Assembly: GCA_005882295.1 (NCBI GenBank)
Contig: VBAI01000011.1
Coordinates: 1,592-65,591, forward strand
Length of the DNA: 64,000 nucleotides
Source: Candidatus Segetimicrobium genomatis
Lineage (GTDB): Bacteria > Sysuimicrobiota > Sysuimicrobiia > Sysuimicrobiales > Kaftiobacteriaceae
Direction of reading: 5' to 3'
Shown in pieces: positions 1 through 64,000 of the stretch. Position numbers and translations under genes: made by a program. The notes below the pieces were generated by a model that had not been told where the DNA came from, did not search any database, and worked only from the letters and a program-made list of their open reading frames with translations. How positions within the stretch are numbered: the first letter of the stretch is position 1; every line of letters begins with the position of its first letter.

Positions 1-772
1 TCTCGCCTGGCGAGGTGAGCACATCGAGCGGGAGGTTCACGCGCAGGGCACGGCCTGGGATCAGGTGACGCGTGATGCCGGCGGGCAGCTTGACCGGCGC
101 GCGGGAGATCTCAAGGATGTCGCGCTTGGTGAAGGCGGGAAACACGACCACGGCCGCGACGGACCCGTACTCTTCCCTCAGCGCCTCCAGATCCGCGCTC
201 ATCACCCGGTAGATCCGGTTCGTGGTTTTGTATGCGTCCACCACGGCCGCCAGGGTCTCGGCCAGGGAATGGCGGGCAGACGCGGACACCTCGACGGCTC
301 CGCCTGATGTGATCACATAGCAGCCGCTGGACCGCTCGGGTGGGCGGCGCGAGGCCTCGGCCGGGCTGATGTCCCGGATGGAAAGCCCCCTGGCGCGCAA
401 GAGCCCAGGCAGGTCGACCGGCTGCGCGAGGAGGTGACACCAGACGTCCAACCTGACGGCAGGATCTTCGTACTCGACCACCTGGAGGAGTACCGCGGGC
501 GCTTCGAGGGCCAGCAGCGCGGTGGTGCGGTTGGCGCCGTCGAGGATCACAAAGCCGCCGTCGGAGCGCGGCGCCGCGATGGGCGGATTCCGCAAGACTC
601 CCTCGGTGCGCAGGCGCGTGACGAGCCGCTGCACCCGCGCAGGATCGGTGTCCTCGTGCAGGTGCACCTCGGCCCGGGGAACAATACGCAGATCGGGAAG
701 CGATCGTCCCTCCGGCAAACGCAGGGCCGCCCCGACTTTCGCCTTGTCGTCAGTCATTGTCTCAGCCAGTCT
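1..772 (-). CDS. ParB/sulfiredoxin-like domain protein, partial (C-terminus runs off the window start)
   Basis: Start codon is the reverse complement of 770-772. Translation MTDDKAKVGAALRLPEGRS...GFVILDGANRTTALLAL carries a ParB N-terminal-domain-like DG-x-x-R motif. High GC at third positions. Not in the ORF track because it has no stop inside the window. Confidence 0.45.
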
Positions 773-886
773 TCACAGTCTCCCCAGTCCTCCCAGTCTA
801 CCCAGTCTGTGTGCTCCTCCGGAAGGGCTTGGAGACTGGGAAGACCGTGGAGACCGGGAAGACTGGGTAGACTCGGCAGTTAGCGT
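766..886. repeat. Hairpin element family C (tandem CAGTCTNCC / GTCTACCCAGTCTTCCCAGTC units followed by inverted GGGAAGACTGGGTAGAC units)
   Basis: Direct reading: cagtcttcacagtctccccagtcctcccagtctacccagtc ... gactgggaagaccgtggagaccgggaagactgggtagac. Same family at 16686-16792 and 18607-18684. Confidence 0.8.
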
Positions 887-2628
887 CCCAGCTGTTTCGC
901 GAGATGGTCGATGACGTCAATCTTGGTGACAATTCCGGCAACCGCGCCATGATCCACGACGACGGCCGCGTTGCTGGACAGGAAGATGTCGGCCAGGACA
1001 TCGAGGGGGCTGTCGGGGTCGACGACCGGCGGAGCAGGATCGATGATGGGCTGGATCGGATCGGATGGCCGGTGCGATCCATCCAGCAGGTGCGTGAGCA
1101 GGTCCACTTCACTGATCATGCCCACCAGCCGGCCGTCCTCCAGCACGGGGAGTTGTGACACGTCATACTGCTTCATCTTGGCGACGACCTCGTTGACGGC
1201 ATCCGTGCGGGTGGCCGTGACCAGCGGGATCGTTCGCGAGCGCACCAGGTCGCCCACGGTCCCCAGTTCCCGCTCCAGCATGCCGTGCTCGCGCATCCAG
1301 TCGTCGGAAAAGATCTTCGACAGGTAGCGGGAGCCGGAGTCCGGCAGGATCACCACCATCCGCAGCCCGGCGCCCATCTCGGGGAGTGTGCGCGCGTACT
1401 TCAGCGCGCCGGCGACGGCCGCACCGCCGCTGCCGCCGCAGAACAAACCTTCCTCACGCACCAGCCGGCGCGTTGTCAAGAAGGCGTCGCGGTCGCTGAC
1501 CTGCACGACGTCATCCAGCACCGAGAAATCCATCGTCTTGGGGAGAAAGTCTTCGCCGATGCCTTCGACCTTGTACGTGTGCGGCTCTGGCATGGTGCCG
1601 GTCTTGAAGTAGTCATAGAAGACGGACCCCACGGGGTCGACGCCAATCACCCGCAGTCCCGGATGACGCTCCTTCAAAAACTTTCCGGCGCCGGAGATCG
1701 TGCCGCCCGTGCCCATGCTGGCCACCACGACGTCGAGACGTCCGCCGGTCTGCCGCCAGATCTCCGGGCCAGTGCTGTCGTAGTGCGCGTGCGGGTTGGC
1801 CGGGTTGGCGTACTGGTTGGCGTAGAAGCTGTTGGGTGTTTCTTCGGCGATGCGGCGGCTGACGTTGTAGTAACTGCGCGGATCCTCGGGGGCCACCGCG
1901 GTGGGAGTGATGATCACGCGCGCGCCGAAGGCCCGCAGCAGGCGAATCTTCTCTTCGGACATCTTATCCGGCATGACGAAGATAGTGCGATATCCGCGCA
2001 CCGCCGCGGCAATGGCCACGCCGACGCCGGTATTCCCGGATGTCGCCTCTACAATCGTGCCCCCCGGCCGCAGCAAACCGCGGCGCTCGGCGTCTTCGAT
2101 CATCGCCGGGCCAATACGGTCTTTCACCGAGCCGCCGGGGTTCAGATACTCCAGCTTGGCGACCAGATCGGCGCGGATGCCCCGGGTGACTTTGTGGAGT
2201 CGAACCAGCGGCGTCCGGCCAATGACCTCCAGCACCGTATCGTAGACCTCCTCGGGCGTGGCGGGCATTCCCGCCCGGCTCAGCCGGGGTGCCGGCACAG
2301 CCCGCCGCACGCGCCGGGACGCTGGGGATTTCACTTTCCGCGCCACGCTCTTGCCCCGACCTCCTGCCATCGCGGGAATGATCGATACCTCGTCGCCATC
2401 CTGGACCGGCGTGGAGAGCCCTTCGAGCTGGCGGATCTCGGTCCCATTGACGAAAATGTTGATGAAGCTGCGCACCTCCCCCGTCTCGTCACACAGCTGC
2501 TGGCGGATCCCAGGATATGTGCGCTCCAAGGCATCCAGCAGGGCGCGCATGCTGCGGCCGGCGGCCTCCACCTTGCTCTGGCCGCCCGTTGTACGGCGTA
2601 ACGGAGTTGGTATGTACACTGTCGTCAT
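880..2628 (-). CDS. CysO(MoaD/ThiS)-like sulfur-carrier domain fused to a PLP-dependent cysteine synthase / cystathionine beta-synthase domain and a C-terminal CBS pair
   Basis: The N-terminal ~90 aa end in IIPAMAGG and resemble M. tuberculosis CysO (VYIPTPLRRTTGGQSKV...FINIFVNG...DGDEVSIIPAMAGG). A basic linker follows, then a PALP domain with the GGSVKDRIG lysine motif and a GNTG glycine loop. Two CBS motifs lie at the C-terminus. It is a single uninterrupted ORF. Confidence 0.85.
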   Translation of the reverse strand: MTTVYIPTPLRRTTGGQSKVEAAGRSMRALLDALERTYPGIRQQLCDETGEVRSFINIFVNGTEIRQLEGLSTPVQDGDEVSIIPAMAGGRGKSVARKVKSPASRRVRRAVPAPRLSRAGMPATPEEVYDTVLEVIGRTPLVRLHKVTRGIRADLVAKLEYLNPGGSVKDRIGPAMIEDAERRGLLRPGGTIVEATSGNTGVGVAIAAAVRGYRTIFVMPDKMSEEKIRLLRAFGARVIITPTAVAPEDPRSYYNVSRRIAEETPNSFYANQYANPANPHAHYDSTGPEIWRQTGGRLDVVVASMGTGGTISGAGKFLKERHPGLRVIGVDPVGSVFYDYFKTGTMPEPHTYKVEGIGEDFLPKTMDFSVLDDVVQVSDRDAFLTTRRLVREEGLFCGGSGGAAVAGALKYARTLPEMGAGLRMVVILPDSGSRYLSKIFSDDWMREHGMLERELGTVGDLVRSRTIPLVTATRTDAVNEVVAKMKQYDVSQLPVLEDGRLVGMISEVDLLTHLLDGSHRPSDPIQPIIDPAPPVVDPDSPLDVLADIFLSSNAAVVVDHGAVAGIVTKIDVIDHLAKQLGR

Positions 2629-2649
2629 GGCCTTGCTACCCCGAACAGC

Positions 2650-2734
2650 GTCTACTTGGTCTACCTAGTCTTCTTAGTCTACAAGCATCTAAAGAGACCA
2701 AGGAGACCAAGAAGACTAAGCAGACCAAGTAGAC
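2650..2734. repeat. Hairpin element family D (GTCTACTTGGTCTACCTAGTCTTCTTAGTCTAC ... GAGACCAAGAAGACTAAGCAGACCAAGTAGAC)
   Basis: Tandem 8-9-mers with an inverted copy. Second copy at 29521-29612. Confidence 0.8.
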
Positions 2735-2735
2735 A

Positions 2736-3881
2736 TCATTTGGCTGTTTCAAGCGCTTGTTTCAAGTCGTCAATGAGGTCATCGACGTGCTCAATGCCAA
2801 CAGAGAGCCGGAGGAGACCTTCGTCGACCTGGAGTGGGGAACCGGCCAGCGAGGCGTGCGTCATGCTGGCCGGGTGGTCGAGGAGCGACTCCACCCCGCC
2901 CAGGCTTTCCGCCAGCGTGAACACCCGCGTCGCCGACGCCACGGCGCGGGCAGCCCGCCCGCCGCCCTTGAGCACCACCGAGACCATCCCACCAAACCCT
3001 TTCATCTGACGGGCGGCCAGTTGATACCCGGGATGATCCGGCAGACCCGGGTACAGCACACGCGCCACGGCGGGATGCCCACGGAGGAACTGTGCCACCT
3101 GCGACGCGTTGGCGGCGTGACGTTCCATCCGCACAGCCAGTGTCTTGATTCCCCGCAAGACCAGCCAGCAGTCAAACGGACCGGGCACCGCGCCCGCCGC
3201 GTTCTGGTGAAACTTCAGGGTCTCATGGATCTCCTTGCTGTTGGTCATCGCGCCGCCACCCACCACGTCGCTATGACCGCCTAGATATTTGGTGGTGGAA
3301 TGCACGGCGAGATCCGCCCCCAGCGTGAGCGGCTGCTGAAGGTACGGGGACGCAAAGGTGTTGTCAACGACAACGAGCGCATCATGCGCATGCGCAAGTT
3401 CCGCGATCCGGGCGATGTCGAGAATCTTCAAATAGGGGTTGGTGGGAGTCTCGATCACCACCATCCGCGGCCGGTCGGCCAGCGCCGCCTCGACACGGGT
3501 GAGGTCGGTCATATCGACGAACGCGGGCCGGATCCCATACCGCTGCAGCACCCGCACGAGCAGCCGGTACGTGCCTCCATAGATGTCGTCGGGGCCGAGG
3601 ACGCGATCGCCGGGGTTGAGAAGGTAGGCGATGGTCGTGATCGCCGCCATGCCCGACGCAAAGGCCAGGCCGTACGCGGCGTCCTCCAAAGACGCCAGGC
3701 AGGTCTCCAGCGCGGTTCGCGTCGGATTTGCGGTCCGGCTGTAGTCGTATCCCTTGTGCACTGCCGGTTCGGGCTGCGCGTACGTCGAGGTCTGATAGAT
3801 CGGGGTCATCACCGCGCCGGTCGCCGGATCCGGGTCCTGGCCATCATGAATCGCGCGGGTCTCGAACCGCCGGCGTGTCAT
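2736..3881 (-). CDS. Cystathionine gamma-lyase/gamma-synthase family PLP enzyme (Cys/Met metabolism)
   Basis: MTRRRFETRAIHDGQ...TPIYQTSTY N-terminus. PLP-lysine motif STTKYLGGHSDVVGG. Length 381 aa. Confidence 0.85.
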   Translation of the reverse strand: MTRRRFETRAIHDGQDPDPATGAVMTPIYQTSTYAQPEPAVHKGYDYSRTANPTRTALETCLASLEDAAYGLAFASGMAAITTIAYLLNPGDRVLGPDDIYGGTYRLLVRVLQRYGIRPAFVDMTDLTRVEAALADRPRMVVIETPTNPYLKILDIARIAELAHAHDALVVVDNTFASPYLQQPLTLGADLAVHSTTKYLGGHSDVVGGGAMTNSKEIHETLKFHQNAAGAVPGPFDCWLVLRGIKTLAVRMERHAANASQVAQFLRGHPAVARVLYPGLPDHPGYQLAARQMKGFGGMVSVVLKGGGRAARAVASATRVFTLAESLGGVESLLDHPASMTHASLAGSPLQVDEGLLRLSVGIEHVDDLIDDLKQALETAK

Positions 3882-3884
3882 CAG

Positions 3885-4601
3885 CTATGCTGAGGCGGCG
3901 GCATACCCGGATGCCGCGCGCAGGAGATCCTCGCGCGCGACAGCCCCCAGCGTCAGATCGAACACCTCGGCAAACCTGCGTGCATACGCCAGCCGGACCT
4001 CGTCGACAGGCAGGGGCCGTCCGAGCAGGCGGGCCATCGACGTGACGGGGCGTCCGATCCCGCAGGGATTGATGTAGTCGAAGGGCGCGAGATCAGGACC
4101 GACATTGAGGGCGAACCCGTGCATGGTCACCTTGCGTTTGACGGCGACCCCGACCGCTGCGATCTTCTCATGGCCGGCCCAGACGCCAGGAAAACCCCGC
4201 AGCCGCTGCGCGGCGAGGCCGAAATCCTGCAGCGTGCGGAGGATGGTCTCCTCCAGCGACCGCACGTACTTCACGACGTCCTCGTTGTAGGCGCGCAGGT
4301 CCAGGATGGGATAGCCCACCAGCTGGCCCGGCCCGTGGTAGGTCACACTGCCTCCGCGCTCAATGTCATAAACTTCGAACCCCTTGCCGGTAAGAAACTC
4401 GCGCGGGACCAGCAGATGGTCGGCCCGGGCGGAGCGGCCGATCGTGAATACCGGCTCGTGCTCCAGCAGGATGAGCCCGTCCGCCAGCTCTTCCCGTTGC
4501 CGCGCCCCGATCAGAGCCTTTTGCAGCGCCCAGGCATCGGCATAGGGCGTAGGACCCTCGCGGAGATTGAGGAGCCAACCCTTTCGAGACATCACCGCCA
4601 T
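3885..4601 (-). CDS. lipB: Lipoyl(octanoyl) transferase
   Basis: Motifs LEHEPVFTIGR, HGFALNV, NPCGI. 238 aa. Confidence 0.85.
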   Translation of the reverse strand: MAVMSRKGWLLNLREGPTPYADAWALQKALIGARQREELADGLILLEHEPVFTIGRSARADHLLVPREFLTGKGFEVYDIERGGSVTYHGPGQLVGYPILDLRAYNEDVVKYVRSLEETILRTLQDFGLAAQRLRGFPGVWAGHEKIAAVGVAVKRKVTMHGFALNVGPDLAPFDYINPCGIGRPVTSMARLLGRPLPVDEVRLAYARRFAEVFDLTLGAVAREDLLRAASGYAAASA

Positions 4602-4605
4602 TGTA

Positions 4606-4732
4606 ACAGTGAATCATGAATCATGTGTAGTGATTAGTGAATCGTGATTAGTGATTCGCCACACTACTCACATTGTGGTACATCGCCTCACCAGACTGGT
4701 TGCGAATCACTAATCACAAATCACCAATCACG
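4606..4732. repeat. Hairpin element family E (GTGATTAGTGAATCGTGATTAGTGATTCG ... CGAATCACTAATCACAAATCACCAATCAC)
   Basis: Tandem GTGATTA/GTGATTCG units with an inverted copy. Second copy at 39055-39162. Confidence 0.8.
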
Positions 4733-5621
4733 CAGTCGGTTCAATCACTCCGCTGAAGGTGGTCACCTCCAGCCCCCTCCCTCGGAGTTCGCGGAGAAAG
4801 GGTGTGAAGCCGAGGGAGTCACCGGCCAGGTGACCTGTGACGATCAGGTTGCCGCGGCCTTCGGCGCGCAGGCGCTGCAATTCTCCAAAGTCGATGTGGA
4901 TGTAGACGACCAGATCCACGCCGTGCGTAAAACAGGTGTGGGCAACGGGATAACCGCCATTTGTGTAGGCGCCGTGGGCGACGACGACCTTGCGCACCGG
5001 GTCTCTGGCATTGCCCATGGCCAGCTGCACTGTGGTCGGGGCGGCGCGCATTTCCGGGAGCGCCAGCAGCGCCTCAACGACATCACCGGCCGTGGCGTGC
5101 CCGGCAGCCAGCCCCGTACCAACCGGCGCGGAGCCTTTCTGCGTTGCGCCAGTCGATCTCGCCGGTTGGTACGGGGCCAGGGCAGTGTCGACCTGCTCAC
5201 GCATCCGCCGGCGGCCCAGCTCGTCCAGCGGAGCGTGGATGTTCATAAAGGGCATACCCAGCAGTCGTGCGGCCGAGGGAACGTGGTCATAGTTGGCCGC
5301 CTGACCACGCAGCTTCAGCCCCTCGACCTTCTCTGCCACCGCGGCCAGCGCCGCATCCTCCGGCACGCCGGCTGCAGTCATAAACTCCACATGCCTGAGG
5401 AAGATCTTCCAGACCTCGACCGCGGTGGCGGGAGGGTGGTGGGCGATGACGAGATCGGCGCCCATCGTCTTCGCCAGTTGCAACTCAGCCGTGCCGACAT
5501 CCAGTCCGAAGAGCACTTTCCTGATGCCCTTGCCGGGGACGAAAATACTCGAGTCCTCCGGAATGCGGAGATAGCCGGACATCCCCAGCGCCAGCGACAT
5601 GATCTCTTCCGTAGTCATCAA
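4728..5621 (-). CDS. Nif3-like dinuclear metal centre protein (GTP cyclohydrolase 1 type 2 homolog family)
   Basis: DLVIAHHPP hallmark and a C-terminal GHLAGDSLGF region. 297 aa. Confidence 0.55.
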   Translation of the reverse strand: MMTTEEIMSLALGMSGYLRIPEDSSIFVPGKGIRKVLFGLDVGTAELQLAKTMGADLVIAHHPPATAVEVWKIFLRHVEFMTAAGVPEDAALAAVAEKVEGLKLRGQAANYDHVPSAARLLGMPFMNIHAPLDELGRRRMREQVDTALAPYQPARSTGATQKGSAPVGTGLAAGHATAGDVVEALLALPEMRAAPTTVQLAMGNARDPVRKVVVAHGAYTNGGYPVAHTCFTHGVDLVVYIHIDFGELQRLRAEGRGNLIVTGHLAGDSLGFTPFLRELRGRGLEVTTFSGVIEPTA

Positions 5622-5634
5622 AAAAGTCTGGGTT

Positions 5635-5847
5635 CTAGTCTCGGAACAGTGGAACGAGCGTGAGAATCACAGCGATGGCAGCAGTGATCCACAGGCGGAC
5701 GATTGTCGGCCGGGACCGGAAGCGGCGGCGGTACACGGCATAGAATGAGTAACCCAGTGAGAGGACTGTGAACGCCAGCAGATACGGCCTCGCCGACTCA
5801 AAGAAGACCTGCAGTGCAGCGCCTCCTAACCCGAGGAGGCTCGCCAC
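5635..5847 (-). CDS. Small hypothetical membrane protein (70 aa, two predicted TM helices)
   Basis: Hydrophobic ORF between the Nif3-like gene and the FTR1 permease gene. No recognisable family. Confidence 0.3.
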   Translation of the reverse strand: MASLLGLGGAALQVFFESARPYLLAFTVLSLGYSFYAVYRRRFRSRPTIVRLWITAAIAVILTLVPLFRD

Positions 5848-5924
5848 CGGCGCGATCAGTCATCACCCGGACGCCAGCAGACTGAGGGCCAGCGATCTCA
5901 AGTCCAGTCCGTGAGCGGTACGCA

Positions 5925-6040
5925 TCCTACCTACACAAACTACACGATCTACACAACCTACACAATCACCTGCAGAACCATCTGTTTGCGCTTTTGATTG
6001 TGTGGGTTGTGGAGTTTGTGTAGGTCGCGTAGGTTAGGTC
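5925..6040. repeat. Hairpin element family B (CTACACAAACTACACGATCTACACAACCTACACAATCACCTGCAGA ... TTGTGTGGGTTGTGGAGTTTGTGTAGGTCGCGTAGG)
   Basis: Tandem CTACACAA units with an inverted TTGTGTAG arm. Copies at 17605-17716 and 44995-45133 share the spacer motif CAAT(C/T)ACCT(G/A)C. Confidence 0.8.
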
Positions 6041-6869
6041 AGGCTTTCGCACGTTGGGGGGCCAGCTCCTTTGCGGTCGGTGGCCGGAAGTAGGCCCACC
6101 CCACCACGAACAGGTAGACAGCGTAGGCGAGGACCTCGACTAGCGAGGGGTTGCCGTTGTACCCAAAGACAGCGTTGAGCACGCTGCCCACCGATGATGT
6201 ATCAGGAATGATGGCGTTGGTGTCCCAGACGTGCTCGATCACGGGCGGGATGAGCCCGGCCTCGTGGAATTCGTGGGTGCCGTGCGCCAGCAGGCCAGAG
6301 GCGAACAGCAGCAGCAAGATGCTCGTGACGTTGAAAAACGTGCGCAGGTTCAACCGGTAGGTGCCGCGGTAGAGCAGGTAGCCCAGCACAACCGCGGCGA
6401 GCACTCCCAGCAGCCCGCCCGCTGTCACGATCAGCATCGTCGCAGACCTGACGGCGGCGAACAGGAAGAGCGCGGTCTCCACGCCTTCCCGCCCCACCGC
6501 CACGAACGCCAGGAACGCCAGCGCTCCCAGCGACCCGGCCTGCAGGGCGGTGTTTACCCTGGCGTGGAGGTGTGCGCGGATGTTGATGGACTGCCTGCGC
6601 ATCCAGAAGATCATGTAGGTGAGAACCCCGGCCGCAGTGAACATGGCGGTGCCTTCAAACAGCTGCTCGCCTCGCCCCGTGAACTCGCCCGCAGTCACAA
6701 AGATGCCGGCGCCGACGATCGCGCTCATCAGGATCGCCAGCCCGGTACCCAGCCACGCGACGGCGAATTTTTCGCGATGTCCGGTCCTGGCCAGATAGGC
6801 CAGGATGATGCCGACGATAAGGGCTGCCTCCAGACCCTCCCGTAACGTGATCAGGGCTGATGCCGCCAT
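6039..6869 (-). CDS. FTR1/EfeU-family high-affinity iron permease
   Basis: Two REXXE motifs (REGLEAAL and REGVETAL) within 7 TM segments. 276 aa. Confidence 0.8.
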   Translation of the reverse strand: MAASALITLREGLEAALIVGIILAYLARTGHREKFAVAWLGTGLAILMSAIVGAGIFVTAGEFTGRGEQLFEGTAMFTAAGVLTYMIFWMRRQSINIRAHLHARVNTALQAGSLGALAFLAFVAVGREGVETALFLFAAVRSATMLIVTAGGLLGVLAAVVLGYLLYRGTYRLNLRTFFNVTSILLLLFASGLLAHGTHEFHEAGLIPPVIEHVWDTNAIIPDTSSVGSVLNAVFGYNGNPSLVEVLAYAVYLFVVGWAYFRPPTAKELAPQRAKA

Positions 6870-6960
6870 GCATCCTCCAAAGCGCAGTGAGTGGGAAACT
6901 TCGCTCAGGCTACCCTACTTCCTGATTGTCGTCAATCTGGCGGAGAACTGCAACCCGGGA

Positions 6961-8319
6961 CTAGGGTTGTATGCCCGTGAGCTCGCGGACAGCCTGCTCC
7001 ACCTGTTGCCGTGGATACGCGAAGTCTTCCAGCCGGCCGGCCAGGAAGTCTTCGTAGGCCTTCAAGTCGAAGTGCCCATGGCCGCTCAAGTTAAAGAGGA
7101 TCACCCGTGGACTGCCGTCGCGCTTGGCCTGAAGCGCTTCGTCGGTGGCTTTGCGGATCGCATGCGCCGACTCCGGCGCCGGGATAATCCCCTCTGCCCG
7201 TGCAAACTGCAGGGCGGCTTCAAACACCGCCCGTTGCTGATACGCTACGGCCTCGATGTACTTGTGGTGATAGAGCAGACACACCAGGGGCGCGTCCCCG
7301 TGGTAGCGCAGCCCTCCGGCGTGAATGGCCGGCGGGACAAAACTGTGCCCCAGCGTGTACATTTTCAGCAGCGGCGTGGTGGCCGCCGTGTCGCCGAAGT
7401 CATACAGATACATGCCGCGGGTCAGCGAAGGGCATGCTTCGGGCTCGACGGCGACGATGCGAACCTTCTTGCCCTTGAACTTGTCCGCCAGGAAGGGGAA
7501 CGCCAGCCCGGACATGTTGCTCCCCCCGCCGATGCACCCGATCACCACGTCCGGATACTCACCGGCCAGCTCCATCTGCCGGCGGGCCTCCAGGCCGATG
7601 ACGGTCTGATGCAGGAGGACGTGATTCAGCACGCTGCCCAGCGAGTACTTCGTATCGTCGTGCGTGGCGGCATCTTCCACCGCCTCGCTGATCGCGATGC
7701 CCAGGCTCCCCGGGGAGTTCGGATCCTTGGCCAGGATCGCGCGGCCGGCGTTGGTCCGCGAGCTGGGGCTGGGAATGACCTCGGCGCCCCAGGTCTGCAT
7801 CATGATCTTGCGGTAAGGCTTCTGGTCATGGCTGACCTTGACCATGTACACGGTGCATTGCAGATCGAACAAGCGGCAGGCCAGGGCCAGGGCGCTTCCC
7901 CATTGCCCGGCGCCTGTCTCGGTCGCCAGCCGGCGCACGCCGGCCTGCTTGTTGTAGAAGGCCTGCGCCACAGCGGTATTCGGCTTGTGGCTTCCGGCGG
8001 GACTCGTACCTTCATATTTGTAGTAGATGTGCGCGGGCGTATCCAGCACCCGTTCCAGCCGCCGGGCCCGGTGCAGCGGCGTCGGCCGCCACAGCCGGTA
8101 GATGTCTCGCACCGGCTCCGGAATCGGGATCTCGCGCTCGGTGCTGACTTCCTGCAGGATGAGGTCCATCGGAAATAGCGGCGCGAGATCATTTGGCCCG
8201 ATCGGCTGTTTCGTGCCGGGGTGGATGACCGGCGGCAGGGGCACGGGCAAATCTGCCAGGATGTTGTACCAGGATTTCGGGATCTGATTCTCGTCGAGCA
8301 GATACTTCACGCTTTCCAT
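6961..8319 (-). CDS. trpB2: Tryptophan synthase beta-like protein, long TrpB2 type
   Basis: 452 aa with [21 protein letters not shown]-lysine region and the TrpB2-type N-terminal extension. Confidence 0.85.
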
Positions 8320-8395
8320 CGACAGTCCCCCTCCGCCTCGCTGGAATCGTGATTCCGCGCGATTCGCGCCCCTGAGGAGAAATCCTTCCCGTTAT

Positions 8396-10114
8396 TCAGC
8401 TTTTGACGCGCAGCGTCCGCAGCCGATTGATCGCGGCGGCGATTTCCTGGCGTCGAGGGAAGGCCAGGTCGCCGGGCGCGCCGTCGGGGGCCAGGCCTTC
8501 AAGCCCGCGCTGGGCGATCTCCAGCTCGATCAATCCAAGCAGCTCGCGCATCGTGCGCATACCATCCACCAGCCCGTGGTCGGCGACCCAGATCAATGCG
8601 GCGGCGATTGCCCGCGCCTGCCCCGGATCGACCAGTTGCTCCAACGCGGCCAGATCCAGCGTGTCCCGACCCAAGAACACCGTGCGGATCTCGTGCGTTC
8701 CGGGGTGTGGATCGCTTCGCAGTCTCCGGCCGCGGAGAAATGCAAAGCCGTCGGGGAGCGGCACGCGGTGGTGGACGCCCCCGAATGACCCCTTCGGCCC
8801 GGCTCCGGGACTCGTCACATGTGCGGCCTGTCTGATCGCGGCGGTCACCGTCCGCAAATGGAAACCATCCATCGCGATGATGGTATCAGCGCAGGCAGCA
8901 TACTCGCTGCTGTGGCTGGTGACGACAATCGTCGACACACCGTGCTCTTCATACAAGGGCCGCACGATCTCGGCCAGGGGGATGACCGTCTGCCTGGCCT
9001 CCGGCGCCAGCTGACGCCAGAGCGGGTCGCGAGCCAGCAGGCCCGGCGCCGACGTATCCTCATCGATCAGCAGCACCGAGCAGCCGGCTTCCAGCGCCTC
9101 CCCGATCCCGGCGGCCTGCGACACGATGTCCCCGGCATGCTCCGCGCGGTATCGCGCTGGATCTTCTCCGCCCGGCAGGGAACTCAGGAATGCGGAGACG
9201 TTGACGCCCTCAATGCGGCGGCCTTCCTCCGCCCGCACCAGCGCCGCGTCGGCGACTGTCGTGCAGTGCTCACGCCCATCGCCTGGAAGATGTGGATACA
9301 CGCCGGTGGCAATGGCCCGCAACAGCGTGCTGCGGCCGGAAAATGGATTCCCCATAATCACGGTCACACCGCGTGGGATACCAACCCCGCTCACCACCCC
9401 CCGGTGCGGCAGATCGAGGGTGACTTTCAACTCCGGCGGCGCCGACAGGGGCACGAGGCGCGAGAGGATCGGGCGATCGGATCCGCTCTCGCGGGGGAGC
9501 ACCGCCCCCTCGGCCAGAAAGGCCACCAGGCCCCGTGCGGACAGCTGCAGGCGTAAGGCCTCGGCGTCCTCGGCCACCTCGACGTGACGCTGCGCCGCGT
9601 TGGGATTCAGGTTGGGGTAGATCAGCGCGCTGTCGACGAGCTGCGGAAGATCCTCGAAGAGCACGGTCTGGGCCGCCTTGGACACAATCTTTCGGCCCTC
9701 TGCCGGCAGGAAGATGGTGCAGCGAATCTCAACGTAATTTTCCGCCATCCGGCAGGCGGTGCGTTCGAGGATCTGTTGACCGCCGACATCGACAGCAAAC
9801 TGGGGCCGCCCGCCCCGAGAGCGGGCCACCTTCCGGATGGCCTCCAGCCAGCGCCGGGCGATGAAATCTTCCAGGGCGATCTTGCCGGGGCGGGACGCCC
9901 ACAACGACGCCGGAAATCTGGCCTCCGCCTGGTCGAGCCGGACCCGCAACGGCGATGGTGCCCCCGGCGGCTCCACGACCACATGGTCCACATGCAACGT
10001 GAAGCGCTCGAACCGGTACTCGCCGTCCAGCGCCTGGTATGCCTGGAAGGGCTTGCCCTCAAGGGTCAGGATCTTGTCGCGGAGGCGCTCCCACGGCAGC
10101 ATGGCAGATACCAA
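8396..10114 (-). CDS. ABC-class ATPase-like protein (resembles the 'predicted ATPase of the ABC class' family)
   Basis: 572 aa. Degenerate Walker A GNPFSGRSTLL, Walker B VLLIDEDTS, and an H-loop-like VVTSHSS. The 8-nt gap to the upstream CYTH-DNPH1 gene suggests an operon. Confidence 0.55.
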   Translation of the reverse strand: MVSAMLPWERLRDKILTLEGKPFQAYQALDGEYRFERFTLHVDHVVVEPPGAPSPLRVRLDQAEARFPASLWASRPGKIALEDFIARRWLEAIRKVARSRGGRPQFAVDVGGQQILERTACRMAENYVEIRCTIFLPAEGRKIVSKAAQTVLFEDLPQLVDSALIYPNLNPNAAQRHVEVAEDAEALRLQLSARGLVAFLAEGAVLPRESGSDRPILSRLVPLSAPPELKVTLDLPHRGVVSGVGIPRGVTVIMGNPFSGRSTLLRAIATGVYPHLPGDGREHCTTVADAALVRAEEGRRIEGVNVSAFLSSLPGGEDPARYRAEHAGDIVSQAAGIGEALEAGCSVLLIDEDTSAPGLLARDPLWRQLAPEARQTVIPLAEIVRPLYEEHGVSTIVVTSHSSEYAACADTIIAMDGFHLRTVTAAIRQAAHVTSPGAGPKGSFGGVHHRVPLPDGFAFLRGRRLRSDPHPGTHEIRTVFLGRDTLDLAALEQLVDPGQARAIAAALIWVADHGLVDGMRTMRELLGLIELEIAQRGLEGLAPDGAPGDLAFPRRQEIAAAINRLRTLRVKS

Positions 10115-10172
10115 CGGCGGGACTAGGGACTAGGGACTTGGGACTGGTTACGGCTCGGCATCCCTAGTCGCC
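10115..10172. repeat. Family A tandem heptamer arm (GGGACTAGGGACTAGGGACTTGGGACTGG) with a weak inverted partner
   Basis: Lies in the 8-bp gap region between the ABC-ATPase start and the CYTH-DNPH1 stop, overlapping the gene ends. Confidence 0.6.
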
Positions 10173-11151
10173 TCTCCAGTAGACTCATTAACTCTCCTTC
10201 ATCTCCATATCGGATGACGCGTAATCCGGGATTACCTTCAATCATCGCCGACAGTGCCACATCGGTCCGGCACAGACAGATGATGGACTTGCCGAGGTGC
10301 TGCGCGGTGGCGACTTCCACCCCCACACCCAGCGAGGGGATCGAGACCTCGGCGATCACCAGATCACACTCCAGGAGCCAGCGAATGTCACGCTCATAGA
10401 TCTGCGCGGCGTCGCCCCCTTCGCGCTGTTCCTCGGCAATGACATCCCGCGCGGCGACGTGGCTGGTCAGCACGTCATAGCCGCGCTGGGCGAGGAAGTC
10501 GACAATGCTCGCATACAGCGGCTGTAGGGATCTGCCGCCATGGATGGATCCGCAGAAGTACACCTTGCGCGCCGCGGGCCGCAGGTGTGCCGCCACGAGC
10601 GCAGCCACCGGCTCAGGGATCACCGCTTCCGCGGGCACGCCCAACGCGCCGAGTTTGCGGAGGATGGCCCCGGCCGCGGTGGCTGGATTCTGGCCCTCCA
10701 CTTCCAGCTCGCACATCCAGCCGATCCCGTCCACTTGCTCTGCGACCAGCTCGCCGACATCGGGGATGTCGTAGAAGAGGCCGGCTTTCTTGCGCACGAC
10801 TAACCAGGGGTCGTAGCCGAGCCCGGCGGCGAGGGTACGGCACTCGTCAGCGGAGCCGGCATAGAGGCGGACTTTCCCTTCGGGAAACCGTGACCGCTTG
10901 AACGAGAGTCCGTTGACCTGCACCACATCGGTCCAGGTCAGGAGCACTTCGCTGGGCTGCGCCGGGCGGTGGTGTTCGCGGACGCGCAGGGCCCGCGTGC
11001 GCGGGTCCCACGCGCCGCCGGGTGGCCGGTAGTAGTGATCGGTGAACGCGTACTCGAAGCGGACCCGGCCACCGAGTGTGGCGATGCGCCGGCGGAACGC
11101 CTCGACGTCGTCGATGAGGAAGCGGACTTCGCACTCGAAGGGAGCCGTCAT
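10123..11151 (-). CDS. CYTH (CyaB/ThTPase-like triphosphate tunnel) domain fused to a DNPH1/Rcl-like nucleoside 2-deoxyribosyltransferase-fold domain
   Basis: N-terminal MTAPFECEVRFLIDD...GGRVRFEYAFTDHYYRPPG matches the CyaB-like ExExK opening. The C-terminal YFCGSIHGGRS...DIRWLLECDLVIAEVSIPSLGVGVEVA...SAMIEGN closely parallels DNPH1 (YFCGSIRGGR...PSLGVGYELG...SAMIRGA). The ORF track starts at a TTG (11208) inside repeat F; ATG at 11151 is preferred. Confidence 0.7.
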   Translation of the reverse strand: MTAPFECEVRFLIDDVEAFRRRIATLGGRVRFEYAFTDHYYRPPGGAWDPRTRALRVREHHRPAQPSEVLLTWTDVVQVNGLSFKRSRFPEGKVRLYAGSADECRTLAAGLGYDPWLVVRKKAGLFYDIPDVGELVAEQVDGIGWMCELEVEGQNPATAAGAILRKLGALGVPAEAVIPEPVAALVAAHLRPAARKVYFCGSIHGGRSLQPLYASIVDFLAQRGYDVLTSHVAARDVIAEEQREGGDAAQIYERDIRWLLECDLVIAEVSIPSLGVGVEVATAQHLGKSIICLCRTDVALSAMIEGNPGLRVIRYGDEGELMSLLERRLGMPSRNQSQVPSP

Positions 11152-11164
11152 CTTCCACTCAAGT

Positions 11165-11262
11165 GGAGAGCGTCTCGGGAACGCGGGAACGGGGGAACGC
11201 GGGAACAACTGCTCACGTTGTCCGCTCGCGTTCCCGTGTTCCCGCGATCCCGCGTTCCCGTC
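11165..11262. repeat. Hairpin element family F (GGGAACGCGGGAACGGGGGAACGCGGGAAC ... GTTCCCGTGTTCCCGCGATCCCGCGTTCCCG)
   Basis: Tandem GGGAACG units with an inverted CGTTCCC arm. Sits between the acyl-CoA dehydrogenase stop and the CYTH-DNPH1 start. Confidence 0.8.
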
Positions 11263-11264
11263 AT

Positions 11265-12470
11265 CTAGTGTTCAAAGGGCCACTTGGGCAGCGTCACGCG
11301 CGTGGGCTTATCCTCGCGCAATCCCAGAGCGTAATCGGCCTGCAGCAGTGTGTGGATCTCGCGGGTGCCCTCGTAGATGACCGCGCCCTTGGCGTTGCGG
11401 TAGAAGCGCTCCACGGGATATTCGTCGGAGTAGCCGTACGCCCCGTGGACCTCCACCGCGTCGCCCGCGGCCTGCTCCGACGCCACCGTGGCGTACCACT
11501 TCGCCAGCGACGTCTCGCGCGTGTTCCGCCGCCCCTCGTTCTTCATCCATCCGGCCCGCAGATACAGCATGCGGCTGAGCTCGTAATCCCGCGACATGCG
11601 GGCAATCATCTCTTTGACGAGCTGATGCTCCCCGATCGGACGGCCAAACGTCCGGCGCTCCCGCGCATAGCGGGCGCTGCTGTCCAGGCAGGCGCGGATC
11701 AGCCCGGTTGCCCCTGACGCCACTGTGTACCGGCCCTGATCCAGCGCGAACATCGCGATGTGAAATCCCTCACCCTCCTGACCGAGGCGGTGATCGTCGG
11801 GCACCCGCACGTCCTCCATCACGATGGATCCGGTGTTGCCGGCCCGGATGCCCAGCTTGCCGTGAATGGTCGACGTGGTGATTCCCTTCATCTCGCGGGT
11901 GACCATGAACGCCGACAGGCCGCCGTGGTCTCGCTGCTTCTGCTTGGCCGCGTCGGTCCAGGCGAACACCAGGAAATGATCGGCGATGTCGGCCAGCGAC
12001 ATCCACGTCTTTTCCCCGTTGAGCACATAGTGCCGGCCGTCCCGCACCGCGGTGGCCTGGAGGCCGACGGCATCGCTGCCGGCCGCCGGCTCCGTCAACC
12101 CGTAGGCCGCGACCTTTTCGCCCCGGGCCTGGGGGACGAGAAACCGCCGCCGCTGCTCCTCCGTTCCCCAGGAGAGCACACTGAGACTGTTCAGTCCCAG
12201 GTGCACCGACATGATGACCCGCAGGGAGGTATCGACGTACTCCAGCTCTTCGCAGGCCAGCCCCAGGCTGATGTAATCCATCCCCGCGCCGCCATATTGC
12301 TCCGGGATACACAAGCCGAGGATGCCCAGCTTTCCCATCTTCCCCAGAATGGACCGGTCAAATTCCTGCGCCCGGTCGAGTCCCCGGATGCGGGGGGCGA
12401 CCTCGGTCTGCGCAAACTCACGCACCAACCGCTGGGCCGCGACGTGATGATCGGCCAGATCAAAATTCAT
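11265..12470 (-). CDS. Acyl-CoA dehydrogenase
   Basis: 401 aa with a canonical acyl-CoA dehydrogenase N-terminus (EQYGGAGMDYISLGLACEELE) and the YEGT(R)EI C-terminal motif. Confidence 0.9.
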   Translation of the reverse strand: MNFDLADHHVAAQRLVREFAQTEVAPRIRGLDRAQEFDRSILGKMGKLGILGLCIPEQYGGAGMDYISLGLACEELEYVDTSLRVIMSVHLGLNSLSVLSWGTEEQRRRFLVPQARGEKVAAYGLTEPAAGSDAVGLQATAVRDGRHYVLNGEKTWMSLADIADHFLVFAWTDAAKQKQRDHGGLSAFMVTREMKGITTSTIHGKLGIRAGNTGSIVMEDVRVPDDHRLGQEGEGFHIAMFALDQGRYTVASGATGLIRACLDSSARYARERRTFGRPIGEHQLVKEMIARMSRDYELSRMLYLRAGWMKNEGRRNTRETSLAKWYATVASEQAAGDAVEVHGAYGYSDEYPVERFYRNAKGAVIYEGTREIHTLLQADYALGLREDKPTRVTLPKWPFEH

Positions 12471-12487
12471 GACCCCATCCCTCTCGC

Positions 12488-13657
12488 CTACGCCAGCGCC
12501 TTCTGCCCGAGCAGGGCATAGAACTTGGCGGCAGTCATGAGCTCGTCCAGATCGACCGATTCGTCCGCCGCGTGCGCGACCTCAGGGTCGCCGGGACCGA
12601 AGAGAATCGTCGGCACGCCGCGCTCGGCAAAGAAGCGGCCGTCGCTGGATTGCTCGTAGCCGACCGGCTCGGGGGTCAGGTCCAGCGCCCGGGCCACATC
12701 CTGGGCCGCGCGCACCAGCGGCGCATCCGGGGAGGTCTCAATCGGCGGACCACACTGGATCACTTCCAGATCAACCTGAAGCTGCGGGTCCTCCGCCCGC
12801 AGATCGCTCACAACACCCTCGATCTCCGCCACCGCTGCCTGGACGTTCTCGTTGGGCAGCGTGCGGCGATCGATGGTCGCCTCGCACCAGTCCGGGACGA
12901 TATTGGTGGCCACCCCGCCACGAATGGTCCCAATATTGAGCGACGGAGGCGGAACCAGCGGATGCGAGAGAGAGCGCAGCCGCCCGGCGACGCGGTCCTC
13001 CACCGCCTGCAGGACCCGCAGCATGGCGCTGATCGCGTTGGCGCCCTCCCACGGCGTGCTGCCGTGCGCCGCCCGACCGTGTGTGATGACGCGCATCCAC
13101 ACGATGCCTTTCTCGGCGACCGCCAGGCGGTTGTGGGTGATCTCGCCGACGACGACGTGATCGGGGTGGACCAGCCCACGGTCGACCAGAAACTCAGTAC
13201 CGTTGATGCCGCCCACTTCTTCGTCGCTGACGGCCGTAAACACCAGCGTACCGTGCAGCGGCAGCACCTCGACCAGGGCACCAACCGCGGCGAGCATCGC
13301 CACCAGCGAGGCCTTGGCGTCGGCGGCGCCCCGGCCGAACATGCGCGCCCCCACAATCTCAGCGGCGAACGGGTCGTGGCGCCATGAACGGCGATCCCCA
13401 GCGGGCGCGGTGTCCATGTGCGAGGTGAAGAGCAACTCGGGGCGTCCCTGGCCGATGCGGGCGATGATGTTGGGCTTGCGCGGTTCGTCGGCGAGGACCT
13501 GGAAATCAACCGCGGCCTCACGCAGCCGCGCCGCGATTAGATCCGCCACCGCTCGCGTGTCCCCCGGCGGGTTGGGACTGGGCGTCCGGACCAGGTTCGC
13601 CAGCAGTCCTACCAGGGAGGCACGCTGGCGTTCAATCTGAGCGGCAACGGTGTCCAT
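12488..13657 (-). CDS. M20-family metallopeptidase (ArgE/DapE-like deacylase)
   Basis: HMDTAPAGD, GRGAADAKASLVAM, and EE(V)GG metal-binding motifs. Confidence 0.8.
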   Translation of the reverse strand: MDTVAAQIERQRASLVGLLANLVRTPSPNPPGDTRAVADLIAARLREAAVDFQVLADEPRKPNIIARIGQGRPELLFTSHMDTAPAGDRRSWRHDPFAAEIVGARMFGRGAADAKASLVAMLAAVGALVEVLPLHGTLVFTAVSDEEVGGINGTEFLVDRGLVHPDHVVVGEITHNRLAVAEKGIVWMRVITHGRAAHGSTPWEGANAISAMLRVLQAVEDRVAGRLRSLSHPLVPPPSLNIGTIRGGVATNIVPDWCEATIDRRTLPNENVQAAVAEIEGVVSDLRAEDPQLQVDLEVIQCGPPIETSPDAPLVRAAQDVARALDLTPEPVGYEQSSDGRFFAERGVPTILFGPGDPEVAHAADESVDLDELMTAAKFYALLGQKALA

Positions 13658-13695
13658 GGAAGAGGAAAGTTCATCCTTCCTTCTACCGTGGCGCG

Positions 13696-15060
13696 TTAGC
13701 GGACTGGCTCTGCCACGGCCTGGCGCGCCAGGCGCACTGCCGTGGTCAGTTGACGGTCCTGTCCGGCCTCGAGATCCTCAACGGTCATCGCCGTCGTCAC
13801 ATCGGGCTCCACGCCGGCACCTTCCAACCGCACGCCATGACCCGTGGCCAGCCGGAAGGTGGTGACGCTGAGCGCCGAGCCGTCCGACAGATCAATCATC
13901 ACGCTGGCCTCTACCGCCCCCGAGGTCTTGGCGCCGACCAGCACTCCGCGGTGATTTTCTTGAATCGCCGCGGCCAGCAACTCTGCGGCCGAGGCGCTAC
14001 CCTCGTCCACCATCAGGACCACAGGGATCGACGGCTGCAGCAGAGGGGGCCGCGTGGTCCGGACCACCTCCACCTGCCCGCCCTGCAGCATCTCGGTGTA
14101 GACGGGGACGCCGAACGGCAGCAGGGCGTTAAGCACGTTGTCGAGCTCATGCAGGTAGCCTCCGCTGTTCCCGCGGAGGTCCAGCACCAGCACCCGCATG
14201 CCCCCAGCCAGCAACCGGGTCAGGGCGCTGCGCACGTCGCGGCCGGTGCCTTCAACGAACTGGTACAGCCGGACGTAGCCCACGCCGCCGTCCAACAGAT
14301 CGGTTCGGAAGATGGAGGGCACGAGGATCGGGGCCCGGGTCATCGAGACCACCAGCGGATCGGCCATGCCTGGGCGCTGGAAGGTCACCGTCACCGGTGT
14401 CCCCGCCGGACCGCGGATCATCCCCGCGACCTGATCCACGGTCAACCCGCCGGTGGACACGTCGTTGACCTTCATGATGCGATCAAACTCATGGACCCCC
14501 GCAGCCTCCGCGGGGCCACCGGGGATCACCGTCCACACATAGAACCGGTTATCTTTCGGCAGGAGCACGATGCCGACGCCGGTAAACCCCGCCTGGCCGC
14601 GCTGACGCTGCCGCCGTTCGGCGTTCTGCTCGGGGTTGAGGAAACCGGTATGTGAATCGTGAAACGAGTCGGTCATGCTGCGGATGGCGGCATAGGCCAA
14701 CTGTGTCTTGGTGAGCTGGCCCACCGCGGCCGAAGCCGCAGTGGCAAATCGCTCGAGGAATACCTGCCTCGCGTCGGACTCCGTCAGAAATGAGGACGGG
14801 ATGTCCGGCAGATCAGCGGCGATACCGGCCGCCGACAGTTGCTCCCGTAGGCCGGCCACCGCGGCGTTGAGCACCTTCGTGGCGTTTACGGGATCGACGT
14901 AGTGGGTCTGCAGGACCTGCAGGGCTTCAAAGACCAGCGACTGGTCTGCGGCCTGCGCGGGCGCGACCAGCGGAGCGGCGGCCAGTGGAGCCGCGGCCAG
15001 CGCCACCAGCAGGGCGGCCGTGAGGATCACGTGCCAGGACGGTCGAACGGTGGATCGCAT
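13696..15060 (-). CDS. S41 C-terminal processing peptidase with signal peptide and PDZ domain
   Basis: N-terminal signal sequence, LRGNSGGYL motif, and S41 catalytic region VLVLDLRGNSGG...VLMVDEGSASAAE. Confidence 0.85.
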   Translation of the reverse strand: MRSTVRPSWHVILTAALLVALAAAPLAAAPLVAPAQAADQSLVFEALQVLQTHYVDPVNATKVLNAAVAGLREQLSAAGIAADLPDIPSSFLTESDARQVFLERFATAASAAVGQLTKTQLAYAAIRSMTDSFHDSHTGFLNPEQNAERRQRQRGQAGFTGVGIVLLPKDNRFYVWTVIPGGPAEAAGVHEFDRIMKVNDVSTGGLTVDQVAGMIRGPAGTPVTVTFQRPGMADPLVVSMTRAPILVPSIFRTDLLDGGVGYVRLYQFVEGTGRDVRSALTRLLAGGMRVLVLDLRGNSGGYLHELDNVLNALLPFGVPVYTEMLQGGQVEVVRTTRPPLLQPSIPVVLMVDEGSASAAELLAAAIQENHRGVLVGAKTSGAVEASVMIDLSDGSALSVTTFRLATGHGVRLEGAGVEPDVTTAMTVEDLEAGQDRQLTTAVRLARQAVAEPVR

Positions 15061-15078
15061 GTCACGCTCCCGGGTCGA

Positions 15079-15804
15079 TCAGATGGCCGGCCGGAATGGA
15101 AACAGCCGGAGGATCAATGTATTCAATCGGAAGATCAGGTCGAACATTAACGCCGTGCCCATGGCGACGAGAAATGCCCCGCTGGCTGTTTCGATCAGGC
15201 GGCCGTGCCGGCGCACCCATCCCAGCGCATCGATCGTTCCGGTCAAGAGCACTGCGGTGATCACAAACGGCACGCCCAACCCCAACGAATATCCCAGTAG
15301 CAGGATAGCGCCGCCGGCGGCGCGCGTCGAGGTCGCGGCCAACGTCAGAATGGCCGCCAGTACCGGACCGATGCAGGGCGTCCACGCAAACCCAAATGCC
15401 ATACCCACCGGAAGCACGCCCAATAGTGCACGTGGCCGGGGCACCCGGACGCGCCGCTCGCGGGACAGTCCCGGGATCCTCACCATCCCCCAGAGCGACA
15501 GCCCCAGCACGATGATGGCCGCGCCACCGATCCGGCTTAACCATACGCGATTTTGCAGCACAACATTCCCTAGTACCGTCGCCGACGCGCCCAGCGCCGT
15601 AAAGACGCTGGCGAACCCAATGACGAAGACCACGGTCCCCAGCACCACCTGAACCCGATGCTGCCGGCGGTCGGCGGGGGACAGCTCGGCCAGTGACAAC
15701 CCCGACACGAACGACAGGTAGCCTGGAATCAGAGGAACGATACAGGGAGACAAGAATCCCAGCACCCCGGCGGCAAAAGCCAGCAGCAGGTTCACGTCAG
15801 GCAT
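15079..15804 (-). CDS. ccdA: Cytochrome c-type biogenesis / thiol:disulfide transfer membrane protein CcdA (DsbD family)
   Basis: FLSPCIVPLIPGYLSF and WTPCIGP cysteine motifs. 6 TM segments. Confidence 0.85.
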   Translation of the reverse strand: MPDVNLLLAFAAGVLGFLSPCIVPLIPGYLSFVSGLSLAELSPADRRQHRVQVVLGTVVFVIGFASVFTALGASATVLGNVVLQNRVWLSRIGGAAIIVLGLSLWGMVRIPGLSRERRVRVPRPRALLGVLPVGMAFGFAWTPCIGPVLAAILTLAATSTRAAGGAILLLGYSLGLGVPFVITAVLLTGTIDALGWVRRHGRLIETASGAFLVAMGTALMFDLIFRLNTLILRLFPFRPAI

Positions 15805-16669
15805 CTGCCAACCCGTCCTCTGTTCCTATTCCCCTACGTCCTTTGCTTTGCTCCTTCTTCATCAACGCCGATGGGCGAGCAGTTGTTCGCGCCACTTCGA
15901 TCCTCACCTTCGCTCCCAGACTCATAGCCAAACGTGCGGCCGCGCTGCCTTCCCGCACGGCGATTTCGAGCAGCCCGTCGCTTCCGGGGACGACGGCGAT
16001 GCCGCCACGCGCCACGTTCCCATAAGTGTGGGCGGCCGTGGCGCGGATGCGCCGCCGCCCGATTGTGAGCTGGATCGGCGAGCCGTCGCCCGGGAACTCC
16101 GCGGCGGGAATGTTCGTGATCAAGTTCCCGAATGCGTCCACATAGAGGACCTCGCCATGGAGGACATCGCCGGCCCGGTGGCCAGCCTCCAGTGTCAGGT
16201 CGACAGCGTCCTCGACGGCACCCCCCAGCGCCTGCGCGGGCGTACCCAGAACTAGCTGCGCGGCAACCGGGGCGAAGAGATCTCGGCCGTGGAACGTGGA
16301 CGAGGCCACGCCGTGCAGGATCTCCGGCGCCTGAATCACATACGCGTGCGGCCGGCCCACCCGCTTCGCTGCCGGCAGCAGCAGTCCGTTGTCCGGCCCG
16401 ACGAAGCATTGCCCGCCGGAGGCGACGATCAGCGGCCGCCGTGTGGTGCCTACCCCGGGGTCCACCACCGCCAGGTGCACCGTGCCCGCCGGAGTCGTGC
16501 GCGCCACGGCCGACAACACGTACGCGCCGGCTCGGATGTCATGGCGCGGAATGTCGTGAGTAATGTCGATGAGGACCGCGTCGCACGAGGATGCCAGCAC
16601 GGCCTTCATCTGGGCGGGATACGGACTCTCACTGCCAAAGTCGCTTAACAACGTCACAATGACGGGCAT
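15797..16669 (-). CDS. S-adenosyl-L-methionine hydroxide adenosyltransferase (DUF62 / fluorinase-like family)
   Basis: N-terminus IVTLLSDFG and VVDPGVG motif typical of this family. 290 aa. Confidence 0.8.
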   Translation of the reverse strand: MPVIVTLLSDFGSESPYPAQMKAVLASSCDAVLIDITHDIPRHDIRAGAYVLSAVARTTPAGTVHLAVVDPGVGTTRRPLIVASGGQCFVGPDNGLLLPAAKRVGRPHAYVIQAPEILHGVASSTFHGRDLFAPVAAQLVLGTPAQALGGAVEDAVDLTLEAGHRAGDVLHGEVLYVDAFGNLITNIPAAEFPGDGSPIQLTIGRRRIRATAAHTYGNVARGGIAVVPGSDGLLEIAVREGSAAARLAMSLGAKVRIEVARTTARPSALMKKEQSKGRRGIGTEDGLADA

Positions 16670-16685
16670 GAGATTATCTGCCGCT

Positions 16686-16792
16686 TAGTCTACCCAGTCT
16701 TCCCTGTCTTCCCAGTCTACCCGGTCTCAGTGCGTTTCGTCTGTGCAGTTGACTGGGAAGACTGTGTAGACCGGGTAGACCGGGTAGACCGT
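16686..16792. repeat. Hairpin element family C
   Basis: gtctacccagtcttccctgtcttcccagtctacccggtc ... gactgggaagactgtgtagaccgggtagaccgggtagacc. Confidence 0.8.
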
Positions 16793-16794
16793 TT

Positions 16795-17601
16795 CTAGTG
16801 TTGACAAGCCGGGCAATAGAACGACGGCCTCCCACCCAGGCGCGCTTCTTTGATCGTGCCATCGCCGCGCGGGCAGCGCTGTCCGGCTCGACCATAGACC
16901 GCCAACCGCCAGCGGCCCATCCGGCCTGCGGCGTCCACAAACTCCGGCTCCCCGCCCGCCGCGATCGCCCGCCGCAGCACGCTACGGATCGACCGGTGGA
17001 GGACCCGTGTTTCCGCAGGCGTGAGCGATGACGCCGGACGGTCGGGGCGGATGCGGGCGGCGTGCAGGATCTCATGCGCCCACAGGTTCCCGATGCCGGC
17101 AATTCGTTCCTGGTCCGTCAGCAGTGCCCGGATGCTTCCGCGGCCCGCCAGCATCTGACGAAATCGCGCGGGCGTGAAGGTGGGAGAAAGAGGGTCTACA
17201 CCGAGTGAGGCCAGATACGCGACGCGATCCAGCTGAGGCGTCCGGTGCAATCCCAGCTCCGAGAGCTGCAGCTCGCGGAAGTGCAGGCTGCTGCCGTCGG
17301 AAAAAGCGATCACTACCGCAGTCTGCGCGTCCGGGGGGACCGCGGGGCGAACGAAGCGCAGCGTGCCCCACAGCTTGAAGTGAAAGATCAGTGTCCAGCC
17401 GCCGCTGAGCTGAAACAGCAGGGTCTTCCCGCGGCGGCTGACCCGTTCGATGCGCTTCCCAGCCAGCGCATCGGCAAATGCCTGCGGGCGGTGGGTGCGG
17501 ACGGCGGATGGGGACCGCACCTCTACCGACGCGATGACTTTGCCGCGGATCACGCGCTGCAGGCTTCGCTTGGCGGATTCGACTTCGGGAAGCTCAGGCA
17601 T
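16795..17601 (-). CDS. Formamidopyrimidine-DNA glycosylase / endonuclease VIII family (Fpg/Nei) paralog 1
   Basis: MPELPEVE N-terminus (catalytic Pro2/Glu3), H2TH region, C-terminal zinc finger CPRGDG...YCPACQ. Confidence 0.85.
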   Translation of the reverse strand: MPELPEVESAKRSLQRVIRGKVIASVEVRSPSAVRTHRPQAFADALAGKRIERVSRRGKTLLFQLSGGWTLIFHFKLWGTLRFVRPAVPPDAQTAVVIAFSDGSSLHFRELQLSELGLHRTPQLDRVAYLASLGVDPLSPTFTPARFRQMLAGRGSIRALLTDQERIAGIGNLWAHEILHAARIRPDRPASSLTPAETRVLHRSIRSVLRRAIAAGGEPEFVDAAGRMGRWRLAVYGRAGQRCPRGDGTIKEARLGGRPSFYCPACQH

Positions 17602-17604
17602 CCG

Positions 17605-17716
17605 AATCTACACAAACTACACAACCTACACAATTACCTACGTCGACTAACCACCGGCCATTATCGCGCTGCTTGTGATTGTGTAGATTGTGTAGGTCGT
17701 GTAGGTTGTGTAGGTT
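17605..17716. repeat. Hairpin element family B
   Basis: tctacacaaactacacaacctacacaattacct ... gtgattgtgtagattgtgtaggtcgtgtaggttgtgtagg. Confidence 0.8.
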
Positions 17717-18597
17717 CATTTCAGCAATCTCGACATCCGTCTATCAGCGTAAATCTTGCCGCCGGTCTGACACGCCGGGCAATAGTAGGTTTCCTTATCG
17801 GCAAAGTAGACTGTTTCGATGCGTGTGCGGCAGCGCGGGCACGGCTCGCCCCCGTGCCGGTGCACGCGGAGCAACTCAACCGGCTCGCGCGTTGGCAGCT
17901 GCGTTCCAAAACGGGTCCGGTGCTTCTGCAGCGCGGCAGCAAATACGCTCCGGATGGCGGCGTACAGCCTGGCCACCTCGTCGCTGGAGAGACGCGCGGC
18001 CGGCGCAAACGGCGACAGCTTAGCTTCCCACAGGATCTCATCCGCGAAAGCGTTCCCGATGCCCACGACATGGCGCTGCTGGGTGATCGCGCGTTTCAGC
18101 TGTCCCGGTTCCGCCTGGACGGCGCGGGCCAGCACATCGGCGGTGAACTGCTCACTGAGCGGATCCGGCCCTAACCCCGCCAGGGGCTCGCTCGACGCAG
18201 CATCCTGCGCGCGCAGCACATAGACCCCTGCCCGCTTTTTGGGCCCGGCTTCGTTCACGCGCAGTTCATCTCCCCCTTCGAGGAACAACCCGAACGCCAT
18301 CGGCTTGGGCGCCGGCGAGGCGCGGCCCTTGCGCGCTGCACTTCCGGCCCGCGCGATCTGCAGGCGGCCGTCGCGCATGAGGTGCATGACAAGGAGCAGA
18401 TCGTCTGAGAGATCGGACACGATGAGCTTACCGATCCGCCGGACGCGCTCGATGCGACGGCCGGCCAGCGCGCTGACCGGTGGGTCAAACGTTTTCACGA
18501 TGGCCGGACTGGGCACGCGCACCGACACAATCGTGTGACCCTCAATCTCGCGGGCGAGATTCTCTACCAGCACCTGGATGAATGGGAGCTCAGGCAT
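17716..18597 (-). CDS. Fpg/Nei family DNA glycosylase paralog 2
   Basis: MPELPF N-terminus and C-terminal zinc finger CPRCRTRIE...YYCPACQ. The ORF-track start at 18696 runs through repeat C and is rejected. Confidence 0.8.
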   Translation of the reverse strand: MPELPFIQVLVENLAREIEGHTIVSVRVPSPAIVKTFDPPVSALAGRRIERVRRIGKLIVSDLSDDLLLVMHLMRDGRLQIARAGSAARKGRASPAPKPMAFGLFLEGGDELRVNEAGPKKRAGVYVLRAQDAASSEPLAGLGPDPLSEQFTADVLARAVQAEPGQLKRAITQQRHVVGIGNAFADEILWEAKLSPFAPAARLSSDEVARLYAAIRSVFAAALQKHRTRFGTQLPTREPVELLRVHRHGGEPCPRCRTRIETVYFADKETYYCPACQTGGKIYADRRMSRLLK

Positions 18598-18606
18598 CGC
18601 CACCTC

Positions 18607-18684
18607 AAGTCTACACAGTCTTCCCAGTCCCCCCAGTCTTCCCAGTCTACTTCGCGGACGAAACGTACTGAGACTGGGTAGACT
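18607..18684. repeat. Hairpin element family C
   Basis: gtctacacagtcttcccagtccccccagtcttcccagtctac ... gagactgggtagac. Confidence 0.8.
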
Positions 18685-19873
18685 ATGGTTTGACACCTAG
18701 TACACGATGCACCTCAGCACGGAGCGACGCCAGCGCGTCATGTACCTGCTCGGGAGGGACGGCGCCCTGGGCGAAGGCCGGGCGTCCTCCGCCCCGGCCG
18801 CCCAGCGGCTCAAGGGCGCGGCGTAGTAGGGCGGCGGCATCCAGATCCAGGTCCGATGATCTGGCGACTATCACGCGCCCGTCGGAGGTGGCGAGTGCGG
18901 CGATGGTGGAGCCGGCAGCCGCGAGCCGGCCCGCCAGCGCCGACGTCATCTCCGCCGACCACCCGGGCAGCACCTCGGTCACAATCCTGGGCGTGCCCGG
19001 AAGGTTTTCGAGCCGGCGCTGCGCTTCGAGTTCCACCAGCTGATCGCGCAGGCCGGCCAGCGTGCGGTCGCGTTCGCGGAGTTGCCCCATGAGCCGCTCC
19101 ACCGCCTCGGCGACCTCTTGATCCTTCACGCTGAGCTTCACCGCGAGATCGCGTACCAGCGCGTTCTTCCACCGGGAGTCGCGGAGGGCGCGCCATCCGC
19201 ACAAGAACTCCACGCGCATCCCTCCCTTGAAGCGCTCCCACCGCCGGAGCCGCACCGCCCCGATCTCGCCCGTGCGACGCACGTGGGTCCCACCGCACGC
19301 TGAACGGTCAAACTCCTCGACGTCGACCACCCGGATGCGGCCTCGCTTCTTGGCCGGGCGGCGCAGCCCCAGGCTCGAAAGCTCCGCCTCGTCGACCTCG
19401 TAGACCAGCACCGGCCGGTCCTCGAAGACAATGCGGTTGGCGAGATCCTCCACCTGCGCCGCGGCCGCGGCGGAGAGGTCGGCGAGATCCAGATCCAGCG
19501 TGCAGAGTTCGGCCCCCAGGTGCACGGCACGCGTTTGCGCCTGCATCGCCTGGAGAAACGCCTGCGAGAGTATATGCTGACCGGTGTGTTGCTGCATGTG
19601 GTCGAATCGCCTCGGCCAGTCGATCGCGCCGGCCACGGCGCCTGTGAGCGGTGCGGAGACCAAGTGGAGCACGCGGTCCTCACCGTCTTCGATCACGTCC
19701 GTCACCGGTACCCCACTCAACGTACCGGTATCGTGCGGCTGGCCGCCGGACGTCGGATAGAAGGCGGTGCGGTCGAGGATCACCGCCAGCCGGTCGCCAT
19801 GGGGCTCCGACGCGAGCACGGTCGCCTCGAACTGCGTGAGGTAGCTATCAGCGTAGTACAGCCGCTCTGTCAC
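18683..19873 (-). CDS. alaX: Alanyl-tRNA editing protein AlaX-L (AlaRS editing-domain homolog)
   Basis: HTGQHIL and CGGTHV zinc-binding motifs. 396 aa. Confidence 0.8.
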   Translation of the reverse strand: MTERLYYADSYLTQFEATVLASEPHGDRLAVILDRTAFYPTSGGQPHDTGTLSGVPVTDVIEDGEDRVLHLVSAPLTGAVAGAIDWPRRFDHMQQHTGQHILSQAFLQAMQAQTRAVHLGAELCTLDLDLADLSAAAAAQVEDLANRIVFEDRPVLVYEVDEAELSSLGLRRPAKKRGRIRVVDVEEFDRSACGGTHVRRTGEIGAVRLRRWERFKGGMRVEFLCGWRALRDSRWKNALVRDLAVKLSVKDQEVAEAVERLMGQLRERDRTLAGLRDQLVELEAQRRLENLPGTPRIVTEVLPGWSAEMTSALAGRLAAAGSTIAALATSDGRVIVARSSDLDLDAAALLRRALEPLGGRGGGRPAFAQGAVPPEQVHDALASLRAEVHRVLGVKP

Positions 19874-20388
19874 GGGTCGCCCGAGAGAAAGGGAATCAAG
19901 GCGGCGGCAACAGCCTGCTCAAGCGCAGCCTGACGATCGAGGAGTCCGCGGGTCAGCAAACCGATGGCTCCGAATTCCTCGTGGGCGTTCCCGTGACCCA
20001 GGTGTGCGTCGACGATCGCCCCGAGTTCCTCTCCCCGCAGCGTCCGCGACGCGATCCACTCGGGCAGCTGAAAACGCACCCCGCAGCTGAGCCCTTCCCG
20101 CCCGTGGCGGTCGACGACCGCCACCCAGGCGCACATCCACACGCCCCGCAAGTCTCGATGCACACCGCCCTCGATCCCAATCCCCAGATCGGCATCGGCG
20201 AGACGCCGCGCTTCCCGCGCGCGGTGCAACGCCCCGCGGATGGTTTCCTCGTCGCTGGTCGGCTGCGCCGGGACACCCGAGGCCACCGGCACGGGGACCA
20301 CCGTGGCGTTGGGGAACGCGCGGGCGCACACGGACTCGGTGGCGCGGATCTTCGACTCGCTGGTTGTCGATCCGATGGCAATCTTCAT
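19870..20388 (-). CDS. Non-canonical purine NTP phosphatase (inosine/xanthosine triphosphatase, YjjX/DUF84 family)
   Basis: ESGVPAQP...SDEET and IGIEGG motifs parallel E. coli YjjX. 172 aa. Confidence 0.8.
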   Translation of the reverse strand: MKIAIGSTTSESKIRATESVCARAFPNATVVPVPVASGVPAQPTSDEETIRGALHRAREARRLADADLGIGIEGGVHRDLRGVWMCAWVAVVDRHGREGLSCGVRFQLPEWIASRTLRGEELGAIVDAHLGHGNAHEEFGAIGLLTRGLLDRQAALEQAVAAALIPFLSGDP

Positions 20389-20397
20389 ACACGAAAC

Positions 20398-20476
20398 TAC
20401 GGGACTAGGGACTTGGGACTAGACTAGTCAACCACCAAGAGAGTCGTACTGTCCAGTCCCTGGTCCCCAGTCCCGC
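20398..20476. repeat. Hairpin element family A (GGGACTAGGGACTTGGGACTAG ... CAGTCCCTGGTCCCCAGTCCC)
   Basis: Sits in the divergent gap between yjjX-like and lgt. Other copies at 22990-23085, 35024-35105, 52337-52468, 60309-60386 and, partially, 10115-10172. Confidence 0.8.
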
Positions 20477-20525
20477 CCCTTGAGTTTGTCGACAACCTTC
20501 CGACCAGGATGGTATACTGCCCGCC

Positions 20526-21269
20526 GTGCATCCCGTGGTGCTTGAATGGGGTCCGCTGGTGATCCGCTGGTACGGGGTGATGATGGCGATTACCGTCCTC
20601 ACCGGCGTGGCGATGGCTCTGCGGGTGGGCCCCAGACTGGGCATACCGGCGCAGGAAATCGACCGTCTGACCCTGCCGTTTGTGCTGCTGGCGTTTGTCG
20701 GGGCGCGGCTCGGCTACGTGGTCTCCCACCCCGCCGAGTTCACCTCACCGGTGGAGATCCTTCGCGTCTACCACGGCGGGCTGACGTCTCACGGGGCCAT
20801 TGCCGGCGGCTTTGCGGCGCTGTGGTGGGCGTCGCGGCGCCGCGGGCTCCCGTTGTGGACCCTGGCCGACACCACCATTTGGGCTGTGCCGCTCGGCAAC
20901 ATCTTCGTGCGTTTCGGCAACTTCATGAACGGGGAACTCTACGGCGACGTGACGGCGCTGCCGTGGGGCGTGACCTTTCCCGGAGTCCCCGGCCCGCGCC
21001 ACCCGCTGCAGATCTACGAGATGGTCTTCGCGACCGCCATCCTCGCGCTCACGCTGCCGCTGGTGCGCAGGCGTCAGTTCCCCGGCCAGATCTTCTGGAC
21101 GGTCGTCATTCTGACGTCAGTGGGGAGGATCGTCCTGGACCTGCTTCGCAGCGAGGACCGCGTCTTCGGGGTGATGACGCTGGGACAGATTCCGGCGGCG
21201 ATTTTGATTGTGATCGGCGCGTGGTTTCTGGCACGTCATTCACCGCGCGCCAAGCGACTCGATGCCTAA
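20526..21269 (+). CDS. lgt: Prolipoprotein diacylglyceryl transferase
   Basis: VRFGNFMNGELYG signature and HP(L)QIYE motif. 247 aa polytopic protein. Confidence 0.9.
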   Translation: MHPVVLEWGPLVIRWYGVMMAITVLTGVAMALRVGPRLGIPAQEIDRLTLPFVLLAFVGARLGYVVSHPAEFTSPVEILRVYHGGLTSHGAIAGGFAALWWASRRRGLPLWTLADTTIWAVPLGNIFVRFGNFMNGELYGDVTALPWGVTFPGVPGPRHPLQIYEMVFATAILALTLPLVRRRQFPGQIFWTVVILTSVGRIVLDLLRSEDRVFGVMTLGQIPAAILIVIGAWFLARHSPRAKRLDA

Positions 21270-21275
21270 ACTATT

Positions 21276-21352
21276 CTGTCATTGCGAGCCCGCAGGGCGA
21301 AGCAATCTCCTCCAACGGGAGATCGCCACGGGGCTTCGCCCCTCGCGATGAC
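21276..21352. repeat. Hairpin element family I (GTCATTGCGAGC...GAAGCAATCTCC..GGAGATCGC...GCGATGAC)
   Basis: gtcattgcgagcccgcagggcgaagcaatctcctccaacgggagatcgccacggggcttcgcccctcgcgatgac. Relatives at 26083-26285 and 33119-33191. Confidence 0.8.
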
Positions 21353-21384
21353 TGCATACTCTCTTGCTCCCGCGTTCCCGTCCG

Positions 21385-21669
21385 CTATCCATTCCGATAC
21401 TGCACTCCATATCCTCCGCGGGGCAGGCGCCAGTCGATGTTGTGGTACGGGCAGCCTGTGAGGCACGACGTGCACTCCACGCAGTTCTCGTAGGACGCCG
21501 TCGTCTTCTCCCCGTCCCAGCTGTACACGTTCGCGGGGCAAAACGTGGTGCAGGGCCGGCCCCACTGGTCTCCACATTTTGTCAGGCAGATGTTGTTATC
21601 ACGAATAGTGATATGGCTCTGTTTGTCGTGCTTGTACGTGAGCAGGAAGAGCTTCTCTTCGAGCTTCAT
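21385..21669 (-). CDS. fixX: Ferredoxin-like protein FixX
   Basis: 94 aa with the FixX cysteine pattern (CLTKCGDQ..., CVECTSCLTGCP). Its ATG overlaps the fixC TGA (ATGA). Confidence 0.8.
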   Translation of the reverse strand: MKLEEKLFLLTYKHDKQSHITIRDNNICLTKCGDQWGRPCTTFCPANVYSWDGEKTTASYENCVECTSCLTGCPYHNIDWRLPRGGYGVQYRNG

Positions 21670-22970
21670 CGCATCACCTTCCACGCCCGATACGCATCCC
21701 CGATCAACCGCCACAGCGGGCGCCGTCTGGTAATGGCTTTCCAGATCTTGCGCTGCTTGTCCCGCTTGGGCATCCCGTCCACCGTCAGCATCTCGTGCAC
21801 CGCGAGATTGACCAGCCCCGGATAAATCCGCAGCAGCTCCGGGTGCCGGTCCACAAACTCGGGCAGATGCTGGTACTTCCTCAGATCCTTGAGCACGAAG
21901 CTCTCCTCCAGCCGGCGCCGGTAGGATGCCAGTGACGCGGTGGACACGTCGCCGCGGCGATTCGCCTCGATCACCGTCTCCCCGGCCAGCCGGCCGGCTG
22001 TCATCGCCAGGTTGCTGCCCTCACGGTGCAGCCCGTTCACCATCATCGCCGCGTCGCCGGCGACCAGCACACCGTCTCCATACAGCCGGGGCATGGCGCG
22101 ATAGCCGCCCTCGGGGATGGCATGAGCCAGGTACTCCGCGACCTGGCCCCCGGCGAGCAGCGGCCGGACCAACGGGTGCTGCTTCACCCGCTCCAGCAAA
22201 CCATTGGGGGTCACTTTGGTCCGCATGAAGTGCGACATCAGCGCGCCCACGCCGACGGAGAGGCTGTCGCGGTTGGTGTAGATGAACGCGTAGCCTCCCA
22301 TCTCCTGCGTGACCGCGCCGTAGAGCTCGATCGTGACGCCCTCGCCCTCGCCGACGTTAAATCGTTCCTGGATCACCTCTGGAGGCAGGGTAATGATTTC
22401 TTTGACTGCCAGCGCCACCTCGTGAGGGGCGATTTCGCGGGTCTGCAGGCCGGCCTTCTTCGCGAGAAACGAATGTACGCCGTCGCACAGGACGACGGCG
22501 TCGGCATAGAGGTCGCCGTCGGGCCGGCCCGTGCGCACCCCGGCCACTTTGCCGTCCCGCACGATGAGGTCCTCGACCACGGTGGCCGGGATCAGGAACG
22601 CGCCCGCCTCCTCGGCCTTGGATGCGAACCAGCGGTCGAATTTCGCGCGCAGCACGGTGAACGCGTTCGGAATATCGCCGTGGGCGGCCGCAGTCTTGTG
22701 CCCAAGGGTCACCGCGGAGTCATCAGTCGTGATCCACAAGCGCTCTTCGACAATGACACGCTCAATGGGCGCCTCGGCGGCAAACGTGGGGATGAGATCG
22801 GCGAGCATTCGGCCGTACATCACCCCGCCCATGACGTTCTTGGCCCCGGGGTATTCCCCGCGCTCGATCAGCACCACGCTGAGCCCGGCTTTGGCCATCG
22901 TGTAGGCGGCGGCGCTGCCAGCCGGCCCAGCCCCAACGACGATGGCGTCGAACTTTTCCCCGGTGGACAA
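21666..22970 (-). CDS. fixC: Electron-transfer flavoprotein:quinone oxidoreductase FixC
   Basis: N-terminal FAD fold FDAIVVGAGPAGSAAA. 434 aa. Followed by fixX. Confidence 0.85.
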   Translation of the reverse strand: MSTGEKFDAIVVGAGPAGSAAAYTMAKAGLSVVLIERGEYPGAKNVMGGVMYGRMLADLIPTFAAEAPIERVIVEERLWITTDDSAVTLGHKTAAAHGDIPNAFTVLRAKFDRWFASKAEEAGAFLIPATVVEDLIVRDGKVAGVRTGRPDGDLYADAVVLCDGVHSFLAKKAGLQTREIAPHEVALAVKEIITLPPEVIQERFNVGEGEGVTIELYGAVTQEMGGYAFIYTNRDSLSVGVGALMSHFMRTKVTPNGLLERVKQHPLVRPLLAGGQVAEYLAHAIPEGGYRAMPRLYGDGVLVAGDAAMMVNGLHREGSNLAMTAGRLAGETVIEANRRGDVSTASLASYRRRLEESFVLKDLRKYQHLPEFVDRHPELLRIYPGLVNLAVHEMLTVDGMPKRDKQRKIWKAITRRRPLWRLIGDAYRAWKVMR

Positions 22971-22989
22971 GAGGTCACCTCAAAAACAA

Positions 22990-23085
22990 CTGCGGGACTG
23001 GGGACCAGGGACTAGGGACTGGAAAGAGCACCGACTGCTGTGGGTGGTTACCAGTCCCCAGTCCCAAGTCCCTAGTCCCGCAGTT
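22990..23085. repeat. Hairpin element family A
   Basis: aactgcgggactggggaccagggactagggactgg ... ccagtccccagtcccaagtccctagtcccgcagtt. Confidence 0.85.
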
Positions 23086-23089
23086 TCAT

Positions 23090-24523
23090 TTATCGCATTG
23101 CCTGCCCCACCTGCTGCACGAACGAGATCACCCGCCCCGGAAAGATCCCCAACACCACCACGCCGGCAGAGGCCGTCACTAAGGCCGCCGTCACCCAGCG
23201 GCCGCCGGCGAATCCCACGTCCTCGTGAGGCTGCCCGGTGAACATCGTGTAGGCCACCCGCAGGTAGTAATAGGCGGATACGACGCTGGTCAACACGCCG
23301 GTCACCACCACGCCAATCTGCCCGGCATCGAGCGCCGCGGTGAACACGTAGAACTTCGCCAGGAACCCTGCTGTGGGAGGCAGCCCGGCCAGGGACACCA
23401 TGAACAGCGCCATGGCCCCGCCCAGCGCCGGCGCGCGCCACGCCACGCCGGTCAGGTCGGCGATCTGATCCGCCTCTTCGCCGCGCCGGTGCAGCATCAG
23501 CACGACGGCAAACGCGCCGAGCGTCATGAACGTGTAGGCCAGCAGATAGAAGGCGACCGCGGACGCGCCCGACGGAGTGCCGGCGACGACACCGGTCAGG
23601 ATGAAACCGGCGTGCGCGATGCTGGAGTAGGCCAGCAGCCGCTTGATGCTCGTCTGCCGCAGCGCCGCGACGTTCCCCACGATCATGGTCAGGACGCTGA
23701 TTGCGGCCAGGAGCGTGCTCCACTCCCCAGCCTGCGCCGCCAGGGCCACCACGTAGACCCGCAGGAACGCCGCGAACGCCCCCACCTTCGCGATGACCGA
23801 CATGTAGGCGGTTGCGGGCAGCGGCGCGCCCTCGTACACGTCCGGCGCCCAGAAGTGGAAGGGGACCACAGCGGCTTTGAAGGCCAGGCCAATCGTGAGC
23901 AGCGCGAGCCCGGCCTGAAAGATGACCGCCGGCGTGCGCGCGTGCTCCGCGAGCGCGCGATACCCCGTCGATCCAGTGGCGCCAAACAGCAGCGCAATCC
24001 CGTACAGGAAGAACGCGGTCCCGAAGGCACCCAGGAGGAAATACTTCAGACCCGCCTCCTGCGAGCGCAGATCGGTGCGGGCAAACGCCGCGAGCACGTA
24101 GAGAGGGATCGACAGGGTTTCCAGACCCAGGAACAGCATGATCAGATCGCTGCTCGCCGCCATCAGCATCGCCCCAAGCGCGGCGACCAGCATCAGGGCA
24201 TAGTACTCACCGGCCTCCAGTCCCGTCCGCTCCACGTACTCTCCCGACAGCCACTGCGCGAGGAGCACCGCCAGCAAGGCGGTCGCCTGTATCACCCGAG
24301 TCAGCGCGTCGCGCACATACATGCCGGCAAACGCTGGCGTTGGATCGGCGCCCGCCGTCAGCGTTGTCCCCAACGCCGCCAGGGTACCCACCGCGGCCAG
24401 CCATCGCAGCAGATGCTGACGACCGGCCGGTAGAAATAGTCCGGCGAGCATGACCGCCACAGCCGTCGCGGTCACAACTAGCTCGGGGACCAGCAGGCGC
24501 AGGTCGACCGCAGGTGGCGTCAT
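23090..24523 (-). CDS. nuoN: NADH-quinone oxidoreductase subunit N
   Basis: Polytopic antiporter-like subunit. Start MTPPAVDL at 24523 overlaps the nuoM stop (ATGA). The ORF-track start at 24772 is rejected. Confidence 0.9.
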   Translation of the reverse strand: MTPPAVDLRLLVPELVVTATAVAVMLAGLFLPAGRQHLLRWLAAVGTLAALGTTLTAGADPTPAFAGMYVRDALTRVIQATALLAVLLAQWLSGEYVERTGLEAGEYYALMLVAALGAMLMAASSDLIMLFLGLETLSIPLYVLAAFARTDLRSQEAGLKYFLLGAFGTAFFLYGIALLFGATGSTGYRALAEHARTPAVIFQAGLALLTIGLAFKAAVVPFHFWAPDVYEGAPLPATAYMSVIAKVGAFAAFLRVYVVALAAQAGEWSTLLAAISVLTMIVGNVAALRQTSIKRLLAYSSIAHAGFILTGVVAGTPSGASAVAFYLLAYTFMTLGAFAVVLMLHRRGEEADQIADLTGVAWRAPALGGAMALFMVSLAGLPPTAGFLAKFYVFTAALDAGQIGVVVTGVLTSVVSAYYYLRVAYTMFTGQPHEDVGFAGGRWVTAALVTASAGVVVLGIFPGRVISFVQQVGQAMR

Positions 24524-26061
24524 CGATCGTGACTCGTGACTCGTGACTCGTGACTCGCTAGATGCGCAGCATTTCCGCGTTCCCGCACGTCTTGCACCAG
24601 TGCGCGCACCGAGGCTTCGCTCCGCCTCAGCAGCGGTGAGGGGTATACGCCAATCCAGAAGATCAACGCGATCAGGGGGATGAACAACCACTGCTCGCGG
24701 CGGGTGAGGTCGGTCATTCGTGCCCGTTCCTTCACCGCGACCGGTCCCTGCATCACGCGCTGATACATCCACAACAGGTACACGGCCGAGAGAATCACGC
24801 CGCTGGTGGCCAGGGCGGCATAGACCGGGTTCGCCCGAAACGTCCCCAATAAGATGAGGAACTCGCCGACAAACCCGTTGGTCCCCGGCAGCGCCAGCGA
24901 CGACAGCACCACGATGAGGGCCAGCGGCGCCAGGCGCGGCATCAGCGCCGCCACGCCGCCGTAGTCACCGAGCAGGCGGGAGTGGGTACGGTCGTAGAGG
25001 ACGCCGACGATCAAGAACAGCCCGCCGGTGCTGATGCCGTGGTTGACCATTTGGAGCAGGCTGCCCTGCATCGCCGGCACAGTCATGACAAACACGCCAA
25101 GCGTCACCAGCCCGAGGTGGCTGACGCTGCTCATCGCCACCAGCCGCTTGACGTCAGGCTGGGCCCACGACACGATTCCCCCGTAGATGATCCCGAGGAT
25201 GGCCAGCGCAGAGAGCAGCGGCGCGAACTGCAGCGTCGCCTGCGGGAACAGCGGGAGCAGGAAACGCAGGAACCCATACGTGCCCATCTTCAGGAGCACG
25301 GCCGCCAGCACCACGCTGCCGGCTGTCGGCGCCTCGACGTGAGCGTCGGGCAGCCACGTGTGCAGGGGCCAGACCGGCACCTTGATAGCAAACGCCAGCG
25401 CAAACGCGCCAAAGAGCCAGGCCTGCAGGGGCATCGCCACCCGCAGTTGCCTCAACTGGGCCAGATCAAACGTCCGCGCGCCCAGTGATGGGCCGCTGTG
25501 GAGATACAGCGTGATGATCGCCACCAGCATCAGCGCGCTGCCGGTCATCGTATAAAGGATGAACTTGACCGCCGCATACGAACGGCGCGGCCCGCCCCAC
25601 AGCCCGATGATGAAGTACATCGGGATGAGGACGGCCTCCCAGAAGACGTAGAACAGCACGAGATCAGCGGCCAGAAACGTGCCCAGCAGCGCCGTCTCCA
25701 GGACGAGCATGCTGAACACGAACTCCTTGATGCGCTCGGCGATCGAACCCCAGGCTGACAGCAGCGCGAGCGGCATGATGACCGCGGTCAGCATCACCAG
25801 CGGCAGGGAGATCCCGTCAACGCCGATGTGGTAGCTCACTCCGGCCGAGGGGATCCATGCCATCCGCTCCACAAACTGCAGCGCGGCCTGATCAGGATCG
25901 AAGCGGACGAACACAACGGCCGCCAGTGCGAGCGCCGCCAGCGATCCCGCCAGCCCAACACCGTAGAGGGCACCGGTCTTCTTGCGGTCGATCGCCGCGA
26001 CCACGATCGCCGCGGCGAGCGGCAGGAAGATCAGGATGGTCATCATCGGCAAACCCATCAT
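24520..26061 (-). CDS. nuoM: NADH-quinone oxidoreductase subunit M
   Basis: Antiporter-like subunit. Start uncertain: MMGLPMMTILIF at 26061 or 26046. The ORF-track start at 26175 lies in repeat I. The C-terminal tail SHESRVTSHDR is encoded by a TCGTGAC heptamer tandem at 24524-24552. Confidence 0.85.
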   Translation of the reverse strand: MMGLPMMTILIFLPLAAAIVVAAIDRKKTGALYGVGLAGSLAALALAAVVFVRFDPDQAALQFVERMAWIPSAGVSYHIGVDGISLPLVMLTAVIMPLALLSAWGSIAERIKEFVFSMLVLETALLGTFLAADLVLFYVFWEAVLIPMYFIIGLWGGPRRSYAAVKFILYTMTGSALMLVAIITLYLHSGPSLGARTFDLAQLRQLRVAMPLQAWLFGAFALAFAIKVPVWPLHTWLPDAHVEAPTAGSVVLAAVLLKMGTYGFLRFLLPLFPQATLQFAPLLSALAILGIIYGGIVSWAQPDVKRLVAMSSVSHLGLVTLGVFVMTVPAMQGSLLQMVNHGISTGGLFLIVGVLYDRTHSRLLGDYGGVAALMPRLAPLALIVVLSSLALPGTNGFVGEFLILLGTFRANPVYAALATSGVILSAVYLLWMYQRVMQGPVAVKERARMTDLTRREQWLFIPLIALIFWIGVYPSPLLRRSEASVRALVQDVRERGNAAHLASHESRVTSHDR

Positions 26062-26082
26062 GGGACGTAACCAGTCATCGCG

Positions 26083-26285
26083 AGCGCCGAAGGCGCGTGG
26101 CGATCCGCGAAGCGTTGCGAGCGCAGCATTGCCGGGGTCCCCGCAAATTCGCAGTCCAAATTTGCGGGGTGGCAAGCAATCTCATCTCGATAGGAGGTTG
26201 CCACGGCCCTGCGGGCCTCGCAACGACGCCTGCGGCGTCGCTTCGTCGCTTCGCTCCTCGCAATGACTGCGGTTCGCTCATCTAA
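26083..26285. repeat. Composite family I element with a nested palindrome
   Basis: tcatcgcgagcgccgaag ... ccccgcaaattcgcagtccaaatttgcgggg ... cgcttcgtcgcttcgctcctcgcaatgac. Lies between nuoM and nuoL inside the operon. Confidence 0.75.
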
Positions 26286-28140
26286 ACAGCCAGTAGCCGA
26301 GCATCAAAATCGTGCCGGCGAGAATGGCCGCCGCGTAGTTGCGCACGAAGCCGGTCTGCAGTCCCCGCACCGCCAGGCCTGCCCGGCCGACGAGCGCTCC
26401 CACGCCGTTCACCGCCCCGTCGATGCCGCGCGTCTCGACGACATCCGCAAGCAGGTGTGCCAGCCGTTTCGCCGGCGTTACGATCACGGCGTCGTACAGC
26501 GTTTCGATATACCACTGATGGCTGAGAAATCGCCCGAGCGCGCCCAGCGTCACCTCACGGCGGTCGCGGTAGAGTGCGAAACCGGCGAGGATGCCGGCCA
26601 GGCTGACGGCCACCGGCAGTGCCGTGATCACCCCCGCCGCGGGCATCGGCCTGTCCTTCAAGACTCCTATCGCGGAGTCGACGAAGAACGGCTCCAGGTA
26701 GCGGAGCAGCGGCTCGCCCGCGACCCGCGCACCCAGGAGCCCGCCGCCGAACGAGAGCGCGGCCAGGACCGCCATCGGCAGACCCATCACGGCGGGCGCC
26801 TCGTGGGGGTGCCCGGGATCCGCCGCGGGGCCGGCGAAGGTCAGCATCATCGCCCGCGTCACATACACGGCGGTGACAAACGCGGTCGCGAGACCCGCGA
26901 TCCACACCAGCATCGCGCCGCCGCGCTGCGCCCATTCGAAGGCTCCCTCGAGAATCAGGTCCTTACTGAAGAAACCCGCAAACGGCGGCACACCGGCCAG
27001 CGCCAGCCCGCCCACCGCGAACCCAGCCGCAGTCCAGCGCATCGGGCCGGCCAGCCCGCCGAGTCTGCGCATGTCGACGACCCCGCGCATGGCGTGCATC
27101 ACACTGCCCGCGGCCAGGAAGAGCAGCGCTTTGAAGAACGCATGCGTCGTGAGGTGGAACATGCCGGCGGGCATCATCACGACGCCCATGGCCAGGAACA
27201 TGTAGCCTAGCTGGCTGATGGTCGAATAGGCGAGGACCCGCTTGAGGTCCCATTCAACCAAGGCCACGGTGGCGGCGAAGAACGCCGTCACCGCACCGAC
27301 GGCCGCCACCACGGACAGGGTGTATCCGGCGTGGAGAAACAGGGGATGCAGCCGCGCGATCATGTACACGCCTGCGGTGACCATCGTCGCGGCGTGGATA
27401 AGGGCCGAGACCGGCGTAGGGCCTTCCATCGCGTCGGGCAACCAGACATACAGCGGCAGCTGCGCCGACTTTCCGGTGGCGCCGGCAAAGAGCAGCAGCG
27501 TGGCCGCGGTCAGCAGCCCAGGCGCCATTCCGCCTGAGGCGGCGGCCAGACGGTCAAACTGCAGATTTCCCGCGGTGGTGGCCAGCAGCAGGATGCCCAG
27601 GAGAAATCCGGCGTCCCCAATGCGGTTGACGATGAAGGCTTTGCGCCCGGAGCTGGCCGCGCGCTCGCGATCGAACCAGAACCCAATCAGCAGGTACGAA
27701 CACAGGCCGACCAGTTCCCAGCCCACAAAGAGCACCAGCAGATTACCGCCCAGCACCAGCAGCAGCATCGACGCCACGAACAGATTCAGGTAGGCGAAGT
27801 ACCGGGCGTACGCGGGATCATCGGCCATGTACCCGATGGAGTAGACGTGGATGAGAAACCCGACCCCGGTGACCACCAGGGCCATCAGCGCCGACAGGCG
27901 GTCCATGAACAGCCCGGCTGAGACCGTGAACTCACCGGCGCTGAGCCAGGTGAACAACGTCGCGGTCAGACCGCCGCCCGCCACGGCGGGATCGCCTGCT
28001 GCCATCACCGACGCGGCACACGCGGCGCCTACCGTCCCGCAGCCGATCGCGCCGACCACGCCGCGCGGCAGACGTCCGCCGGCCAGCCCGTTGATCAGCC
28101 AGCCGGCCAGCGGAAGAGCGACGATCACCTCGAGAACCAT
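26278..28140 (-). CDS. nuoL: NADH-quinone oxidoreductase subunit L
   Basis: 620 aa antiporter-like subunit with a long C-terminal amphipathic helix region. Confidence 0.9.
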   Translation of the reverse strand: MVLEVIVALPLAGWLINGLAGGRLPRGVVGAIGCGTVGAACAASVMAAGDPAVAGGGLTATLFTWLSAGEFTVSAGLFMDRLSALMALVVTGVGFLIHVYSIGYMADDPAYARYFAYLNLFVASMLLLVLGGNLLVLFVGWELVGLCSYLLIGFWFDRERAASSGRKAFIVNRIGDAGFLLGILLLATTAGNLQFDRLAAASGGMAPGLLTAATLLLFAGATGKSAQLPLYVWLPDAMEGPTPVSALIHAATMVTAGVYMIARLHPLFLHAGYTLSVVAAVGAVTAFFAATVALVEWDLKRVLAYSTISQLGYMFLAMGVVMMPAGMFHLTTHAFFKALLFLAAGSVMHAMRGVVDMRRLGGLAGPMRWTAAGFAVGGLALAGVPPFAGFFSKDLILEGAFEWAQRGGAMLVWIAGLATAFVTAVYVTRAMMLTFAGPAADPGHPHEAPAVMGLPMAVLAALSFGGGLLGARVAGEPLLRYLEPFFVDSAIGVLKDRPMPAAGVITALPVAVSLAGILAGFALYRDRREVTLGALGRFLSHQWYIETLYDAVIVTPAKRLAHLLADVVETRGIDGAVNGVGALVGRAGLAVRGLQTGFVRNYAAAILAGTILMLGYWLFR

Positions 28141-28143
28141 CGC

Positions 28144-28449
28144 TCAGCCTCGCAACAGATCCACGTCATCGATGTCGACCGTGTCCCGGGTGCGGAAGAT
28201 GGCGATGAGGATCGCCAGGCCCACCACGACCTCAACCGCGGCCACGACGACTACAAAAAATACCGCGAGTTGCCCCTCGATGGCCAGCCGCTGCCGGGCA
28301 AATGCGACGAACGTCAGGTTGACCGCATTCAACATCAACTCGATCGACATGAACACGACGAGCGCGTTCCGGCGCACCAGCACCCCGGTGGTGCCCAGCA
28401 CAAACAGCAGAGCGCTGAGCGCAAGGTAGGCCTCGAGCGGGACGCTCAT
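28144..28449 (-). CDS. nuoK: NADH-quinone oxidoreductase subunit K
   Basis: 102 aa starting [16 protein letters not shown], with ELMLNAVN motif. The ORF-track start at 28734 is rejected. Confidence 0.9.
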
Positions 28450-29003
28450 CGCCGGGGCGCTCCCACGGGCGAGGGGGCGGAGCTCCGCGGGGGCGCGGCC
28501 ACCGGCCGGCTCGCCGGCCGCCCGATGACGACGGCAGCGATGATGCCCACCAGCAGGATCACCGAGGCCACCTCGAAGGGTAAGGCAAACGAGGTAAAGA
28601 GCGCGCGCCCCACCGATTCTACAGTCCCAAACTCCGCCGGGGCCGGCGCGGCAGCATTTGTGGCAAATCGGAGGGTCAGGAGCATGAGGATCAAGAATGC
28701 CGCGGACAGCCCGATCGCGACTGGGCCCTGCCACCGCAGCCGGTCGGGTGACATCGCGCCCAGTTGCCGATGCAGGAGCATGACCACAAACAGGAACAGC
28801 ACCACGATCGCGCCGGCATAGACGATCACTTGCAGGACTGCGATGAACTGGGCGGCCAGCAGCAGGTACGTCACCGCCAGGCTGCCCAGCACCAGCAAGA
28901 GGGACAGAGCGTTGCGCACCGGCAGCCGGCTGGCGACCACGCCGAGGCCTCCGGCCAGCGCCCCGAGTGCAGCAAACACGAAGATGATTACTTCCACAAC
29001 CAC
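28446..29003 (-). CDS. nuoJ: NADH-quinone oxidoreductase subunit J
   Basis: NuoJ-like TM protein, 185 aa. Confidence 0.85.
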
Positions 29004-29016
29004 CCCGTGATTGGCA

Positions 29017-29502
29017 TCATACTTCCCGTTGGGGATCCCGTCCCGAGGCCCCGGGATACGGTTCTGTGAGCATGGGCTTCGTGTAGATCATGGCGTCCCG
29101 CGAGAAGCTCGCCAACTCGTACTCACGCCCGAGCACGATGGCGCCGGTGGGACACGCCTCCTCGCAGAACCCACAGAAGATGCAGCGCAGTTCGTTGATC
29201 TGAAAGTCTGTGGCGTAACGCTCACCCTTGCTGACTTGATGCTCAGGGGTATTCTCCGCGGCCCGGACGTAGATGGCCTGCGATGGACAGACAATGACAC
29301 ACAGCTCGCAGCCCACGCACCGTTCCATCCCATCCGCGTAGAGGGTGAGCCAGTGCCGGCCCTTGAAGCGTGGCTGGACCGCGGCCCGTTTCACCTCCGG
29401 GTAGCGGACGGTGACGGGGGGACGGAACAAATATCGGAATGTGACCGCCAGTCCCTTCAAAATGGCCAGCGATTGTCTGATACGCACTCTCAGGGTCGTC
29501 AT
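29017..29502 (-). CDS. nuoI: NADH-quinone oxidoreductase subunit I (2x[4Fe-4S])
   Basis: CVGCELCVIVCP and CIFCGFCEEACP ferredoxin motifs. Confidence 0.9.
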   Translation of the reverse strand: MTTLRVRIRQSLAILKGLAVTFRYLFRPPVTVRYPEVKRAAVQPRFKGRHWLTLYADGMERCVGCELCVIVCPSQAIYVRAAENTPEHQVSKGERYATDFQINELRCIFCGFCEEACPTGAIVLGREYELASFSRDAMIYTKPMLTEPYPGASGRDPQREV

Positions 29503-29520
29503 CGACGCGCACCGGAACTA

Positions 29521-29612
29521 CGTCTACTTGGTCTACTTAGTCTTCTTAGTCTACTTGGTCTAAGAGATCTACAGAATCAACGCTCTCTGGAGCAGGTAGA
29601 CCAAGTAGACGC
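29521..29612. repeat. Hairpin element family D (inside the nuo operon, between nuoI and nuoH)
   Basis: cgtctacttggtctacttagtcttcttagtctacttggtc ... ggtagaccaagtagacg. Confidence 0.8.
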
Positions 29613-29616
29613 CGTT

Positions 29617-30600
29617 TCATGTTCCCCGCAAGACGACAATCACCGCCGTCACCACCAGATTGAGCAGCCCAAGGGGGATAAGCACTTTCCATCCCAGGGC
29701 CATGAGCTGATCGTGCCTGACCCGGGGGAGCGTGGCCCGCAGCCAGATGAAGACAAACACGAAGGCCAGGGTCTTCAACACGAACCAGACCGGCCCCGGC
29801 AGCACCGGCCCCCACCAGCCGCCCCAGAACAGCGTCGTCAGCAGCGCGCTCATCGTGACGATGGCGACGTACTCGCCGATGTAGAACATCGCGAACTTGA
29901 AGCCGCCGTACTCGGTCTGGTAGCCAGCGATGAGCTCCTGTTCGGCCTCCGGCAGGTCGAACGGTGCGCGATTGGTCTCTGCCACCGCCGCGATGAGAAA
30001 GATGAGAAAGCCCAAGGGCTGGAGCGCTACGAACCATACGCGCCGCTGGGCCTCCACGATGGAGACCAGGCTCAATGAACCGGCGGTCAGCACCACGGAG
30101 ATCACGGCCAGCCCCAGGGCCAGCTCATAACTGATCAGTTGGGCGCTGCTGCGCAGACTGCCGAGCAGCGAGTATTTATTGTTCGACGACCATCCCCCCA
30201 GAATGATGCCGTACACGCCGACCGAGGAGGTGGCCAGGACCAACAGGATACCAACATTGACGTCGGCCAGCCGCAACGGGACACGCTGCCCGAACAGCAT
30301 CACCTCAGGCCCAAACGGAATCACCGCATACACGAAGAGAGCGGTGACCATCGAAATCGCCGGCGCCAGCCAGTACACGATCACGTCGACATGCGCGGGC
30401 ATGAAACTTTCCTTAAAGACGAGTTTGAGCCCGTCCGCCAGCGGCTGCAGCAGGCCGAACGGACCCACGCGGTTGGGACCATACCGGACTTGAAACTTGC
30501 CCAGCAGACGGCGCTCCAGCAGCGTCATGTACGCGCAGGCCGTCAGCAGAATGAACAGGAGCAGCGCGCTCTTCACCGCGACGATGGCGATCTCGATCAC
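29617..30600 (-). CDS. nuoH: NADH-quinone oxidoreductase subunit H
   Basis: N-terminus ...LLERRLLGKFQVRYGPNRVGPFGLLQPLADGLKL. Overlaps the nuoG stop (ATGA). Confidence 0.9.
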   Translation of the reverse strand: MIEIAIVAVKSALLLFILLTACAYMTLLERRLLGKFQVRYGPNRVGPFGLLQPLADGLKLVFKESFMPAHVDVIVYWLAPAISMVTALFVYAVIPFGPEVMLFGQRVPLRLADVNVGILLVLATSSVGVYGIILGGWSSNNKYSLLGSLRSSAQLISYELALGLAVISVVLTAGSLSLVSIVEAQRRVWFVALQPLGFLIFLIAAVAETNRAPFDLPEAEQELIAGYQTEYGGFKFAMFYIGEYVAIVTMSALLTTLFWGGWWGPVLPGPVWFVLKTLAFVFVFIWLRATLPRVRHDQLMALGWKVLIPLGLLNLVVTAVIVVLRGT

Positions 30601-33107
30601 AGCGGGCCGCCGCCCTCCTTGCGTCCCTCGGCGCCCCCGGCGACGGGGGCCAGGGCCGTCACCCGCACCCGCGTCAACGGCTCAGTCAGATCGACCAGCG
30701 CATTGGCGGGCGCGGCATCAAAACCCCGCGGCAGGAAGACCTGGCCCGGGAGGACGGCCGGTGAGAGCTTCGCCCGCACCGCCACCGACCCGCGGCGCGA
30801 TCGCACCACCGTGGCGTCGCCTTCACCGATCCCGCATCGCGCGGCGTCCTCGGGGTGAAACAGCGCCCAGGGCTCGCCGGCCAGGTCGGCGATCGCCGTG
30901 CTGCGCGAGGTCATCGCGCCCCGGTCGAACAGGACGTCCCCGAGCACGAGGATGAGGGGAAAGTCGGTGTCGGCGCCGTCGACAGGTCGGGCTTCTTGGA
31001 TCCTCGATCCCGGATCCTGGATCCTGGATCCCTGTCGCGGTACCCGGGCATCGATCTCCAGTCCGGGGATGAGAGATCGCATCTCGTCGAAGATTTCCTC
31101 CCAGCCGCTGTACGCGATCACCTTGCCCATCCGCTCGGCGAGCGCCGCGAAGATCCCCCAATCGGCCCGCGACTCACCAGGACCCGGGACGGCCGCGCGC
31201 AATCGCTGGACGCGGCCCTCGATGTTGCACACCGTGCCGTCTTTCTCCGGCGCCACCAGCGCCGGCAGCACCACATCGGCCATCTGCGCGGTCTGTGTCA
31301 GAAACGCGTCCTGGACCACCAGAAATGGCAGCCGCCCCCGCGCCTCAGTCCACCGCGTGCGGTCAGGGGCGTCGGTCCCCGGATCGGCGCCGGCCACGTA
31401 AAGGACGTCCAGCCTGCCCTGCCCTGCGGCCTCGATGATCTCCGGCGCGTTCCATCCCGCAGCGTCGCTCGGGGCAGCGCCCCAGAGCGACTCGAGATCG
31501 TGCCTGACCTCCGCCAGCGGGCGGCCACCGGGACCGGCATCAGGCAGCAGTCCGGCCAGCGCCGCCCCGAATGCGTTCCCTTTGCCGCGCATGACGTTCA
31601 CGGAGGTGTGGAGCCTGGCCGCGAGCTCACGCAGGAGCCCGTAGATCTCGGCGCCGTCAGGGGCGTCGAGCGCCCCGCGGCCGATGAGAATCTGCGGTCG
31701 TGCGGCGCGGGCCAGGCGCGCGCCCGCCGCGGTTATCGCGTCCCGGAGCACGCCGCCGGTCTCCCCCGCACCGTTTGGGGCGCCGGACATCGCCTCCAGC
31801 AATGCGCGCACTACCTGCGCGCCAGATCCGTAGCGGTGCACCAGGTGGTGGGCAATGAACCGATCAATCTCCAGCCCTTTCGGGGTGACGGCGATCATCG
31901 CCGCGCCGCGATCGAGCGCCCGCTTCATCCGCAGCCAGATGACCGGATACTCCTCGGTGATATCGCACCCCACAAGGACGATCACATCGGCGTCATTCAT
32001 GTCCGCAAGAGAGGATGTCATTCCCCACGGCGCGAGCAGGCTGGCGCCTCCCGGCGGCGCGTCGGTGCGGTGATCCAGGTGATTCGTGCCAACCACGCTG
32101 CGGAAGAACCGCCCGGCCACGTAGGCGTCCTCGTTGGCCAGGCGCGTCCCGCCGAGCATCGCCACCCGGCCCGGAGCGGCGGCACGCAGCCGGCGCGCCA
32201 CGACGTCCAGCGCTTCGTCCCACGTGGCTTCGCCCAACCCGCCCCCGCGGCGGATCAGCGGGGTGCGCAGGCGATCCTGGTGGTGCACGTAGGTGTGACC
32301 GAAAAATCCGAGGTCGCACAGCCAGATGTCGTTCACGGCCGGGGATTCGCGCGCGCGGGTGCGGGTGATGGCGCCGTCGCGCACATCGAACTCCAGGGCG
32401 CAGCCGACGCCGCACAGCGTGCACACGCTGGCCACCGGCTGATTGTCCCATGGCCGGGCGGCGAACCGATACGTCTTGGCCGTCAGCGCGCCCACGGGGC
32501 AGATGGCGATGGTGTTGCCGATAAACTTCGACTTCACCGGCAAAGTGAACGGCGTGTTTACCTCGCTGTGGAATCCCCGCTCAAACCCTTTCAACGCGTC
32601 GTCGCCGGCGATCAGCTCGCCGAACCGCACGCACCGCCAGCACAGGATGCACCGCTCCCGATCGAGCACCAGCACACGGCCCAGGGAGACCGGCTTGGCG
32701 AAGTCGCGTTTGGTCTCGACGAAGCGGCTGCGGCCGGGGCCGTACTGATAGGCCTGGTCCTGCAGCGGGCATTCGCCGCCCTTGTCGCAGATGGGACAGT
32801 CCAGCGGATGATTGATGAGCAAGAACTCCAGGATGGCTTCCTGTCCGGCTTTGACTTCGGGGGTGGTCGTGAAGACGGTCATGCCATCTGTCGCCTCCAG
32901 GGTGCAGGAGGTCTGGAGTTTCGGCATTTTTTCGACCTTGACCAGACACATCCGGCACGCCCCCAGCGGGGGCATGCGGTCGTGGTAGCAGAAGATGGGG
33001 ATCTCGATGCCGGACCGCCGGGCGGCGTTGTAGACGGTCGTCCCCTTCGGCACGGAGACCGTCCGCCCGTCGATGGTCAGCGTGATCGTTGGTGGAAGCT
33101 GGCTCAT
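30597..33107 (-). CDS. nuoG: NADH-quinone oxidoreductase subunit G (75 kDa Fe-S/molybdopterin-like)
   Basis: Start MSQLPPTITLTIDG at 33107; the ORF-track start at 33206 runs through repeat I. N-terminal 2Fe-2S and 4Fe-4S cysteine clusters. Contains an in-frame oligomer-repeat insert at 30998-31034. Confidence 0.9.
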   Translation of the reverse strand: MSQLPPTITLTIDGRTVSVPKGTTVYNAARRSGIEIPIFCYHDRMPPLGACRMCLVKVEKMPKLQTSCTLEATDGMTVFTTTPEVKAGQEAILEFLLINHPLDCPICDKGGECPLQDQAYQYGPGRSRFVETKRDFAKPVSLGRVLVLDRERCILCWRCVRFGELIAGDDALKGFERGFHSEVNTPFTLPVKSKFIGNTIAICPVGALTAKTYRFAARPWDNQPVASVCTLCGVGCALEFDVRDGAITRTRARESPAVNDIWLCDLGFFGHTYVHHQDRLRTPLIRRGGGLGEATWDEALDVVARRLRAAAPGRVAMLGGTRLANEDAYVAGRFFRSVVGTNHLDHRTDAPPGGASLLAPWGMTSSLADMNDADVIVLVGCDITEEYPVIWLRMKRALDRGAAMIAVTPKGLEIDRFIAHHLVHRYGSGAQVVRALLEAMSGAPNGAGETGGVLRDAITAAGARLARAARPQILIGRGALDAPDGAEIYGLLRELAARLHTSVNVMRGKGNAFGAALAGLLPDAGPGGRPLAEVRHDLESLWGAAPSDAAGWNAPEIIEAAGQGRLDVLYVAGADPGTDAPDRTRWTEARGRLPFLVVQDAFLTQTAQMADVVLPALVAPEKDGTVCNIEGRVQRLRAAVPGPGESRADWGIFAALAERMGKVIAYSGWEEIFDEMRSLIPGLEIDARVPRQGSRIQDPGSRIQEARPVDGADTDFPLILVLGDVLFDRGAMTSRSTAIADLAGEPWALFHPEDAARCGIGEGDATVVRSRRGSVAVRAKLSPAVLPGQVFLPRGFDAAPANALVDLTEPLTRVRVTALAPVAGGAEGRKEGGGPL
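30998..31034. repeat. In-frame tandem GGATCCTG-type repeat inside nuoG (encodes DPGSRIQDPGSRIQ)
   Basis: ggatcctcgatcccggatcctggatcctggatccctg. Confidence 0.7.
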
Positions 33108-33118
33108 AGATTCTCCGA

Positions 33119-33191
33119 TGTCATCGCGAGCGCAGCGAAGCGATCTCCTTGGACGAGGAGATTGCTTCGTCGCTTCGCTCCTCGCAATGAC
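33119..33191. repeat. Hairpin element family I (between nuoEF and nuoG)
   Basis: gtcatcgcgagcgcagcgaagcgatctccttggacgaggagattgcttcgtcgcttcgctcctcgcaatgac, an almost perfect palindrome. Confidence 0.85.
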
Positions 33192-33206
33192 AGAAAAGTC
33201 CTTCAA

Positions 33207-35015
33207 TCACGCCAATGCCTCAACATCACAGCGCCCTGTCTTGACATGGTGTTCATACTCCTGGCGGAAGAAACGCAAGGTCGAATAGATCGTGGGAGGC
33301 ACGCTCTCGCCCAGCGGGCAGAAACAGGTCCCCGTCATCCCCCGCGCGATGCCATCCAGCAGCGGCAGGTCCTCCACCCGCCCGCGGCCGGCCAGGATGC
33401 GGTGCAACGCCTCCCCCAACCACATCGTCCCTTCGCGGCAGGGCGTGCACTTGCCGCACGACTCGTCGCGGTAGAACTCCACGGTGCGCGAAGCGACCTC
33501 CAGCATGCAGGTGGTGTCGTCCATCACGATCAGCGCGCCCGACCCCAGCATCGATCCGTAGACATCGAGTTTGGCCAGCGCGTCGTAATCCATCGGCGTG
33601 TCCAGGTAGGCGGCGGGCAAGACGGCCGATGACGACCCGCCGGGAAAGCACGCCTTGAACGACCGGCCGGCACGCATCCCTCCAGCCCGGTCGATCACCT
33701 GCCGGATGGTGGTCCCCAGCGGCACCTCATACACGCCAGGATGCGCCACGTGTCCGCTGACGGAGATGAGAACCGGGGGCCCTTGCTGGCGGTACCACTC
33801 GGCACCCTTGGCGAGAATCCACGCCACGTGACACAGCGTCTCGACGTTGTTGACCACCGTGGGCTGCATGTACAGACCCTTGACCGCGGGGTAGTAGGGC
33901 GGCTTCAAGCGCGGCATCGCCCGGCGGCCCTCAAGCGACTCCAGCAGCGCGGTCTCTTCGCCGGCGATGTACGCGCCGGCGCCGGTGCCCAGCACGATGG
34001 TGAGATCGTACCCGCTGCCGGCAATGTTACGGCCCACCAGCCCCGCGGCAGTGGCCTGCGCCAGCACCCGGTCCAGCAGCGCCCGCGCCCGGTAGAACTC
34101 CCGCCGCAGGTAAACAAACGCCAGGTGCGCGCCGACGGCGTAGCTAGCGATGACGATTCCCTCGATGAGCCGGTGCGGGTCGCTTTCCAGCAGCGTGCGA
34201 TCTTTGAAGGTCCCGGGCTCGCCTTCGTCGGCGTTGATGACGACGTATTTGGTGACCGCGGGATCTTTGGGGATAAACTTCCACTTGCGCCCGGTGGCGA
34301 ACCCGGCGCCGCCGCGACCCCGCAGGCCGGATTTGTCCACCTCGTCGATCACGGCCTCCGGCGACATGGACAGCGCCCGCCGCAGCCCCGCGTAGCCCCC
34401 GCGCGCGGTATATGCCTCCAACTCGCCCTGATCCGGTTCGTGGAGATACTTGAGCAGAACAGGCTCGCCCGAAGAAGATTGTTGGGCCTCGGGCTTCGGG
34501 CTTTGCTGAACTACCGGGCTCCGGGCTTCGGGCCCTGGGCTTCGGTAGCGGCTGAGAATTTCACCGATGCTCTCTGGGGTAACCAGGCCGAACCGCTCAG
34601 TGCCCACCATCACGGCCGGCGCAGCCTCGCACGCGGCGAGACATTCCGCCGTCTTGAGGGTGAACGCGCCGTCCGGGGTCGTCTCCCCCACCTCGACTCC
34701 GAGTTGCCGCCGCAGCTGGTCGAGGATCCGGCCGCAGCCGTTGAGCATGCAGGCGATATTCGTGCAGACCTGCACGAGGTGCCGGCCGACCGGGCGGAAG
34801 AAGAGGAGATGGTAGAACGATGCCACCGAGGCGACCTCGCTGACCGGCAGGTCCATCACCGCCGCGAGGTCGGCCAGCGCATCGGCGGTCAGGTACCCCG
34901 CCTCGTCTTGCGCCACAAACAATGCCCCCAGCAGCGCCGACTGGCGGTGCGGAAACTGCGCCATCAGACGGCGGATCTCCACTTTTGCGTTTTCGGAGAG
35001 ACCGTTCTCGCTCAT
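33207..35015 (-). CDS. nuoEF: Fused NADH-quinone oxidoreductase subunits E (24 kDa, 2Fe-2S) and F (51 kDa, FMN/NADH-binding, 4Fe-4S)
   Basis: NuoE-like N-terminal ~160 aa (...CTNIACMLNGCGRIL...ECLAACEAAPA). Then a Pro/Gln/Ser linker. Then NuoF (GLRGRGGAGFATGRKW, SGYDLTIVLGTGAGAYIAGEETALLESLEG, CGKCTPCREG). The linker DNA is an oligomer-repeat hairpin (34486-34546). Confidence 0.85.
   Translation of the reverse strand: MSENGLSENAKVEIRRLMAQFPHRQSALLGALFVAQDEAGYLTADALADLAAVMDLPVSEVASVASFYHLLFFRPVGRHLVQVCTNIACMLNGCGRILDQLRRQLGVEVGETTPDGAFTLKTAECLAACEAAPAVMVGTERFGLVTPESIGEILSRYRSPGPEARSPVVQQSPKPEAQQSSSGEPVLLKYLHEPDQGELEAYTARGGYAGLRRALSMSPEAVIDEVDKSGLRGRGGAGFATGRKWKFIPKDPAVTKYVVINADEGEPGTFKDRTLLESDPHRLIEGIVIASYAVGAHLAFVYLRREFYRARALLDRVLAQATAAGLVGRNIAGSGYDLTIVLGTGAGAYIAGEETALLESLEGRRAMPRLKPPYYPAVKGLYMQPTVVNNVETLCHVAWILAKGAEWYRQQGPPVLISVSGHVAHPGVYEVPLGTTIRQVIDRAGGMRAGRSFKACFPGGSSSAVLPAAYLDTPMDYDALAKLDVYGSMLGSGALIVMDDTTCMLEVASRTVEFYRDESCGKCTPCREGTMWLGEALHRILAGRGRVEDLPLLDGIARGMTGTCFCPLGESVPPTIYSTLRFFRQEYEHHVKTGRCDVEALA
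34486..34546. repeat. GGGCTTCGGGC-type repeat hairpin forming the in-frame nuoE-nuoF linker
   Basis: cgcccgaagaag...ggcctcgggcttcgggctttgctgaactaccgggctccgggcttcgggccctgggcttcgg. Related oligomer at 41287-41314 (intergenic). Confidence 0.65.
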
Positions 35016-35023
35016 ATGCGAAG

Positions 35024-35105
35024 GGCGGGACTGGGGACTGGGGACTGGAGACTGGACATAACGGTGGCCCCACCAGTCCCTAGTCCCAAGTCCCTAGTCC
35101 CGTAG
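35024..35105. repeat. Hairpin element family A (between nuoD and nuoEF)
   Basis: gcgggactggggactggggactggagactgg ... ccagtccctagtcccaagtccctagtcccg. Confidence 0.85.
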
Positions 35106-35109
35106 TTCG

Positions 35110-36285
35110 TCATCGATCCACGTCTCCCAACACGATGTCGATCGAGGCAATCGCCACCACCACATCGCCCACGGTGCCGCGGTGGAGCATCACCGGAAGC
35201 GCCTGGAGATTGTTGAACGACGCGGAGCGCACCCGAACCCGGACCGGGCGGTTGCTGCCGTCGCTGACGATGTAGTAGCCTTTCTCTCCCCGCGGAGATT
35301 CGACCGCGGCGTAGACCTCGCCCGCCGGCGGGTGGATCCCCTCGCTGACCAGTTTGAACTGGTGGATCACCGCCTCCATGCTGCGCACCAGCTCCCGCCG
35401 CGGAGGCAGCGCGACCTTCCGGTCGTCCACGAGCACGGGGCCGCCGGGCAGCCCCTGCAACGCCTGCAGGATGATCCGCCTGCTCTGCCGCATCTCCTCC
35501 ATCCGCACCCGGTACCGATCAAACGCATCCCCGTTGGTCCCCAGCGGGACGTCGAACGAGTAGTCGGCGTAGCCGCCGTATGGAAACGCCTTGCGCACGT
35601 CATAGGACACACCCGACCCGCGCAGCACCGGCCCGGTGCACCCATAGCGGATGGCGTCCTCGGCGCTGAGCACCGCCACGCCCTCCGTGCGCTTGCGCCA
35701 GATGAGATTGTCCGTCAACAACGCCTCGTACTCGTCCAGCCGGCGGGGAACGTCTTCGAGGTATCTCTGCACACGCTCCGCAAAGCCCTCCGGCAGGTCC
35801 CACTGCAGCCCGCCGATCCGGAAGTACCCGTGCATCATCCGCTGTCCGGAGACCATCTCAAAGATGTCGAGGATCTCCTCCCGATCGCGGAAGCAGTACA
35901 TCAGCAGGCTGGTGACGTTGAGATCGATCGCCGCCGTGCCCAGATAGACGAGATGGCTGGCGATGCGCGAGAGTTCCGCCAGGATGAGCCGGATGACTTC
36001 GGCGCGCTTGGGCGCCGTGATGCCGAGCAGTTTTTCGACGGCCAGGACGTAGGCCTGCTCCTCGATGAACGTGGCCAGGTATTCAATGCGCGGGGGAAAG
36101 ACGATGTTCTGATGGTAGGTGCGGGTCTCCATCTCCTTCTCAAACCCGGTATGCAGGTACCCGATCACAGGCTCGACGCCGAGGATGACCTCGCCCTCCA
36201 GTTCCAGGATCAGCCGCAGCACCCCATGGGTGGCGGGGTGTTGCGGGCCCATGTTGAGGACGAGCGTCTCCTTCGTCAGCTGGCT
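35110..36285 (-). CDS. nuoD: NADH-quinone oxidoreductase subunit D (49 kDa)
   Basis: MSQLTKETLVLNMGPQHPATHGVLRL... The ORF-track start at 36327 is possible but less likely. Confidence 0.9.
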   Translation of the reverse strand, partial: SQLTKETLVLNMGPQHPATHGVLRLILELEGEVILGVEPVIGYLHTGFEKEMETRTYHQNIVFPPRIEYLATFIEEQAYVLAVEKLLGITAPKRAEVIRLILAELSRIASHLVYLGTAAIDLNVTSLLMYCFRDREEILDIFEMVSGQRMMHGYFRIGGLQWDLPEGFAERVQRYLEDVPRRLDEYEALLTDNLIWRKRTEGVAVLSAEDAIRYGCTGPVLRGSGVSYDVRKAFPYGGYADYSFDVPLGTNGDAFDRYRVRMEEMRQSRRIILQALQGLPGGPVLVDDRKVALPPRRELVRSMEAVIHQFKLVSEGIHPPAGEVYAAVESPRGEKGYYIVSDGSNRPVRVRVRSASFNNLQALPVMLHRGTVGDVVVAIASIDIVLGDVDR

Positions 36286-36353
36286 CATCTCAGGTCCCTG
36301 CCGGCGCACATGTATCGCCGGCCTCACCGCCTCGGGCGTCCGGCCTCCACCGC

Positions 36354-36868
36354 CTATGCGTGTCTCGGCTTTGACGTCGGGATGATCTGGCTGGGAACTT
36401 TCGGCGTGTGGCCCCGAAACTCGACAGGCTCTTCAACCAGCGGGTAATCCTTGCGCAGCGGATGGCCCTCCCAGTCGTCTGGCATCAGGATGCGCCGCAG
36501 GTCGGGATGGCCGTCAAACCGGATGCCAAACAGGTCGAAGACCTCCCGTTCCAGCCAGTTGGCCCCCGGCCATAACGAGGTGGCCGACGGCGCGGTCTGG
36601 TCGGCGGCGAGGTGCACCATAAGCCGGACCCGGGCGGGTGGCTCGACCGAGGTCAGCAGGTACACGACATCGAATCGCGGCTGCGCGGGATGGCGGTCCA
36701 CTGCCGTCAGGTCGGTCAGCAGACGAAACCCCATATCGCGCGCGGCCTCCAGCGCCTGCAGGATGCGCTCACGGGCGACGACGAGGGTCACCTCGTCCCG
36801 GAAGCGGATCTGTCCGACAACGGCCTCCCCCAGCCGCTGGACCAGGACGTCTTCGGGGCGGGTCATCG
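36354..36868 (-). CDS. nuoC: NADH-quinone oxidoreductase subunit C (30 kDa)
   Basis: Start [16 protein letters not shown] at 36868. The ORF-track N-terminal extension is rejected. Confidence 0.85.
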
Positions 36869-37408
36869 CCTCCTCCGGCCTGGCTGCGCGATGAGTTCCT
36901 GCAACTTCAGGAAGCCATAGAGCAAGGCCTCCGGTCGGGGTGGGCACCCTGCAACATAAACGTCCACGGGAATGAGCTTGTCCACGCCCTGCACCAGCGC
37001 GTAGTTGTTGAACACCCCGCCGCAACTGGCGCAGTCCCCCATCGCAATGACCCACTTCGGATCCAGCATCTGCTCATAGATGTGCTTGACCACCGGCGCC
37101 ATCTTTTGCGAGACCCGGCCGGAGACGATCATGAGATCGGCCTGGCGGGGCGAGGCGCGGAACGCTTCGCTGCCGAACCGCGCGATGTCAAAGCGGGCCT
37201 GAGCGGTGGCAATCATTTCGATCGCGCAGCAGGCCAGGCCAAACTGCGCCGGCCACAGCGAGTTCCGCCGGGCCCATGACACCACTCGATCCACCGTCGT
37301 TGTGAGGATGTTGCTTTCCAGGGCCCGGAGATCGGCCTCGGTCGCCTCTGCCGGCGACCGCGCGCGAGAGACCAGGGTGCCGCGCTCTGGCGGAGGTGTC
37401 ACTGCCAT
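36863..37408 (-). CDS. nuoB: NADH-quinone oxidoreductase subunit B (20 kDa, 4Fe-4S)
   Basis: [19 protein letters not shown], and GCPPRPE motifs. Start MAVTPPPE at 37408. Confidence 0.9.
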
Positions 37409-37779
37409 TCCAGCGCCCCTCGCTTCCAGGCGTAGAGGAAGCCCAGTCCAAGCACGGCGACAAACGCCAGCATCTCGACCAGGCCATAGACCTTCAGCTC
37501 CCGGGCCACGACGGCCCACGGGTACAAGAACACCGCCTCCACCTCGAAGAGCAGAAAGAGCATCGCAATAAGGTAGTAGCGGATGGGGACCCGCTCGCGG
37601 GCGGAGCCGATCGGCCATACCCCGGATTCATAGGGCTCGGCCTGCCCCGGCAGCGGGCGGCGCGCGCCACCGGCGCGCGCGGAACGCCATCCGCCGACGA
37701 GTGCGTGCGCCGTGAGGAGAACAGCCGTAAGCGCCACGGCAAGCGCAAAATGCACAAAGACGGGGATGTAGTCTGTCAC
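37399..37779 (-). CDS. nuoA: NADH-quinone oxidoreductase subunit A
   Basis: GTG start at 37779 with an AGGAGCG RBS 14 nt upstream. FESG-like ...[12 protein letters not shown]... and the 3-TM pattern. Confidence 0.8.
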
Positions 37780-37840
37780 GAGTGAATGCTCCGCGCTCCT
37801 ACGTACACACGGTTCGCCGCGCGGGGGGCCATCTCCCGGT

Positions 37841-39040
37841 CTATCGCCCGCTCCGCTGCGCAGCACGCTGCGGCACGGCGCGGCGCGGACGGCCTGCTGA
37901 GGCGGCGCGCAGATTCTCGATGACCTCAGGGACGACCGTCAGCAATTGATCAACGTCCTCGTCCGTATTCCAGCGTCCCAGGGTCAGGCGGATGGTGCCG
38001 GCCGCGATCTCCGGCGGCAGGCCGATGGCACTGAGCACGTGGGAGGGTTCCAGGCTGCCCGAGGTGCAGGCCGACCCGCTGCTCGCGGCCACACCCTGAA
38101 AGTCGAGCGCCAGCAGGATGGATTCGCTGTCGGCTCCTTCAAACGAAAGGTTCACGTTCCCGGGCAACCGCTCGACGGGATGCCCATTCAGGTGCGCGCC
38201 GTCGAGGCGGACGAGCCCCTGGATGAGGCGGTCCCGCAGCCGGCGCAGGCGGACCGCTTCCTCGTGCATGCACTCCATGGCGATGCGGATCGCCACCCCA
38301 AATCCTACGATCGCCGGCACGTTCTCCGTCCCCGCCCGGCGGTTGCGCTCATGCGATCCGCCATGCTGGATGCGCGCCACGTTGGATCCCTTGCGAACGT
38401 ACAGCGCGCCGACGCCCTTGGGGCCATAGCGCTTGTGCGCCGACATCGACAGCAGGTCGACGCTCAGCGCGTCCACGTGAACCGGGAGCAGGCCCACCGA
38501 TTGTGTGGCGTCGGTATGCATCAGAATTCCGCCCTCACGCGCGAGACGGCCAATCTCGGCCACGGGCTCCAGCGTACCGATCTCATTGTTAGCGTGCATC
38601 ACGGAGATCAGCACGGTGTCGGGGCGAATGGCCGCGCGCACGTCGTCCGGATCCACGCGGCCATCACGGTCCACGGGAAGGTATGTCACATCAAATCCAC
38701 GGGACTGTAAGAACCGAAGGGGTTCCAGCACCGCGTGGTGCTCAACCGGCGAAGCGATGAGATGCCGGCCCCGCGCCTCGTTCGCCCACGCCGCCCCGAG
38801 CACGGCAAAGTTATCCGCCTCGGTGGCGCCGCTGGTAAATACGATTTCGGCCGGGCTCGCCCCGAGGGCCGACGCGATCACCTCGCGCGACCGGTCCACT
38901 GCCGCCCGCGCGTCTTGCCCGAACTGGTGGATGCTGCTGGCGTTGCCGAACTGCTCGGTGAAGAACGGCAGCATCGCCTCCACCACTCGCGGGTCGGTGG
39001 GCGTGGTGGCGCCGTGATCGACGTATATGCGCGTATCCAT
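37841..39040 (-). CDS. iscS: Cysteine desulfurase (IscS/NifS family)
   Basis: [15 protein letters not shown]-terminus, [15 protein letters not shown]-lysine, and SGSACTSGS active-site cysteine loop. Confidence 0.85.
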
Positions 39041-39054
39041 AGGCATTGCGGGCT

Positions 39055-39162
39055 TGATCAGAGTGATTAGTGATTTGTGATTAGTGATTCGTTACTACTA
39101 GATTAGCACTTCTGCGTGGCAGGATGAGCCCGCAGTCCCGAATCACGAATCACTAATCACAG
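39055..39162. repeat. Hairpin element family E
   Basis: gagtgattagtgatttgtgattagtgattcg ... cgaatcacgaatcactaatcac. Confidence 0.8.
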
Positions 39163-39172
39163 GGTTTGCGTG

Positions 39173-39499
39173 TTAGCGTGGGATGGCCAGCGCGAGGCGG
39201 GGAATCAGCGGTGCGCCCCGGCGGCCATCGCCGGTCGCCTGCGCCGGGATCTTGCGCACAGCCCCAAGGCGTAATTGCAAGCGGATGTGCCGGAGCGGGA
39301 CACGCTTGCGGATCACAAAGTAGCGAATCTGCTGGGCCCGCTCGATGTCCTGCCAGGAGTAGAGCCTGCGGCGAGACCGTCCTTCGCGGACTGGATAGAT
39401 GAGCCCGTGCTGCTCCCATTTTCGCAGCGTCTGGGGGCTGACGCCCACCAGGCTGCTTGCGACGCTCACAGTGAAGAAGGGGTTTGTCTGCTGCTTCAT
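39173..39499 (-). CDS. MerR-family HTH transcriptional regulator
   Basis: FTVSVASSLVGVSPQTLRKWEQHGLIYPVREGRSRRRLYSWQDIE matches the MerR HTH signature. 108 aa. Confidence 0.7.
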   Translation of the reverse strand: MKQQTNPFFTVSVASSLVGVSPQTLRKWEQHGLIYPVREGRSRRRLYSWQDIERAQQIRYFVIRKRVPLRHIRLQLRLGAVRKIPAQATGDGRRGAPLIPRLALAIPR

Positions 39500-39518
39500 G
39501 GGGGAGTCTCCTCAGGAG

Positions 39519-39700
39519 ATTCATGCCCAGTATAGCAAGCCCCTGCCCAATTCCGGAACAACCGAACGGCAGTCCGTAATCCCATGAAAATCAGCAAAAT
39601 ACGGGGAAATGGGAAGAAAGGACCAGACGACAACAAAATTTCGCGGAATTAGGACTAGATTGGACTACAATTGACAATTTTACTCAATTTTGGCTTCATT
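39519..39700 (-). promoter_or_regulatory. Unusually AT-rich upstream region of the merR-like gene with a near-consensus sigma70-type promoter
   Basis: Minus-strand reading ...GGCTTGCTATACTGGGCATGAATCTCCTGAGGAGACTCCCCCATG. TATACT -10 is about 35 nt upstream of the ATG, with GAGGAG RBS. Further upstream there are ~150 bp at ~40% GC containing TTGACAATTTTACTCAATTTTGG. Confidence 0.4.
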
Positions 39701-39711
39701 TCTGCAGATTG

Positions 39712-40398
39712 CTACCTGGTTGAGGCCTGCTGGAGCCTTCGGGCGAACCGTTCAGCCTCGGGGTTGCCACTGCCGCGCAATGCCTCGATGGCCGCCGCGG
39801 TGTCATATTGCACCCTGCGCAGCGCGGCCCGCCATCGGTCCCCTTCGACACTCAGCGTCGCGTAAGACGCCCGCTGATCGCCGTCAAAGGGCAACCCCAC
39901 GCTGCCTGGGTTGACGAGCAACTTGTCGCCGAGCTCGCGCACGTAGGCGATGTGAATGTGCCCGTAGGCCACGGCGGCCGCCGCCGTATCGGCGAACACA
40001 CGGCGGATCACCGGCTCCGGGGCGTCGGGAGGCACAACATCGCTGATGCTCCAGGGGGTGGCATGCACCACCACCAGATCGCCGGCTCCGTGCGGGATCC
40101 GCCATAGAAAGGGCAGGCCGGCCAGGTACCGCCTGTCGGCGTCGGACATCTGGGTGGCGGCCCATCCGATGGCATCGGTGACCGAGTCCGGGGCGGAGGT
40201 CAGCCATTCGTCGGTGTTGCCCCGGATCGCCGGGTAGCCGCGGCGGCGGACGAATTCAACACATTCTGCAGGCCGGGGGCCGCCAAGGGCGAGGTCTCCG
40301 GCGACGATGACCTGCGAGGGACCCAACCGGTCCAGGTCCTGCAAGACCGCCTCCAGTGCCCAGAGGTTGCCATGAATATCGGAAATCACCGCAATCAT
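39712..40398 (-). CDS. Metallophosphoesterase (YfcE/MJ0936-like phosphodiesterase)
   Basis: ISDIHGN, GDLALGGP, GNTD and HATPW metal-binding motifs. Confidence 0.75.
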   Translation of the reverse strand: MIAVISDIHGNLWALEAVLQDLDRLGPSQVIVAGDLALGGPRPAECVEFVRRRGYPAIRGNTDEWLTSAPDSVTDAIGWAATQMSDADRRYLAGLPFLWRIPHGAGDLVVVHATPWSISDVVPPDAPEPVIRRVFADTAAAAVAYGHIHIAYVRELGDKLLVNPGSVGLPFDGDQRASYATLSVEGDRWRAALRRVQYDTAAAIEALRGSGNPEAERFARRLQQASTR

Positions 40399-40975
40399 GG
40401 AGGAGACTCCCCAAACACGGCATCGATGAAACTTTTCATGATGCGCGCCGTCACGCCCCAGATCTCATACCGGCCGTGTGTGTAGAAGTACACATCGACC
40501 TGCTGGCCGCCTCGCTCCCGCCGTTCCATCCGTAGTCTCGATGCATCACGAAACACGCTCAGCGGCACGCTCAGCACCTCGGCGATCTCCGCCGTATTGA
40601 TCCGCAGCGGCACGGGATCCGAAATGATCCCTACGAAGGGCGTAATCAAGAATCCACTCACCGTCGCGTGGACGTCGTCCAGCGTCCCCAGGACCTCCAC
40701 GATGCCCCGGGGAATTCCGACCTCTTCCTCAGTTTCCCGCAGCGCTGTGGCCAGGGCGTCCACGTCGCCTTGCTCGGTCGCCCCGCCCGGAAACGAGATC
40801 TGGCCCTTGTGGTGCTGGACGGTATCGGTACGCCGCGTGAACAGGACAAGCGGGGTTCCATCCTGCACCAGGAGCGGAATCAGTACCGCGGCCCTGGTAA
40901 GCCCGTCAGCCTCGATCATCCGACGGGTGCGTCGGGCAAGCTTCTGCCGGATGAGGTCGGTCAGGGCGGTCATGC
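40395..40975 (-). CDS. NUDIX hydrolase (CoA pyrophosphatase-like)
   Basis: Nudix box GGATEQGDVDALATALRETEEEVG. Start MTALTDLIR at 40975; the ORF-track 422-aa extension is rejected. Confidence 0.75.
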
Positions 40976-41318
40976 CCCACCTTTTGACAACTCCGAGGCG
41001 CCTCCTATGGGCACGGTGAAAGCACGGTACCTGGTACCCGGACGAGAGGCGAACGACCGGTCGGCGCAGGCCCTGGGGCCATATCCCCAAATTATCCACA
41101 AGATGTTGATATCTGAGGCAGGAGTTTGCCACCTGGCGGGGAATAAGCGTAAGGACCTGCAGGGGGGAGGAGCCTTCGAGTCTGCTCTTGGACGCCTCCA
41201 CGACAGGCTCCCCACTAGGCAACGCATGGACACCACTCCTCCTTCGCCCGCACCTCCTCCCTGAGGTCGCTTTATCTTCACAGACGGGCATCGGGCTTCG
41301 GGCTCCGGCCTCGACAGA

Positions 41319-42254
41319 ATGTGTGGCTTCATGATCGAGTACCTGCCGTTCGACAAGCGCGTCCCTGATACCCAATACCGTGATCTGCTCCTGCGCATCC
41401 TCACCACCGGCGAAGAGGTCCCGACCGAGCACGGCGTCTCGGCCCTGAAAGTCATCGGCCACGCCATGCGGTTCCCGCTGGCAAACGGGTTCCCTGTCGT
41501 GACCGAGCGCGACGTCGCCCGCGAACCTAAGAACGGGAGACGTCCATCGCTCTTCCACCAGGCCCTCGGCGAGTTGTGCGCTTTTCTCAACGGCGCACAC
41601 ACTCAACAGGACCTGGAGCAATTTGGCTGCTACTGGTGGGACCCCTGGGTCACCGCGGAACACTGCGAGAAGTTTGGTCTTCCCCCCGGGGATCTCGGGC
41701 CGGGGTCATACGGTGCGGCATTTCGGAGATTCCCCACTGCGGAAGGCACGCCGTTTGACCAGTTGCGGCACCTCATCGAGCAGGTCAAGGAACGGCCCGA
41801 TGCCCGGCATCACGAGCTCTCGCCGTGGATTCCGCAGTACGTGCTGACCGGGCACGAGGGCGGCCGGCGGGTGGTGGTGCCGCCCTGCCACGGCTGGGTG
41901 CACGTGCACGTGAACTCGCGTACCCGGACGCTGACCCTCACCCATCGCCAGCGCAGCGCGGACGCGCCAGTGGGCCTGGTTTTCAACCTGATCCACTATG
42001 CGGCGCTGACACTCATGATCGCCCAGGTCACCGGCTATCGGGCCAACGAGCTCGTCTATTGGATCGACGACGCGCACATCTATCTCAATCAGCTCGAGGA
42101 TGTGCGGGTGATGCTGGCCACGGAGCCGCAGCGTTTGCCGACGGTGACCCTGGACCCGGCGATCGCTGATCTGTTTGCCTTCCGGGCTCAGCACTTCGCG
42201 GTCCGGGATTACCACCCGCGACTGCCCCGCCGGCGCATTGCCACCCCGGTCTGA
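41319..42254 (+). CDS. Thymidylate synthase (ThyA) family protein, divergent
   Basis: Collinear with E. coli ThyA: GHAMRFPLANGFPVVTER ~ GHQMRFNLQDGFPLVTTK; VVPPCHGWVHVHV ~ ALAPCHAFFQFYV (catalytic Cys); FNLIHYAALTLMIAQ ~ FNIASYALLVHMMAQ; DAHIYLNQ ~ DTHLYSNH. The RR-x-I-x-SAWNP motif is altered to ARHHELSPWIP. Confidence 0.65.
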   Translation: MCGFMIEYLPFDKRVPDTQYRDLLLRILTTGEEVPTEHGVSALKVIGHAMRFPLANGFPVVTERDVAREPKNGRRPSLFHQALGELCAFLNGAHTQQDLEQFGCYWWDPWVTAEHCEKFGLPPGDLGPGSYGAAFRRFPTAEGTPFDQLRHLIEQVKERPDARHHELSPWIPQYVLTGHEGGRRVVVPPCHGWVHVHVNSRTRTLTLTHRQRSADAPVGLVFNLIHYAALTLMIAQVTGYRANELVYWIDDAHIYLNQLEDVRVMLATEPQRLPTVTLDPAIADLFAFRAQHFAVRDYHPRLPRRRIATPV

Positions 42255-42258
42255 CTCC

Positions 42259-43385
42259 TCAGACCACTGCGGTCACGAGGCCCTGCACGCGCGGCAGCCC
42301 CTTTCCCACCACCGTCCAGGAATCGCCCTCGTCGCGGCTGCCGTACACCTCGCCGGTCGTTGTCGCGAAGTACACGCCGGCCGGACGCAGGGTGTCGGCA
42401 TCCATGCCGTGCCGCAGCACTACGCAATGCACCTTTCTTGGCAAACCGTCAGTGAGTTTCTCCCAACTTCGACCGCTGGAGCGCGTCCGGTAGACCTCGA
42501 GGGCGCCGATGATGCAACTGTTGTGCTTCTTGCAGCCATTGCCCTGATAGGCGGGCACAACATACGCGGTGTTGACGTCCCGGGGGTGGACGGCCAGCGG
42601 AAAGCCGTGGCGCTCCGGGAGCCCGGCCGAGATATCCTGCCACGACGCACCGAAGTCGTTGCTGCGATAGACGCCGCAGTGCTGCTGCCGATAGATGACT
42701 TGCGTATCAGCCGGCGAGATCCCGATGCGGTGTGTACAGGCATGGACCTGGGCCAGGTGGTCTTCGGCCGCCTTGGCGCGCTCCTCCTCACTCGTCGGGC
42801 GCATGTGCTCACTGCGGCCCGCCACCGGGCAGGACTCGTAGACGCCCTGGCGGGCTAGCTCCCAGGTTTCCCCGCCGTCCAGAGTCCGTACCGCTCCATG
42901 GTTTGTGCTGCTGACGATGAGCATCCGCCTGGGATCTTTCGGGTCGATGTGGATACCGTGCAAGGAGTTGCCGATCGTGCCAAAGGCCCAGTCGCCGTAA
43001 CGGTTTTCCTTCAGTGGCGCACCAAGGTAGCCCTCGTGCACCGTCCAGTGGCGACCGCGGTCCGTGCTGTGAAACAGATAGCTGTAGTGGGTTCCCACCC
43101 ACAGATCGTCGGAGTGCTTGGGGTTCACGGCAACCGCCCACAGCTTGCGGATCGGCAGGCCGTCGTTGAGCGGCGTCCATGACTTCCCGAAGTTGCGGCT
43201 GGCCAGGAGGCCCTCGGACGATGTGGTGGCGTAGATGGACTTGCGCTTGGGATCCCAGGCGAAATGATTGACCGACAGCCCCTTCAGGTACGGGCCGCGG
43301 CGCTTCCACTTCGCGCGCCTCGCGTCGCTTTCAAAGACAAACAGGCCGCCGGCGGTCCCGGCAAACACCATCACCTTGGGCATCG
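42259..43385 (-). CDS. BNR/Asp-box repeat protein (Ycf48/sialidase-like beta-propeller)
   Basis: Multiple S-x-D-x-G-x-(S/T)-W boxes: STDRGRHW, TLDGGETW, SNDFGASW, SRDEGDSW. Start MPKVMVFAGTAGG at 43385. Confidence 0.7.
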
Positions 43386-43484
43386 CGGTCCTCCTGTCCA
43401 CACGCTGGGGAATCGGAGGGTAGCGTTCGTCGCCCGCAGAAGCACACCCTGCCGAACACGAAACGACCAACCAGGAGGGACACA

Positions 43485-44375
43485 GTGCGTTTCGCCACGT
43501 ACCAGCGGGGGAGAGAAGCGCGACTGGCATTTGTCGTCGAGGATCGGCTCGTGGACCTGGGCGCGGTCGCTCAGCGGAAGAAGACGAAGATACCCGCCGA
43601 CATGATTGGGGTGATTGCGGAGGTGCCCGCGAGCACGCTGCGCACGTTGTGGGGGGAGGCGCAGGCCTGGGTGAACGCGAGGCGTCCATCCATCCCCCTC
43701 TCGCGCGCCAGACTGCTGGCGCCAATCCAGCGCCCTCGCAAGAACATCATGTGCATGGGCCGCAACTACATCGAGCACGCCAGAGAAACCGGGGGCGCAC
43801 CGCCGGAGGTCCCGGTGTTCTTCACGAAACCGCCGACCTGCGTCATCGGTCCGGGGGCGCCGGTCACCTATCACACCGTGACGCAGGCGCTGGATTACGA
43901 GGTCGAGCTGGCGGTGGTGTTCGGCCGCCGCGGCCGCGACATCCCCGCCGCGAAGGCATTGGACTACGTTTTCGGATACACTATCATGAACGACGTCACC
44001 GCCCGCGATCTGCAGCGGCGGCACCAGCAGTGGTTCAAGGGGAAGTCGCTCGACACGTTCGCTCCGCTTGGACCGTGGATCGTCCACCGCTCGGCCATCC
44101 CGGATCCGCAGCGCCTGCGCCTGAGGATGCGGGTGAACGGCGAACTGCGCCAGAATGCGACGACCGCGAGCATGATCTTCGGTGTGGCGCAGTTGATTGA
44201 GAGCTTATCGGCCGGCATGACCATCGAACCGGGCGACATCATGGCGACCGGTACCCCGGAGGGCGTGGGGATGGGGTTCAATCCACCAAAATGGCTGCAC
44301 GTCGGCGACGTCGTCGAAGCGGAAGTCGAGGGCATCGGGCTGCTGCGCAACCACATCGCCGCGGCCAAACCCTAA
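43485..44375 (+). CDS. Fumarylacetoacetate hydrolase (FAH) family protein
   Basis: CMGRNYIEHARE, LDYEVELAVV, and TGTPEGVG motifs. Confidence 0.85.
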   Translation: MRFATYQRGREARLAFVVEDRLVDLGAVAQRKKTKIPADMIGVIAEVPASTLRTLWGEAQAWVNARRPSIPLSRARLLAPIQRPRKNIMCMGRNYIEHARETGGAPPEVPVFFTKPPTCVIGPGAPVTYHTVTQALDYEVELAVVFGRRGRDIPAAKALDYVFGYTIMNDVTARDLQRRHQQWFKGKSLDTFAPLGPWIVHRSAIPDPQRLRLRMRVNGELRQNATTASMIFGVAQLIESLSAGMTIEPGDIMATGTPEGVGMGFNPPKWLHVGDVVEAEVEGIGLLRNHIAAAKP

Positions 44376-44412
44376 CTGCGGAATTAGGGATCCGGGATTA
44401 GGGATCAGAATA

Positions 44413-45057
44413 ATGCGCGTTGCAAAACGAGTACGGCGCTGCGCGTGGGCGGACCATAGTCCATTGATGCGCGCGTATCACGATCGGGAGTGGGGGAATC
44501 CCCGGCACAGCGACCGGGTGCTCTTTGAGTTTCTGATCCTCGAGGGGATGCAGGCCGGGCTGAGCTGGGACACCATTCTGCGGAAGCGGAACAACTTTCG
44601 CCGCGCGTTCTCGCGATTTGATCCCAGGCGGGTCGCGCGCTACGCCTCAGGCGATATCCGGCGGCTGATGACCGACGCGGGCATTATCCGCAACCGCGCC
44701 AAGATCCTGGCGGCGATTGCCAACGCCCGGGCGTTCCTGGAGGTGGTGGGCGAGTTCGGATCGTTCAATAGATACATCTGGGGCTTCGTGGACGGCCGCC
44801 CGCTACTGAACCGGCGCCGTACCCTGGCCCAGATCCCCGCGGAAAGCCCGGTCTCCGTGGCCATGAGCGCAGACCTGCGGCGCCGTGGGTTTCGCTTCGT
44901 GGGCCCGACCATTTGCTACGCGTTCATGCAGGCCGTGGGCATGGTGAACGACCATACCGTCGGGTGCTTCCGCCGCGCCCAACTCCTGAAAGCTACCCCA
45001 CGACCTACGCAACCTACACGAACTACACAATCTACACAATCACCTGCAAAGACCTGA
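44413..45057 (+). CDS. tag: DNA-3-methyladenine glycosylase I
   Basis: YHDREWGNP and FEFLILEGMQAGLSW signatures. The C-terminal ~20 aa (PRPTQPTRTTQSTQSPAKT) is encoded by repeat family B. Confidence 0.85.
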   Translation: MRVAKRVRRCAWADHSPLMRAYHDREWGNPRHSDRVLFEFLILEGMQAGLSWDTILRKRNNFRRAFSRFDPRRVARYASGDIRRLMTDAGIIRNRAKILAAIANARAFLEVVGEFGSFNRYIWGFVDGRPLLNRRRTLAQIPAESPVSVAMSADLRRRGFRFVGPTICYAFMQAVGMVNDHTVGCFRRAQLLKATPRPTQPTRTTQSTQSPAKT

Positions 45058-45133
45058 CAAGCTGTCCTGCAGATTGTGCCCCTGATCTTGTCGTTTGTGT
45101 AGATTGTGTAGGTTATGTAGGTTGTGTAGATTG
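44995..45133. repeat. Hairpin element family B
   Basis: cgacctacgcaacctacacgaactacacaatctacacaatcacctgca ... gtttgtgtagattgtgtaggttatgtaggttgtgtagattg. Confidence 0.8.
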
Positions 45134-45166
45134 AGTGCGTTGGCGAATCACAAATCACCGTGTCCT

Positions 45167-45610
45167 TCAGCGCTCAAACCACAGCGTGTGCGGCCGGAGG
45201 TTGCCGGTGATCCCCAGCTGTGAGGCCATCAGGCTGGTCCACCGCAACACACCCTCGATAATGCCCAGCGTCTGTTCTTCCACCTGATCCGGCGGCAGCG
45301 GCGAGGCCTGCAGGGAAGTGATCATGTCGATTACCTGCCTGCTGATCGTCTCCACATCGTCCAGCAGCGCACGTCCCGCCTGCTGGGCGGATGGGCTGAG
45401 GGGCCGGGACGTGTCGTTGTGGCTTCCCAACTCGCGGCGCCGGGCCGCCGCCCACTTCGCGAGCTCATCCAGCGCCGGACGGGCATGGCCCGGGCTGCGC
45501 TCCATCACCACCGTGACGTAGACCTGACAGGCCCGCCACACATGGTGCACGATCCCTGCGAGAAACTTGCGATCAGAGGGCGTAAACGCGTTCGGGGGCA
45601 TCGCGCTCAT
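45167..45610 (-). CDS. Hypothetical protein
   Basis: 147-aa ORF with coding-like GC3. No family recognised. Confidence 0.45.
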   Translation of the reverse strand: MSAMPPNAFTPSDRKFLAGIVHHVWRACQVYVTVVMERSPGHARPALDELAKWAAARRRELGSHNDTSRPLSPSAQQAGRALLDDVETISRQVIDMITSLQASPLPPDQVEEQTLGIIEGVLRWTSLMASQLGITGNLRPHTLWFER

Positions 45611-45798
45611 CTTCGTCGCAACGAGACTTCCGCGCCCGACTGGCGGTCTCCTTGCCCCGTACCAAACTTGGTTCGTGAAACTGGTGGGGAACCCGACCTA
45701 CGCGGCAGACCAAGTTGGTACGGGGCTTGTCGTGAGGGCAACAGGGGCGATGGCTCTCACGGTGAACCTCTTCCTGGGCCTGCCTCGTACACCTGGCG

Positions 45799-46410
45799 AT
45801 GACCACATCCTCTGAACGCGAACCGCTCTCTGCGATCATCGCCGAGATGCTCGGCTCCCAGGTGGTCACCGTCGGTGAGGTGGCCGATCGCGTTGCCCAG
45901 CGGGGTTTTGGCCTGATCATGAGTGTCCTTGCCCTGCCGACGATGATCCCGGTGCTGCCCCCGGGGTCTGCGGCGTTTATCGGGCTGTTGTACATCCTGC
46001 TCGCAGTGCAGATGCTGATCGGGTTGCCGCGGCCGTGGCTGCCGGTGCGGGTACGCAACTACCGCCTCACCTCGGGCACCATGCGGATGCTGCAGGAGCG
46101 AGGCATCCCCCTGCTGCGCCGCGTCGAGCGTCTTGCCCGGCCGCGCGCGACGTGGGTTCCGGATGCGCTCGTGACGCGGGCCGTGGCGGTCGCGGTCCTG
46201 CTCCTGGGGATCGTGCTGCTTAGCCCGCTCCCGTTCTTCAACACGATCCCGGCCATGACTGTCCTGATCCTGGGCATCGGGCTGTTCAACCGTGATGCAC
46301 TGTTCTTGCTCGGAGGGCTGGTGGCCACGGCCGTTGTGGTGGCGGTGGCGGTCGCCGGGGCCGATACACTCATCAGGCTCGCCGAGCGACTAACTCGACG
46401 CGCCCGCTAA
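45799..46410 (+). CDS. ExoD-like membrane protein (exopolysaccharide synthesis ExoD family)
   Basis: ~200 aa with 4 TM segments and a GFGLIMSVLALP region typical of ExoD. Confidence 0.5.
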   Translation: MTTSSEREPLSAIIAEMLGSQVVTVGEVADRVAQRGFGLIMSVLALPTMIPVLPPGSAAFIGLLYILLAVQMLIGLPRPWLPVRVRNYRLTSGTMRMLQERGIPLLRRVERLARPRATWVPDALVTRAVAVAVLLLGIVLLSPLPFFNTIPAMTVLILGIGLFNRDALFLLGGLVATAVVVAVAVAGADTLIRLAERLTRRAR

Positions 46411-47390
46411 TGGCCGACCGCCTGCGCTGGGGAATCATCAGCACGGCCCGCATCGGGGTCCGCCGGGTCATCCCCGCCCTGATGCGCAGCCAGACCGGAA
46501 CCGCCGTCGCGATCGCCAGCCGCGATCTCACCCGCGCCCGGGAAATCGCCGCCAAGTTCCAGATCCCGCGGACCTACGGCTCGTATGAGGGGCTGCTGGC
46601 CGATCGGGACATCGATGCCGTATACAACCCCCTTCCCAACAGCCTGCATCCGGAGTGGACCATCCGCGCGGCGCAGGCCGGCAAGCACGTGCTGTGCGAA
46701 AAACCACTGGCGGTCAATGCCGTGCAGGCACAGACCATGGTGGACGCCTGCCGGAAGGCTGGCGTGTTGCTGCAGGAAGCGTTCATGTACCGCTATCATC
46801 CGCAGATCGGCGAACTACGCCGGCTGACCGCTTCCGGCGCCATCGGGGATCCCTGGCTGGTTCGCTCGACGTTCACCTTCACGGTCGGCCGCGACGATGA
46901 CATCCGCCTGAACGCGAGTCTGGGCGGCGGCGGGTTGCTCGACGTGGGATGCTACTGCGTGAACATCAGCCGGCTGCTGCTGGGAGAGCCCCAGGCAGTG
47001 ACGGCGTCGGGGGTGTTCGAGCACGGCGTGGACGTGCGCATGGCAGGCCTGCTGACCTTCGCGGCCGGAGCGGCCGTGCTCGACTGCGGGCTGCGGATGC
47101 CCTACCGCCAGATCTGCGAGGTCGTCGGCACCACCGGCGCGATCACGCTTCCGCGGCCGTTTCAGCCGGAAGAGGATCCGGCGATGCTGCTGGTCCGCCG
47201 GGGCGAGCGCGAGGAGCGGGTGGAGATCCCAGGCACCAACCAGTACACGCTGATGCTGGACCACATGGGCGCCTGCCTCCTGCGGGGCCAGCGCCCGCAA
47301 TTTCCTCCCGAGGATGCCGTGGCGAACCTGCGCGTGCTCGACGCGCTGCGGCGTGCTGCCACATCAGGCACGACCGTGCCGGTCGCCTAA
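46410..47390 (+). CDS. Gfo/Idh/MocA-family NAD(P)-dependent oxidoreductase
   Basis: N-terminal Rossmann WGIISTARIG...AIASRD and EKPLA motif. 326 aa. Confidence 0.85.
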   Translation: MADRLRWGIISTARIGVRRVIPALMRSQTGTAVAIASRDLTRAREIAAKFQIPRTYGSYEGLLADRDIDAVYNPLPNSLHPEWTIRAAQAGKHVLCEKPLAVNAVQAQTMVDACRKAGVLLQEAFMYRYHPQIGELRRLTASGAIGDPWLVRSTFTFTVGRDDDIRLNASLGGGGLLDVGCYCVNISRLLLGEPQAVTASGVFEHGVDVRMAGLLTFAAGAAVLDCGLRMPYRQICEVVGTTGAITLPRPFQPEEDPAMLLVRRGEREERVEIPGTNQYTLMLDHMGACLLRGQRPQFPPEDAVANLRVLDALRRAATSGTTVPVA

Positions 47391-48175
47391 CGGAGTTGCC
47401 GCAGCACCAGATTGAGTCCACTGACCAGCACTAGGCCGAGGACCACGCGGCGGAAGAGCTCCGGGCGCATGCGATCCTGAATCCAAAAACCCACCCGCGT
47501 CCCCGCCACCACCGGCACAAACGTCGCCACGGCGTAGACCAGGATCGTGCGGTTGTACAGCCCCAGCTGATAATAGCTGAGCACCTGGACCGCACCCCCC
47601 AGGAAGAATGACGCCGTCAACCAGAACACGAAGGGGCGCTTGTCCACTTTCAGGGACTGCACGAACGCCACGATCAGCGGGGCGAAGATGCCGGTGATGC
47701 CGCCCATCACGCCGGCGGCCAGCCCCACCACAGGCCCCGCGACCTGCTCCACGCCCGTCGAGAACTCGGGCGTGCGGTTCAGCAACCCGGACCCGGCGAC
47801 GAACAGTGCCGTCATCCCGACGATCAGGGACACGAGACCCGGATCCAGCCGGTGCAGCAACTGCGCGCCGATGACCGTCCCCGCGACGACGCCCATCAGC
47901 ATGCCCGCAAAACGGCGGAACTCTGCGGCGGTGCCGCCGCCGCGGAACAGGATCAGGAAGTTGCTGAACACCACCGAGACGGCGATCAGCACGACCGCCG
48001 TCCGGGCCCCGATGAGGTTGGCCGACAGGGGCACGGCGATGAGAGGAAATCCAAAGCCCAGGGCGCCCTTCACCGCGGAGGCGAACGCCACCACAAGCAG
48101 GACGAGCGCGAAGGCCGTGTTCGGCGCGAGAGCAGACTCCACTACACCTCTATCTCCTGATAGGGCGTCAGGCAC
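47387..48175 (-). CDS. TauE/SafE (DUF81) sulfite-exporter-family membrane protein
   Basis: Two-repeat 4+4 TM architecture with a GxGGG-like motif (VKGALGFGFP). Confidence 0.8.
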   Translation of the reverse strand: MPDALSGDRGVVESALAPNTAFALVLLVVAFASAVKGALGFGFPLIAVPLSANLIGARTAVVLIAVSVVFSNFLILFRGGGTAAEFRRFAGMLMGVVAGTVIGAQLLHRLDPGLVSLIVGMTALFVAGSGLLNRTPEFSTGVEQVAGPVVGLAAGVMGGITGIFAPLIVAFVQSLKVDKRPFVFWLTASFFLGGAVQVLSYYQLGLYNRTILVYAVATFVPVVAGTRVGFWIQDRMRPELFRRVVLGLVLVSGLNLVLRQLR

Positions 48176-49257
48176 GGCGTGCCGCCGGCGACGTACATCC
48201 GCCGCGCGGTGAGATCCTGGAGAACAGAGACAACGGTCTCGACCCGCTCTTCCTCAGGCAGCGCCGGATTCGGATGCCGGCAGACCGAGTCGGGATGACC
48301 GGCATGGTCGCGCAGGATGGATCGCAGCCCCTGCGCGTGGAGCATGCGGGCGCGCCGCCCCTCCTTCAGCAGGTGCTGCATGCGCGCCGCCCGCTGGTAC
48401 GTGGAGGTCTTCTCTTCGGCCAGGGGCTGCCGCACCTGCAACGCGGCGGGATCAACAAAGTGATTGGTGTGCGCCAGCAGGCCCGCAGACGGCACCAGCG
48501 TGCATGCGGCGTGGGGCGCGGTTTCCAGGTCGACGACCTCTGCCCGCCCATTGGCCTGCCCCAGCAGAAAGTTGGCCGAGCAGGAGCGCTCCTCGCCTGT
48601 GATGATGCGCACGGCATCGGAGAGGGTTTGAGCGTGAAGGAGCTTCCAGGTGCGGACGTGAAACGGCGTGCGCAGCCGCCTCCAGTCATCACGGTGGCTC
48701 AGCAGGCCGTTGATCACCAGCCCCAACCCGGCGGAGTTCATCCCGATCTTGCCGCCCACAATCCCGGCCTCGGTGAAAGCGGCCACGGTGAAACCGCCGG
48801 GGTGCTGCGCCCGGAGCACGAGCCCGCGGACCTGGGGAAACCAGTCCCAGTTCTGTCCGAGCCAGAGGTGCCCGTCGGCAGACGCCTCTGGGGTAACGGC
48901 GAACGCCGTGCAGCCTCCGGCGGGGACGTGGGCGGCATTCTCCTGGTTGATCGCAGAGTACTGGCTGTAAATCAGTTCGTACCGGGCATTGAGCACGGCG
49001 AGATCATCCAGGGACAGCCTGCTGCCCTCGACCGCACCGCGCATCGCGTCGGCGTAAGCCGGGTCGGCCGCCTCGATCACCGGCAGGTAGCGACGGGCGC
49101 GCCCGCGGACCTCGTTGGGAGACAACCGCGCCTCGCGCTGGAACCGGTCGAAGTAGACACCGAGGTTGTGGGCGATCAGATCCGCGGCCTCCCGTCCGTG
49201 ATGGTACCCAGCCTCAAACGGGGCCGCTGGTAGGTCGAGTATCCGTAGCTCAGGCAT
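48142..49257 (-). CDS. Peptidase C45 / acyl-CoA:6-aminopenicillanic-acid acyltransferase family protein
   Basis: PAGGCTAF catalytic-Cys region and the GQNWDW motif. Start MPELRILDL at 49257. Confidence 0.7.
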   Translation of the reverse strand: MPELRILDLPAAPFEAGYHHGREAADLIAHNLGVYFDRFQREARLSPNEVRGRARRYLPVIEAADPAYADAMRGAVEGSRLSLDDLAVLNARYELIYSQYSAINQENAAHVPAGGCTAFAVTPEASADGHLWLGQNWDWFPQVRGLVLRAQHPGGFTVAAFTEAGIVGGKIGMNSAGLGLVINGLLSHRDDWRRLRTPFHVRTWKLLHAQTLSDAVRIITGEERSCSANFLLGQANGRAEVVDLETAPHAACTLVPSAGLLAHTNHFVDPAALQVRQPLAEEKTSTYQRAARMQHLLKEGRRARMLHAQGLRSILRDHAGHPDSVCRHPNPALPEEERVETVVSVLQDLTARRMYVAGGTPCLTPYQEIEV

Positions 49258-50293
49258 CGCTCTCCTTGTTCGCCGGAATGGCCGAAGTTTCTTTCTGAAA
49301 CTCAAGCCACGCCGGCTGGCGCACAAAACCCAGCTTGGCATTGATGGCGAGCATCGGGCCGTTGCGATCGCTGTTCCTGGTCTGGATCTCCCGGTACCCG
49401 CCCCGCTGCGCGTACTCGATCGTCCGCAGTTTCAACGCCGTGGCAATGCCCAGCCCGCGGAACCCCGAGACGACGCCTGTCAGCTCCTGATGCAGCCACC
49501 CCGGGTCGGACGCCGCGCGCTTGAGCATGCTCTCCCCCACGTACATTTCTCCGATTTTTGCCAGAAAGTACGCGTCCGGCAGCGCCAGCGGGCTGCGCAC
49601 ACTGATCGCCAGGAATGTCTCGTACGTCAGGGGGGTGGGCGGTTCAGGATCGTCCCGCGGCGCATCGACGTCGAGCGTGCAGTGCAGTTGATAGAGGACC
49701 GGCAGGCAATCCGGATTGCGGCGCAATTCTTCCTCAAGCGTGGTTAGCACGATCCCGGCCTGCGCCACGCGCGTTGCGTACCCGGCGAACCGGGCCAGGT
49801 CGCAGCGCGCCACCTGCAGGCGGGATTCAAATGACCGGGCCCGCTCCACGAACCCGTAGCGTCGCAGAAACGCGATGGAACGAACCCAGTCCTCACGCGC
49901 GTTCGCCTTGATGCGCTGGGCTCCACGCCCGAGCAGCAGGTCCAAGACCCGGTCCATCAAGCGGCGGCCGATACCCCGCCGCTGCCAGTCCGGGTGGACC
50001 GCCAGCCGAATCGCATACTTGGCGGGGTGGAAGGACCACGCGATCTGATGATACCAGGCGTAGCCCACCACCCCGTTGTCCGGATGTTCGGCGATCAGCC
50101 AGCCGTGGTCGAAGCGCTCAGGTTCGAACTCGCGCACCTGGTCGCGCATCTCCGCCTCGCCGAACGGTCTCCCAGATGTCAGGCTGACGATCCGCGCGAT
50201 GGCCGCAAAGTCGCGGTCCTCCAGCGGCCGCAGGATGACGCCGGCGGCTGTCTGCACCGCTATCCCTCCAGGTTCTTGAGAAACGTGATCCAC
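49250..50293 (-). CDS. Tandem-GNAT N-acetyltransferase, paralog 1
   Basis: Two GNAT cores with (Q/R)xxGxG/A loops: RRGIGRRLM and FRGLGIATAL. Confidence 0.75.
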   Translation of the reverse strand: MDHVSQEPGGIAVQTAAGVILRPLEDRDFAAIARIVSLTSGRPFGEAEMRDQVREFEPERFDHGWLIAEHPDNGVVGYAWYHQIAWSFHPAKYAIRLAVHPDWQRRGIGRRLMDRVLDLLLGRGAQRIKANAREDWVRSIAFLRRYGFVERARSFESRLQVARCDLARFAGYATRVAQAGIVLTTLEEELRRNPDCLPVLYQLHCTLDVDAPRDDPEPPTPLTYETFLAISVRSPLALPDAYFLAKIGEMYVGESMLKRAASDPGWLHQELTGVVSGFRGLGIATALKLRTIEYAQRGGYREIQTRNSDRNGPMLAINAKLGFVRQPAWLEFQKETSAIPANKESDA

Positions 50294-51249
50294 ACCGGCT
50301 GCCGCTGGAAGCCGAAGCGGTCGTTGATCGCGATCATCGTCGCGTTGTGGATCTCATTTTCCGTCTTGATCTGCCGGCACTGGTGCGCTCTGGCGTACTC
50401 GACGGTTCTCACCTTCAGCGCCGTGGCAATGCCCCGGCCTCGGAAGGCGCGCCTGACGCCGGTGAGCCCTTGCTGCAACCAGTCTCCGGTCCCCGGCTTC
50501 CACAGTGTCGAGACCCCGGCGTACTGGCCGCCGACGACGGCGAGGAAGTACGCATCAGGGATGAACCAGGGTGCGTCCACCGTGTGGTGGCGCCAGGTCG
50601 TAAACTCTACCGGGGTGAACGGCTCGGGGTTGGGGACGTCGGCGCCCAGCTCCATGTCCAGGGCGTACACCTCGCGCAGGCAGCTCGGGTCTCTGGCCAT
50701 CTCGCTGCCCAGCGTTGTGATCGCGACGCCGGCGGCGTCCGCGCGCGCCAGATCTGGCTGGAACCGTGAGAGATCGCACGATGCGACGTCGAGCAGCGAG
50801 TCCCACGTCCGCATGACCTCGCTGAACCCCCGCGCCTGGACAAATCGTACGGCGTGGGCGAGGTCCTCCTTCACCAGCGTCCGCACCGCCAGCGCCTCTC
50901 GCGCCCGCAGCGATTGCTGCAGGCGGTCCCAGAGGCGCGAGCCGATCCCACGCCCCCACAGGTCCGGGAACACGCGGATGGTCATCCCGAACTTCCGGGG
51001 ATGGAAGTTCCAGGGGAGATGGCGCACTTCGCCGTACCCGGCGAGAACCCCGCTTCGCGGATCGACGGCGACATGCCGCTCCAACATGTACTTCCCCCGG
51101 TCGAGGTGGTCATCTTCATACCGCAGCTCATCCACCGTCCATGGTCGGTCTGGAACGACGGCGTTCGAGACGGCGACGACGGCGTCGTAATCTCGTTCCT
51201 CAAACTGCCGGATCTCGATGTCTGTACCGATTTGTTCCAACAGATTCAT
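50260..51249 (-). CDS. Tandem-GNAT N-acetyltransferase, paralog 2
   Basis: Same architecture and ~45% identity to paralog 1 (GRGIGSRLW and FRGRGIATAL). Confidence 0.75.
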   Translation of the reverse strand: MNLLEQIGTDIEIRQFEERDYDAVVAVSNAVVPDRPWTVDELRYEDDHLDRGKYMLERHVAVDPRSGVLAGYGEVRHLPWNFHPRKFGMTIRVFPDLWGRGIGSRLWDRLQQSLRAREALAVRTLVKEDLAHAVRFVQARGFSEVMRTWDSLLDVASCDLSRFQPDLARADAAGVAITTLGSEMARDPSCLREVYALDMELGADVPNPEPFTPVEFTTWRHHTVDAPWFIPDAYFLAVVGGQYAGVSTLWKPGTGDWLQQGLTGVRRAFRGRGIATALKVRTVEYARAHQCRQIKTENEIHNATMIAINDRFGFQRQPVWITFLKNLEG

Positions 51250-51494
51250 GGCACGCTCCCATTTGGAAAACGAAAAAGCGCAGAGTCTTGTGAACCCCTG
51301 CGCCCCATGTGCCGCGTACCCGCGAATCCTAGCGCGTGCGACCTCGTCTCATCGTCTGGCACCCATGGGAGCAGGGCCGGTCCGTCCGTGGACCGCCGTC
51401 AACTACCCTGATGCTCGTCTCTGCCATGACCATTGGGCACCACCTACTTTTGAAGACGCATTAGACGCTAGCACAACTCAAATGCGCGGTCAAT

Positions 51495-51572
51495 CAGGAA
51501 ACGGGAAACAGGAAACGGGAAGCGACTAACCTGAAGCGTTTACCGTTTCCCGTTACCCGTTTCCCGTTACCG
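51495..51572. repeat. Hairpin element family G (GGAAACGGGAAACAGGAAACGGGAA ... TTCCCGTTACCCGTTTCCCGTTACC)
   Basis: Tandem GGAAACG units with an inverted arm. Confidence 0.8.
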
Positions 51573-51581
51573 ATAGTTCGT

Positions 51582-52331
51582 TTACGTTAGCAGCCCCAGC
51601 TCCGTAAGTCGAATCCGCATCGCCTGCTGGGACACCCTGAATTCCCGCGCCAGATCGGCGATGACGGTGCGCGCGGCCTGAGCCCTCTCTTCGCTACCCA
51701 GCGCACGCAGGATGATTGGGTGCTGACGCTGGAAGGCCAGACGCACCTTCGCCGCCGGCATCAACAATTCGGCCGCGAAGGCCTTGGCCTCTCGCTCGCG
51801 CACCTGTCGCGCGGGTTCCAGTAGCACTGGCGTCCGGCCGGGCTCCTCGCTGGCCACGAGCGTCCCGTGTCCCAGCACCGCGTGCGCCAGTTCCTCCGCC
51901 ACGGCCCACCGCCGTTCGACATCGGCGTGGAATGGGTAGTTACGATTCAGGACCAGGACGGGATGGCCGGCGTCGCCGGCAACGGCGCCCCGCGTCGTGC
52001 GAGGCAGGCTGCGCCAGCTCACGGGATACCCCAGGCGTCCGGCCAGCCCTTCCACATCGACGGGGATATCAGATCCAAATGTCTCCAGGATCTCTCTGGC
52101 CTGCGTCGCGGCCTGCCCCCGCTGCGCCGGGGTAATGCGCCGTTCGGCCGTCACCTGCGGAGCAATCGTCAGAACGGCCGCGTGCTCTTCCGCCGTGAAG
52201 GGGCGCCCGCCACTCTCCAGTTGGAACAACCCGCATTCCGGACATGACCAGGCCACCGGCGGTTCGCACTCGCTGGCGAACTTGGCTACCATCTCGCTCT
52301 CGCAGACCGGACATGCACGCACCCTGGCCAC
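51582..52331 (-). CDS. ImmA/IrrE-family zinc metallopeptidase with N-terminal zinc ribbon
   Basis: HEXXH motif EELAHAVLGH. N-terminal CPVCES...CPECG. No adjacent XRE-type HTH gene. Confidence 0.6.
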   Translation of the reverse strand: MARVRACPVCESEMVAKFASECEPPVAWSCPECGLFQLESGGRPFTAEEHAAVLTIAPQVTAERRITPAQRGQAATQAREILETFGSDIPVDVEGLAGRLGYPVSWRSLPRTTRGAVAGDAGHPVLVLNRNYPFHADVERRWAVAEELAHAVLGHGTLVASEEPGRTPVLLEPARQVREREAKAFAAELLMPAAKVRLAFQRQHPIILRALGSEERAQAARTVIADLAREFRVSQQAMRIRLTELGLLT

Positions 52332-52336
52332 GCTCC

Positions 52337-52468
52337 AATTGCGGGACTGGGGACTTGGGACTGGTAACTGCCAACATACGACTCTGTTTTCCAGATTCCT
52401 GTTGACCGGGTCACAGCACTAACGTCGTTTGAATCTAGTGCCTAGTCCCCAGGCCCTAGTCCCGCAGT
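52337..52468. repeat. Hairpin element family A with a ~75-nt spacer
   Basis: aattgcgggactggggacttgggactgg ... cctagtccccaggccctagtcccgcagtt. Confidence 0.85.
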
Positions 52469-52474
52469 TTCGTG

Positions 52475-54724
52475 TTAGACGACGGGGGATCTGAGCAAGC
52501 GCAGCCGCGCATCCCTTGCGGCCGTCCGTACATCCGGGAAGGGCAACCCTTCGATCTGCATCAACACTTCGGCGGCCTGGAGGATGATACGCTGCAGATC
52601 CCCCTCCTCGGCATGACTCTCCGCCACCAGCGCGGACCAGTCTGCCGCGCGCATCCACGCCATCACCACATCCGCGCGGCGCTCGGCCGGTGGGGGAAGG
52701 CGCCGGCGCGACTGCGGATCCCATTCCGGCTCGCACTGCTGCACGAGGCCATCGGGTGGCAGCGCGTGCTGCCGCTCGAGGACGTCGAGCTCGCGAGCCA
52801 GCTTGATCAACGCACCCAGCCCCGCCTCTCCACCGCGATACGGGGCACGCTCCGTCGCCAGCGCCCCGGCCACCGCGGCCCACGCCGCGGTGGACCCGCC
52901 GATCAAGCTGCGCCGGACGATCTCGGCCAGCACGAGCATCCTGGGATGACGGAGCTCTGACGCCCATAAGCCCTCAGGCGTGAGGCGGGAGTTCTCGTCC
53001 AGATAGCCCAGACGCCGCAGCACCGCGGCGCGCCGCGTGAACTCATCGGCCAGCGCGCCTTCAAGACTGTGCAAGGCCTGACGCAACGAGGAGCGCCGCA
53101 GCTCCCGCGCCCGCAGCGCTTCAAGGGTGGCCAGGCAGCGTTGCTCCACCGGACACGTCGCGCAGGGCCAGGCCGTGAGCTCAGCCGACAGCGCGGCGAT
53201 ATCCGCCTGCGTCCCGCGCTGCTTCTGCAGTTTGCGCAACCGCTCGGCCATCCGCTCGTACCGGCCGCGGGTGATCAGCCGGTCATCGCAGGGCCGCTCG
53301 GCCAGGTCATCGGGCGGGATCGACCCGATGGCATTCTTGAGGCGCTGGACTTCTCCACGCTTCTCGTAAGCCGCGAGCGACCGGTTCAGTTCCCGCAACG
53401 CCTCCCCCAGCGAGACTCGGCGTAAGAGGTTGAGGACCTGGACGTACCCGGGAGAAAACGATGAGGTCACGGGGTCGGGCTCGGCGTCAATCAAGGCCAG
53501 GCCCTCGCGCGCTTCATCGCGTGACGCTGCCGGCAACACCACGACGCCAATGGTGTCCTTCCCGCGGCGGCCCGCCCGGCCGCTCATCTGATGGAACTCG
53601 GTGGCGCTCAGCACCACGGGGCCTTCAGGACTGTTGCGGACCAACGTCGAGAGCGCGACCGTGCGGGCGGGGACGTCCAGGCCGGCGGCCAGTGTCGTCG
53701 TGGCGCACACAACGCGGATGAGCCCACGCGCCAGCAAATCCTCCACGGCGAGCCGCCAGGCTGTGGTGTGGCCGGCGTGATGGGGAGCGATGCCGGAGTC
53801 AATGATCGCGTTGCGGAACGCGTGCCCGCGCAGGAACGGGAACTCACGCTCCCAGCGGCCAAACGCGGCCGCGCGCAGCTCCGGGCCAAACGCCCGCAGC
53901 GCCGCCAGTTCCCGCGCCGCCTCGTCGCACTGCCGGCGTGACGGATAGAAGAGGATCGCGGGCAACAGGCTGTAGTGCTCCAGCTCGCGGATGAGGCCCG
54001 CCAGCCAGCCGGACGGGCGCCCATCGGACGGCAGGTGGCCCAGGGCATCCGGCGGAATTAGCCGCCCGCGTCCATCGGCCAGCACGTACCGCAGTGGCAC
54101 CGGCCGTACCGCCTCGACGATCACCTCGGGCCGCTTCCCGCGGACTTCGGCCAGCCAGCTGGCGATCACCTCGGCGTTTGGAAAGGTCGCAGAGAGGAGC
54201 AGGAGCCGGCTGCGGCGGGGCGCCAGAAGCAGAATCTCTTCCCAGGCCGTGCCGCGCTCGCGGTCGGACAGGTAGTGGGCTTCGTCCAGCACAATCAACT
54301 GGGGAGTCAGCCGGTCACCGTACAGGGCGTTGCGGAGGATTTCCGTCGTCGCGACGATCACGGGCGCCTGGGCGTTGATGCGGCGCTCACCGGTCAGCAG
54401 TCCGACCGACTCCGCCCCGTACAACCCTGAAAATCGGTGGAACTTCTGGTTGGAAAGCGCTTTCAGGGGGGTGGTGTACCAGGCTACACCGCCGGCGGTG
54501 AGGATCTCGCTGATCGCCTGCTCGGCAATCCAGGTCTTCCCGCTGCCGGTCGGCGCGGCCACCAACACGTCCCCGGCGCGCACGGCCGCCAGCGCCGCTT
54601 CCTGGAATGGCGCAGGGACAAACGGGGCCGGCGGAGGCGTACCGACATCCTGGATAATCGCGCGGAGCTTACCAGACGTGGGACGTCGGACAGGCTGCCG
54701 CGCGGCGGGTCTGGATGTTGCCAT
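52475..54724 (-). CDS. DEAD/DEAH-box superfamily-2 helicase, Ski2/HelY-like
   Basis: Walker A AAPTGSGKT, DEAH-like VLDEAHY, motif III LSAT, motif VI QMSGRAGRRG, plus a C-terminal ~300-aa helical domain. Start MATSRPAA at 54724 is inferred. Confidence 0.8.
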   Translation of the reverse strand: MATSRPAARQPVRRPTSGKLRAIIQDVGTPPPAPFVPAPFQEAALAAVRAGDVLVAAPTGSGKTWIAEQAISEILTAGGVAWYTTPLKALSNQKFHRFSGLYGAESVGLLTGERRINAQAPVIVATTEILRNALYGDRLTPQLIVLDEAHYLSDRERGTAWEEILLLAPRRSRLLLLSATFPNAEVIASWLAEVRGKRPEVIVEAVRPVPLRYVLADGRGRLIPPDALGHLPSDGRPSGWLAGLIRELEHYSLLPAILFYPSRRQCDEAARELAALRAFGPELRAAAFGRWEREFPFLRGHAFRNAIIDSGIAPHHAGHTTAWRLAVEDLLARGLIRVVCATTTLAAGLDVPARTVALSTLVRNSPEGPVVLSATEFHQMSGRAGRRGKDTIGVVVLPAASRDEAREGLALIDAEPDPVTSSFSPGYVQVLNLLRRVSLGEALRELNRSLAAYEKRGEVQRLKNAIGSIPPDDLAERPCDDRLITRGRYERMAERLRKLQKQRGTQADIAALSAELTAWPCATCPVEQRCLATLEALRARELRRSSLRQALHSLEGALADEFTRRAAVLRRLGYLDENSRLTPEGLWASELRHPRMLVLAEIVRRSLIGGSTAAWAAVAGALATERAPYRGGEAGLGALIKLARELDVLERQHALPPDGLVQQCEPEWDPQSRRRLPPPAERRADVVMAWMRAADWSALVAESHAEEGDLQRIILQAAEVLMQIEGLPFPDVRTAARDARLRLLRSPVV

Positions 54725-54826
54725 GTGCAGTCTATGATACCCTACGCCCTCAGCGGATTCCACCACAGCACGGGACCAATTTAAGAAGTTTATTTTCACT
54801 GATCTAGATGACTTCGGCAGGGACGC

Positions 54827-54882
54827 AGTCGCGCTGTCGCGTAGTCGCGTTATCGCGTCGTCGCGTTATCGCGTTGTCGCGG
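54827..54882. repeat. Seven direct tandem 8-mers (GTCGCGCT GTCGCGTA GTCGCGTT ATCGCGTC GTCGCGTT ATCGCGTT GTCGCGGG) with no inverted partner
   Basis: In the divergent gap between the helicase and the sarcosine-oxidase-like gene. Confidence 0.8.
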
Positions 54883-54889
54883 GTAACTG

Positions 54890-56020
54890 ATGCCGACCGC
54901 GGACGTCATTGTGCTGGGCCTGGGCGCCATGGGGAGTGCTGCCGCCTACCATCTGGCGCGGCGGGGCGTGCGCGTGGCGGGCATCGAGCAGTACACGCCA
55001 GCGCACGACCGGGGTTCGTCGCACGGCCGGTCCCGCATCATCCGGGAAGCCTACTTTGAACACCCCGACTACGTCCCGTTGATTCAGCGGGCCTACGAAT
55101 TGTGGCGGGGGCTGGAGCAGGAGACCAGAGAACGCCTCCTCATCATGACCGGTGGCCTGATGATTGGGCCGCACGAGGGCGTGCTGGTCCAGGGGGCGCT
55201 CGCCAGCGCGCGCACCCACCGTCTTCCGCACGAACTCATCAGCGCGGAGGAAGTGCAACGGCGATTCCCGCCGTTCCGGTTGCCGCCATCGACGGTGGCC
55301 GTGCAGGAACCCAACGCGGGGGTGCTGTTCCCCGAAGCCTGCGTCCGGGCCCACCTGGATGGCGCCGCAGCGGCGGGCGCGGCGTTGCATTTTGAGGAAG
55401 CTGTCCGGCGGTGGAGCGCGTCTGTGGATCGGGTGGAAGTAACCACGTCACGGGCGACATACACGGCGGGGCGCCTGGTCGTTACCGCCGGTCCCTGGGC
55501 CCCAGCGGTGCTGCGCGAGCTCGGTTTGCCCCTACAGGTTGAGCGCAACGTGATGTACTGGTTTGCGCCGCTGCGCAACGGGCAGGCGTTTGCTCCGGAC
55601 CGCTTTCCCATCTACATCTGTGAGTACCGGAAGGACGCCTTCTTCTACGGCTTCCCCGCCCTCCCGGACGGCAGTGTAAAAGTCGCCCACCACCACAGCG
55701 GCCAGTGGTGCACACCCGACACCATCCGGCGGGAGGTGGGCCCAGACGAGGTGGACCGCATGCGGGCCCTGCTGGCCGGCCACCTGCCGGATGCCGGCGG
55801 GGAGCTCCAGCAGACGGCGACGTGCATGTACACCAATACCCCTGACGGCCACTTCCTCATCGACCGGCACCCGCAGTGGGGCACCGTCACCATCGCCTGC
55901 GGCTTCTCAGGGCACGGCTTCAAGTTCGCGTCGGTAGTCGGTGAGGTGCTGGCGGACCTGGCCCTTGACGGCCGCACGCGCCACCGGATCGCCCTGTTCA
56001 GGCTGGCCCGGTTTTCCTAA
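54890..56020 (+). CDS. Monomeric sarcosine oxidase / N-methyltryptophan oxidase family FAD enzyme
   Basis: N-terminal VIVLGLGAMGSAAAY FAD fold. CGFSGHGFKF region (covalent-FAD cysteine context). 376 aa. Confidence 0.8.
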   Translation: MPTADVIVLGLGAMGSAAAYHLARRGVRVAGIEQYTPAHDRGSSHGRSRIIREAYFEHPDYVPLIQRAYELWRGLEQETRERLLIMTGGLMIGPHEGVLVQGALASARTHRLPHELISAEEVQRRFPPFRLPPSTVAVQEPNAGVLFPEACVRAHLDGAAAAGAALHFEEAVRRWSASVDRVEVTTSRATYTAGRLVVTAGPWAPAVLRELGLPLQVERNVMYWFAPLRNGQAFAPDRFPIYICEYRKDAFFYGFPALPDGSVKVAHHHSGQWCTPDTIRREVGPDEVDRMRALLAGHLPDAGGELQQTATCMYTNTPDGHFLIDRHPQWGTVTIACGFSGHGFKFASVVGEVLADLALDGRTRHRIALFRLARFS

Positions 56021-56063
56021 ACTCCCCCTGGAGCCACGGCGGCGCTCGTGGTAAGATAAGGAA

Positions 56064-56915
56064 GTGACTCCGACCCGCCGACCCCCGCGACGGGATCCCT
56101 ACCAACTCTTCCACATCCAGTCCGATTTTGCCGCGGGACTCGCGCCTCATCAGATCGCCGCAAAGCACGGCCTGCCGCTGCCGGCGGTGCTGCGCATTAT
56201 CCGGCGCCGCAAGGACGAACGGCTGCTCAACCCGTTCAACCTCCGGCAGGGGGCGATGCGGTCGCACGGTGGGACCCAGCTGTACTGGGTGGGCTACATC
56301 GCCGCGGCCGGCCGCCTGTTCTTACAGGGTTCGGTGCCGACGCTGGTGCTGACCGTCGACCGGCGCGACATCGAACACGTCACCACCCTGATCGATGATC
56401 TCTGCACGGGTCATCCCACCTGCGAATGGTGTGAGAGTAGCCGCGATGGACTGCAGGCGTACGTCCGCGACCGTGAGTTGGCGCAGATGCTGGCGGAGTG
56501 GGGCACACCGGGGGCCGATCCGCTGGAAGGCTCCGTCCCCGTCGCCTTGATTCCTCCCTCCCTGCTGCCGCACTTTGTGCGGGGGTATCTTGAGGGGGGA
56601 CGGGGCATGCCCCCGTTCGGGCGGGGACACATCCCGGTCTCCCATTCGGCGGTGCGGCACATCGCGCTGGAAGGACCCGCCGAGTTTCTCACTGGTCTGC
56701 AGTCTGCGCTTAGCAAGCATGCCGGAACGAGCGCAGGCGAGATCCGGGCACGGCGGAACGGCCTGGCCGTCCTCACTTACCGGGGCCGGGCCGCTGCGCG
56801 CATCGTCCAGTTCGCCTACCGCGGCGCAGAACGGTCCCTTCCGCGCACAGCGCCGCTGCGACACCCCGTAGAGTCTTCACGATCACGAAACGGCAACGGC
56901 TCCGGTACCCGCTGA
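56064..56915 (+). CDS. Hypothetical protein with N-terminal HTH-like segment and two degenerate LAGLIDADG-like motifs
   Basis: LAPHQIAAKHGLPLPAVLRIIRRRK (HTH-like). YWVGYIAAAGRLFL and FVRGYLEGGRGMPP are spaced ~95 aa apart, as in double-motif LAGLIDADG folds. Confidence 0.45.
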   Translation: MTPTRRPPRRDPYQLFHIQSDFAAGLAPHQIAAKHGLPLPAVLRIIRRRKDERLLNPFNLRQGAMRSHGGTQLYWVGYIAAAGRLFLQGSVPTLVLTVDRRDIEHVTTLIDDLCTGHPTCEWCESSRDGLQAYVRDRELAQMLAEWGTPGADPLEGSVPVALIPPSLLPHFVRGYLEGGRGMPPFGRGHIPVSHSAVRHIALEGPAEFLTGLQSALSKHAGTSAGEIRARRNGLAVLTYRGRAAARIVQFAYRGAERSLPRTAPLRHPVESSRSRNGNGSGTR

Positions 56916-56951
56916 GTCACCATCCGGGATCACGCATCGAGAGGAGTCACT

Positions 56952-57335
56952 ATGGCGTCGAAGAGTCTGTACGTGGGGAATTTGCCATATGATGTTACCG
57001 AGCAAGATCTGCGGACCCTATTTGAAGCATGGGGTCCAGTGGCCGAAACCCGCCTCATTGCCTCGCGCGGGTTCGGGTTTGTGGAGGTGCCGGTGGAGAA
57101 AGCCGCCGACGCCATCACGGCCATGAACGGCAAGGAATACAAGGGCCGCGCGCTCGTGGTCAATGAGGCGCGCCCCCGCAGCGAGCGACCGTCCTTCCGG
57201 GATCGCGACGGCGGCGGAGGCTGGCGGCCCGGCGGGAGCGGTCCCCCGCGAAGTGGACGGCCCGGCGGTGGTGGTGGCGGCGGAGGTCAGCGGAAAGGCC
57301 GGCGTGATCGCGGAGACCGAGGGCCGCGGTGGTGA
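56952..57335 (+). CDS. RRM-domain RNA-binding protein with Gly/Arg-rich tail
   Basis: RNP2 LYVGNL and RNP1 RGFGFVEV. C-terminal GGGGWRPGGSGPP...GGGGGGG. Confidence 0.85.
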   Translation: MASKSLYVGNLPYDVTEQDLRTLFEAWGPVAETRLIASRGFGFVEVPVEKAADAITAMNGKEYKGRALVVNEARPRSERPSFRDRDGGGGWRPGGSGPPRSGRPGGGGGGGGQRKGRRDRGDRGPRW

Positions 57336-57394
57336 GGTAGTTTGACTTTCCGGTCCAGACGTGGTAACCTAATCTTGTCGTCATAATGCGTTCT

Positions 57395-57436
57395 GCGAGG
57401 GATGCCAGAGACGGCGTCCCTCGCGTTGTGTGTCGC
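57395..57436 (+). terminator. Putative intrinsic terminator after the RRM gene (may also be a 5'-UTR structure of the helicase gene)
   Basis: GCGAGGGA-tgccagagacggcg-TCCCTCGC stem-loop followed by GTTGTGTGT. Confidence 0.35.
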
Positions 57437-57551
57437 GGGCCTTCTTGTGGCGAGTTGGATCCGGCGAGACACGCGCAGATGCCGGCACCAACTCACGCGG
57501 CAATAGCCGCATCCGGTCAGTTGACCGGAACACAAGGAGGCGATTTCTATT

Positions 57552-58688
57552 TTGACAGCTACATCCGAGGCGCCGGCCAAGTTCGGCGACCTCACCCTTC
57601 GCCCGGACACACTCCGGGCCATACAGGCGCTGGGCTGGGAACAGCCCACGCCCATTCAGAGCAAGGTCATTCCGCTCTTGCGTGAAGGCCGTGACCTCGT
57701 CGGTCAGGCGCAGACGGGCTCCGGCAAGACGGGCGCGTTCGGGATTCCGATCGTCGAACGCCTTGATCCTGCGCAGCGGCTCATCCAAGCGCTCGTGCTG
57801 GCTCCGACCCGTGAGCTGGCCATTCAGGTCAGCGACGAGCTTCGCGCCCTCGGCCGGTTCCGCGGCCTGGCCGTCGTCACGCTGTACGGCGGGCAGCGCA
57901 TCGAGCAGCAGTTTACCGACCTGCGCAAGCGGCCGCACATTGCGGTCGCCACTCCAGGCCGGTTGCTCGACCACGTTCAGCGCGGCACGATCAGGTTGAA
58001 TTCGGTTACGACGGTCATCCTCGACGAAGCCGACCGCATGCTGGACATGGGCTTCCTGCCCGATGTCTCCCGCATTCTCGCCCTGACGCCGGCCACGCGG
58101 CAAACCGCCCTGTTCTCCGCCACAATGCCGCAGGCCGTCCGTGCGATCGCGGAGCGCCAGATGCGCAATCCGGTCTGGGTGCGCATCGCGGCGTCCAAAC
58201 CAACCGTTGATTCAGTGACGCAGTTCTATCTGGAGGTCGCAGAAGAGGACAAGGTCAAGGCGCTGCGCCGGCTGTTACGCCATGAGCCGATTGAGTCAGC
58301 GCTGGTCTTCCGGCGCACCCAATATCGCGTGGACAGGCTGGCGAAGTCGCTGGGAAGAGACCAGCGCGTAGGCGTGCTGCACGGCGGGATGCGCCAGGGC
58401 GCGCGCCTGGCAGCCCTGCGCGCGTTCGAAGAAAGGCGCACCCCGATCCTCATCGCCACCAACGTGGCGTCGCGGGGACTGGATCTGCCGGAGATCTCAC
58501 ATGTCATCAACTTTGACATGCCGGAGGACGTCGAGACGTACGTGCACCGGGTGGGACGCACCGCCCGGATGGGACGAGCCGGGACGGCGATCACTTTCGT
58601 GGGACAGCACGACATTGAGATGTTTGACCAGCTCAAGCGCACCTTCGGTCCTTCGCTCCAGCGCCATCCGCTGAATATCTACCAGTAA
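57552..58688 (+). CDS. DEAD-box ATP-dependent RNA helicase
   Basis: Q-motif region, AQTGSGKT, PTRELA, DEAD (ILDEADRMLDMGF), SAT, HRVGRTARMGRAG. TTG start with AAGGAGG RBS 12 nt upstream. Confidence 0.9.
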   Translation: MTATSEAPAKFGDLTLRPDTLRAIQALGWEQPTPIQSKVIPLLREGRDLVGQAQTGSGKTGAFGIPIVERLDPAQRLIQALVLAPTRELAIQVSDELRALGRFRGLAVVTLYGGQRIEQQFTDLRKRPHIAVATPGRLLDHVQRGTIRLNSVTTVILDEADRMLDMGFLPDVSRILALTPATRQTALFSATMPQAVRAIAERQMRNPVWVRIAASKPTVDSVTQFYLEVAEEDKVKALRRLLRHEPIESALVFRRTQYRVDRLAKSLGRDQRVGVLHGGMRQGARLAALRAFEERRTPILIATNVASRGLDLPEISHVINFDMPEDVETYVHRVGRTARMGRAGTAITFVGQHDIEMFDQLKRTFGPSLQRHPLNIYQ

Positions 58689-58775
58689 AGCGACCTGACC
58701 GAACGAGAGGGGCCCGCGGCCAGTCCGGGGGCCCCCTTTCATTTGTTCTACGATTCACGGTAGGATGGTCGTGAC

Positions 58776-59699
58776 ATGCGCATCGTGTCGCTCCTGCCCA
58801 GTGCCACCGAGATGGTTGCCGCCCTCGGCCTCACCGACCAGCTGGTAGGCATCTCCCACGACTGCGACTATCCGTCCGCGATCCGCGCCAGGCCGGTCCT
58901 GAGCGAGGCCATCGTCACCACTGATCTGCCGAGCGGCCTGATCGAAACCCGTATCCGCGGCCAGGTGCACAAAGGCAAGAGCGTGTACCATCTTGACGAA
59001 CGGCAGCTGGCGCACCTGCGGCCAGATCTCATCCTCACCCAGGAGCTGTGCAGCGTCTGCGCGCCCTCGTATACCCTGGTGCAGCAGGCAGCCAAACTAC
59101 TCGACGCCGAGACAAAGATTGTCTCGCTGGAACCGCTGGGGTTGTTCGATATCCTGGACAACATTCTGCTGGTCGGCACCCTCGCGGGCCGGACCGGCCA
59201 GGCCGAAGCGCTGGTGAGGGACCTGCGGGCGCGCATCGAGCGGGTTCGATCTCGGGCCGCCGGGTTGTCCACCCCGCGCGTCGCCTGCATCGAATGGCTG
59301 GATCCCCTCTACGTGGCCGGCCACTGGGTGCCGGAGATGGTAGAAATCGCAGGCGGCCGCGATGCCCTAGGCAGGCCGCGCGAGCCCTCGTTTGTCATCA
59401 CGTGGGAAGAGTTTGGGGCCGCTGACCCCGAGGCTATCATCATCATGCCGTGCGGGTTCGACGTGGCAAGGACCAGACAGGAAGTCCACCTGCTTACGAG
59501 GCGGCCCGGTTGGAATAGCCTGCAGGCGGTACGGAACGAGCGCATCTATCTCACGGATGCGTCGGCCTACTTCAACCGTCCCGGCCCGCGCATCGCCACC
59601 GGCCTCGAAATCCTGGCACAGATTCTCCATCCAGAAGTATTTCCGACGGAACTTCCCTCGGGAGCGTATGAAGCTCTGGATGGACCGCGTTCCCGTTAG
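58776..59699 (+). CDS. Class III periplasmic-binding-protein-like (BtuF/FepB/TroA-type) protein, no obvious signal peptide
   Basis: MRIVSLLPSATEMVAALG opening and the overall pattern of cobalamin/siderophore binding proteins. Confidence 0.6.
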   Translation: MRIVSLLPSATEMVAALGLTDQLVGISHDCDYPSAIRARPVLSEAIVTTDLPSGLIETRIRGQVHKGKSVYHLDERQLAHLRPDLILTQELCSVCAPSYTLVQQAAKLLDAETKIVSLEPLGLFDILDNILLVGTLAGRTGQAEALVRDLRARIERVRSRAAGLSTPRVACIEWLDPLYVAGHWVPEMVEIAGGRDALGRPREPSFVITWEEFGAADPEAIIIMPCGFDVARTRQEVHLLTRRPGWNSLQAVRNERIYLTDASAYFNRPGPRIATGLEILAQILHPEVFPTELPSGAYEALDGPRSR

Positions 59700-60085
59700 T
59701 ATTCCGCCCAGTTCTTCTTCTCGACGCTCCAGTTGGATGGTCCCACAGGCTTGATCGAGATGTGACACATATCGGATGCCCTGGTGGCCCCGTGCCAGTG
59801 CCATGTGCCCCCGGGGATCACAGCGATCTCTCCCGCGCGTAGCACGCGCCGCTCGCGCTCGGTGGCGACGATCCCCTCTCCCTCGACGAAATAGAGCACC
59901 TGATCGGCCTCATGAATATGAGGAATCGTGCGGGCGCCACGGTCGAAGAACACCCCGATGAGCTCTGCCGTTCCTGGTGCGTCCGGGCGGCGAAGGTTGT
60001 GCAGCCGCACGGTACCCGAAAAGTACTCGGGCCGGTCCGGCGGACCGGCTTTGCTGCGGTCTGGCTTAAGAACGTCCATCGCCAT
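59696..60085 (-). CDS. Cupin-domain protein
   Basis: HIHEADQVLYFVEGEG and AVIPGGTWHWHG cupin motifs. Confidence 0.75.
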   Translation of the reverse strand: MAMDVLKPDRSKAGPPDRPEYFSGTVRLHNLRRPDAPGTAELIGVFFDRGARTIPHIHEADQVLYFVEGEGIVATERERRVLRAGEIAVIPGGTWHWHGATRASDMCHISIKPVGPSNWSVEKKNWAEY

Positions 60086-60088
60086 CTC

Positions 60089-60292
60089 CTACTCCCGCGA
60101 CCTGATCAACTCATCCACTTCGCGACCCACGAGTAGACGGCCCAACTTACGATGGCCGATCTTTAGGTAGTGTGCCTTCCAGACGCGCACCACGTCGGCT
60201 TTCGTCTGACAGGCATCGAGTTCAGCCTTGACCTTCATCAAGTACTCGCGCTCCTCTTGGGGCGACGCGAACGCGGGCTCACGGGTAGACAT
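60089..60292 (-). CDS. Small hypothetical protein (67 aa)
   Basis: ATG at 60292. GC3 about 75%. Lies 4 nt upstream of the cupin gene. The ORF-track extension to 60412 runs through repeat A. Confidence 0.35.
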   Translation of the reverse strand: MSTREPAFASPQEEREYLMKVKAELDACQTKADVVRVWKAHYLKIGHRKLGRLLVGREVDELIRSRE

Positions 60293-60308
60293 GCAAGGAC
60301 CTCCAAGA

Positions 60309-60386
60309 CTACGGGACTGGGGACTAGGGACCGGTAACCTACATGTTTGCTTTACAAGTCCCCAGTCCCTATTCCCTAGTCCCGTA
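60309..60386. repeat. Hairpin element family A
   Basis: acgggactggggactagggaccgg ... agtccccagtccctattccctagtcccgta. Confidence 0.85.
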
Positions 60387-60435
60387 TTTTCCGTTTGGCA
60401 GGCATCGCCCACGATGGATTCGAAATAGTCGGGCC

Positions 60436-61101
60436 ATGGCTGCGAGCCGAGACGTGCCTCCGATGGACGCGTTCACGCGCAAGGAGTGGCGGATCATCCG
60501 GCGCTGCCGGACTCCTGAGAAGGTCCATCGCTTCCTGCGGTCGCTGCCGTACAACTGGGAACGCGGCGGTGACACGCTGCGATCCTTCCGCCAAGTCATC
60601 CGCCGGGGGACCGCCCAGTGCCTGGAGGCGGCGCTGGTGGCGGCGGTGATCCTTGAACAGCACGGCTCGCCCCCCCTGGTCGTGAGCTTCGAGTCCAAGG
60701 ACGGCATCGACCACGTCATCTACGTATTCCGCCGGCACGGACGCTGGGGCAGCGTGGCCCGCTCCCGGGATGCCGGTCTGCACGGGCGCCGGCCGGTGTT
60801 CCGCACCATCCGCGAACTGGTCTGGAGCTATTTCGATCCCTACGTGGACTTCACCGGTCGTATCACCGGCTATCAACTGGTGGATCTCCGGGCGCTGGGA
60901 CGCTACGAGTGGCGATTTTCTCCGAAGAACATGTGGAAGGTGGAGAAGTTCCTCCTCGACATCCCGCATCGCCGGCTGCGGTCGTCGAACGCGCGCTACA
61001 AGAGACTCCACGAGCGCTTCAAGGAGTACCGGCGGCGGGATCCCACCGGACCGGTGGTTGAAATCTACTCCAATCGAGACACGTGGATGCCACTCGACTA
61101 G
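60436..61101 (+). CDS. Conserved hypothetical protein
   Basis: Start MAASRDVPP at 60436; the ORF-track start at 60343 lies in repeat A. 221 aa, Arg/Trp-rich. No family recognised. Confidence 0.5.
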   Translation: MAASRDVPPMDAFTRKEWRIIRRCRTPEKVHRFLRSLPYNWERGGDTLRSFRQVIRRGTAQCLEAALVAAVILEQHGSPPLVVSFESKDGIDHVIYVFRRHGRWGSVARSRDAGLHGRRPVFRTIRELVWSYFDPYVDFTGRITGYQLVDLRALGRYEWRFSPKNMWKVEKFLLDIPHRRLRSSNARYKRLHERFKEYRRRDPTGPVVEIYSNRDTWMPLD

Positions 61102-61887
61102 ATGCCGGAACTACCCGACGTTGAGACTGTTGCCCGCCGGCTTCGCCGGACTGTCGGGGGCCGGCGCATCACCGGGGTGCGCGTGCTCGCGCCGCCGACG
61201 GTCCGTTCGTCGCCTCCGCGACGGTTCGTCCGAGAACTGACCGGCCGCTCTGTGCGCACGGTGGACCGCCGGGGCAAGTATCTGCTCATCCGGCTGAGCG
61301 GTTCGCGCACACTCGTCGTTCATTTGCGCATGACCGGCGACTTCACGCTCGTGCCAGGCGCCACGCCGGTGCACCCGCACACCCGCGTCATCCTGCAATT
61401 CGGCCGAGCCGACCTGCGCTTCATTGATCAGCGACGATTCGGCCACATGGACCTGGTGCCGTCTAACGTCGAATTCGCGCCCGTGGCCCGCCTGGGCCTC
61501 GAGCCGCTCAGCGCCTCGTTCACTCTGACGCGCTGGAACGGCATGCTGCATGGCCGTCGTGGCACCATTAAGTCTCTGCTGCTGCGTCAAGACCTGATCG
61601 CCGGTATCGGCAATATCTATGCTGACGAGATCCTCTGGCAGGCTCGCGTACATCCGGCCAGACCGGTTCACCGGCTGCGACATGGAGAACTGGCCCGGCT
61701 GTACCGGATCGTTCGCCGCGTCCTGCGCCGCGCGGTCACTCACCTATCGCGCTACGGCCGCCCCGTGGGCCGGTTTCTGGAGGTGCGGGGGGAACGCGAC
61801 ATGCCGTGCCCCCGATGCGGCCGACCCATTCGTGCGGCCTCCATCGCCGGCCGCACCACCTACTTCTGCCCCCACTGCCAGCGCTAA
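61102..61887 (+). CDS. Formamidopyrimidine-DNA glycosylase (Fpg/MutM family) paralog 3
   Basis: MPELPDVE N-terminus, H2TH, zinc finger CPRCGRPI...YFCPHCQ. Confidence 0.85.
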   Translation: MPELPDVETVARRLRRTVGGRRITGVRVLAPPTVRSSPPRRFVRELTGRSVRTVDRRGKYLLIRLSGSRTLVVHLRMTGDFTLVPGATPVHPHTRVILQFGRADLRFIDQRRFGHMDLVPSNVEFAPVARLGLEPLSASFTLTRWNGMLHGRRGTIKSLLLRQDLIAGIGNIYADEILWQARVHPARPVHRLRHGELARLYRIVRRVLRRAVTHLSRYGRPVGRFLEVRGERDMPCPRCGRPIRAASIAGRTTYFCPHCQR

Positions 61888-62049
61888 CCCCAGCACGGAT
61901 GTTGCCCTTGCAGGGCGCGGAAGTACGTGTTAGAGTAAGCGGCACACCGCAAGGACGGGGACTGTACGAGCAGCACCTGCGTGAGCGAGCGTCACCCATC
62001 GGATGGAAGGTGATGCCGTAGGGAGCTCGGATCCCACCCCCTGAGCGGG

Positions 62050-62252
62050 CCAACGAATTGCGTTGAAACGTTGGAGCGTTGAAACGTTGGAACGATAAGG
62101 CCAGTCGATTCGACGCTCTGACCTTCAATCAAGAAGTGAGCCGGGCGCCTTCCGATACGAGGTAGGAGAGCCGGACCTAGCGGCGTTGACGTGAGCGGAT
62201 TGTAGTTGCGCTTCAACGTTCCAACGCTTCAACGTTCCAACGTTCGTTGGGC
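62050..62252. repeat. Hairpin element family H (GCGTTGAAACGTTGGAGCGTTGAAACGTTGGAACG ... CGCTTCAACGTTCCAACGCTTCAACGTTCCAACGTTCG) with a ~110-nt spacer
   Basis: Flanked by the complementary GGGCCAACGAA / TTCGTTGGGCC. Confidence 0.8.
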
Positions 62253-62276
62253 CGGAATCAAGGTGGTACCGCGGAA

Positions 62277-62317
62277 GCCCTTCCGCCCTTGCGGCGGGAG
62301 GGCGTTGTGTTTTTTGG
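62277..62317 (+). terminator. Intrinsic-terminator-like hairpin plus T-run immediately upstream of the proC RBS
   Basis: GCCCTTCCGCC-cttg-CGGCGGGAGGGC followed by GTTGTGTTTTTTGG, then GGAGG RBS. Confidence 0.4.
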
Positions 62318-62328
62318 AGGTGAGGTCG

Positions 62329-63159
62329 GTGAATGAGATGGTCATCGGGATGATCGGCGCAGGCAACATGGCCGATGCCCTTATCAAAGGGTTGCTCAGC
62401 CGCCGCGTCCTGCCCCCAGACGCCATCTGGGCAACGAACCGCAGCAACCGGGAGCGGCTGGCGGGCCTGCAGGCGCGCTACGGAGTCCAGATCACGCCGG
62501 TCAAGCCGCCCCTGCTCGAGGCCGCCAGCATTGTCGTACTCGCGGTGAAACCAAAAGATACGCAGGAGGTCCTCGACCAGATCACAGGGACGGTCCGCGG
62601 GGAGCAACTCGTCATCTCCGTGATCGCGGGGATCCCGCTAGCCACCTTAGAACGGGCACTGCGCGGGATCCCGGTCATCCGGGCGATGCCCAACACCTCG
62701 GCCGCGGTGCTTGCCTCCGCGACCGCGCTCGCCGCCGGCCGGCACGCGACAGAGGACCACCTGCAGACGGCCACACGGATCTTCGAGGCTGTCGGCGACG
62801 CCGTGACCGTCCCCGAGAACGTCCTGGACGTCGTGACGGCGCTGTCGGGCAGCGGGCCGGCCTACGTGTACCGGCTAATCGAGGCGATGATCCACGCCGG
62901 GACTGATCTGGGGCTAGGCGGAGAGCTGGCCCGGCGGCTGGCGGTGCAAACTCTGATTGGCGCGGCGCGCATGCTGACCGAGTCGGCGGCGGATCCAGGT
63001 GAACTGCGCCGCAACGTCACCTCGCCAGGGGGCACCACGATGGCGGCCCTCGGCGTGCTGGAGGAACGCGGATTCGCTCAGGCGGTGCGCGCGGCGATCA
63101 GCCGGGCCGCCGAACGCGCGCGGGAGATGGCGCGGGAGTACGCGCCGGAGCAACCGTAG
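62329..63159 (+). CDS. proC: Pyrroline-5-carboxylate reductase
   Basis: IGMIGAGNMA Rossmann N-terminus and the P5CR C-terminal dimerisation domain (SPGGTT). GTG at 62329 (RBS spacing 8) or ATG at 62338. Confidence 0.85.
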   Translation: MNEMVIGMIGAGNMADALIKGLLSRRVLPPDAIWATNRSNRERLAGLQARYGVQITPVKPPLLEAASIVVLAVKPKDTQEVLDQITGTVRGEQLVISVIAGIPLATLERALRGIPVIRAMPNTSAAVLASATALAAGRHATEDHLQTATRIFEAVGDAVTVPENVLDVVTALSGSGPAYVYRLIEAMIHAGTDLGLGGELARRLAVQTLIGAARMLTESAADPGELRRNVTSPGGTTMAALGVLEERGFAQAVRAAISRAAERAREMAREYAPEQP

Positions 63160-63205
63160 GAGGGGAGCCTTGCGCGGTGGTCAAAACTTACCTCGGGAGC
63201 CACCC

Positions 63206-64000
63206 GTGGATCGCGCCAAAACTCCGGACCTCGCCGCCCTCGACCCAGCGGCCGTGCGGGCAGCCATCCGCGCCGGCGGGTGGACCGGGATAACCGCCGG
63301 GCTGGCGCCGGGCTTCGTGCAGGCCAACCTGGTGGTCCTGCCTGCGTCTGATGCGTATGACTTCCTCCTTTTCTGCCAGCGCAATCCCAAACCATGTCCG
63401 CTGCTGGAAGTGACCGATCCAGGGGATCCACATCCGGGGCGTGTGGCTCGCGGCGCCGACCTGCGCACCGATCTTCCTCAGTACCGCATCTTCCGGCGGG
63501 GGACGCCGGCGGGCGAGGCACGCCGGATCACCGATTTGTGGCGGGAAGACTTCGTCGCGTTCCTGCTGGGCTGCAGTTTCACGTTTGAAGCCGCGATGCA
63601 ACGCGCGGGAATCCCCGTGCGCCACCTCGACGAACGCCACAACGTCCCGATGTATATCTCATCGGTGATGTGCAGGCCGGCGGGAACTTTTGCCGGTCCT
63701 ATGGTCGTCAGCATGCGGCCGGTGCCGGCCGGGCTGATCTCGCAAACGGTCCAGGTGACGGCGCGCTCCCCCCTGGCCCACGGCGCACCGATTCACATCG
63801 GGGATCCGGCAGAAATCGGCATCCATGATCTCAGCCGCCCGGATTTCGGCGACGCCGTGACGGTCCATGATGGGGAGGTACCCGTGTTCTGGGCGTGCGG
63901 TGTCACACCGCAGGTCGCCGCGCGTGAGGCCCGGCCGGACATCATGATTACGCATGCCCCCGGGCACATGTTCATCACCGACCTGCGGGACGAAGACCTG
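63206..64000 (+). CDS. Putative hydro-lyase, DUF1445 / D-glutamate cyclase-like family, partial (runs off window end)
   Basis: GTG start with GGGAG RBS. Translation VDRAKTPDLAALDPAAVRAAIRAGGWTGITAGLAPGFVQANLVVLP...FCQRNPKPCPLLEV matches this family. Not in the ORF track. Confidence 0.55.
   Translation, partial: MDRAKTPDLAALDPAAVRAAIRAGGWTGITAGLAPGFVQANLVVLPASDAYDFLLFCQRNPKPCPLLEVTDPGDPHPGRVARGADLRTDLPQYRIFRRGTPAGEARRITDLWREDFVAFLLGCSFTFEAAMQRAGIPVRHLDERHNVPMYISSVMCRPAGTFAGPMVVSMRPVPAGLISQTVQVTARSPLAHGAPIHIGDPAEIGIHDLSRPDFGDAVTVHDGEVPVFWACGVTPQVAAREARPDIMITHAPGHMFITDLRDEDL

Follow-up and report, generated by a model that had tools for sequence, protein, structure and literature searches.

Do short tandem oligomers that stand in frame inside genes represent repeats recruited to remodel proteins, or by-products of a repeat population that turns over in the DNA and is translated wherever the reading frame allows it? 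The question is raised by a 64-kb stretch of DNA (the window, by which we mean the whole stretch analysed) from Candidatus Segetimicrobium genomatis, an uncultured soil bacterium of the phylum Sysuimicrobiota/CSP1-3. A sequence-only reading had placed such repeats in the C-terminal tails of NuoM and Tag and inside NuoG, and had described them as recruited into coding sequence. The three in-frame arrays are real, and the coordinates first given for them were off by a few bases only (Table 1). We consider it probable that the translated arrays are young, lineage-specific, low-complexity products of read-through, most likely neutral or merely tolerated.

Table 1. Features discussed in the text, in positions of the window
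Feature	Position	Strand	Remarks
ORF 10123-11151, tail array (AGTCCCN)x3.9	10119..10145	-	last ~8 aa (NQSQVPSP) and TAG stop
nuoN CDS	23090..24523	-	N-terminus MTPPAVDLRLL; start codon 6 nt past the array
ATGA stop/start overlap	24520..24523	-	nuoM TGA 24520-24522, nuoN ATG 24521-24523
nuoM CDS, 513 aa	24520..26061	-	513-aa cluster members with identical tail
Heptamer array (GAGTCAC)x4.4	24527..24557	-	TRF period 7, 100% matches; encodes NuoM tail ASHESRVTSH(DR)
nuoG CDS, 836 aa	30597..33107	-	P0121 100% identical over 836 aa
Imperfect heptamer array (GGATCCA)x5	30994..31031	-	TRF period 7, 84-85% matches; palindromic GGATCC core
Two heptamer arrays (GAAGCCC)n	34482..34545	-	in frame in the NuoE-NuoF fusion linker; peptide RSPGPEARSPVVQQSPKPEAQQ
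Hairpin GGGACTN/NAGTCCC, non-coding example	35016..35109	-	exactly fills the gap from nuoD stop to nuoEF start
tag CDS (DNA-3-methyladenine glycosylase I), 214 aa	44413..45057	+	last 19 aa repeat-encoded
9-mer hairpin CTACACAAN/TTGTGTAGN	44999..45133	+	MFE -58.8 kcal/mol, z -6.95

Arrays and hairpins across the window

Tandem arrays are reported by TRF, and a scan of our own, which defined an array by a period of 7-9 nt and at least three copies, found 31 in the window, as against 0-4 in 40 shuffles; the 21-mer (GAGTCAC)x3 has 0.00 expected occurrences (100 shuffles), and chance is thereby ruled out. The window holds ~20 hairpins (17 hairpin pairs were counted), whose arms are tandem 7-, 8- or 9-mers of ~4 units. 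Most arrays are paired in this way, in imperfect hairpins of 80-135 nt that lie directly 3′ of stop codons and between cistrons. Real coding sequence accounts for 6 of 42 arrays, in a window that is mostly coding (nearly 90%, as a rough estimate). Measured from the upstream stop, the proximal arm begins at +6, +1, -4, +3, -23, -9, +3, -1, +5, -38, +1, +3, +12, -59 and +9 nt, that is, no later than ~12 nt after the stop codon, with a whole spread of -59 to +12 nt. These values form one continuous distribution, and the arrays that overlap coding sequence make up its negative end.

Several unit families are dispersed in this way. GGGACTN, CTACACAAN, GTCTNC and GTGATTN each occupy 2-6 loci of the window in 3-5 copies, while the GAGTCAC array has one locus in the window and at least 120 in metagenomes, mostly also of 3-5 copies. 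GARGCCC, which encodes PEARSPK, occurs in the NuoE-F linker of the window, the NuoM tail of relative L083 and the NuoG linker of relative L081; within the window, this family is found mainly in coding context. The coding arrays have the same ~4-unit size as the non-coding ones and, as had been proposed, belong to the same oligomer families as the intergenic hairpins. Their period is 7 nt in NuoM, NuoG, NuoE-F and ORF 10123, and 9 nt in Tag only. Codon selection cannot give a 7-nt period, which points to an origin of these heptamer arrays at the DNA level.

An Rfam search of the whole window returned zero matches, and a scan with an intrinsic-terminator consensus flagged none of the hairpins, which are without a T-tract. 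A consistent order of the arms relative to gene direction, at first taken as a sign of strand-specific function, was dropped because an inverted repeat is identical on both strands. Some hairpins share ACTACG...CGTAGT ends (6 matches vs 1.9 expected, three of the six at hairpin ends); the enrichment of the terminal AACTACG motif is weak, and we do not rely on it.

In-frame arrays at protein ends and in linkers

TRF, the sequence and its translation agree that the NuoM tail is encoded by a perfect heptamer array running into the ATGA overlap with nuoN. The array is a single arm without an inverted partner and supplies the last ~11 residues, the minus-strand ORF ending ...HLASHESRVTSHDR* (array-junction peptides GNAAHLASHESR and VTSHDR); its RNA is unstructured (z +1.4). 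The tail lies beyond the alignment end of most solved homologues, the Paracoccus chain, which has a tail of its own of similar length, aligning slightly further into it.

Among relatives, the nuoM|nuoN junction shows turnover. The (GAGTCAC)x4.4 of the window corresponds to (GAAGCCC)x4 plus (GAGTCAC)x3 in a 93% relative, (CAGTCAC)x4-5 at 87%, a lone GGTCACG at 83%, (CGGGAACG)x4 plus ~7 units at 77% and no array at 74%, in a DNA-level comparison that left aside P0014 and P0018, whose tails are informative. Despite this differing content, four relatives keep the ATGA overlap, and the first in-frame nuoM stop is the ATGA/TGATG junction in all five relatives, whose arrays differ in length. By computation, adding or removing one or two units would lead to long wrong-frame read-through or to a NuoM-NuoN fusion. 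The position of the stop in relatives thus supports, indirectly, the view that the ribosome passes through the array.

In NuoG, the in-frame tandem array stands as first described, with two corrections: its unit is 7 nt and not 8, and the first DP of the peptide as then read is RQ. The array encodes QGSRIQDPGSRIQ (full peptide RQGSRIQDPGSRIQ) in an inter-domain linker, and its RNA forms a weak hairpin (z -2.0). Alignments with solved homologues leave this peptide segment unaligned, between the Molybdopterin domain and the Molydop_binding domain. Here again the units are exchanged. The window shares (GGATCCA)n with an 86% relative, but another sequence of its own 90% cluster has an entire hairpin in frame, (GGGGTCA)x4...(GACCCCC)x4; a 75% relative has (GGAGCCC)n and a 68% relative no array. 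The segment had been called an insert; because the linker measures 47-56 aa in all relatives, repeat-free ones included, there is no net insertion.

The Tag tail does derive from a hairpin arm, as had been claimed. The ORF ends ...PRPTQPTRTTQSTQSPAKT*, and its last 19 residues correspond to the left arm (44999-45041) of the 9-mer hairpin, a 135-bp element with terminal inverted repeats; the Tag stop (45055-45057) lies in the loop, and the right arm follows at 45089-45133. The usual ending in the clade is ...RRAQLLRKR*. The 19-aa tail is present only in relatives of at least 95% identity and is missing from one member of the same 90% cluster, and Tag of an 83% relative terminates within another heptamer array, (GATTGCG)n.

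The NuoE-NuoF fusion linker, whose two arrays are direct and not inverted repeats, and the tail of ORF 10123-11151 add two sites to those originally listed. The (CGGGCTT)n array at 41285-41308 was rejected as a sixth: the true NUDIX start comes after it, so that it is intergenic. Repeats had also been held responsible for spuriously extended N-termini in the ORF list. This is so for Fpg (through a hairpin) and NUDIX (through an array), and not for nuoK and nuoC, whose extensions overlap the upstream gene; nuoG does have an extension, but the element that it crosses is of another sort, a palindrome without tandem units. The tblastn check gave no hit for nuoB, and its ORF has no clear 7-9-mer array.

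In orthologue comparison, the tails and the linker array are missing in more distant orthologues and variable among close relatives. As the translated arrays differ in unit, copy number and presence among close relatives, they are lineage-specific. Orthologues with similar tails carry the repeat in their DNA, and no stop codon or frameshift precedes the repeats of NuoM, NuoG or Tag. Within the species population, copy-number variation was not seen for NuoM and NuoG, the NuoM array being invariant in 11 members and the NuoG array in 12 members of their 90% clusters. With this result, and with housekeeping functions for the genes concerned, a phase-variable contingency locus was rejected; cluster member P0373, which alone is frameshifted where nuoM meets nuoN, owes this to an upstream deletion.

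Probable read-through of the arrays, and the alternatives

All of the in-frame arrays lie outside conserved folds. The model that we favour starts from the dense population of arrays with 7-, 8- or 9-nt units, ~4 per array and in several unit families, most of which are paired as hairpin arms after stops and between cistrons. In this model, the arrays arise and turn over in the DNA by slippage and homogenisation of units, by insertion and replacement of whole elements, or by both. If the frame and orientation of an array are free of stops, and it comes to lie before the functional stop codon or within an inter-domain linker that tolerates it, the ribosome would read through it, and heptamers would yield 7-residue periodic peptides (ESRVTSH, GSRIQDP, PEARSPK) and nonamers 3-residue ones (PTQ/TTQ/STQ). 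The tails of NuoM, Tag and ORF 10123 and the linker segments of NuoG and NuoE-F would all be products of this kind, by-products that are most likely tolerated and have not been recruited for a function. A point against this model is that GAGTCAC-type arrays recur at the nuoM|nuoN junction in relatives down to ~72% NuoM identity and could be retained for a reason. Filled and empty sites can be paired with L081 at six junctions, and nuoD and nuoEF of this relative meet in an ATGA overlap where the window has the GGGACTN/NAGTCCC hairpin. As to how arrays originate, transposition is hinted at by the conserved ACTACG...CGTAGT termini and by two operon insertions that have ATGA at either side (selection for stop and start could also give the latter), while the lone GGTCACG "seed" in L081 and an CGGGAACG seed in the window hint at slippage in situ.

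A bolder proposal, which we find doubtful, is that hairpin elements home to stops and stop/start overlaps (exact ATGA junctions in the complex I operon among them), give way to other unit families at the same site among close relatives and have arms that evolve in concert. The orthologous nuoN|fixC hairpin has GGGACT, GGGACC or GGGATC arms with compensatory changes, and relatives use three unit families in the NuoG linker, three or more at nuoM|nuoN and two at the tag end. If the proposal holds, Sysuimicrobiota possess an undescribed and highly active repeat system, of which the coding overlaps would be the part that shows. Instead of passive slippage, this would imply machinery dedicated to targeting or homogenising the elements, or else a function of their RNA, for example in maintaining translational coupling across inserted stems. 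It would also provide a tractable system for the origin and spread of heptamer-type repeats, a question to which we found no answer in the literature on comparable repeats.

We consider it improbable that the array in the NuoM tail serves mainly as nucleic acid, acting in cis on nuoN as a leader in place of the Shine-Dalgarno (SD) sequence or as a protein-binding site directly before the start codon, with translation incidental. The array stops 6 nt before an ATG that has no visible SD, whereas the repeat-free relative L001 has GGAGGTG at its nuoN start; in L084 the array is found a second time, 3 nt before the ATG of nuoM; many sense (GAGTCAC)n arrays in the metagenome scan follow closely on a stop codon, with a long ORF starting just downstream; an unstructured RNA suits an initiation region; and the TAACTGA repeats of Beggiatoaceae set a precedent (MacGregor 2015, PMC4679880). 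However, L081, P0004, P0006, P0008 and P0010 keep the ATGA overlap without the array, the unit varies among relatives (GAGTCAC vs CAGTCAC), neither a binding factor nor rRNA complementarity was identified, and the NuoG and Tag sites are not covered.

We give little credence to adaptive recruitment, in which arrays are selected as useful disordered tails or flexible linkers, the PEARSPK linker of NuoE-NuoF and the charged NuoM tail among them. The arrays do sit exactly where flexibility is acceptable or useful (fusion and inter-domain linkers), the coding bias of GARGCCC in the window fits, the tandem repeats of Borg elements offer a precedent (PMC9879509), and the invariance of the NuoM and NuoG arrays in 11-12 population sequences is also expected under purifying selection on a useful peptide. 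Yet the peptides are unrelated or missing in sister lineages, the arrays have the size of their non-coding counterparts, a heptamer period is a hazard inside a CDS, and the Tag tail is both present and absent inside a single 90% cluster. This pattern, with all of the sites outside conserved folds, fits tolerated read-through, and the term "recruited", in its functional sense, is not supported.

That the tails are artefacts of assembly, sequencing or ORF calling, with proteins ending before the repeats, is very improbable: repeats can be collapsed or mis-joined in metagenome assemblies and P0373 is frameshifted, but the tails recur in 11 NuoM, 12 NuoG and more than 25 Tag sequences among the listed 90%-cluster members, on many contigs and therefore not through assembly errors, and the arrays are not preceded by a stop codon and keep frame in every relative.

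If the translated arrays are indeed products of read-through, the turnover of non-coding repeats reshapes the termini and linkers of proteins, including those of core genes for respiration and DNA repair, in a phylum that is abundant in soil and uncultured. Annotation of MAGs from the Sysuimicrobiota has to reckon with some C-terminal tails of repeat origin that look genuine on ORF evidence, with some N-terminal extensions that are spurious and with some frameshifted variants.

Relation to known repeat systems

Translated short tandem repeats at protein ends are of a kind already known in other bacteria. The closest comparison is with the heptameric long simple-sequence repeats (LSSRs) that Rehm et al. 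2015 (PMC4692102) describe, GGGAATC in Xanthomonas and GGGGA(C/T)T in Nostoc; the LSSR concept is that of Mrazek et al. 2007, for which PMC4679880 gives a summary. Those genomes have 70-75 convergent inverted pairs each, which are potential stem-loops, and 7-11% of their arrays partly overlap an ORF (PMC4692102). The window has LSSR features in its non-chance tandem units, its dispersed ~4-unit families and its intergenic inverted pairs near stops. In both systems the tandem heptamers are dispersed, a single position of the unit varies, and ~4 units are preferred. Both are strongly biased towards intergenic DNA, where the upstream stop is no more than tens of nt away, and both combine convergent inverted pairs, partial ORF overlap and length differences between related species; the GGGACTN family is almost the Nostoc unit. 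The window differs in the large number of its unit families, whose periods are 7, 8 and 9 nt, in a roughly ten times greater density, and in its host, an uncultured member of the Sysuimicrobiota with arrays within essential complex I genes. A limited search of the literature on this phylum found no mention of repeats. Most units here are not G-rich (GAGTCAC, CTACACAAN, GTGATTN), so the G-quadruplex rationale of the Rehm class does not apply; G3 tracts are found in the GGGACTN family only and are absent from the GAGTCAC, GGATCCA and CTACACAAN arrays.

The TAACTGA heptamers of marine Beggiatoaceae and cyanobacteria (MacGregor 2015, PMC4679880) likewise form short arrays at gene junctions, often without an SD and overlapping upstream stop codons. 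Where their "reverse" arrays, which contain no stops, are translated, this is at the protein periphery only (MurG C-terminus, permease N-terminus), from which it was concluded that insertions survive mainly at protein ends (PMC4679880). Unlike the arrays described here, they belong to a single unit family, are mostly direct rather than paired in hairpins, and consist of an AT-rich unit that, read in one orientation, has a stop in every frame.

Intragenic MITEs, among them the Rickettsia palindromic elements (Ogata et al. 2000; review in PMC10969869), are small palindromes in frame in unrelated housekeeping genes at fold-compatible positions, and the Tag tail and the complete hairpin within nuoG of L210 are of this type. 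Terminal inverted repeats and a defined element of 50-500 bp are seen in the Tag hairpin and the intergenic hairpins, but not in the NuoM array, a single arm without a palindrome, or in the NuoE-F arrays, which are direct. The Rickettsia elements, in contrast, are ~150 bp long, encode a conserved peptide and are not built of tandem oligomers.

The tandem repeats of Borg elements create disordered regions (PMC9879509); like the arrays of the window, they are rapidly evolving, recent, both intergenic and within ORFs, and add low-complexity segments to proteins. Units of 3n are preferred in coding regions (as summarised in PMC4679880), and the Tag period of 9 nt conforms to this Borg-type expectation of a unit divisible by three. 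The commonest coding unit of the window, at 7 nt, does not, and its reading frame is therefore kept only by steps of three units.

Stop-codon-hugging arrays and hairpins

Cluster members identical to the window's NuoG and Tag bear the name Candidatus Segetimicrobium genomatis, with 'Bacillati bacterium ANGP1' as a second designation, and belong to the phylum Candidatus Sysuimicrobiota, the former CSP1-3. The window (GC 65.7%) harbours about 20 hairpins, which measure 80-135 nt except for one of 186 nt and whose stems are built from tandem 7-, 8- or 9-mers of about four units each, with a mismatch at each unit's variable position and minimum free energies of -40 to -87 kcal/mol. The unit families include GGGACTN, GTGATTN, CTACACAAN, CAGTCTNCC/GTCTACTTN, CGGGAACG, GGAAACG and CGTTGAAA. 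The arrays are not due to chance: those of period 7-9 and three or more copies number 31, compared with 0-4 in 40 shuffles, and (GAGTCAC)x3 is expected 0.00 times in shuffled sequence. Rfam returned no match for these elements, and no terminator-like T-tract is found at the hairpins.

With genes assigned from GC3, the distances from the upstream stop to the start of the proximal arm are +6, +1, -4, +3, -23, -9, +3, -1, +5, -38, +1, +3, +12, -59 and +9 nt, so that the repeat elements hug stop codons and their coding overlaps are the negative values of a single continuous spread. Genuine coding sequence holds just 6 of 42 arrays. A second repeat class is palindromic and non-tandem, about 75-85 bp long with ends GTCATCGCGAG...CTCGCAATGAC, and occurs at the nuoF/nuoG and nuoL/nuoM junctions; the C-terminal tail ARSGAAKQSP... 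of a Tag homologue (P0262) resembles a translated copy of it.

Coordinates of repeat features in the window and in the DNA of relatives (L-numbers)
Feature	Position	Strand	Repeat	Remarks
nuoM array	24527-24557	-	(GAGTCAC)n, coding strand	Tandem Repeats Finder: period 7, 4.4 copies, perfect
nuoM stop/nuoN start	TGA 24520-24522; ATG 24521-24523	-		ATGA overlap
nuoM, VRERGN (GTGCGGGAACGCGGAAAT)	24558-24600		about 1.6 copies of CGGGAACG	coding
L084, matching position	1590-1625		4 copies of CGGGAACG
Intergenic hairpin	11174-11260		unit CGGGAACG
L084, nuoM start	71-98		(GAGTCAC)x4	3 nt upstream of nuoM ATG
L085, nuoJ call	~445-470		(CCAGTCA)n	extends into 5' end
L083, nuoL/nuoM	350-450		AACGCAG/CTGCGTT hairpin	window has palindromic element here
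nuoG array	30994-31031	-	imperfect (GGATCCA)x5, 84-85% matches	in frame
NuoE-NuoF fusion linker	34482-34545	-	two (GAAGCCC)n arrays	RSPGPEARSPVVQQSPKPEAQQ
End of ORF 10123-11151	10119-10145	-	(AGTCCCN)n	last 8 residues NQSQVPSP + TAG stop
tag ORF	44413-45057			ends ...PRPTQPTRTTQSTQSPAKT*
tag-end hairpin	left arm 44999-45041; right arm 45089-45133		9-mers CTACACAAN/TTGTGTAGN
Array before tag	44379-44406		14-nt-period (CGGAATTAGGGATC)x2, ATTAGGG-type heptamers	ends 6 nt upstream of tag start codon; tag thus array-flanked on both sides
Longest window array	54824-54881		(GTCGCGTT)x7	single array, not hairpin pair; divergent intergenic region between ORFs 52475-54865(-) and 54887-56020(+)
nuoN/fixC hairpin, window	22994-23084		core GGGACT
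nuoN/fixC hairpin, L081	12941-13063		core GGGACC
nuoN/fixC hairpin, L085	6172-6262		core GGGATC
Window hairpin	35016-35109			corresponds to L081 1445-1448
Window hairpin	29503-29636			corresponds to L081 6721-6725
Palindromic element	33118-33192
Palindromic element, partial	26240-26267
Palindromic element, related	21274-21355
Palindromic element, L081	9906-9991

Repeat-encoded residues in NuoM, NuoG and Tag

In the nuo operon, which is encoded on the minus strand, the nuoM ORF reads through its array to the C-terminus ...HLASHESRVTSHDR*; the in-frame repeat and ATGA overlap described by the sequence-only reading are borne out by both the array call and the ORF. Among species-level genomes of the reference set the nearest is L001 (NuoM identity 74%), whose entire nuo operon lacks such repeats; its NuoM terminates in ...VQRVQVEVRR*, and a Shine-Dalgarno GGAGGTG precedes nuoN. 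In closer metagenome relatives the NuoM tails vary in length and sequence, with ESRVTSH-type peptides in many. Before the nuoN start the window carries (GAGTCAC)x4.4-GATCG-ATGA, L083 (NuoM identity 93%) (GAAGCCC)x4 plus (GAGTCAC)x3, L085 (87%) (CAGTCAC)x4-5, L081 (83%) a single GGTCACG, and L084 (77%) (CGGGAACG)x4 plus about seven GAGTCAC-type units, and at all these junctions the reading frame stays open up to the ATGA overlap with the nuoN start. When the copy number of the window array is simulated, only changes of +/-3 units keep this overlap; -1 or +2 units lead to about 100 residues of wrong-frame read-through, and +1 or -2 to a NuoM-NuoN fusion. Preservation of the frame across relatives is an argument for translation of the array and for selection on frame as opposed to peptide sequence. 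Alignment to solved NuoM/ND4 homologues mostly stops at or just past ...VRALVQD, the exception being a Paracoccus chain with its own tail of similar length, in which it reaches ...AAHLASH; this places the repeat-encoded residues, as judged by alignment, outside the conserved fold.

The nuoG array encodes RQGSRIQDPGSRIQ, flanked in the protein by LIPGLEIDARVP and DFPLILVLGDVLFDRG; it was correctly read as in frame, the peptide had been given correctly apart from its two leading residues, and the unit length is 7 rather than 8. Between these flanks, length and sequence differ in 60 of 60 aligned relatives, and the site falls within the gap left unaligned between the Molybdopterin domain and the Molydop_binding domain of solved homologues. 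L209 (NuoG identity 86%) has a degenerate version of the (GGATCCA)n array, L081 (75%) has (GGAGCCC)x3 plus GAAGCCC, and L001 (68%) has no repeat. In L210 (ERZ27315254 k141_3064569), which falls in the same 90% NuoG cluster, nuoG codons ~690-720 carry at this site a complete in-frame hairpin, (GGGGTCA)x4-loop-(GACCCCC)x4, of -52 kcal/mol (z = -3.2). Because the linker measures 47-56 aa in the window and all these relatives, the array is a replacement inside a length-constrained hypervariable linker and does not amount to a net insertion.

The proposal that a hairpin arm encodes the Tag tail holds, for the left arm of the tag-end hairpin (-58.8 kcal/mol, z = -6.95) does so and the tag stop codon lies in the loop. 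The usual ending in the clade is ...CFRRAQLLRKR*, and the 19-aa tail is confined to the window and relatives of at least 95% identity. Four variant types occur within 90% clusters: unit substitutions (P0398), a 4-aa deletion (P0411), departure from the array after three units into the antisense of a convergent gene (P0243, DNA L087), and a form without any tail (P0402, DNA L086). In an 83% relative (L088), Tag runs into another heptamer array, (GATTGCG)n, and ends there as ...AKLRIAN* with a stop that belongs to the array. These variants show that re-tailing of the tag 3' end has occurred repeatedly.

Further in-frame sites lie in the linker of NuoE and NuoF, which form one fused protein of 602 aa, and at the end of ORF 10123-11151, where the partner arm is present just as a remnant near 10160. 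The GAAGCCC-type family of the fusion linker also encodes part of the L083 NuoM tail and of the L081 NuoG linker. An array at 41285-41308 was rejected as a sixth site, because the true start of NUDIX lies downstream of it, which makes it intergenic.

The sequence-only reading had also ascribed spuriously extended N-termini to repeats. Locating the start of homology for each ORF by tblastn against relatives upholds this for Fpg (homology from residue 33, the extension spanning hairpin 18608-18690) and for NUDIX, whose extension spans the 41285-41308 array, but not for nuoK and nuoC, whose extensions are no more than out-of-frame overlaps with the upstream gene. The 33-aa extension of nuoG is indeed spurious and is due to the palindromic element at ~33118-33192, not to a tandem repeat. 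For nuoB, tblastn gave no match among relatives and Tandem Repeats Finder no clear 7-9-mer array, only a weak 10-mer at 37858-37888.

Turnover, origin and probable tolerance of the arrays

Window and L081 are collinear over 23 kb, with window-specific insertions of about 100 bp exactly where L081 genes abut or overlap: nuoD/nuoEF (ATGA in L081), nuoH/nuoI (TGATG in L081), alaX/fpg and three further junctions. At the first two the window has ATGA on each side of the hairpin, which may reflect target-site duplication or selection. At nuoD/nuoEF the base of the stem pairs the region of the upstream stop with bases immediately ahead of the downstream ATG and so brings stop and start together; a Shine-Dalgarno is not visible at that junction. 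In the orthologous nuoN/fixC hairpin about eight units over both arms have changed in concert, with 6 of 30 pairs compensatory among the three sequences. At least 120 metagenome contigs (GC 0.46-0.73) hold at least three GAGTCAC copies, typically 3-5, with an inverted partner in about a quarter. Slippage from seeds would fit the single GGTCACG of L081 and the window's CGGGAACGCGGAAA, and insertion of discrete elements would fit the shared ACTACG...CGTAGT ends and the filled and empty sites. The AACTACG outer end is common to hairpins of different families (7-mer GGGACT, 9-mer GTCTAC; at 20395, 29516 and 35101), and the motif is weakly enriched, with 6 matches where 1.9 would be expected; hairpin ends account for 3 of the 6.

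Comparison of NuoM, NuoG and Tag orthologues sustains the idea that repeats remodel termini and linkers in a lineage-specific manner. On the evidence we consider tolerated read-through of a repeat class that hugs stop codons to be the probable explanation, in preference to functional recruitment. For NuoM the main live alternative is that the array acts in cis just upstream of nuoN; as RNA this array is unstructured (z = +1.4), and no inverted partner lies nearby. Phase variation fails because 11 sequences in the 90% clusters share an identical window-type NuoM tail and 12 of 13 an identical NuoG segment; on this timescale, arrays of 4-5 units are thus not hypermutable, and the copy-number variation anticipated between strains did not appear. 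In one 605-aa NuoM variant (P0373, on a JGI contig of 5448 bp) a deletion ahead of the array shifts the frame in which it is read. The peptide family stays unchanged, as a 7-nt unit would predict, and the ORF then extends out of frame for about 100 residues of nuoN; this variant is an assembly error or else a pseudogene-like allele. Overall, the original observation is confirmed and its interpretation partly supported.

Relation to known repeat systems

In view of several precedents, the arrays of the window are a new example of an already described kind of repeat. The GGGAATC arrays of Xanthomonas and GGGGA(C/T)T arrays of Nostoc (Rehm et al. 2015, PMC4692102) prefer four units and lie near the upstream stop; each genome has 70-75 convergent inverted pairs, and 7-11% of the arrays overlap ORFs. 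TAACTGA arrays occupy gene junctions and overlap stop codons, with translation confined to the ends of proteins (MacGregor 2015, PMC4679880); a summary of Mrazek in that paper names heptanucleotide repeats as the most frequent class of long SSR. Rickettsia provides the classic case of in-frame palindromic elements (review PMC10969869), and for Borgs tandem repeats are described as giving rise to disordered regions (PMC9879509). The main CSP1-3/Sysuimicrobiota descriptions do not mention repeats. What is unusual here is the density and diversity of unit families, their site-specific turnover, and the presence of heptamer arrays, even a whole hairpin in the nuoG of L210, inside complex I genes.

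Follow-up and report, generated by a model that had tools for sequence, protein, structure and literature searches.

An in-frame nuoE-nuoF fusion with a repeat-derived linker in the complex I operon of a member of the Sysuimicrobiota

In a 64,000-nucleotide stretch of a contig of Candidatus Segetimicrobium genomatis (VBAI01000011.1; the whole stretch is called the window in what follows), the genes for the complex I subunits NuoE and NuoF form a single in-frame coding sequence, nuoEF. The fusion is real, not a product of assembly, and the linker between its two modules consists of translated heptamer arrays of the GAAGCCC type, not of adapted protein sequence. As to how it came about, we think it likely that an array at the end of nuoE was read through, the old stop codon being bypassed by a change of frame and the nuoF ATG being overwritten.

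The fused gene and its product

The open reading frame list contains one ATG-to-stop frame at 33207-35015 (minus strand) that encodes 602 amino acids plus the stop. From the sequence alone it had been read as a whole NuoE followed by a whole NuoF, and the domain searches agree. In Pfam the product matches 2Fe-2S_thioredx at residues 15-157 and Complex1_51K, SLBB and NADH_4Fe-4S within residues 226-590, and in NCBIfam the NuoE match covers residues 6-160 and the NuoF match residues 187-595. The NuoE module (34545-35015, minus strand; residues 1-157, ending in ILSRY) scores 149.6 bits with PF01257 (cut-off 24.8; E = 7e-44), 148.5 with TIGR01958 (cut-off 142.4) and 144.5 with NF005722 (cut-off 141). 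The NuoF module (33210-34469, minus strand; residues 183-602, starting with GEPVLLKYLHEPDQ) is above the Pfam cut-offs for PF01512 (148.3), PF10531 (42.5) and PF10589 (96.7) and reaches 411.4 with NF010120 (cut-off 389), while its 523.5 with TIGR01959 is below the cut-off of 558.65. Between the modules lie residues 158-182 (34470-34544, minus strand), with no domain match in Pfam or NCBIfam; their peptide, RSPGPEARSPVVQQSPKPEAQQSSS, is confirmed by translation as it was originally quoted. In an alignment of 28 fused homologues the ligands of [2Fe-2S] cluster N1a (C84, C89, C125, C129), the glycine-rich FMN/NADH motifs (G233-F239, N261-R273) and the N3 cysteines of the NuoF part (C520, C523, C526, C566) are all invariant.

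The gene sits in an intact, syntenic complex I operon, nuoA-B-C-D-[EF]-G-H-I-J-K-L, with nuoA, B, C and D upstream and nuoG, H, I, J, K and L downstream on one strand, as identified by Pfam. The host, of the phylum Sysuimicrobiota (CSP1-3), is an uncultivated soil bacterium, Segetimicrobiaceae-like. Set against HoxF and the beta subunit of formate dehydrogenase (FDH), nuoEF has no hydrogenase or formate dehydrogenase catalytic genes adjacent to it, its neighbours being nuoD and nuoG-L.

The AlphaFold model of the product has a pTM of 0.87, with residues 162-181 at a pLDDT below 50, and the 25-residue linker is predicted to be disordered. The whole predicted chain superposes on FDH beta (7xqw_B) and on HoxF (5xfa_A) with a TMq of 0.75-0.76 over 580-593 columns, and in the model the NuoE and NuoF modules appear to be arranged as in a heterodimer, in the manner of these two proteins. 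The linker is rich in Pro, Ser, Glu, Ala and Gln, and its length and sequence differ among fused relatives. An array of the type (GAAGCCC)n is free of stops in all three frames, every one of which encodes E-A-R-S-P-K-P. The fused frame also encodes two tryptic peptides that span the linker, SPVVQQSPKPEAQQSSSGEPVLLK and SPGPEAR.

Repeats in the linker

The linker DNA had been described as repetitive and, more specifically, as a hairpin like those of the intergenic elements; the first of these statements holds and the second does not. Two period-7 arrays were found by TRF (34484-34503 and 34514-34545). Array 1 (34516-34543, minus strand; GAAGCCC AGGGCCC GAAGCCC GGAGCCC) was delimited by TRF, the repeat finder and register alignment with relatives, and its plus strand (34516-34545; GGGCTCC GGGCTTC GGGCCCT GGGCTTC GG) fits a putative G-quadruplex motif, G3N4G3N4G3N4G3. 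Array 2 (34484-34504, minus strand; AAAGCCC GAAGCCC GAGGCCC) is part of a segment of ca. 36 nt (34471-34506, minus strand), defined by comparison with the junctions of three relatives (L091, L021, L009), which comprises this array plus AACAATCTTCTTC and occupies the place of the T in the nuoF ATG of relatives. The segment is common to the 602-aa product and to a 609-aa variant of it.

Both arrays have the same (direct) orientation. The sole inverted match in the linker (34467-34501, minus strand) is a single 8-nt pair, GCCCGAAG/CTTCGGGC, with arms at 34467-34474 and 34494-34501, the right arm being partly native NuoF codons, and in the window the octamer GCCCGAAG shows no enrichment (6 copies, 4.9 expected). 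For the linker RNA (96 nt) a fold of -38.9 kcal/mol was obtained (z = -2.8 against shuffles), and for the 46-nt putative hairpin z is only -1.8, with 11 of 200 shuffles folding as well, which is not significant. In contrast, the nuoD-nuoE intergenic element (35018-35110, minus strand; inverted arrays AGTCCCT x4.4 and GGGACTG x4.1 by TRF) contains a true inverted array pair (35027-35055/35075-35106) and folds at -55.1 kcal/mol (z = -5.3), and the long hairpin between nuoF and nuoG (33105-33200, minus strand) at -47 kcal/mol (z = -5.9). The hairpin was therefore rejected, on the repeat finder and on folding against shuffles. A related intergenic copy had been placed near 41287; there is indeed an array of the linker's unit family at 41285-41308 (plus strand; GGGCATC GGGCTTC GGGCTCC; TRF CGGGCTT x3.4), with an ATG on the plus strand 11 nt downstream of it, at 41319, but no hairpin was found in it when tested as 41275-41325 (fold z = +0.4). 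Reading the linker as a plain 32-nt internal duplication (repeat family D2) was dropped because the non-repeat parts mismatch. Heptamer arrays of this class may also seed disordered linkers elsewhere, e.g., the interdomain linker of NuoG.

Origin of the junction

Orthologous nuo operons had been suggested as a check, and the closest orthologues (L001, L003, L004, L086, L087 and L092; NuoF 90% identical) have separate nuoE and nuoF, with a junction of the form RRATRSMT-stop (TAA CGT ATG) at which the window is 45 nt longer. This sister group and the other separate forms of the subclade have a non-repetitive NuoE tail, RQAPRSQT-stop or RRATRSMT-stop. Other relatives with separate genes (L009/L089, L011, L021 and L091) have exactly four units at the 3' end of nuoE, then G(G/T)TAG, 2-3 nt and the ATG, and the array in them is the coding tail of nuoE and reaches its stop codon. 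Four units are present in the fused L160 as well, and array 1 aligns in register with the nuoE-end arrays of L009, L011, L021, L091 and L160. Another 16 clusters of stand-alone NuoE have array-coded tails, the array being read in two frames across lineages, with PEAR-stop in some and PRTP-stop in others. Shortly before the nuoF ATG, the last array unit contributes GGAG or GAGG.

The nuoE stop, which was thought to have been removed, is still there. Directly after array 1 comes GGTAG, with the former stop TAG at 34511-34513 (minus strand), out of frame and read as CCG GTA GTT. After the fourth unit the window retains GGTAGTTCA, in a frame that reads GPKPGAR-stop; with the residues before it, this gives EAQGPKPGAR-stop, resembling the genuine NuoE tail of L091, SEVRGPGPGAR-stop, and the window's GGAGCCCGGTAGTTCA matches GGAGCCCGTTAGTTCA(TG) of the same relative. 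An unrelated array in the nuoG of L021 has GTAG after it as well, and the TAG after array 1 could be a feature of array ends and not a relic of this stop. The proposal that GGGTAG follows these arrays everywhere was rejected after a check of the flanks of all GRRSCCC-type arrays in the near-clade loci, where only the nuoE junction arrays and the one in L021 nuoG have GTAG.

As to which mutations occurred in what order, and what they mean for function, we infer the following. In the ancestral junction, nuoE would have ended in a 28-nt four-unit array, with G(G)TAG after it and the nuoF ATG a further 2-3 nt on. In the lineage of the window nuoE would enter the array in a phase 1-2 nt off that of its relatives, which does not match the TAG, so that the stop would be read through as Pro-Val-Val; it would have been bypassed via a frame change at the array and not deleted by an inserted element. 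Later, the ATG would have been overwritten by ca. 36 more nt carrying the second array, the total keeping NuoF in frame, and the changes that followed in the linker would have preserved the frame, as with the three additional units (21 nt) of the 609-aa variant. The product would be one polypeptide of ca. 66 kDa that by itself makes up the complete flavoprotein portion of the NADH-oxidising module, with [2Fe-2S] N1a (from NuoE) and FMN and [4Fe-4S] N3 (from NuoF) predicted on a single chain. By analogy with HoxF and FDH beta, the fusion should enforce 1:1 co-synthesis and co-assembly of NuoE and NuoF.

The sequence-only reading had attributed the fusion to the insertion of an intergenic repeat, which is right in so far as the linker is repeat-derived, but in the separate-gene relatives the array is already the tail of nuoE. 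A related explanation is that a new repeat-bearing segment replaced the stop, the spacer and the ATG of a non-repetitive junction and fused the genes in one step. The tails of the sister group are relevant here, since they imply that the window's array requires either array decay in those lineages or secondary re-acquisition. The homologous tail RQAPRSQT-stop shared by all separate forms of the subclade suggests a non-array ancestor, the 45 nt are missing from the nearest separate orthologues, the array family is apparently spreading, since it also occurs at 41285-41308, in the nuoG linkers and in the nuoF-nuoG spacer of L011, and the second array at least, with its ca. 36 nt at the ATG, looks inserted. 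However, array 1 equals those of five separate-gene lineages in position, four-unit length, the G(G)TAG that follows and the types of its first and last units (GAA.., ..GAGG/GGAG), the linker element is not a hairpin, and the tails FEAPGPRPEAR, SQAPGPRP and RQAPRSQT look like a decay series. Moreover, the L001-type junction (CCCGG, three gap positions, then TCGATGACA) aligns with CCCGGTAGTCGATGGCA of L009, so that the sister group, too, would descend from an array-plus-TAG junction. The evidence favours descent from an array-bearing junction over de novo re-insertion of an array-bearing segment, and we regard a one-step replacement as unlikely.

It could also be that the single frame still yields two proteins, NuoF being produced by internal initiation (at a CTG at residue 187 or a TTG at residue 199) or by proteolysis of the linker, in which case the fusion would have no functional effect. 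Unfused NuoF orthologues begin with M-G-E-P-V-L-L where the NuoF module starts. A separate NuoF start had been named at the outset as evidence that would count against a fusion, and no canonical one was found: from residue 158 to the TTG at residue 199 there is no in-frame ATG, GTG or TTG, and neither the CTG nor the TTG has a Shine-Dalgarno-like motif upstream. A closely related MAG (L083, GCA_005884525.1), in which TGA replaces CGA directly after SRY and nuoE ends there, would need internal initiation, and its annotators called a CTG start; another fused lineage (L006/L008) keeps the ATG of NuoF within its linker (QASM-ILRY), and a linker predicted to be disordered would be accessible to proteases. 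Yet single-chain subunits of the NuoE-NuoF type work as such in solved enzymes, and two products from nuoEF seem to us quite improbable.

Fused and separate genes across the clade

The fusion is not confined to this genome: other lineages of the Sysuimicrobiota (with unrelated linkers) and NC10 are also fused. There are more than 20 fused orthologous clusters, at 73-81% identity. All trees were built by neighbour-joining only. In them every basal lineage of the clade has separate genes, and on the NuoF tree at least 5-8 switches between the fused and the separate state would have taken place at the junction. Within the window's subclade, an ancestral fusion needs three fissions on the locus tree, versus five independent fusions otherwise. 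This count, together with the numerous fused forms, would suit a fusion ancestral to the subclade, with the separate relatives as secondary fissions and the linker as a fast-evolving descendant of the original one. We find this very improbable, as the separate forms share a homologous tail and stop position (RQAPRSQT-stop/RRATRSMT-stop) that independent fissions would not recreate, the fused lineages have linkers that resemble each other neither in sequence nor in length, and one fused lineage retains the ATG and another the out-of-frame TAG.

The four-unit array may be conserved as a nucleic-acid element and not as a peptide. Since it is open in all frames and abuts both a stop and a start, it could serve in evolution as a frame adaptor, through which the two genes fuse or split in one step. 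We offer this as a tentative idea about which we are rather doubtful; if true, it would account for a single phylum having switched at least 5-8 times.

Identical or nearly identical 602-aa products are found on at least 53 contigs (JGI, ENA, NCBI; various samples and assemblers). An independent contig (L097) has the linker of the window except for one substitution, point variants of the linker among the 602-aa copies keep the frame (SPGPEA/SAGPEA, SSSGEP/SSPGEP), and the 609-aa variant has seven units in array 1 instead of four, i.e., 21 nt or three 7-nt units more. The variants of unit number or frame observed are this in-frame gain of three units (L084, L085, L137), the nonsense substitution of L083 and possibly P0136, a protein fragment only, which looks like an out-of-frame deletion between arrays. 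The TGA of L083 would indicate either that the fused frame is not universal in the population or that the base is a consensus error. An assembly error or frameshift at the junction had been an early worry; repeats are error-prone, and the stop of L083 and the fragment P0136 could suggest that two separate genes were joined in error through collapse or slippage of a heptamer, but cluster membership and independent contigs led us to reject such an artefact, which is next to inconceivable given the same frame in so many samples, assemblers and sources, the frame-preserving variants (L097 included), the divergent fused clusters, and a NuoF whose lack of a start codon makes separate expression impossible.

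Comparison with known systems

Single-chain NuoE-NuoF proteins are already known, so that nuoEF does not encode a new kind of enzyme. HoxF of the NAD+-reducing [NiFe] hydrogenase of Hydrogenophilus thermoluteolus (5xfa_A) has the same order of domains, the thioredoxin-like [2Fe-2S] domain followed by FMN/NADH/[4Fe-4S], and so does the one-chain FDH1 beta of Methylorubrum extorquens (7xqw_B, 8j83_B). These proteins belong to soluble complexes, whereas nuoEF lies between nuoD and nuoG of a membrane complex I operon; they are only 31-34% identical to its product, and their linkers are not known as repeat-derived. A more distant fused homologue (P0076) has an FDH/FolD gene context. Within a nuo cluster, the same Pfam architecture is found in the NC10/Methylomirabilis-type fused "NuoF" (599 aa; nuoA-[EF]-G-H-J-K in L164), annotated as plain NuoF by NCBI. 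It is 48% identical to the protein of the window and belongs to an independent lineage whose operon is rearranged and whose linker (GEFPKEYKYQATAAPPSNRERTSGE) is a different one and not repetitive. The NuoC-NuoD and NuoB-C-D fusions of E. coli and other proteobacteria likewise join adjacent genes of contacting complex I subunits, but NuoC-NuoD is part of the Q module and nuoEF of the N module, and a repeat-derived linker is not described for C-D. Only the C-D and B-C-D fusions are listed in a comparative paper on complex I (PMC4758237). Among the literature matches on nuoE-nuoF fusion, judged by their listing alone, the fused term occurred only in a paper on ciliate hydrogenosomes (PMC6993867), and none pointed to a bacterial complex I EF fusion. 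The CSP1-3 genome papers searched mention neither nuo genes nor the repeats, and a literature search on the genus Segetimicrobium gave no match.

The array itself also has precedents. G-rich heptamer SSRs with a preference for four units have been described in Xanthomonas (GGGNATC) and Nostoc (GGGGA(C/T)T) (Rehm et al., 2015; PMC4692102), and these and the cyanobacterial STRR heptamers share with the junction array the 7-nt unit, the G3 tract, the four-unit preference and the variation in copy number. SSRs of the Rehm type lie, like the junction array, between co-oriented ORFs at or over the stop, no more than 50 bp upstream of the next ORF and with the G-rich strand antisense. The separate-gene relatives show this placement, and in the window the same site is internal to the fused ORF. 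The junction array differs in its unit (GGGCTTC), in its phylum and in being translated, as NuoE tail or as linker. Phase-variable contingency loci also have a repeat of non-multiple-of-three unit in or at the end of an ORF, the number of units shifting the frame; they toggle expression, whereas the effect at this junction would be evolutionary fusion and fission, and the within-species gain of three units is frame-neutral.

Conclusions

This case adds a natural single-chain NuoEF in a bona fide nuo operon, one that has 13 genes through an E-F fusion and not through C-D. Such proteins are found in an abundant uncultivated soil phylum and in NC10, and databases label them simply "NuoF". Calls of a missing stand-alone NuoE in these genomes are fusion artefacts, which should serve as a warning in annotation. 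The tethered flavoprotein module could serve as a scaffold for expressing the NADH-oxidising module. The junction is also a readable case of how a tandem repeat at a gene boundary, stop-free and with a unit that is not a multiple of three, would turn a stop codon into a linker, readable because the old stop can still be seen in another frame, one variant within the species has three more units, and the state has changed repeatedly in relatives. If this generalises, heptamer SSRs open in all frames would provide these bacteria with a way of fusing genes and creating linkers that had not been recognised before.

Fused nuoE-nuoF gene

One ATG-to-stop ORF of 602 aa (nuoEF) occupies minus strand 33207-35015 in the ORF list of the window. 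Pfam places in it a complete thioredoxin-like [2Fe-2S] domain (aa 15-157) and the three NuoF domains Complex1_51K, SLBB and NADH_4Fe-4S (aa 226-590), while the NCBIfam equivalog models cover aa 6-160 (NuoE) and aa 187-595 (NuoF). The [2Fe-2S] cysteines, FMN/NADH motifs and N3 cysteines are invariant across 28 aligned fused homologues, and the surrounding operon is complete and co-oriented (nuoA-B-C-D-[EF]-G-H-I-J-K-L). Because ORF, domains, operon and invariant residues agree, the basic observation of the sequence-only reading, a complete NuoE and a complete NuoF in a single polypeptide, was correct and the fusion is genuine. In the same operon the mechanical nuoB (251 aa) and nuoA ORFs (36863-37618 and 37399-37866) overlap by ~220 nt; the Pfam domain of nuoB is confined to aa 130-239 and its true start is probably internal. 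For nuoB and nuoC alike, the long extension at the N-terminus is an artefact of calling ORFs in GC-rich sequence.

A sequence identical to nuoEF is present in the protein database, and its 90% cluster lists eight further 602-aa variants, jointly represented by at least 53 JGI, ENA and NCBI contigs (among others 21 for P0125, 15 for P0126 and 7 for P0127), whose linkers carry point substitutions that keep the frame. The independent contig L097 has the linker DNA of the window bar one substitution. A 609-aa variant (contigs L084, L085, L137) is longer by exactly 21 nt, with seven heptamer units instead of four in the first linker array, and related MAGs provide >20 additional fused clusters at 73-81% identity. 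Given this recurrence on independent contigs, with the frame preserved, an assembly error, which the sequence-only reading wanted excluded, can be rejected.

The exception is the MAG contig L083 (GCA_005884525.1, VBAJ01000188.1), from a near-identical strain with the same linker DNA apart from a TGA, not CGA, at 2414-2416, right after ..SRY (window 34542-34544). Here nuoE terminates after ..SRY and is followed by an 84-nt in-frame repeat "spacer" and a nuoF without canonical start, for which the annotators had to take CTG. Either the strain truly carries a nonsense polymorphism here or the consensus is in error. There is also a 216-aa protein (P0136, with no contig on record) that reads ..YRSPKPEAQSP and then continues as an out-of-frame translation of the NuoF N-terminus. 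It is the product that would be expected from a ~53-nt deletion between units of the two linker arrays in the 609-aa type, by either array-mediated deletion or assembly collapse.

A linker made of heptamer arrays

Tandem Repeats Finder detected period-7 arrays at 34484-34503 and 34514-34545, within and around the linker (aa 158-182, 34470-34544). On the coding strand the junction reads TAC C / GAAGCCC AGGGCCC GAAGCCC GGAGCCC / GG TAG TTCAGC, with array 1 (34516-34543), and continues through array 2 (34484-34504) as AAAGCCC GAAGCCC GAGGCCC / AACAATCTTCTTCG / GGC GAG CCT. The repeat (GAAGCCC)n is stop-free in all frames and every frame gives E-A-R-S-P-K-P, the translation found in the linker peptide (..SPGPEARSP..SPKPEAQ..). 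The linker is thus the read-through of a heptamer tandem array, and its proposed repeat origin is upheld.

Its description as a hairpin of the intergenic kind has to be abandoned. Both arrays share one orientation, and complementarity is limited to a single 8-nt pair, the right arm of which extends into native codons of NuoF. The octamer of this pair is not enriched within the window (6 observed vs 4.9 expected). Folding is weak: a stretch of 96 nt scores z = -2.8 and the 46-nt hairpin z = -1.8, against z = -5.3 and -5.9 for the true inverted-array elements flanking nuoEF. The related intergenic copy claimed at 41287-41314 does belong to the unit family of the linker arrays (GGGCATC GGGCTTC GGGCTCC, 41285-41308), but as a lone array without hairpin (z = +0.4).

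Other repeats in the window

Almost every gene boundary in the window bears an inverted pair of short tandem arrays, with units of 7, 8 or 9 nt in ~4 copies per arm, that folds into a very stable hairpin (for example 766-808/830-873, 2650-2682/2694-2734, 4610-4656/4705-4731, 11176-11206/11227-11260, 16687-16727/16751-16791, 17608-17633/17679-17716, 22994-23020/23051-23084, 35027-35055/35075-35106, 44999-45039/45095-45133, 51497-51521/51537-51568 and 62061-62094/62209-62242). The unit sequence varies by site, and such a common architecture with unrelated units is unusual. The nuoF-nuoG spacer (33105-33200) is filled by one long hairpin with almost perfect pairing (-47 kcal/mol, z = -5.9), made of a different repeat (..GTCATTGCGAGGAGCGAAGCGACGAAGCAATCTCC..). 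Because of this hairpin the mechanical nuoG ORF runs further upstream, as MKDFSVIARSEATKQSPRPRRSLRCARDDIGES; the true nuoG start is likely MSQLPPT. Within nuoG (minus strand, 30997-31031) an in-frame (TGGATCC)x5 array encodes ..GSRIQDPGSRIQ.. in the hypervariable linker from the molybdopterin domain to the C-terminal domain, where relatives have GAAGCCC-type array peptides (FEARGPKPEARVE in L012, FDARGPTPEARVA in L009, GARSPEPEARPAG in L005). This is a second repeat-seeded linker in the nuo operon.

The junction in relatives

Genome contigs spanning 185,579 species, contigs of metagenomes and look-ups of exact proteins supplied the junctions, which were classed by frame and stop codons. The closest orthologues (L001, L003, L004, L086, L087 and L092, NuoF 90% identical) have separate genes, with the junction ..SRYRRATRSMT* TAA CGT ATG GGC GAG CCC. 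Several separate-gene lineages at greater distance end the coding sequence of nuoE, at its 3' side, with exactly four like heptamers, and the stop and the nuoF start come directly after them: TAC AGC / GAAGTCC GAGGTCC GGGACCC GGAGCCC / GT TAG TTC ATG in L091, TAT GCC / GAACCCC GACGCCC GACGCCC GAGGCCC / GG TAG TCG ATG in L009, GGA C / GAAGCCC x3 GAGGCCC / G TAG GT ATG in L011 and CAC C / GGACCCC GGACGCC GAACCCC GGACCCC / G TAG TT ATG in L021. A search with the NuoE module only gave 120 stand-alone NuoE clusters, with tails ..PEAR*/..GAR* in 8, ..PRTP*/..PRGR* in 4 and partial versions in another 4. Depending on the lineage, the 28-nt array is translated in two frames, which argues for its maintenance as DNA or RNA rather than as peptide. 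In L011 same-family arrays bracket nuoF: the nuoE tail (4473-4500) is (GAAGCCC)x4, and the nuoF-nuoG spacer before nuoG (5797-5872) holds an imperfect inverted pair, GGGCTTC-type x4 / (GATGCCC)x4, and then GTCAGTT.., resembling the GT(T)AGTT after the nuoE array.

Proposed route to the fusion

The window keeps the four-unit array plus a trailing GGTAGTTCA (GGAGCCCGTTAGTTCATG in L091). Its nuoE enters the array one nt past the Tyr codon, like L011 and L021, and the array is followed by GG-TAG, like in L009; because of this combination the TAG (34511-34513) is out of frame and read CCG GTA GTT. The neighbouring frame, ..EAQGPKPGAR*, is similar to the real L091 tail SEVRGPGPGAR*. The nuoE stop codon was bypassed, not deleted, and remains visible. 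About 36 nt with array 2, common to the 602-aa and 609-aa variants, occupy the site of the relatives' nuoF ATG, and no in-frame ATG, GTG or TTG was found from aa 158 to aa 199. Array 2, at least, looks like an insertion, so the idea of a repeat insertion or expansion is partly right.

The nuoF frame of L011 and L021 stays open upstream across the entire array, so that a single-nt or single-unit change would fuse the genes. If an L021-like junction gained one nt where array and stop meet, this would by itself give an in-frame ..PVVM-PEP.. fusion, to which an in-frame 36-nt expansion would be added; alternatively, two nt would be lost at the array entry with a net 35-nt insertion. Both paths are arithmetically consistent.

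Every basal lineage of the clade has separate genes, and array-bearing junctions occur in several deep branches, the window lineage and L160. All separate forms in the window's subclade have a non-repetitive tail (RQAPRSQT*/RRATRSMT*), so the array, intact in the window, must either have decayed in those lineages or have been re-acquired secondarily in this one. The sister-group junction CCCGG---TCGATGACA aligns with CCCGGTAGTCGATGGCA of L009 less three bases, which speaks for an array-plus-TAG junction as the ancestor of both, and the tails FEAPGPRPEAR, SQAPGPRP and RQAPRSQT look like a decay series. We consider descent of the array probable and re-insertion rather unlikely. The sister-group junction (CCCGG-TCG-ATG-ACA-TAA-CGT-ATG) also resembles that of L009 with the TAG deleted: the former nuoF ATG is a Met in the NuoE tail ..RSMT*, with a new stop and a new ATG 9 nt downstream. 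If this holds, it looks like a fusion followed by re-fission within 12 nt.

Fitch parsimony on a NuoF tree of 76 near-clade proteins (neighbour-joining only, ambiguous gene calls set aside) gave 7 changes between fused and separate, and 5-8 in 200 bootstrap replicates (7 in 173 of them). In 90% of replicates the separate P0121/P0023 group comes out as sister of the window group. Linker length and sequence show no relationship between the fused lineages, and the fused L006/L008 group keeps the NuoF ATG in frame (..QASM-ILRY). The fusion in the window is one of several independent fusions/fissions at a repeat-bearing hotspot in the phylum.

Known systems and biological meaning

An AlphaFold model of nuoEF from a 28-sequence alignment (pTM 0.87) has pLDDT <50 at residues 162-181, consistent with a flexible tether. 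Foldseek against the PDB found full-length single-chain matches to the model (TMq 0.75-0.76, 580-593 columns), so that the fusion is, by this prediction, structurally unproblematic. Both modules are matched by the FDH1 beta subunit of Methylorubrum extorquens (7xqw_B, 8j83_B) and by HoxF of the Hydrogenophilus thermoluteolus NAD+-reducing hydrogenase (5xfa_A), whereas complex I NuoF chains, e.g., 8e9h_F, align over only ~420 columns. In NC10 bacteria a fused gene of 599 aa forms part of a nuoA-[EF]-G-H-J-K cluster (L164, GCA_044345325.1), and a more distant fused homologue (L165) neighbours formate dehydrogenase genes. In L164 the fused gene directly follows nuoA, without nuoB, C and D between, and genes for two antiporter-like subunits and for ATP synthase a and c lie upstream of the cluster, an unusual arrangement for a complex I locus. 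Databases and solved non-respiratory enzymes already offer ample examples of the fused architecture. A comparative paper on complex I lists only NuoCD and NuoBCD fusions (PMC4758237), and among the matches listed by a literature search on NuoE-NuoF fusion terms, fused-term ones came only from a ciliate hydrogenosome paper (PMC6993867).

The DNA element is most like the G-rich heptameric simple sequence repeats described by Rehm et al. (2015, PMC4692102). These strongly prefer four units, matching the four G-tracts of a quadruplex, and lie between ORFs of like orientation, where they adjoin or overlap the stop codon or else, on the antisense strand, precede the following ORF by ≤50 bp. Plus strand 34516-34545 (GGGCTCC GGGCTTC GGGCCCT GGGCTTC GG) matches G3N4 x4 and fits a putative quadruplex motif.

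Members of the nuoEF cluster are named "Candidatus Segetimicrobium genomatis" or "Bacillati bacterium ANGP1", and relatives include "Ca. Calidihabitans tengchongensis" and MAGs labelled "Armatimonadetes bacterium"; all belong to Sysuimicrobiota (CSP1-3), family Segetimicrobiaceae, abundant in soil (PMC11604079). The CSP1-3 genome papers searched, this one included, do not mention nuo genes or tandem repeats.

Subunit gene fusion, single-chain NuoEF-type proteins and four-unit heptamer repeats are known ingredients, of which nuoEF is a new variant. The most likely effect of the fusion, we infer, is obligatory 1:1 co-synthesis and co-assembly of NuoE and NuoF. Heptamer arrays open in all frames may act generally as seeds of fusions and linkers.
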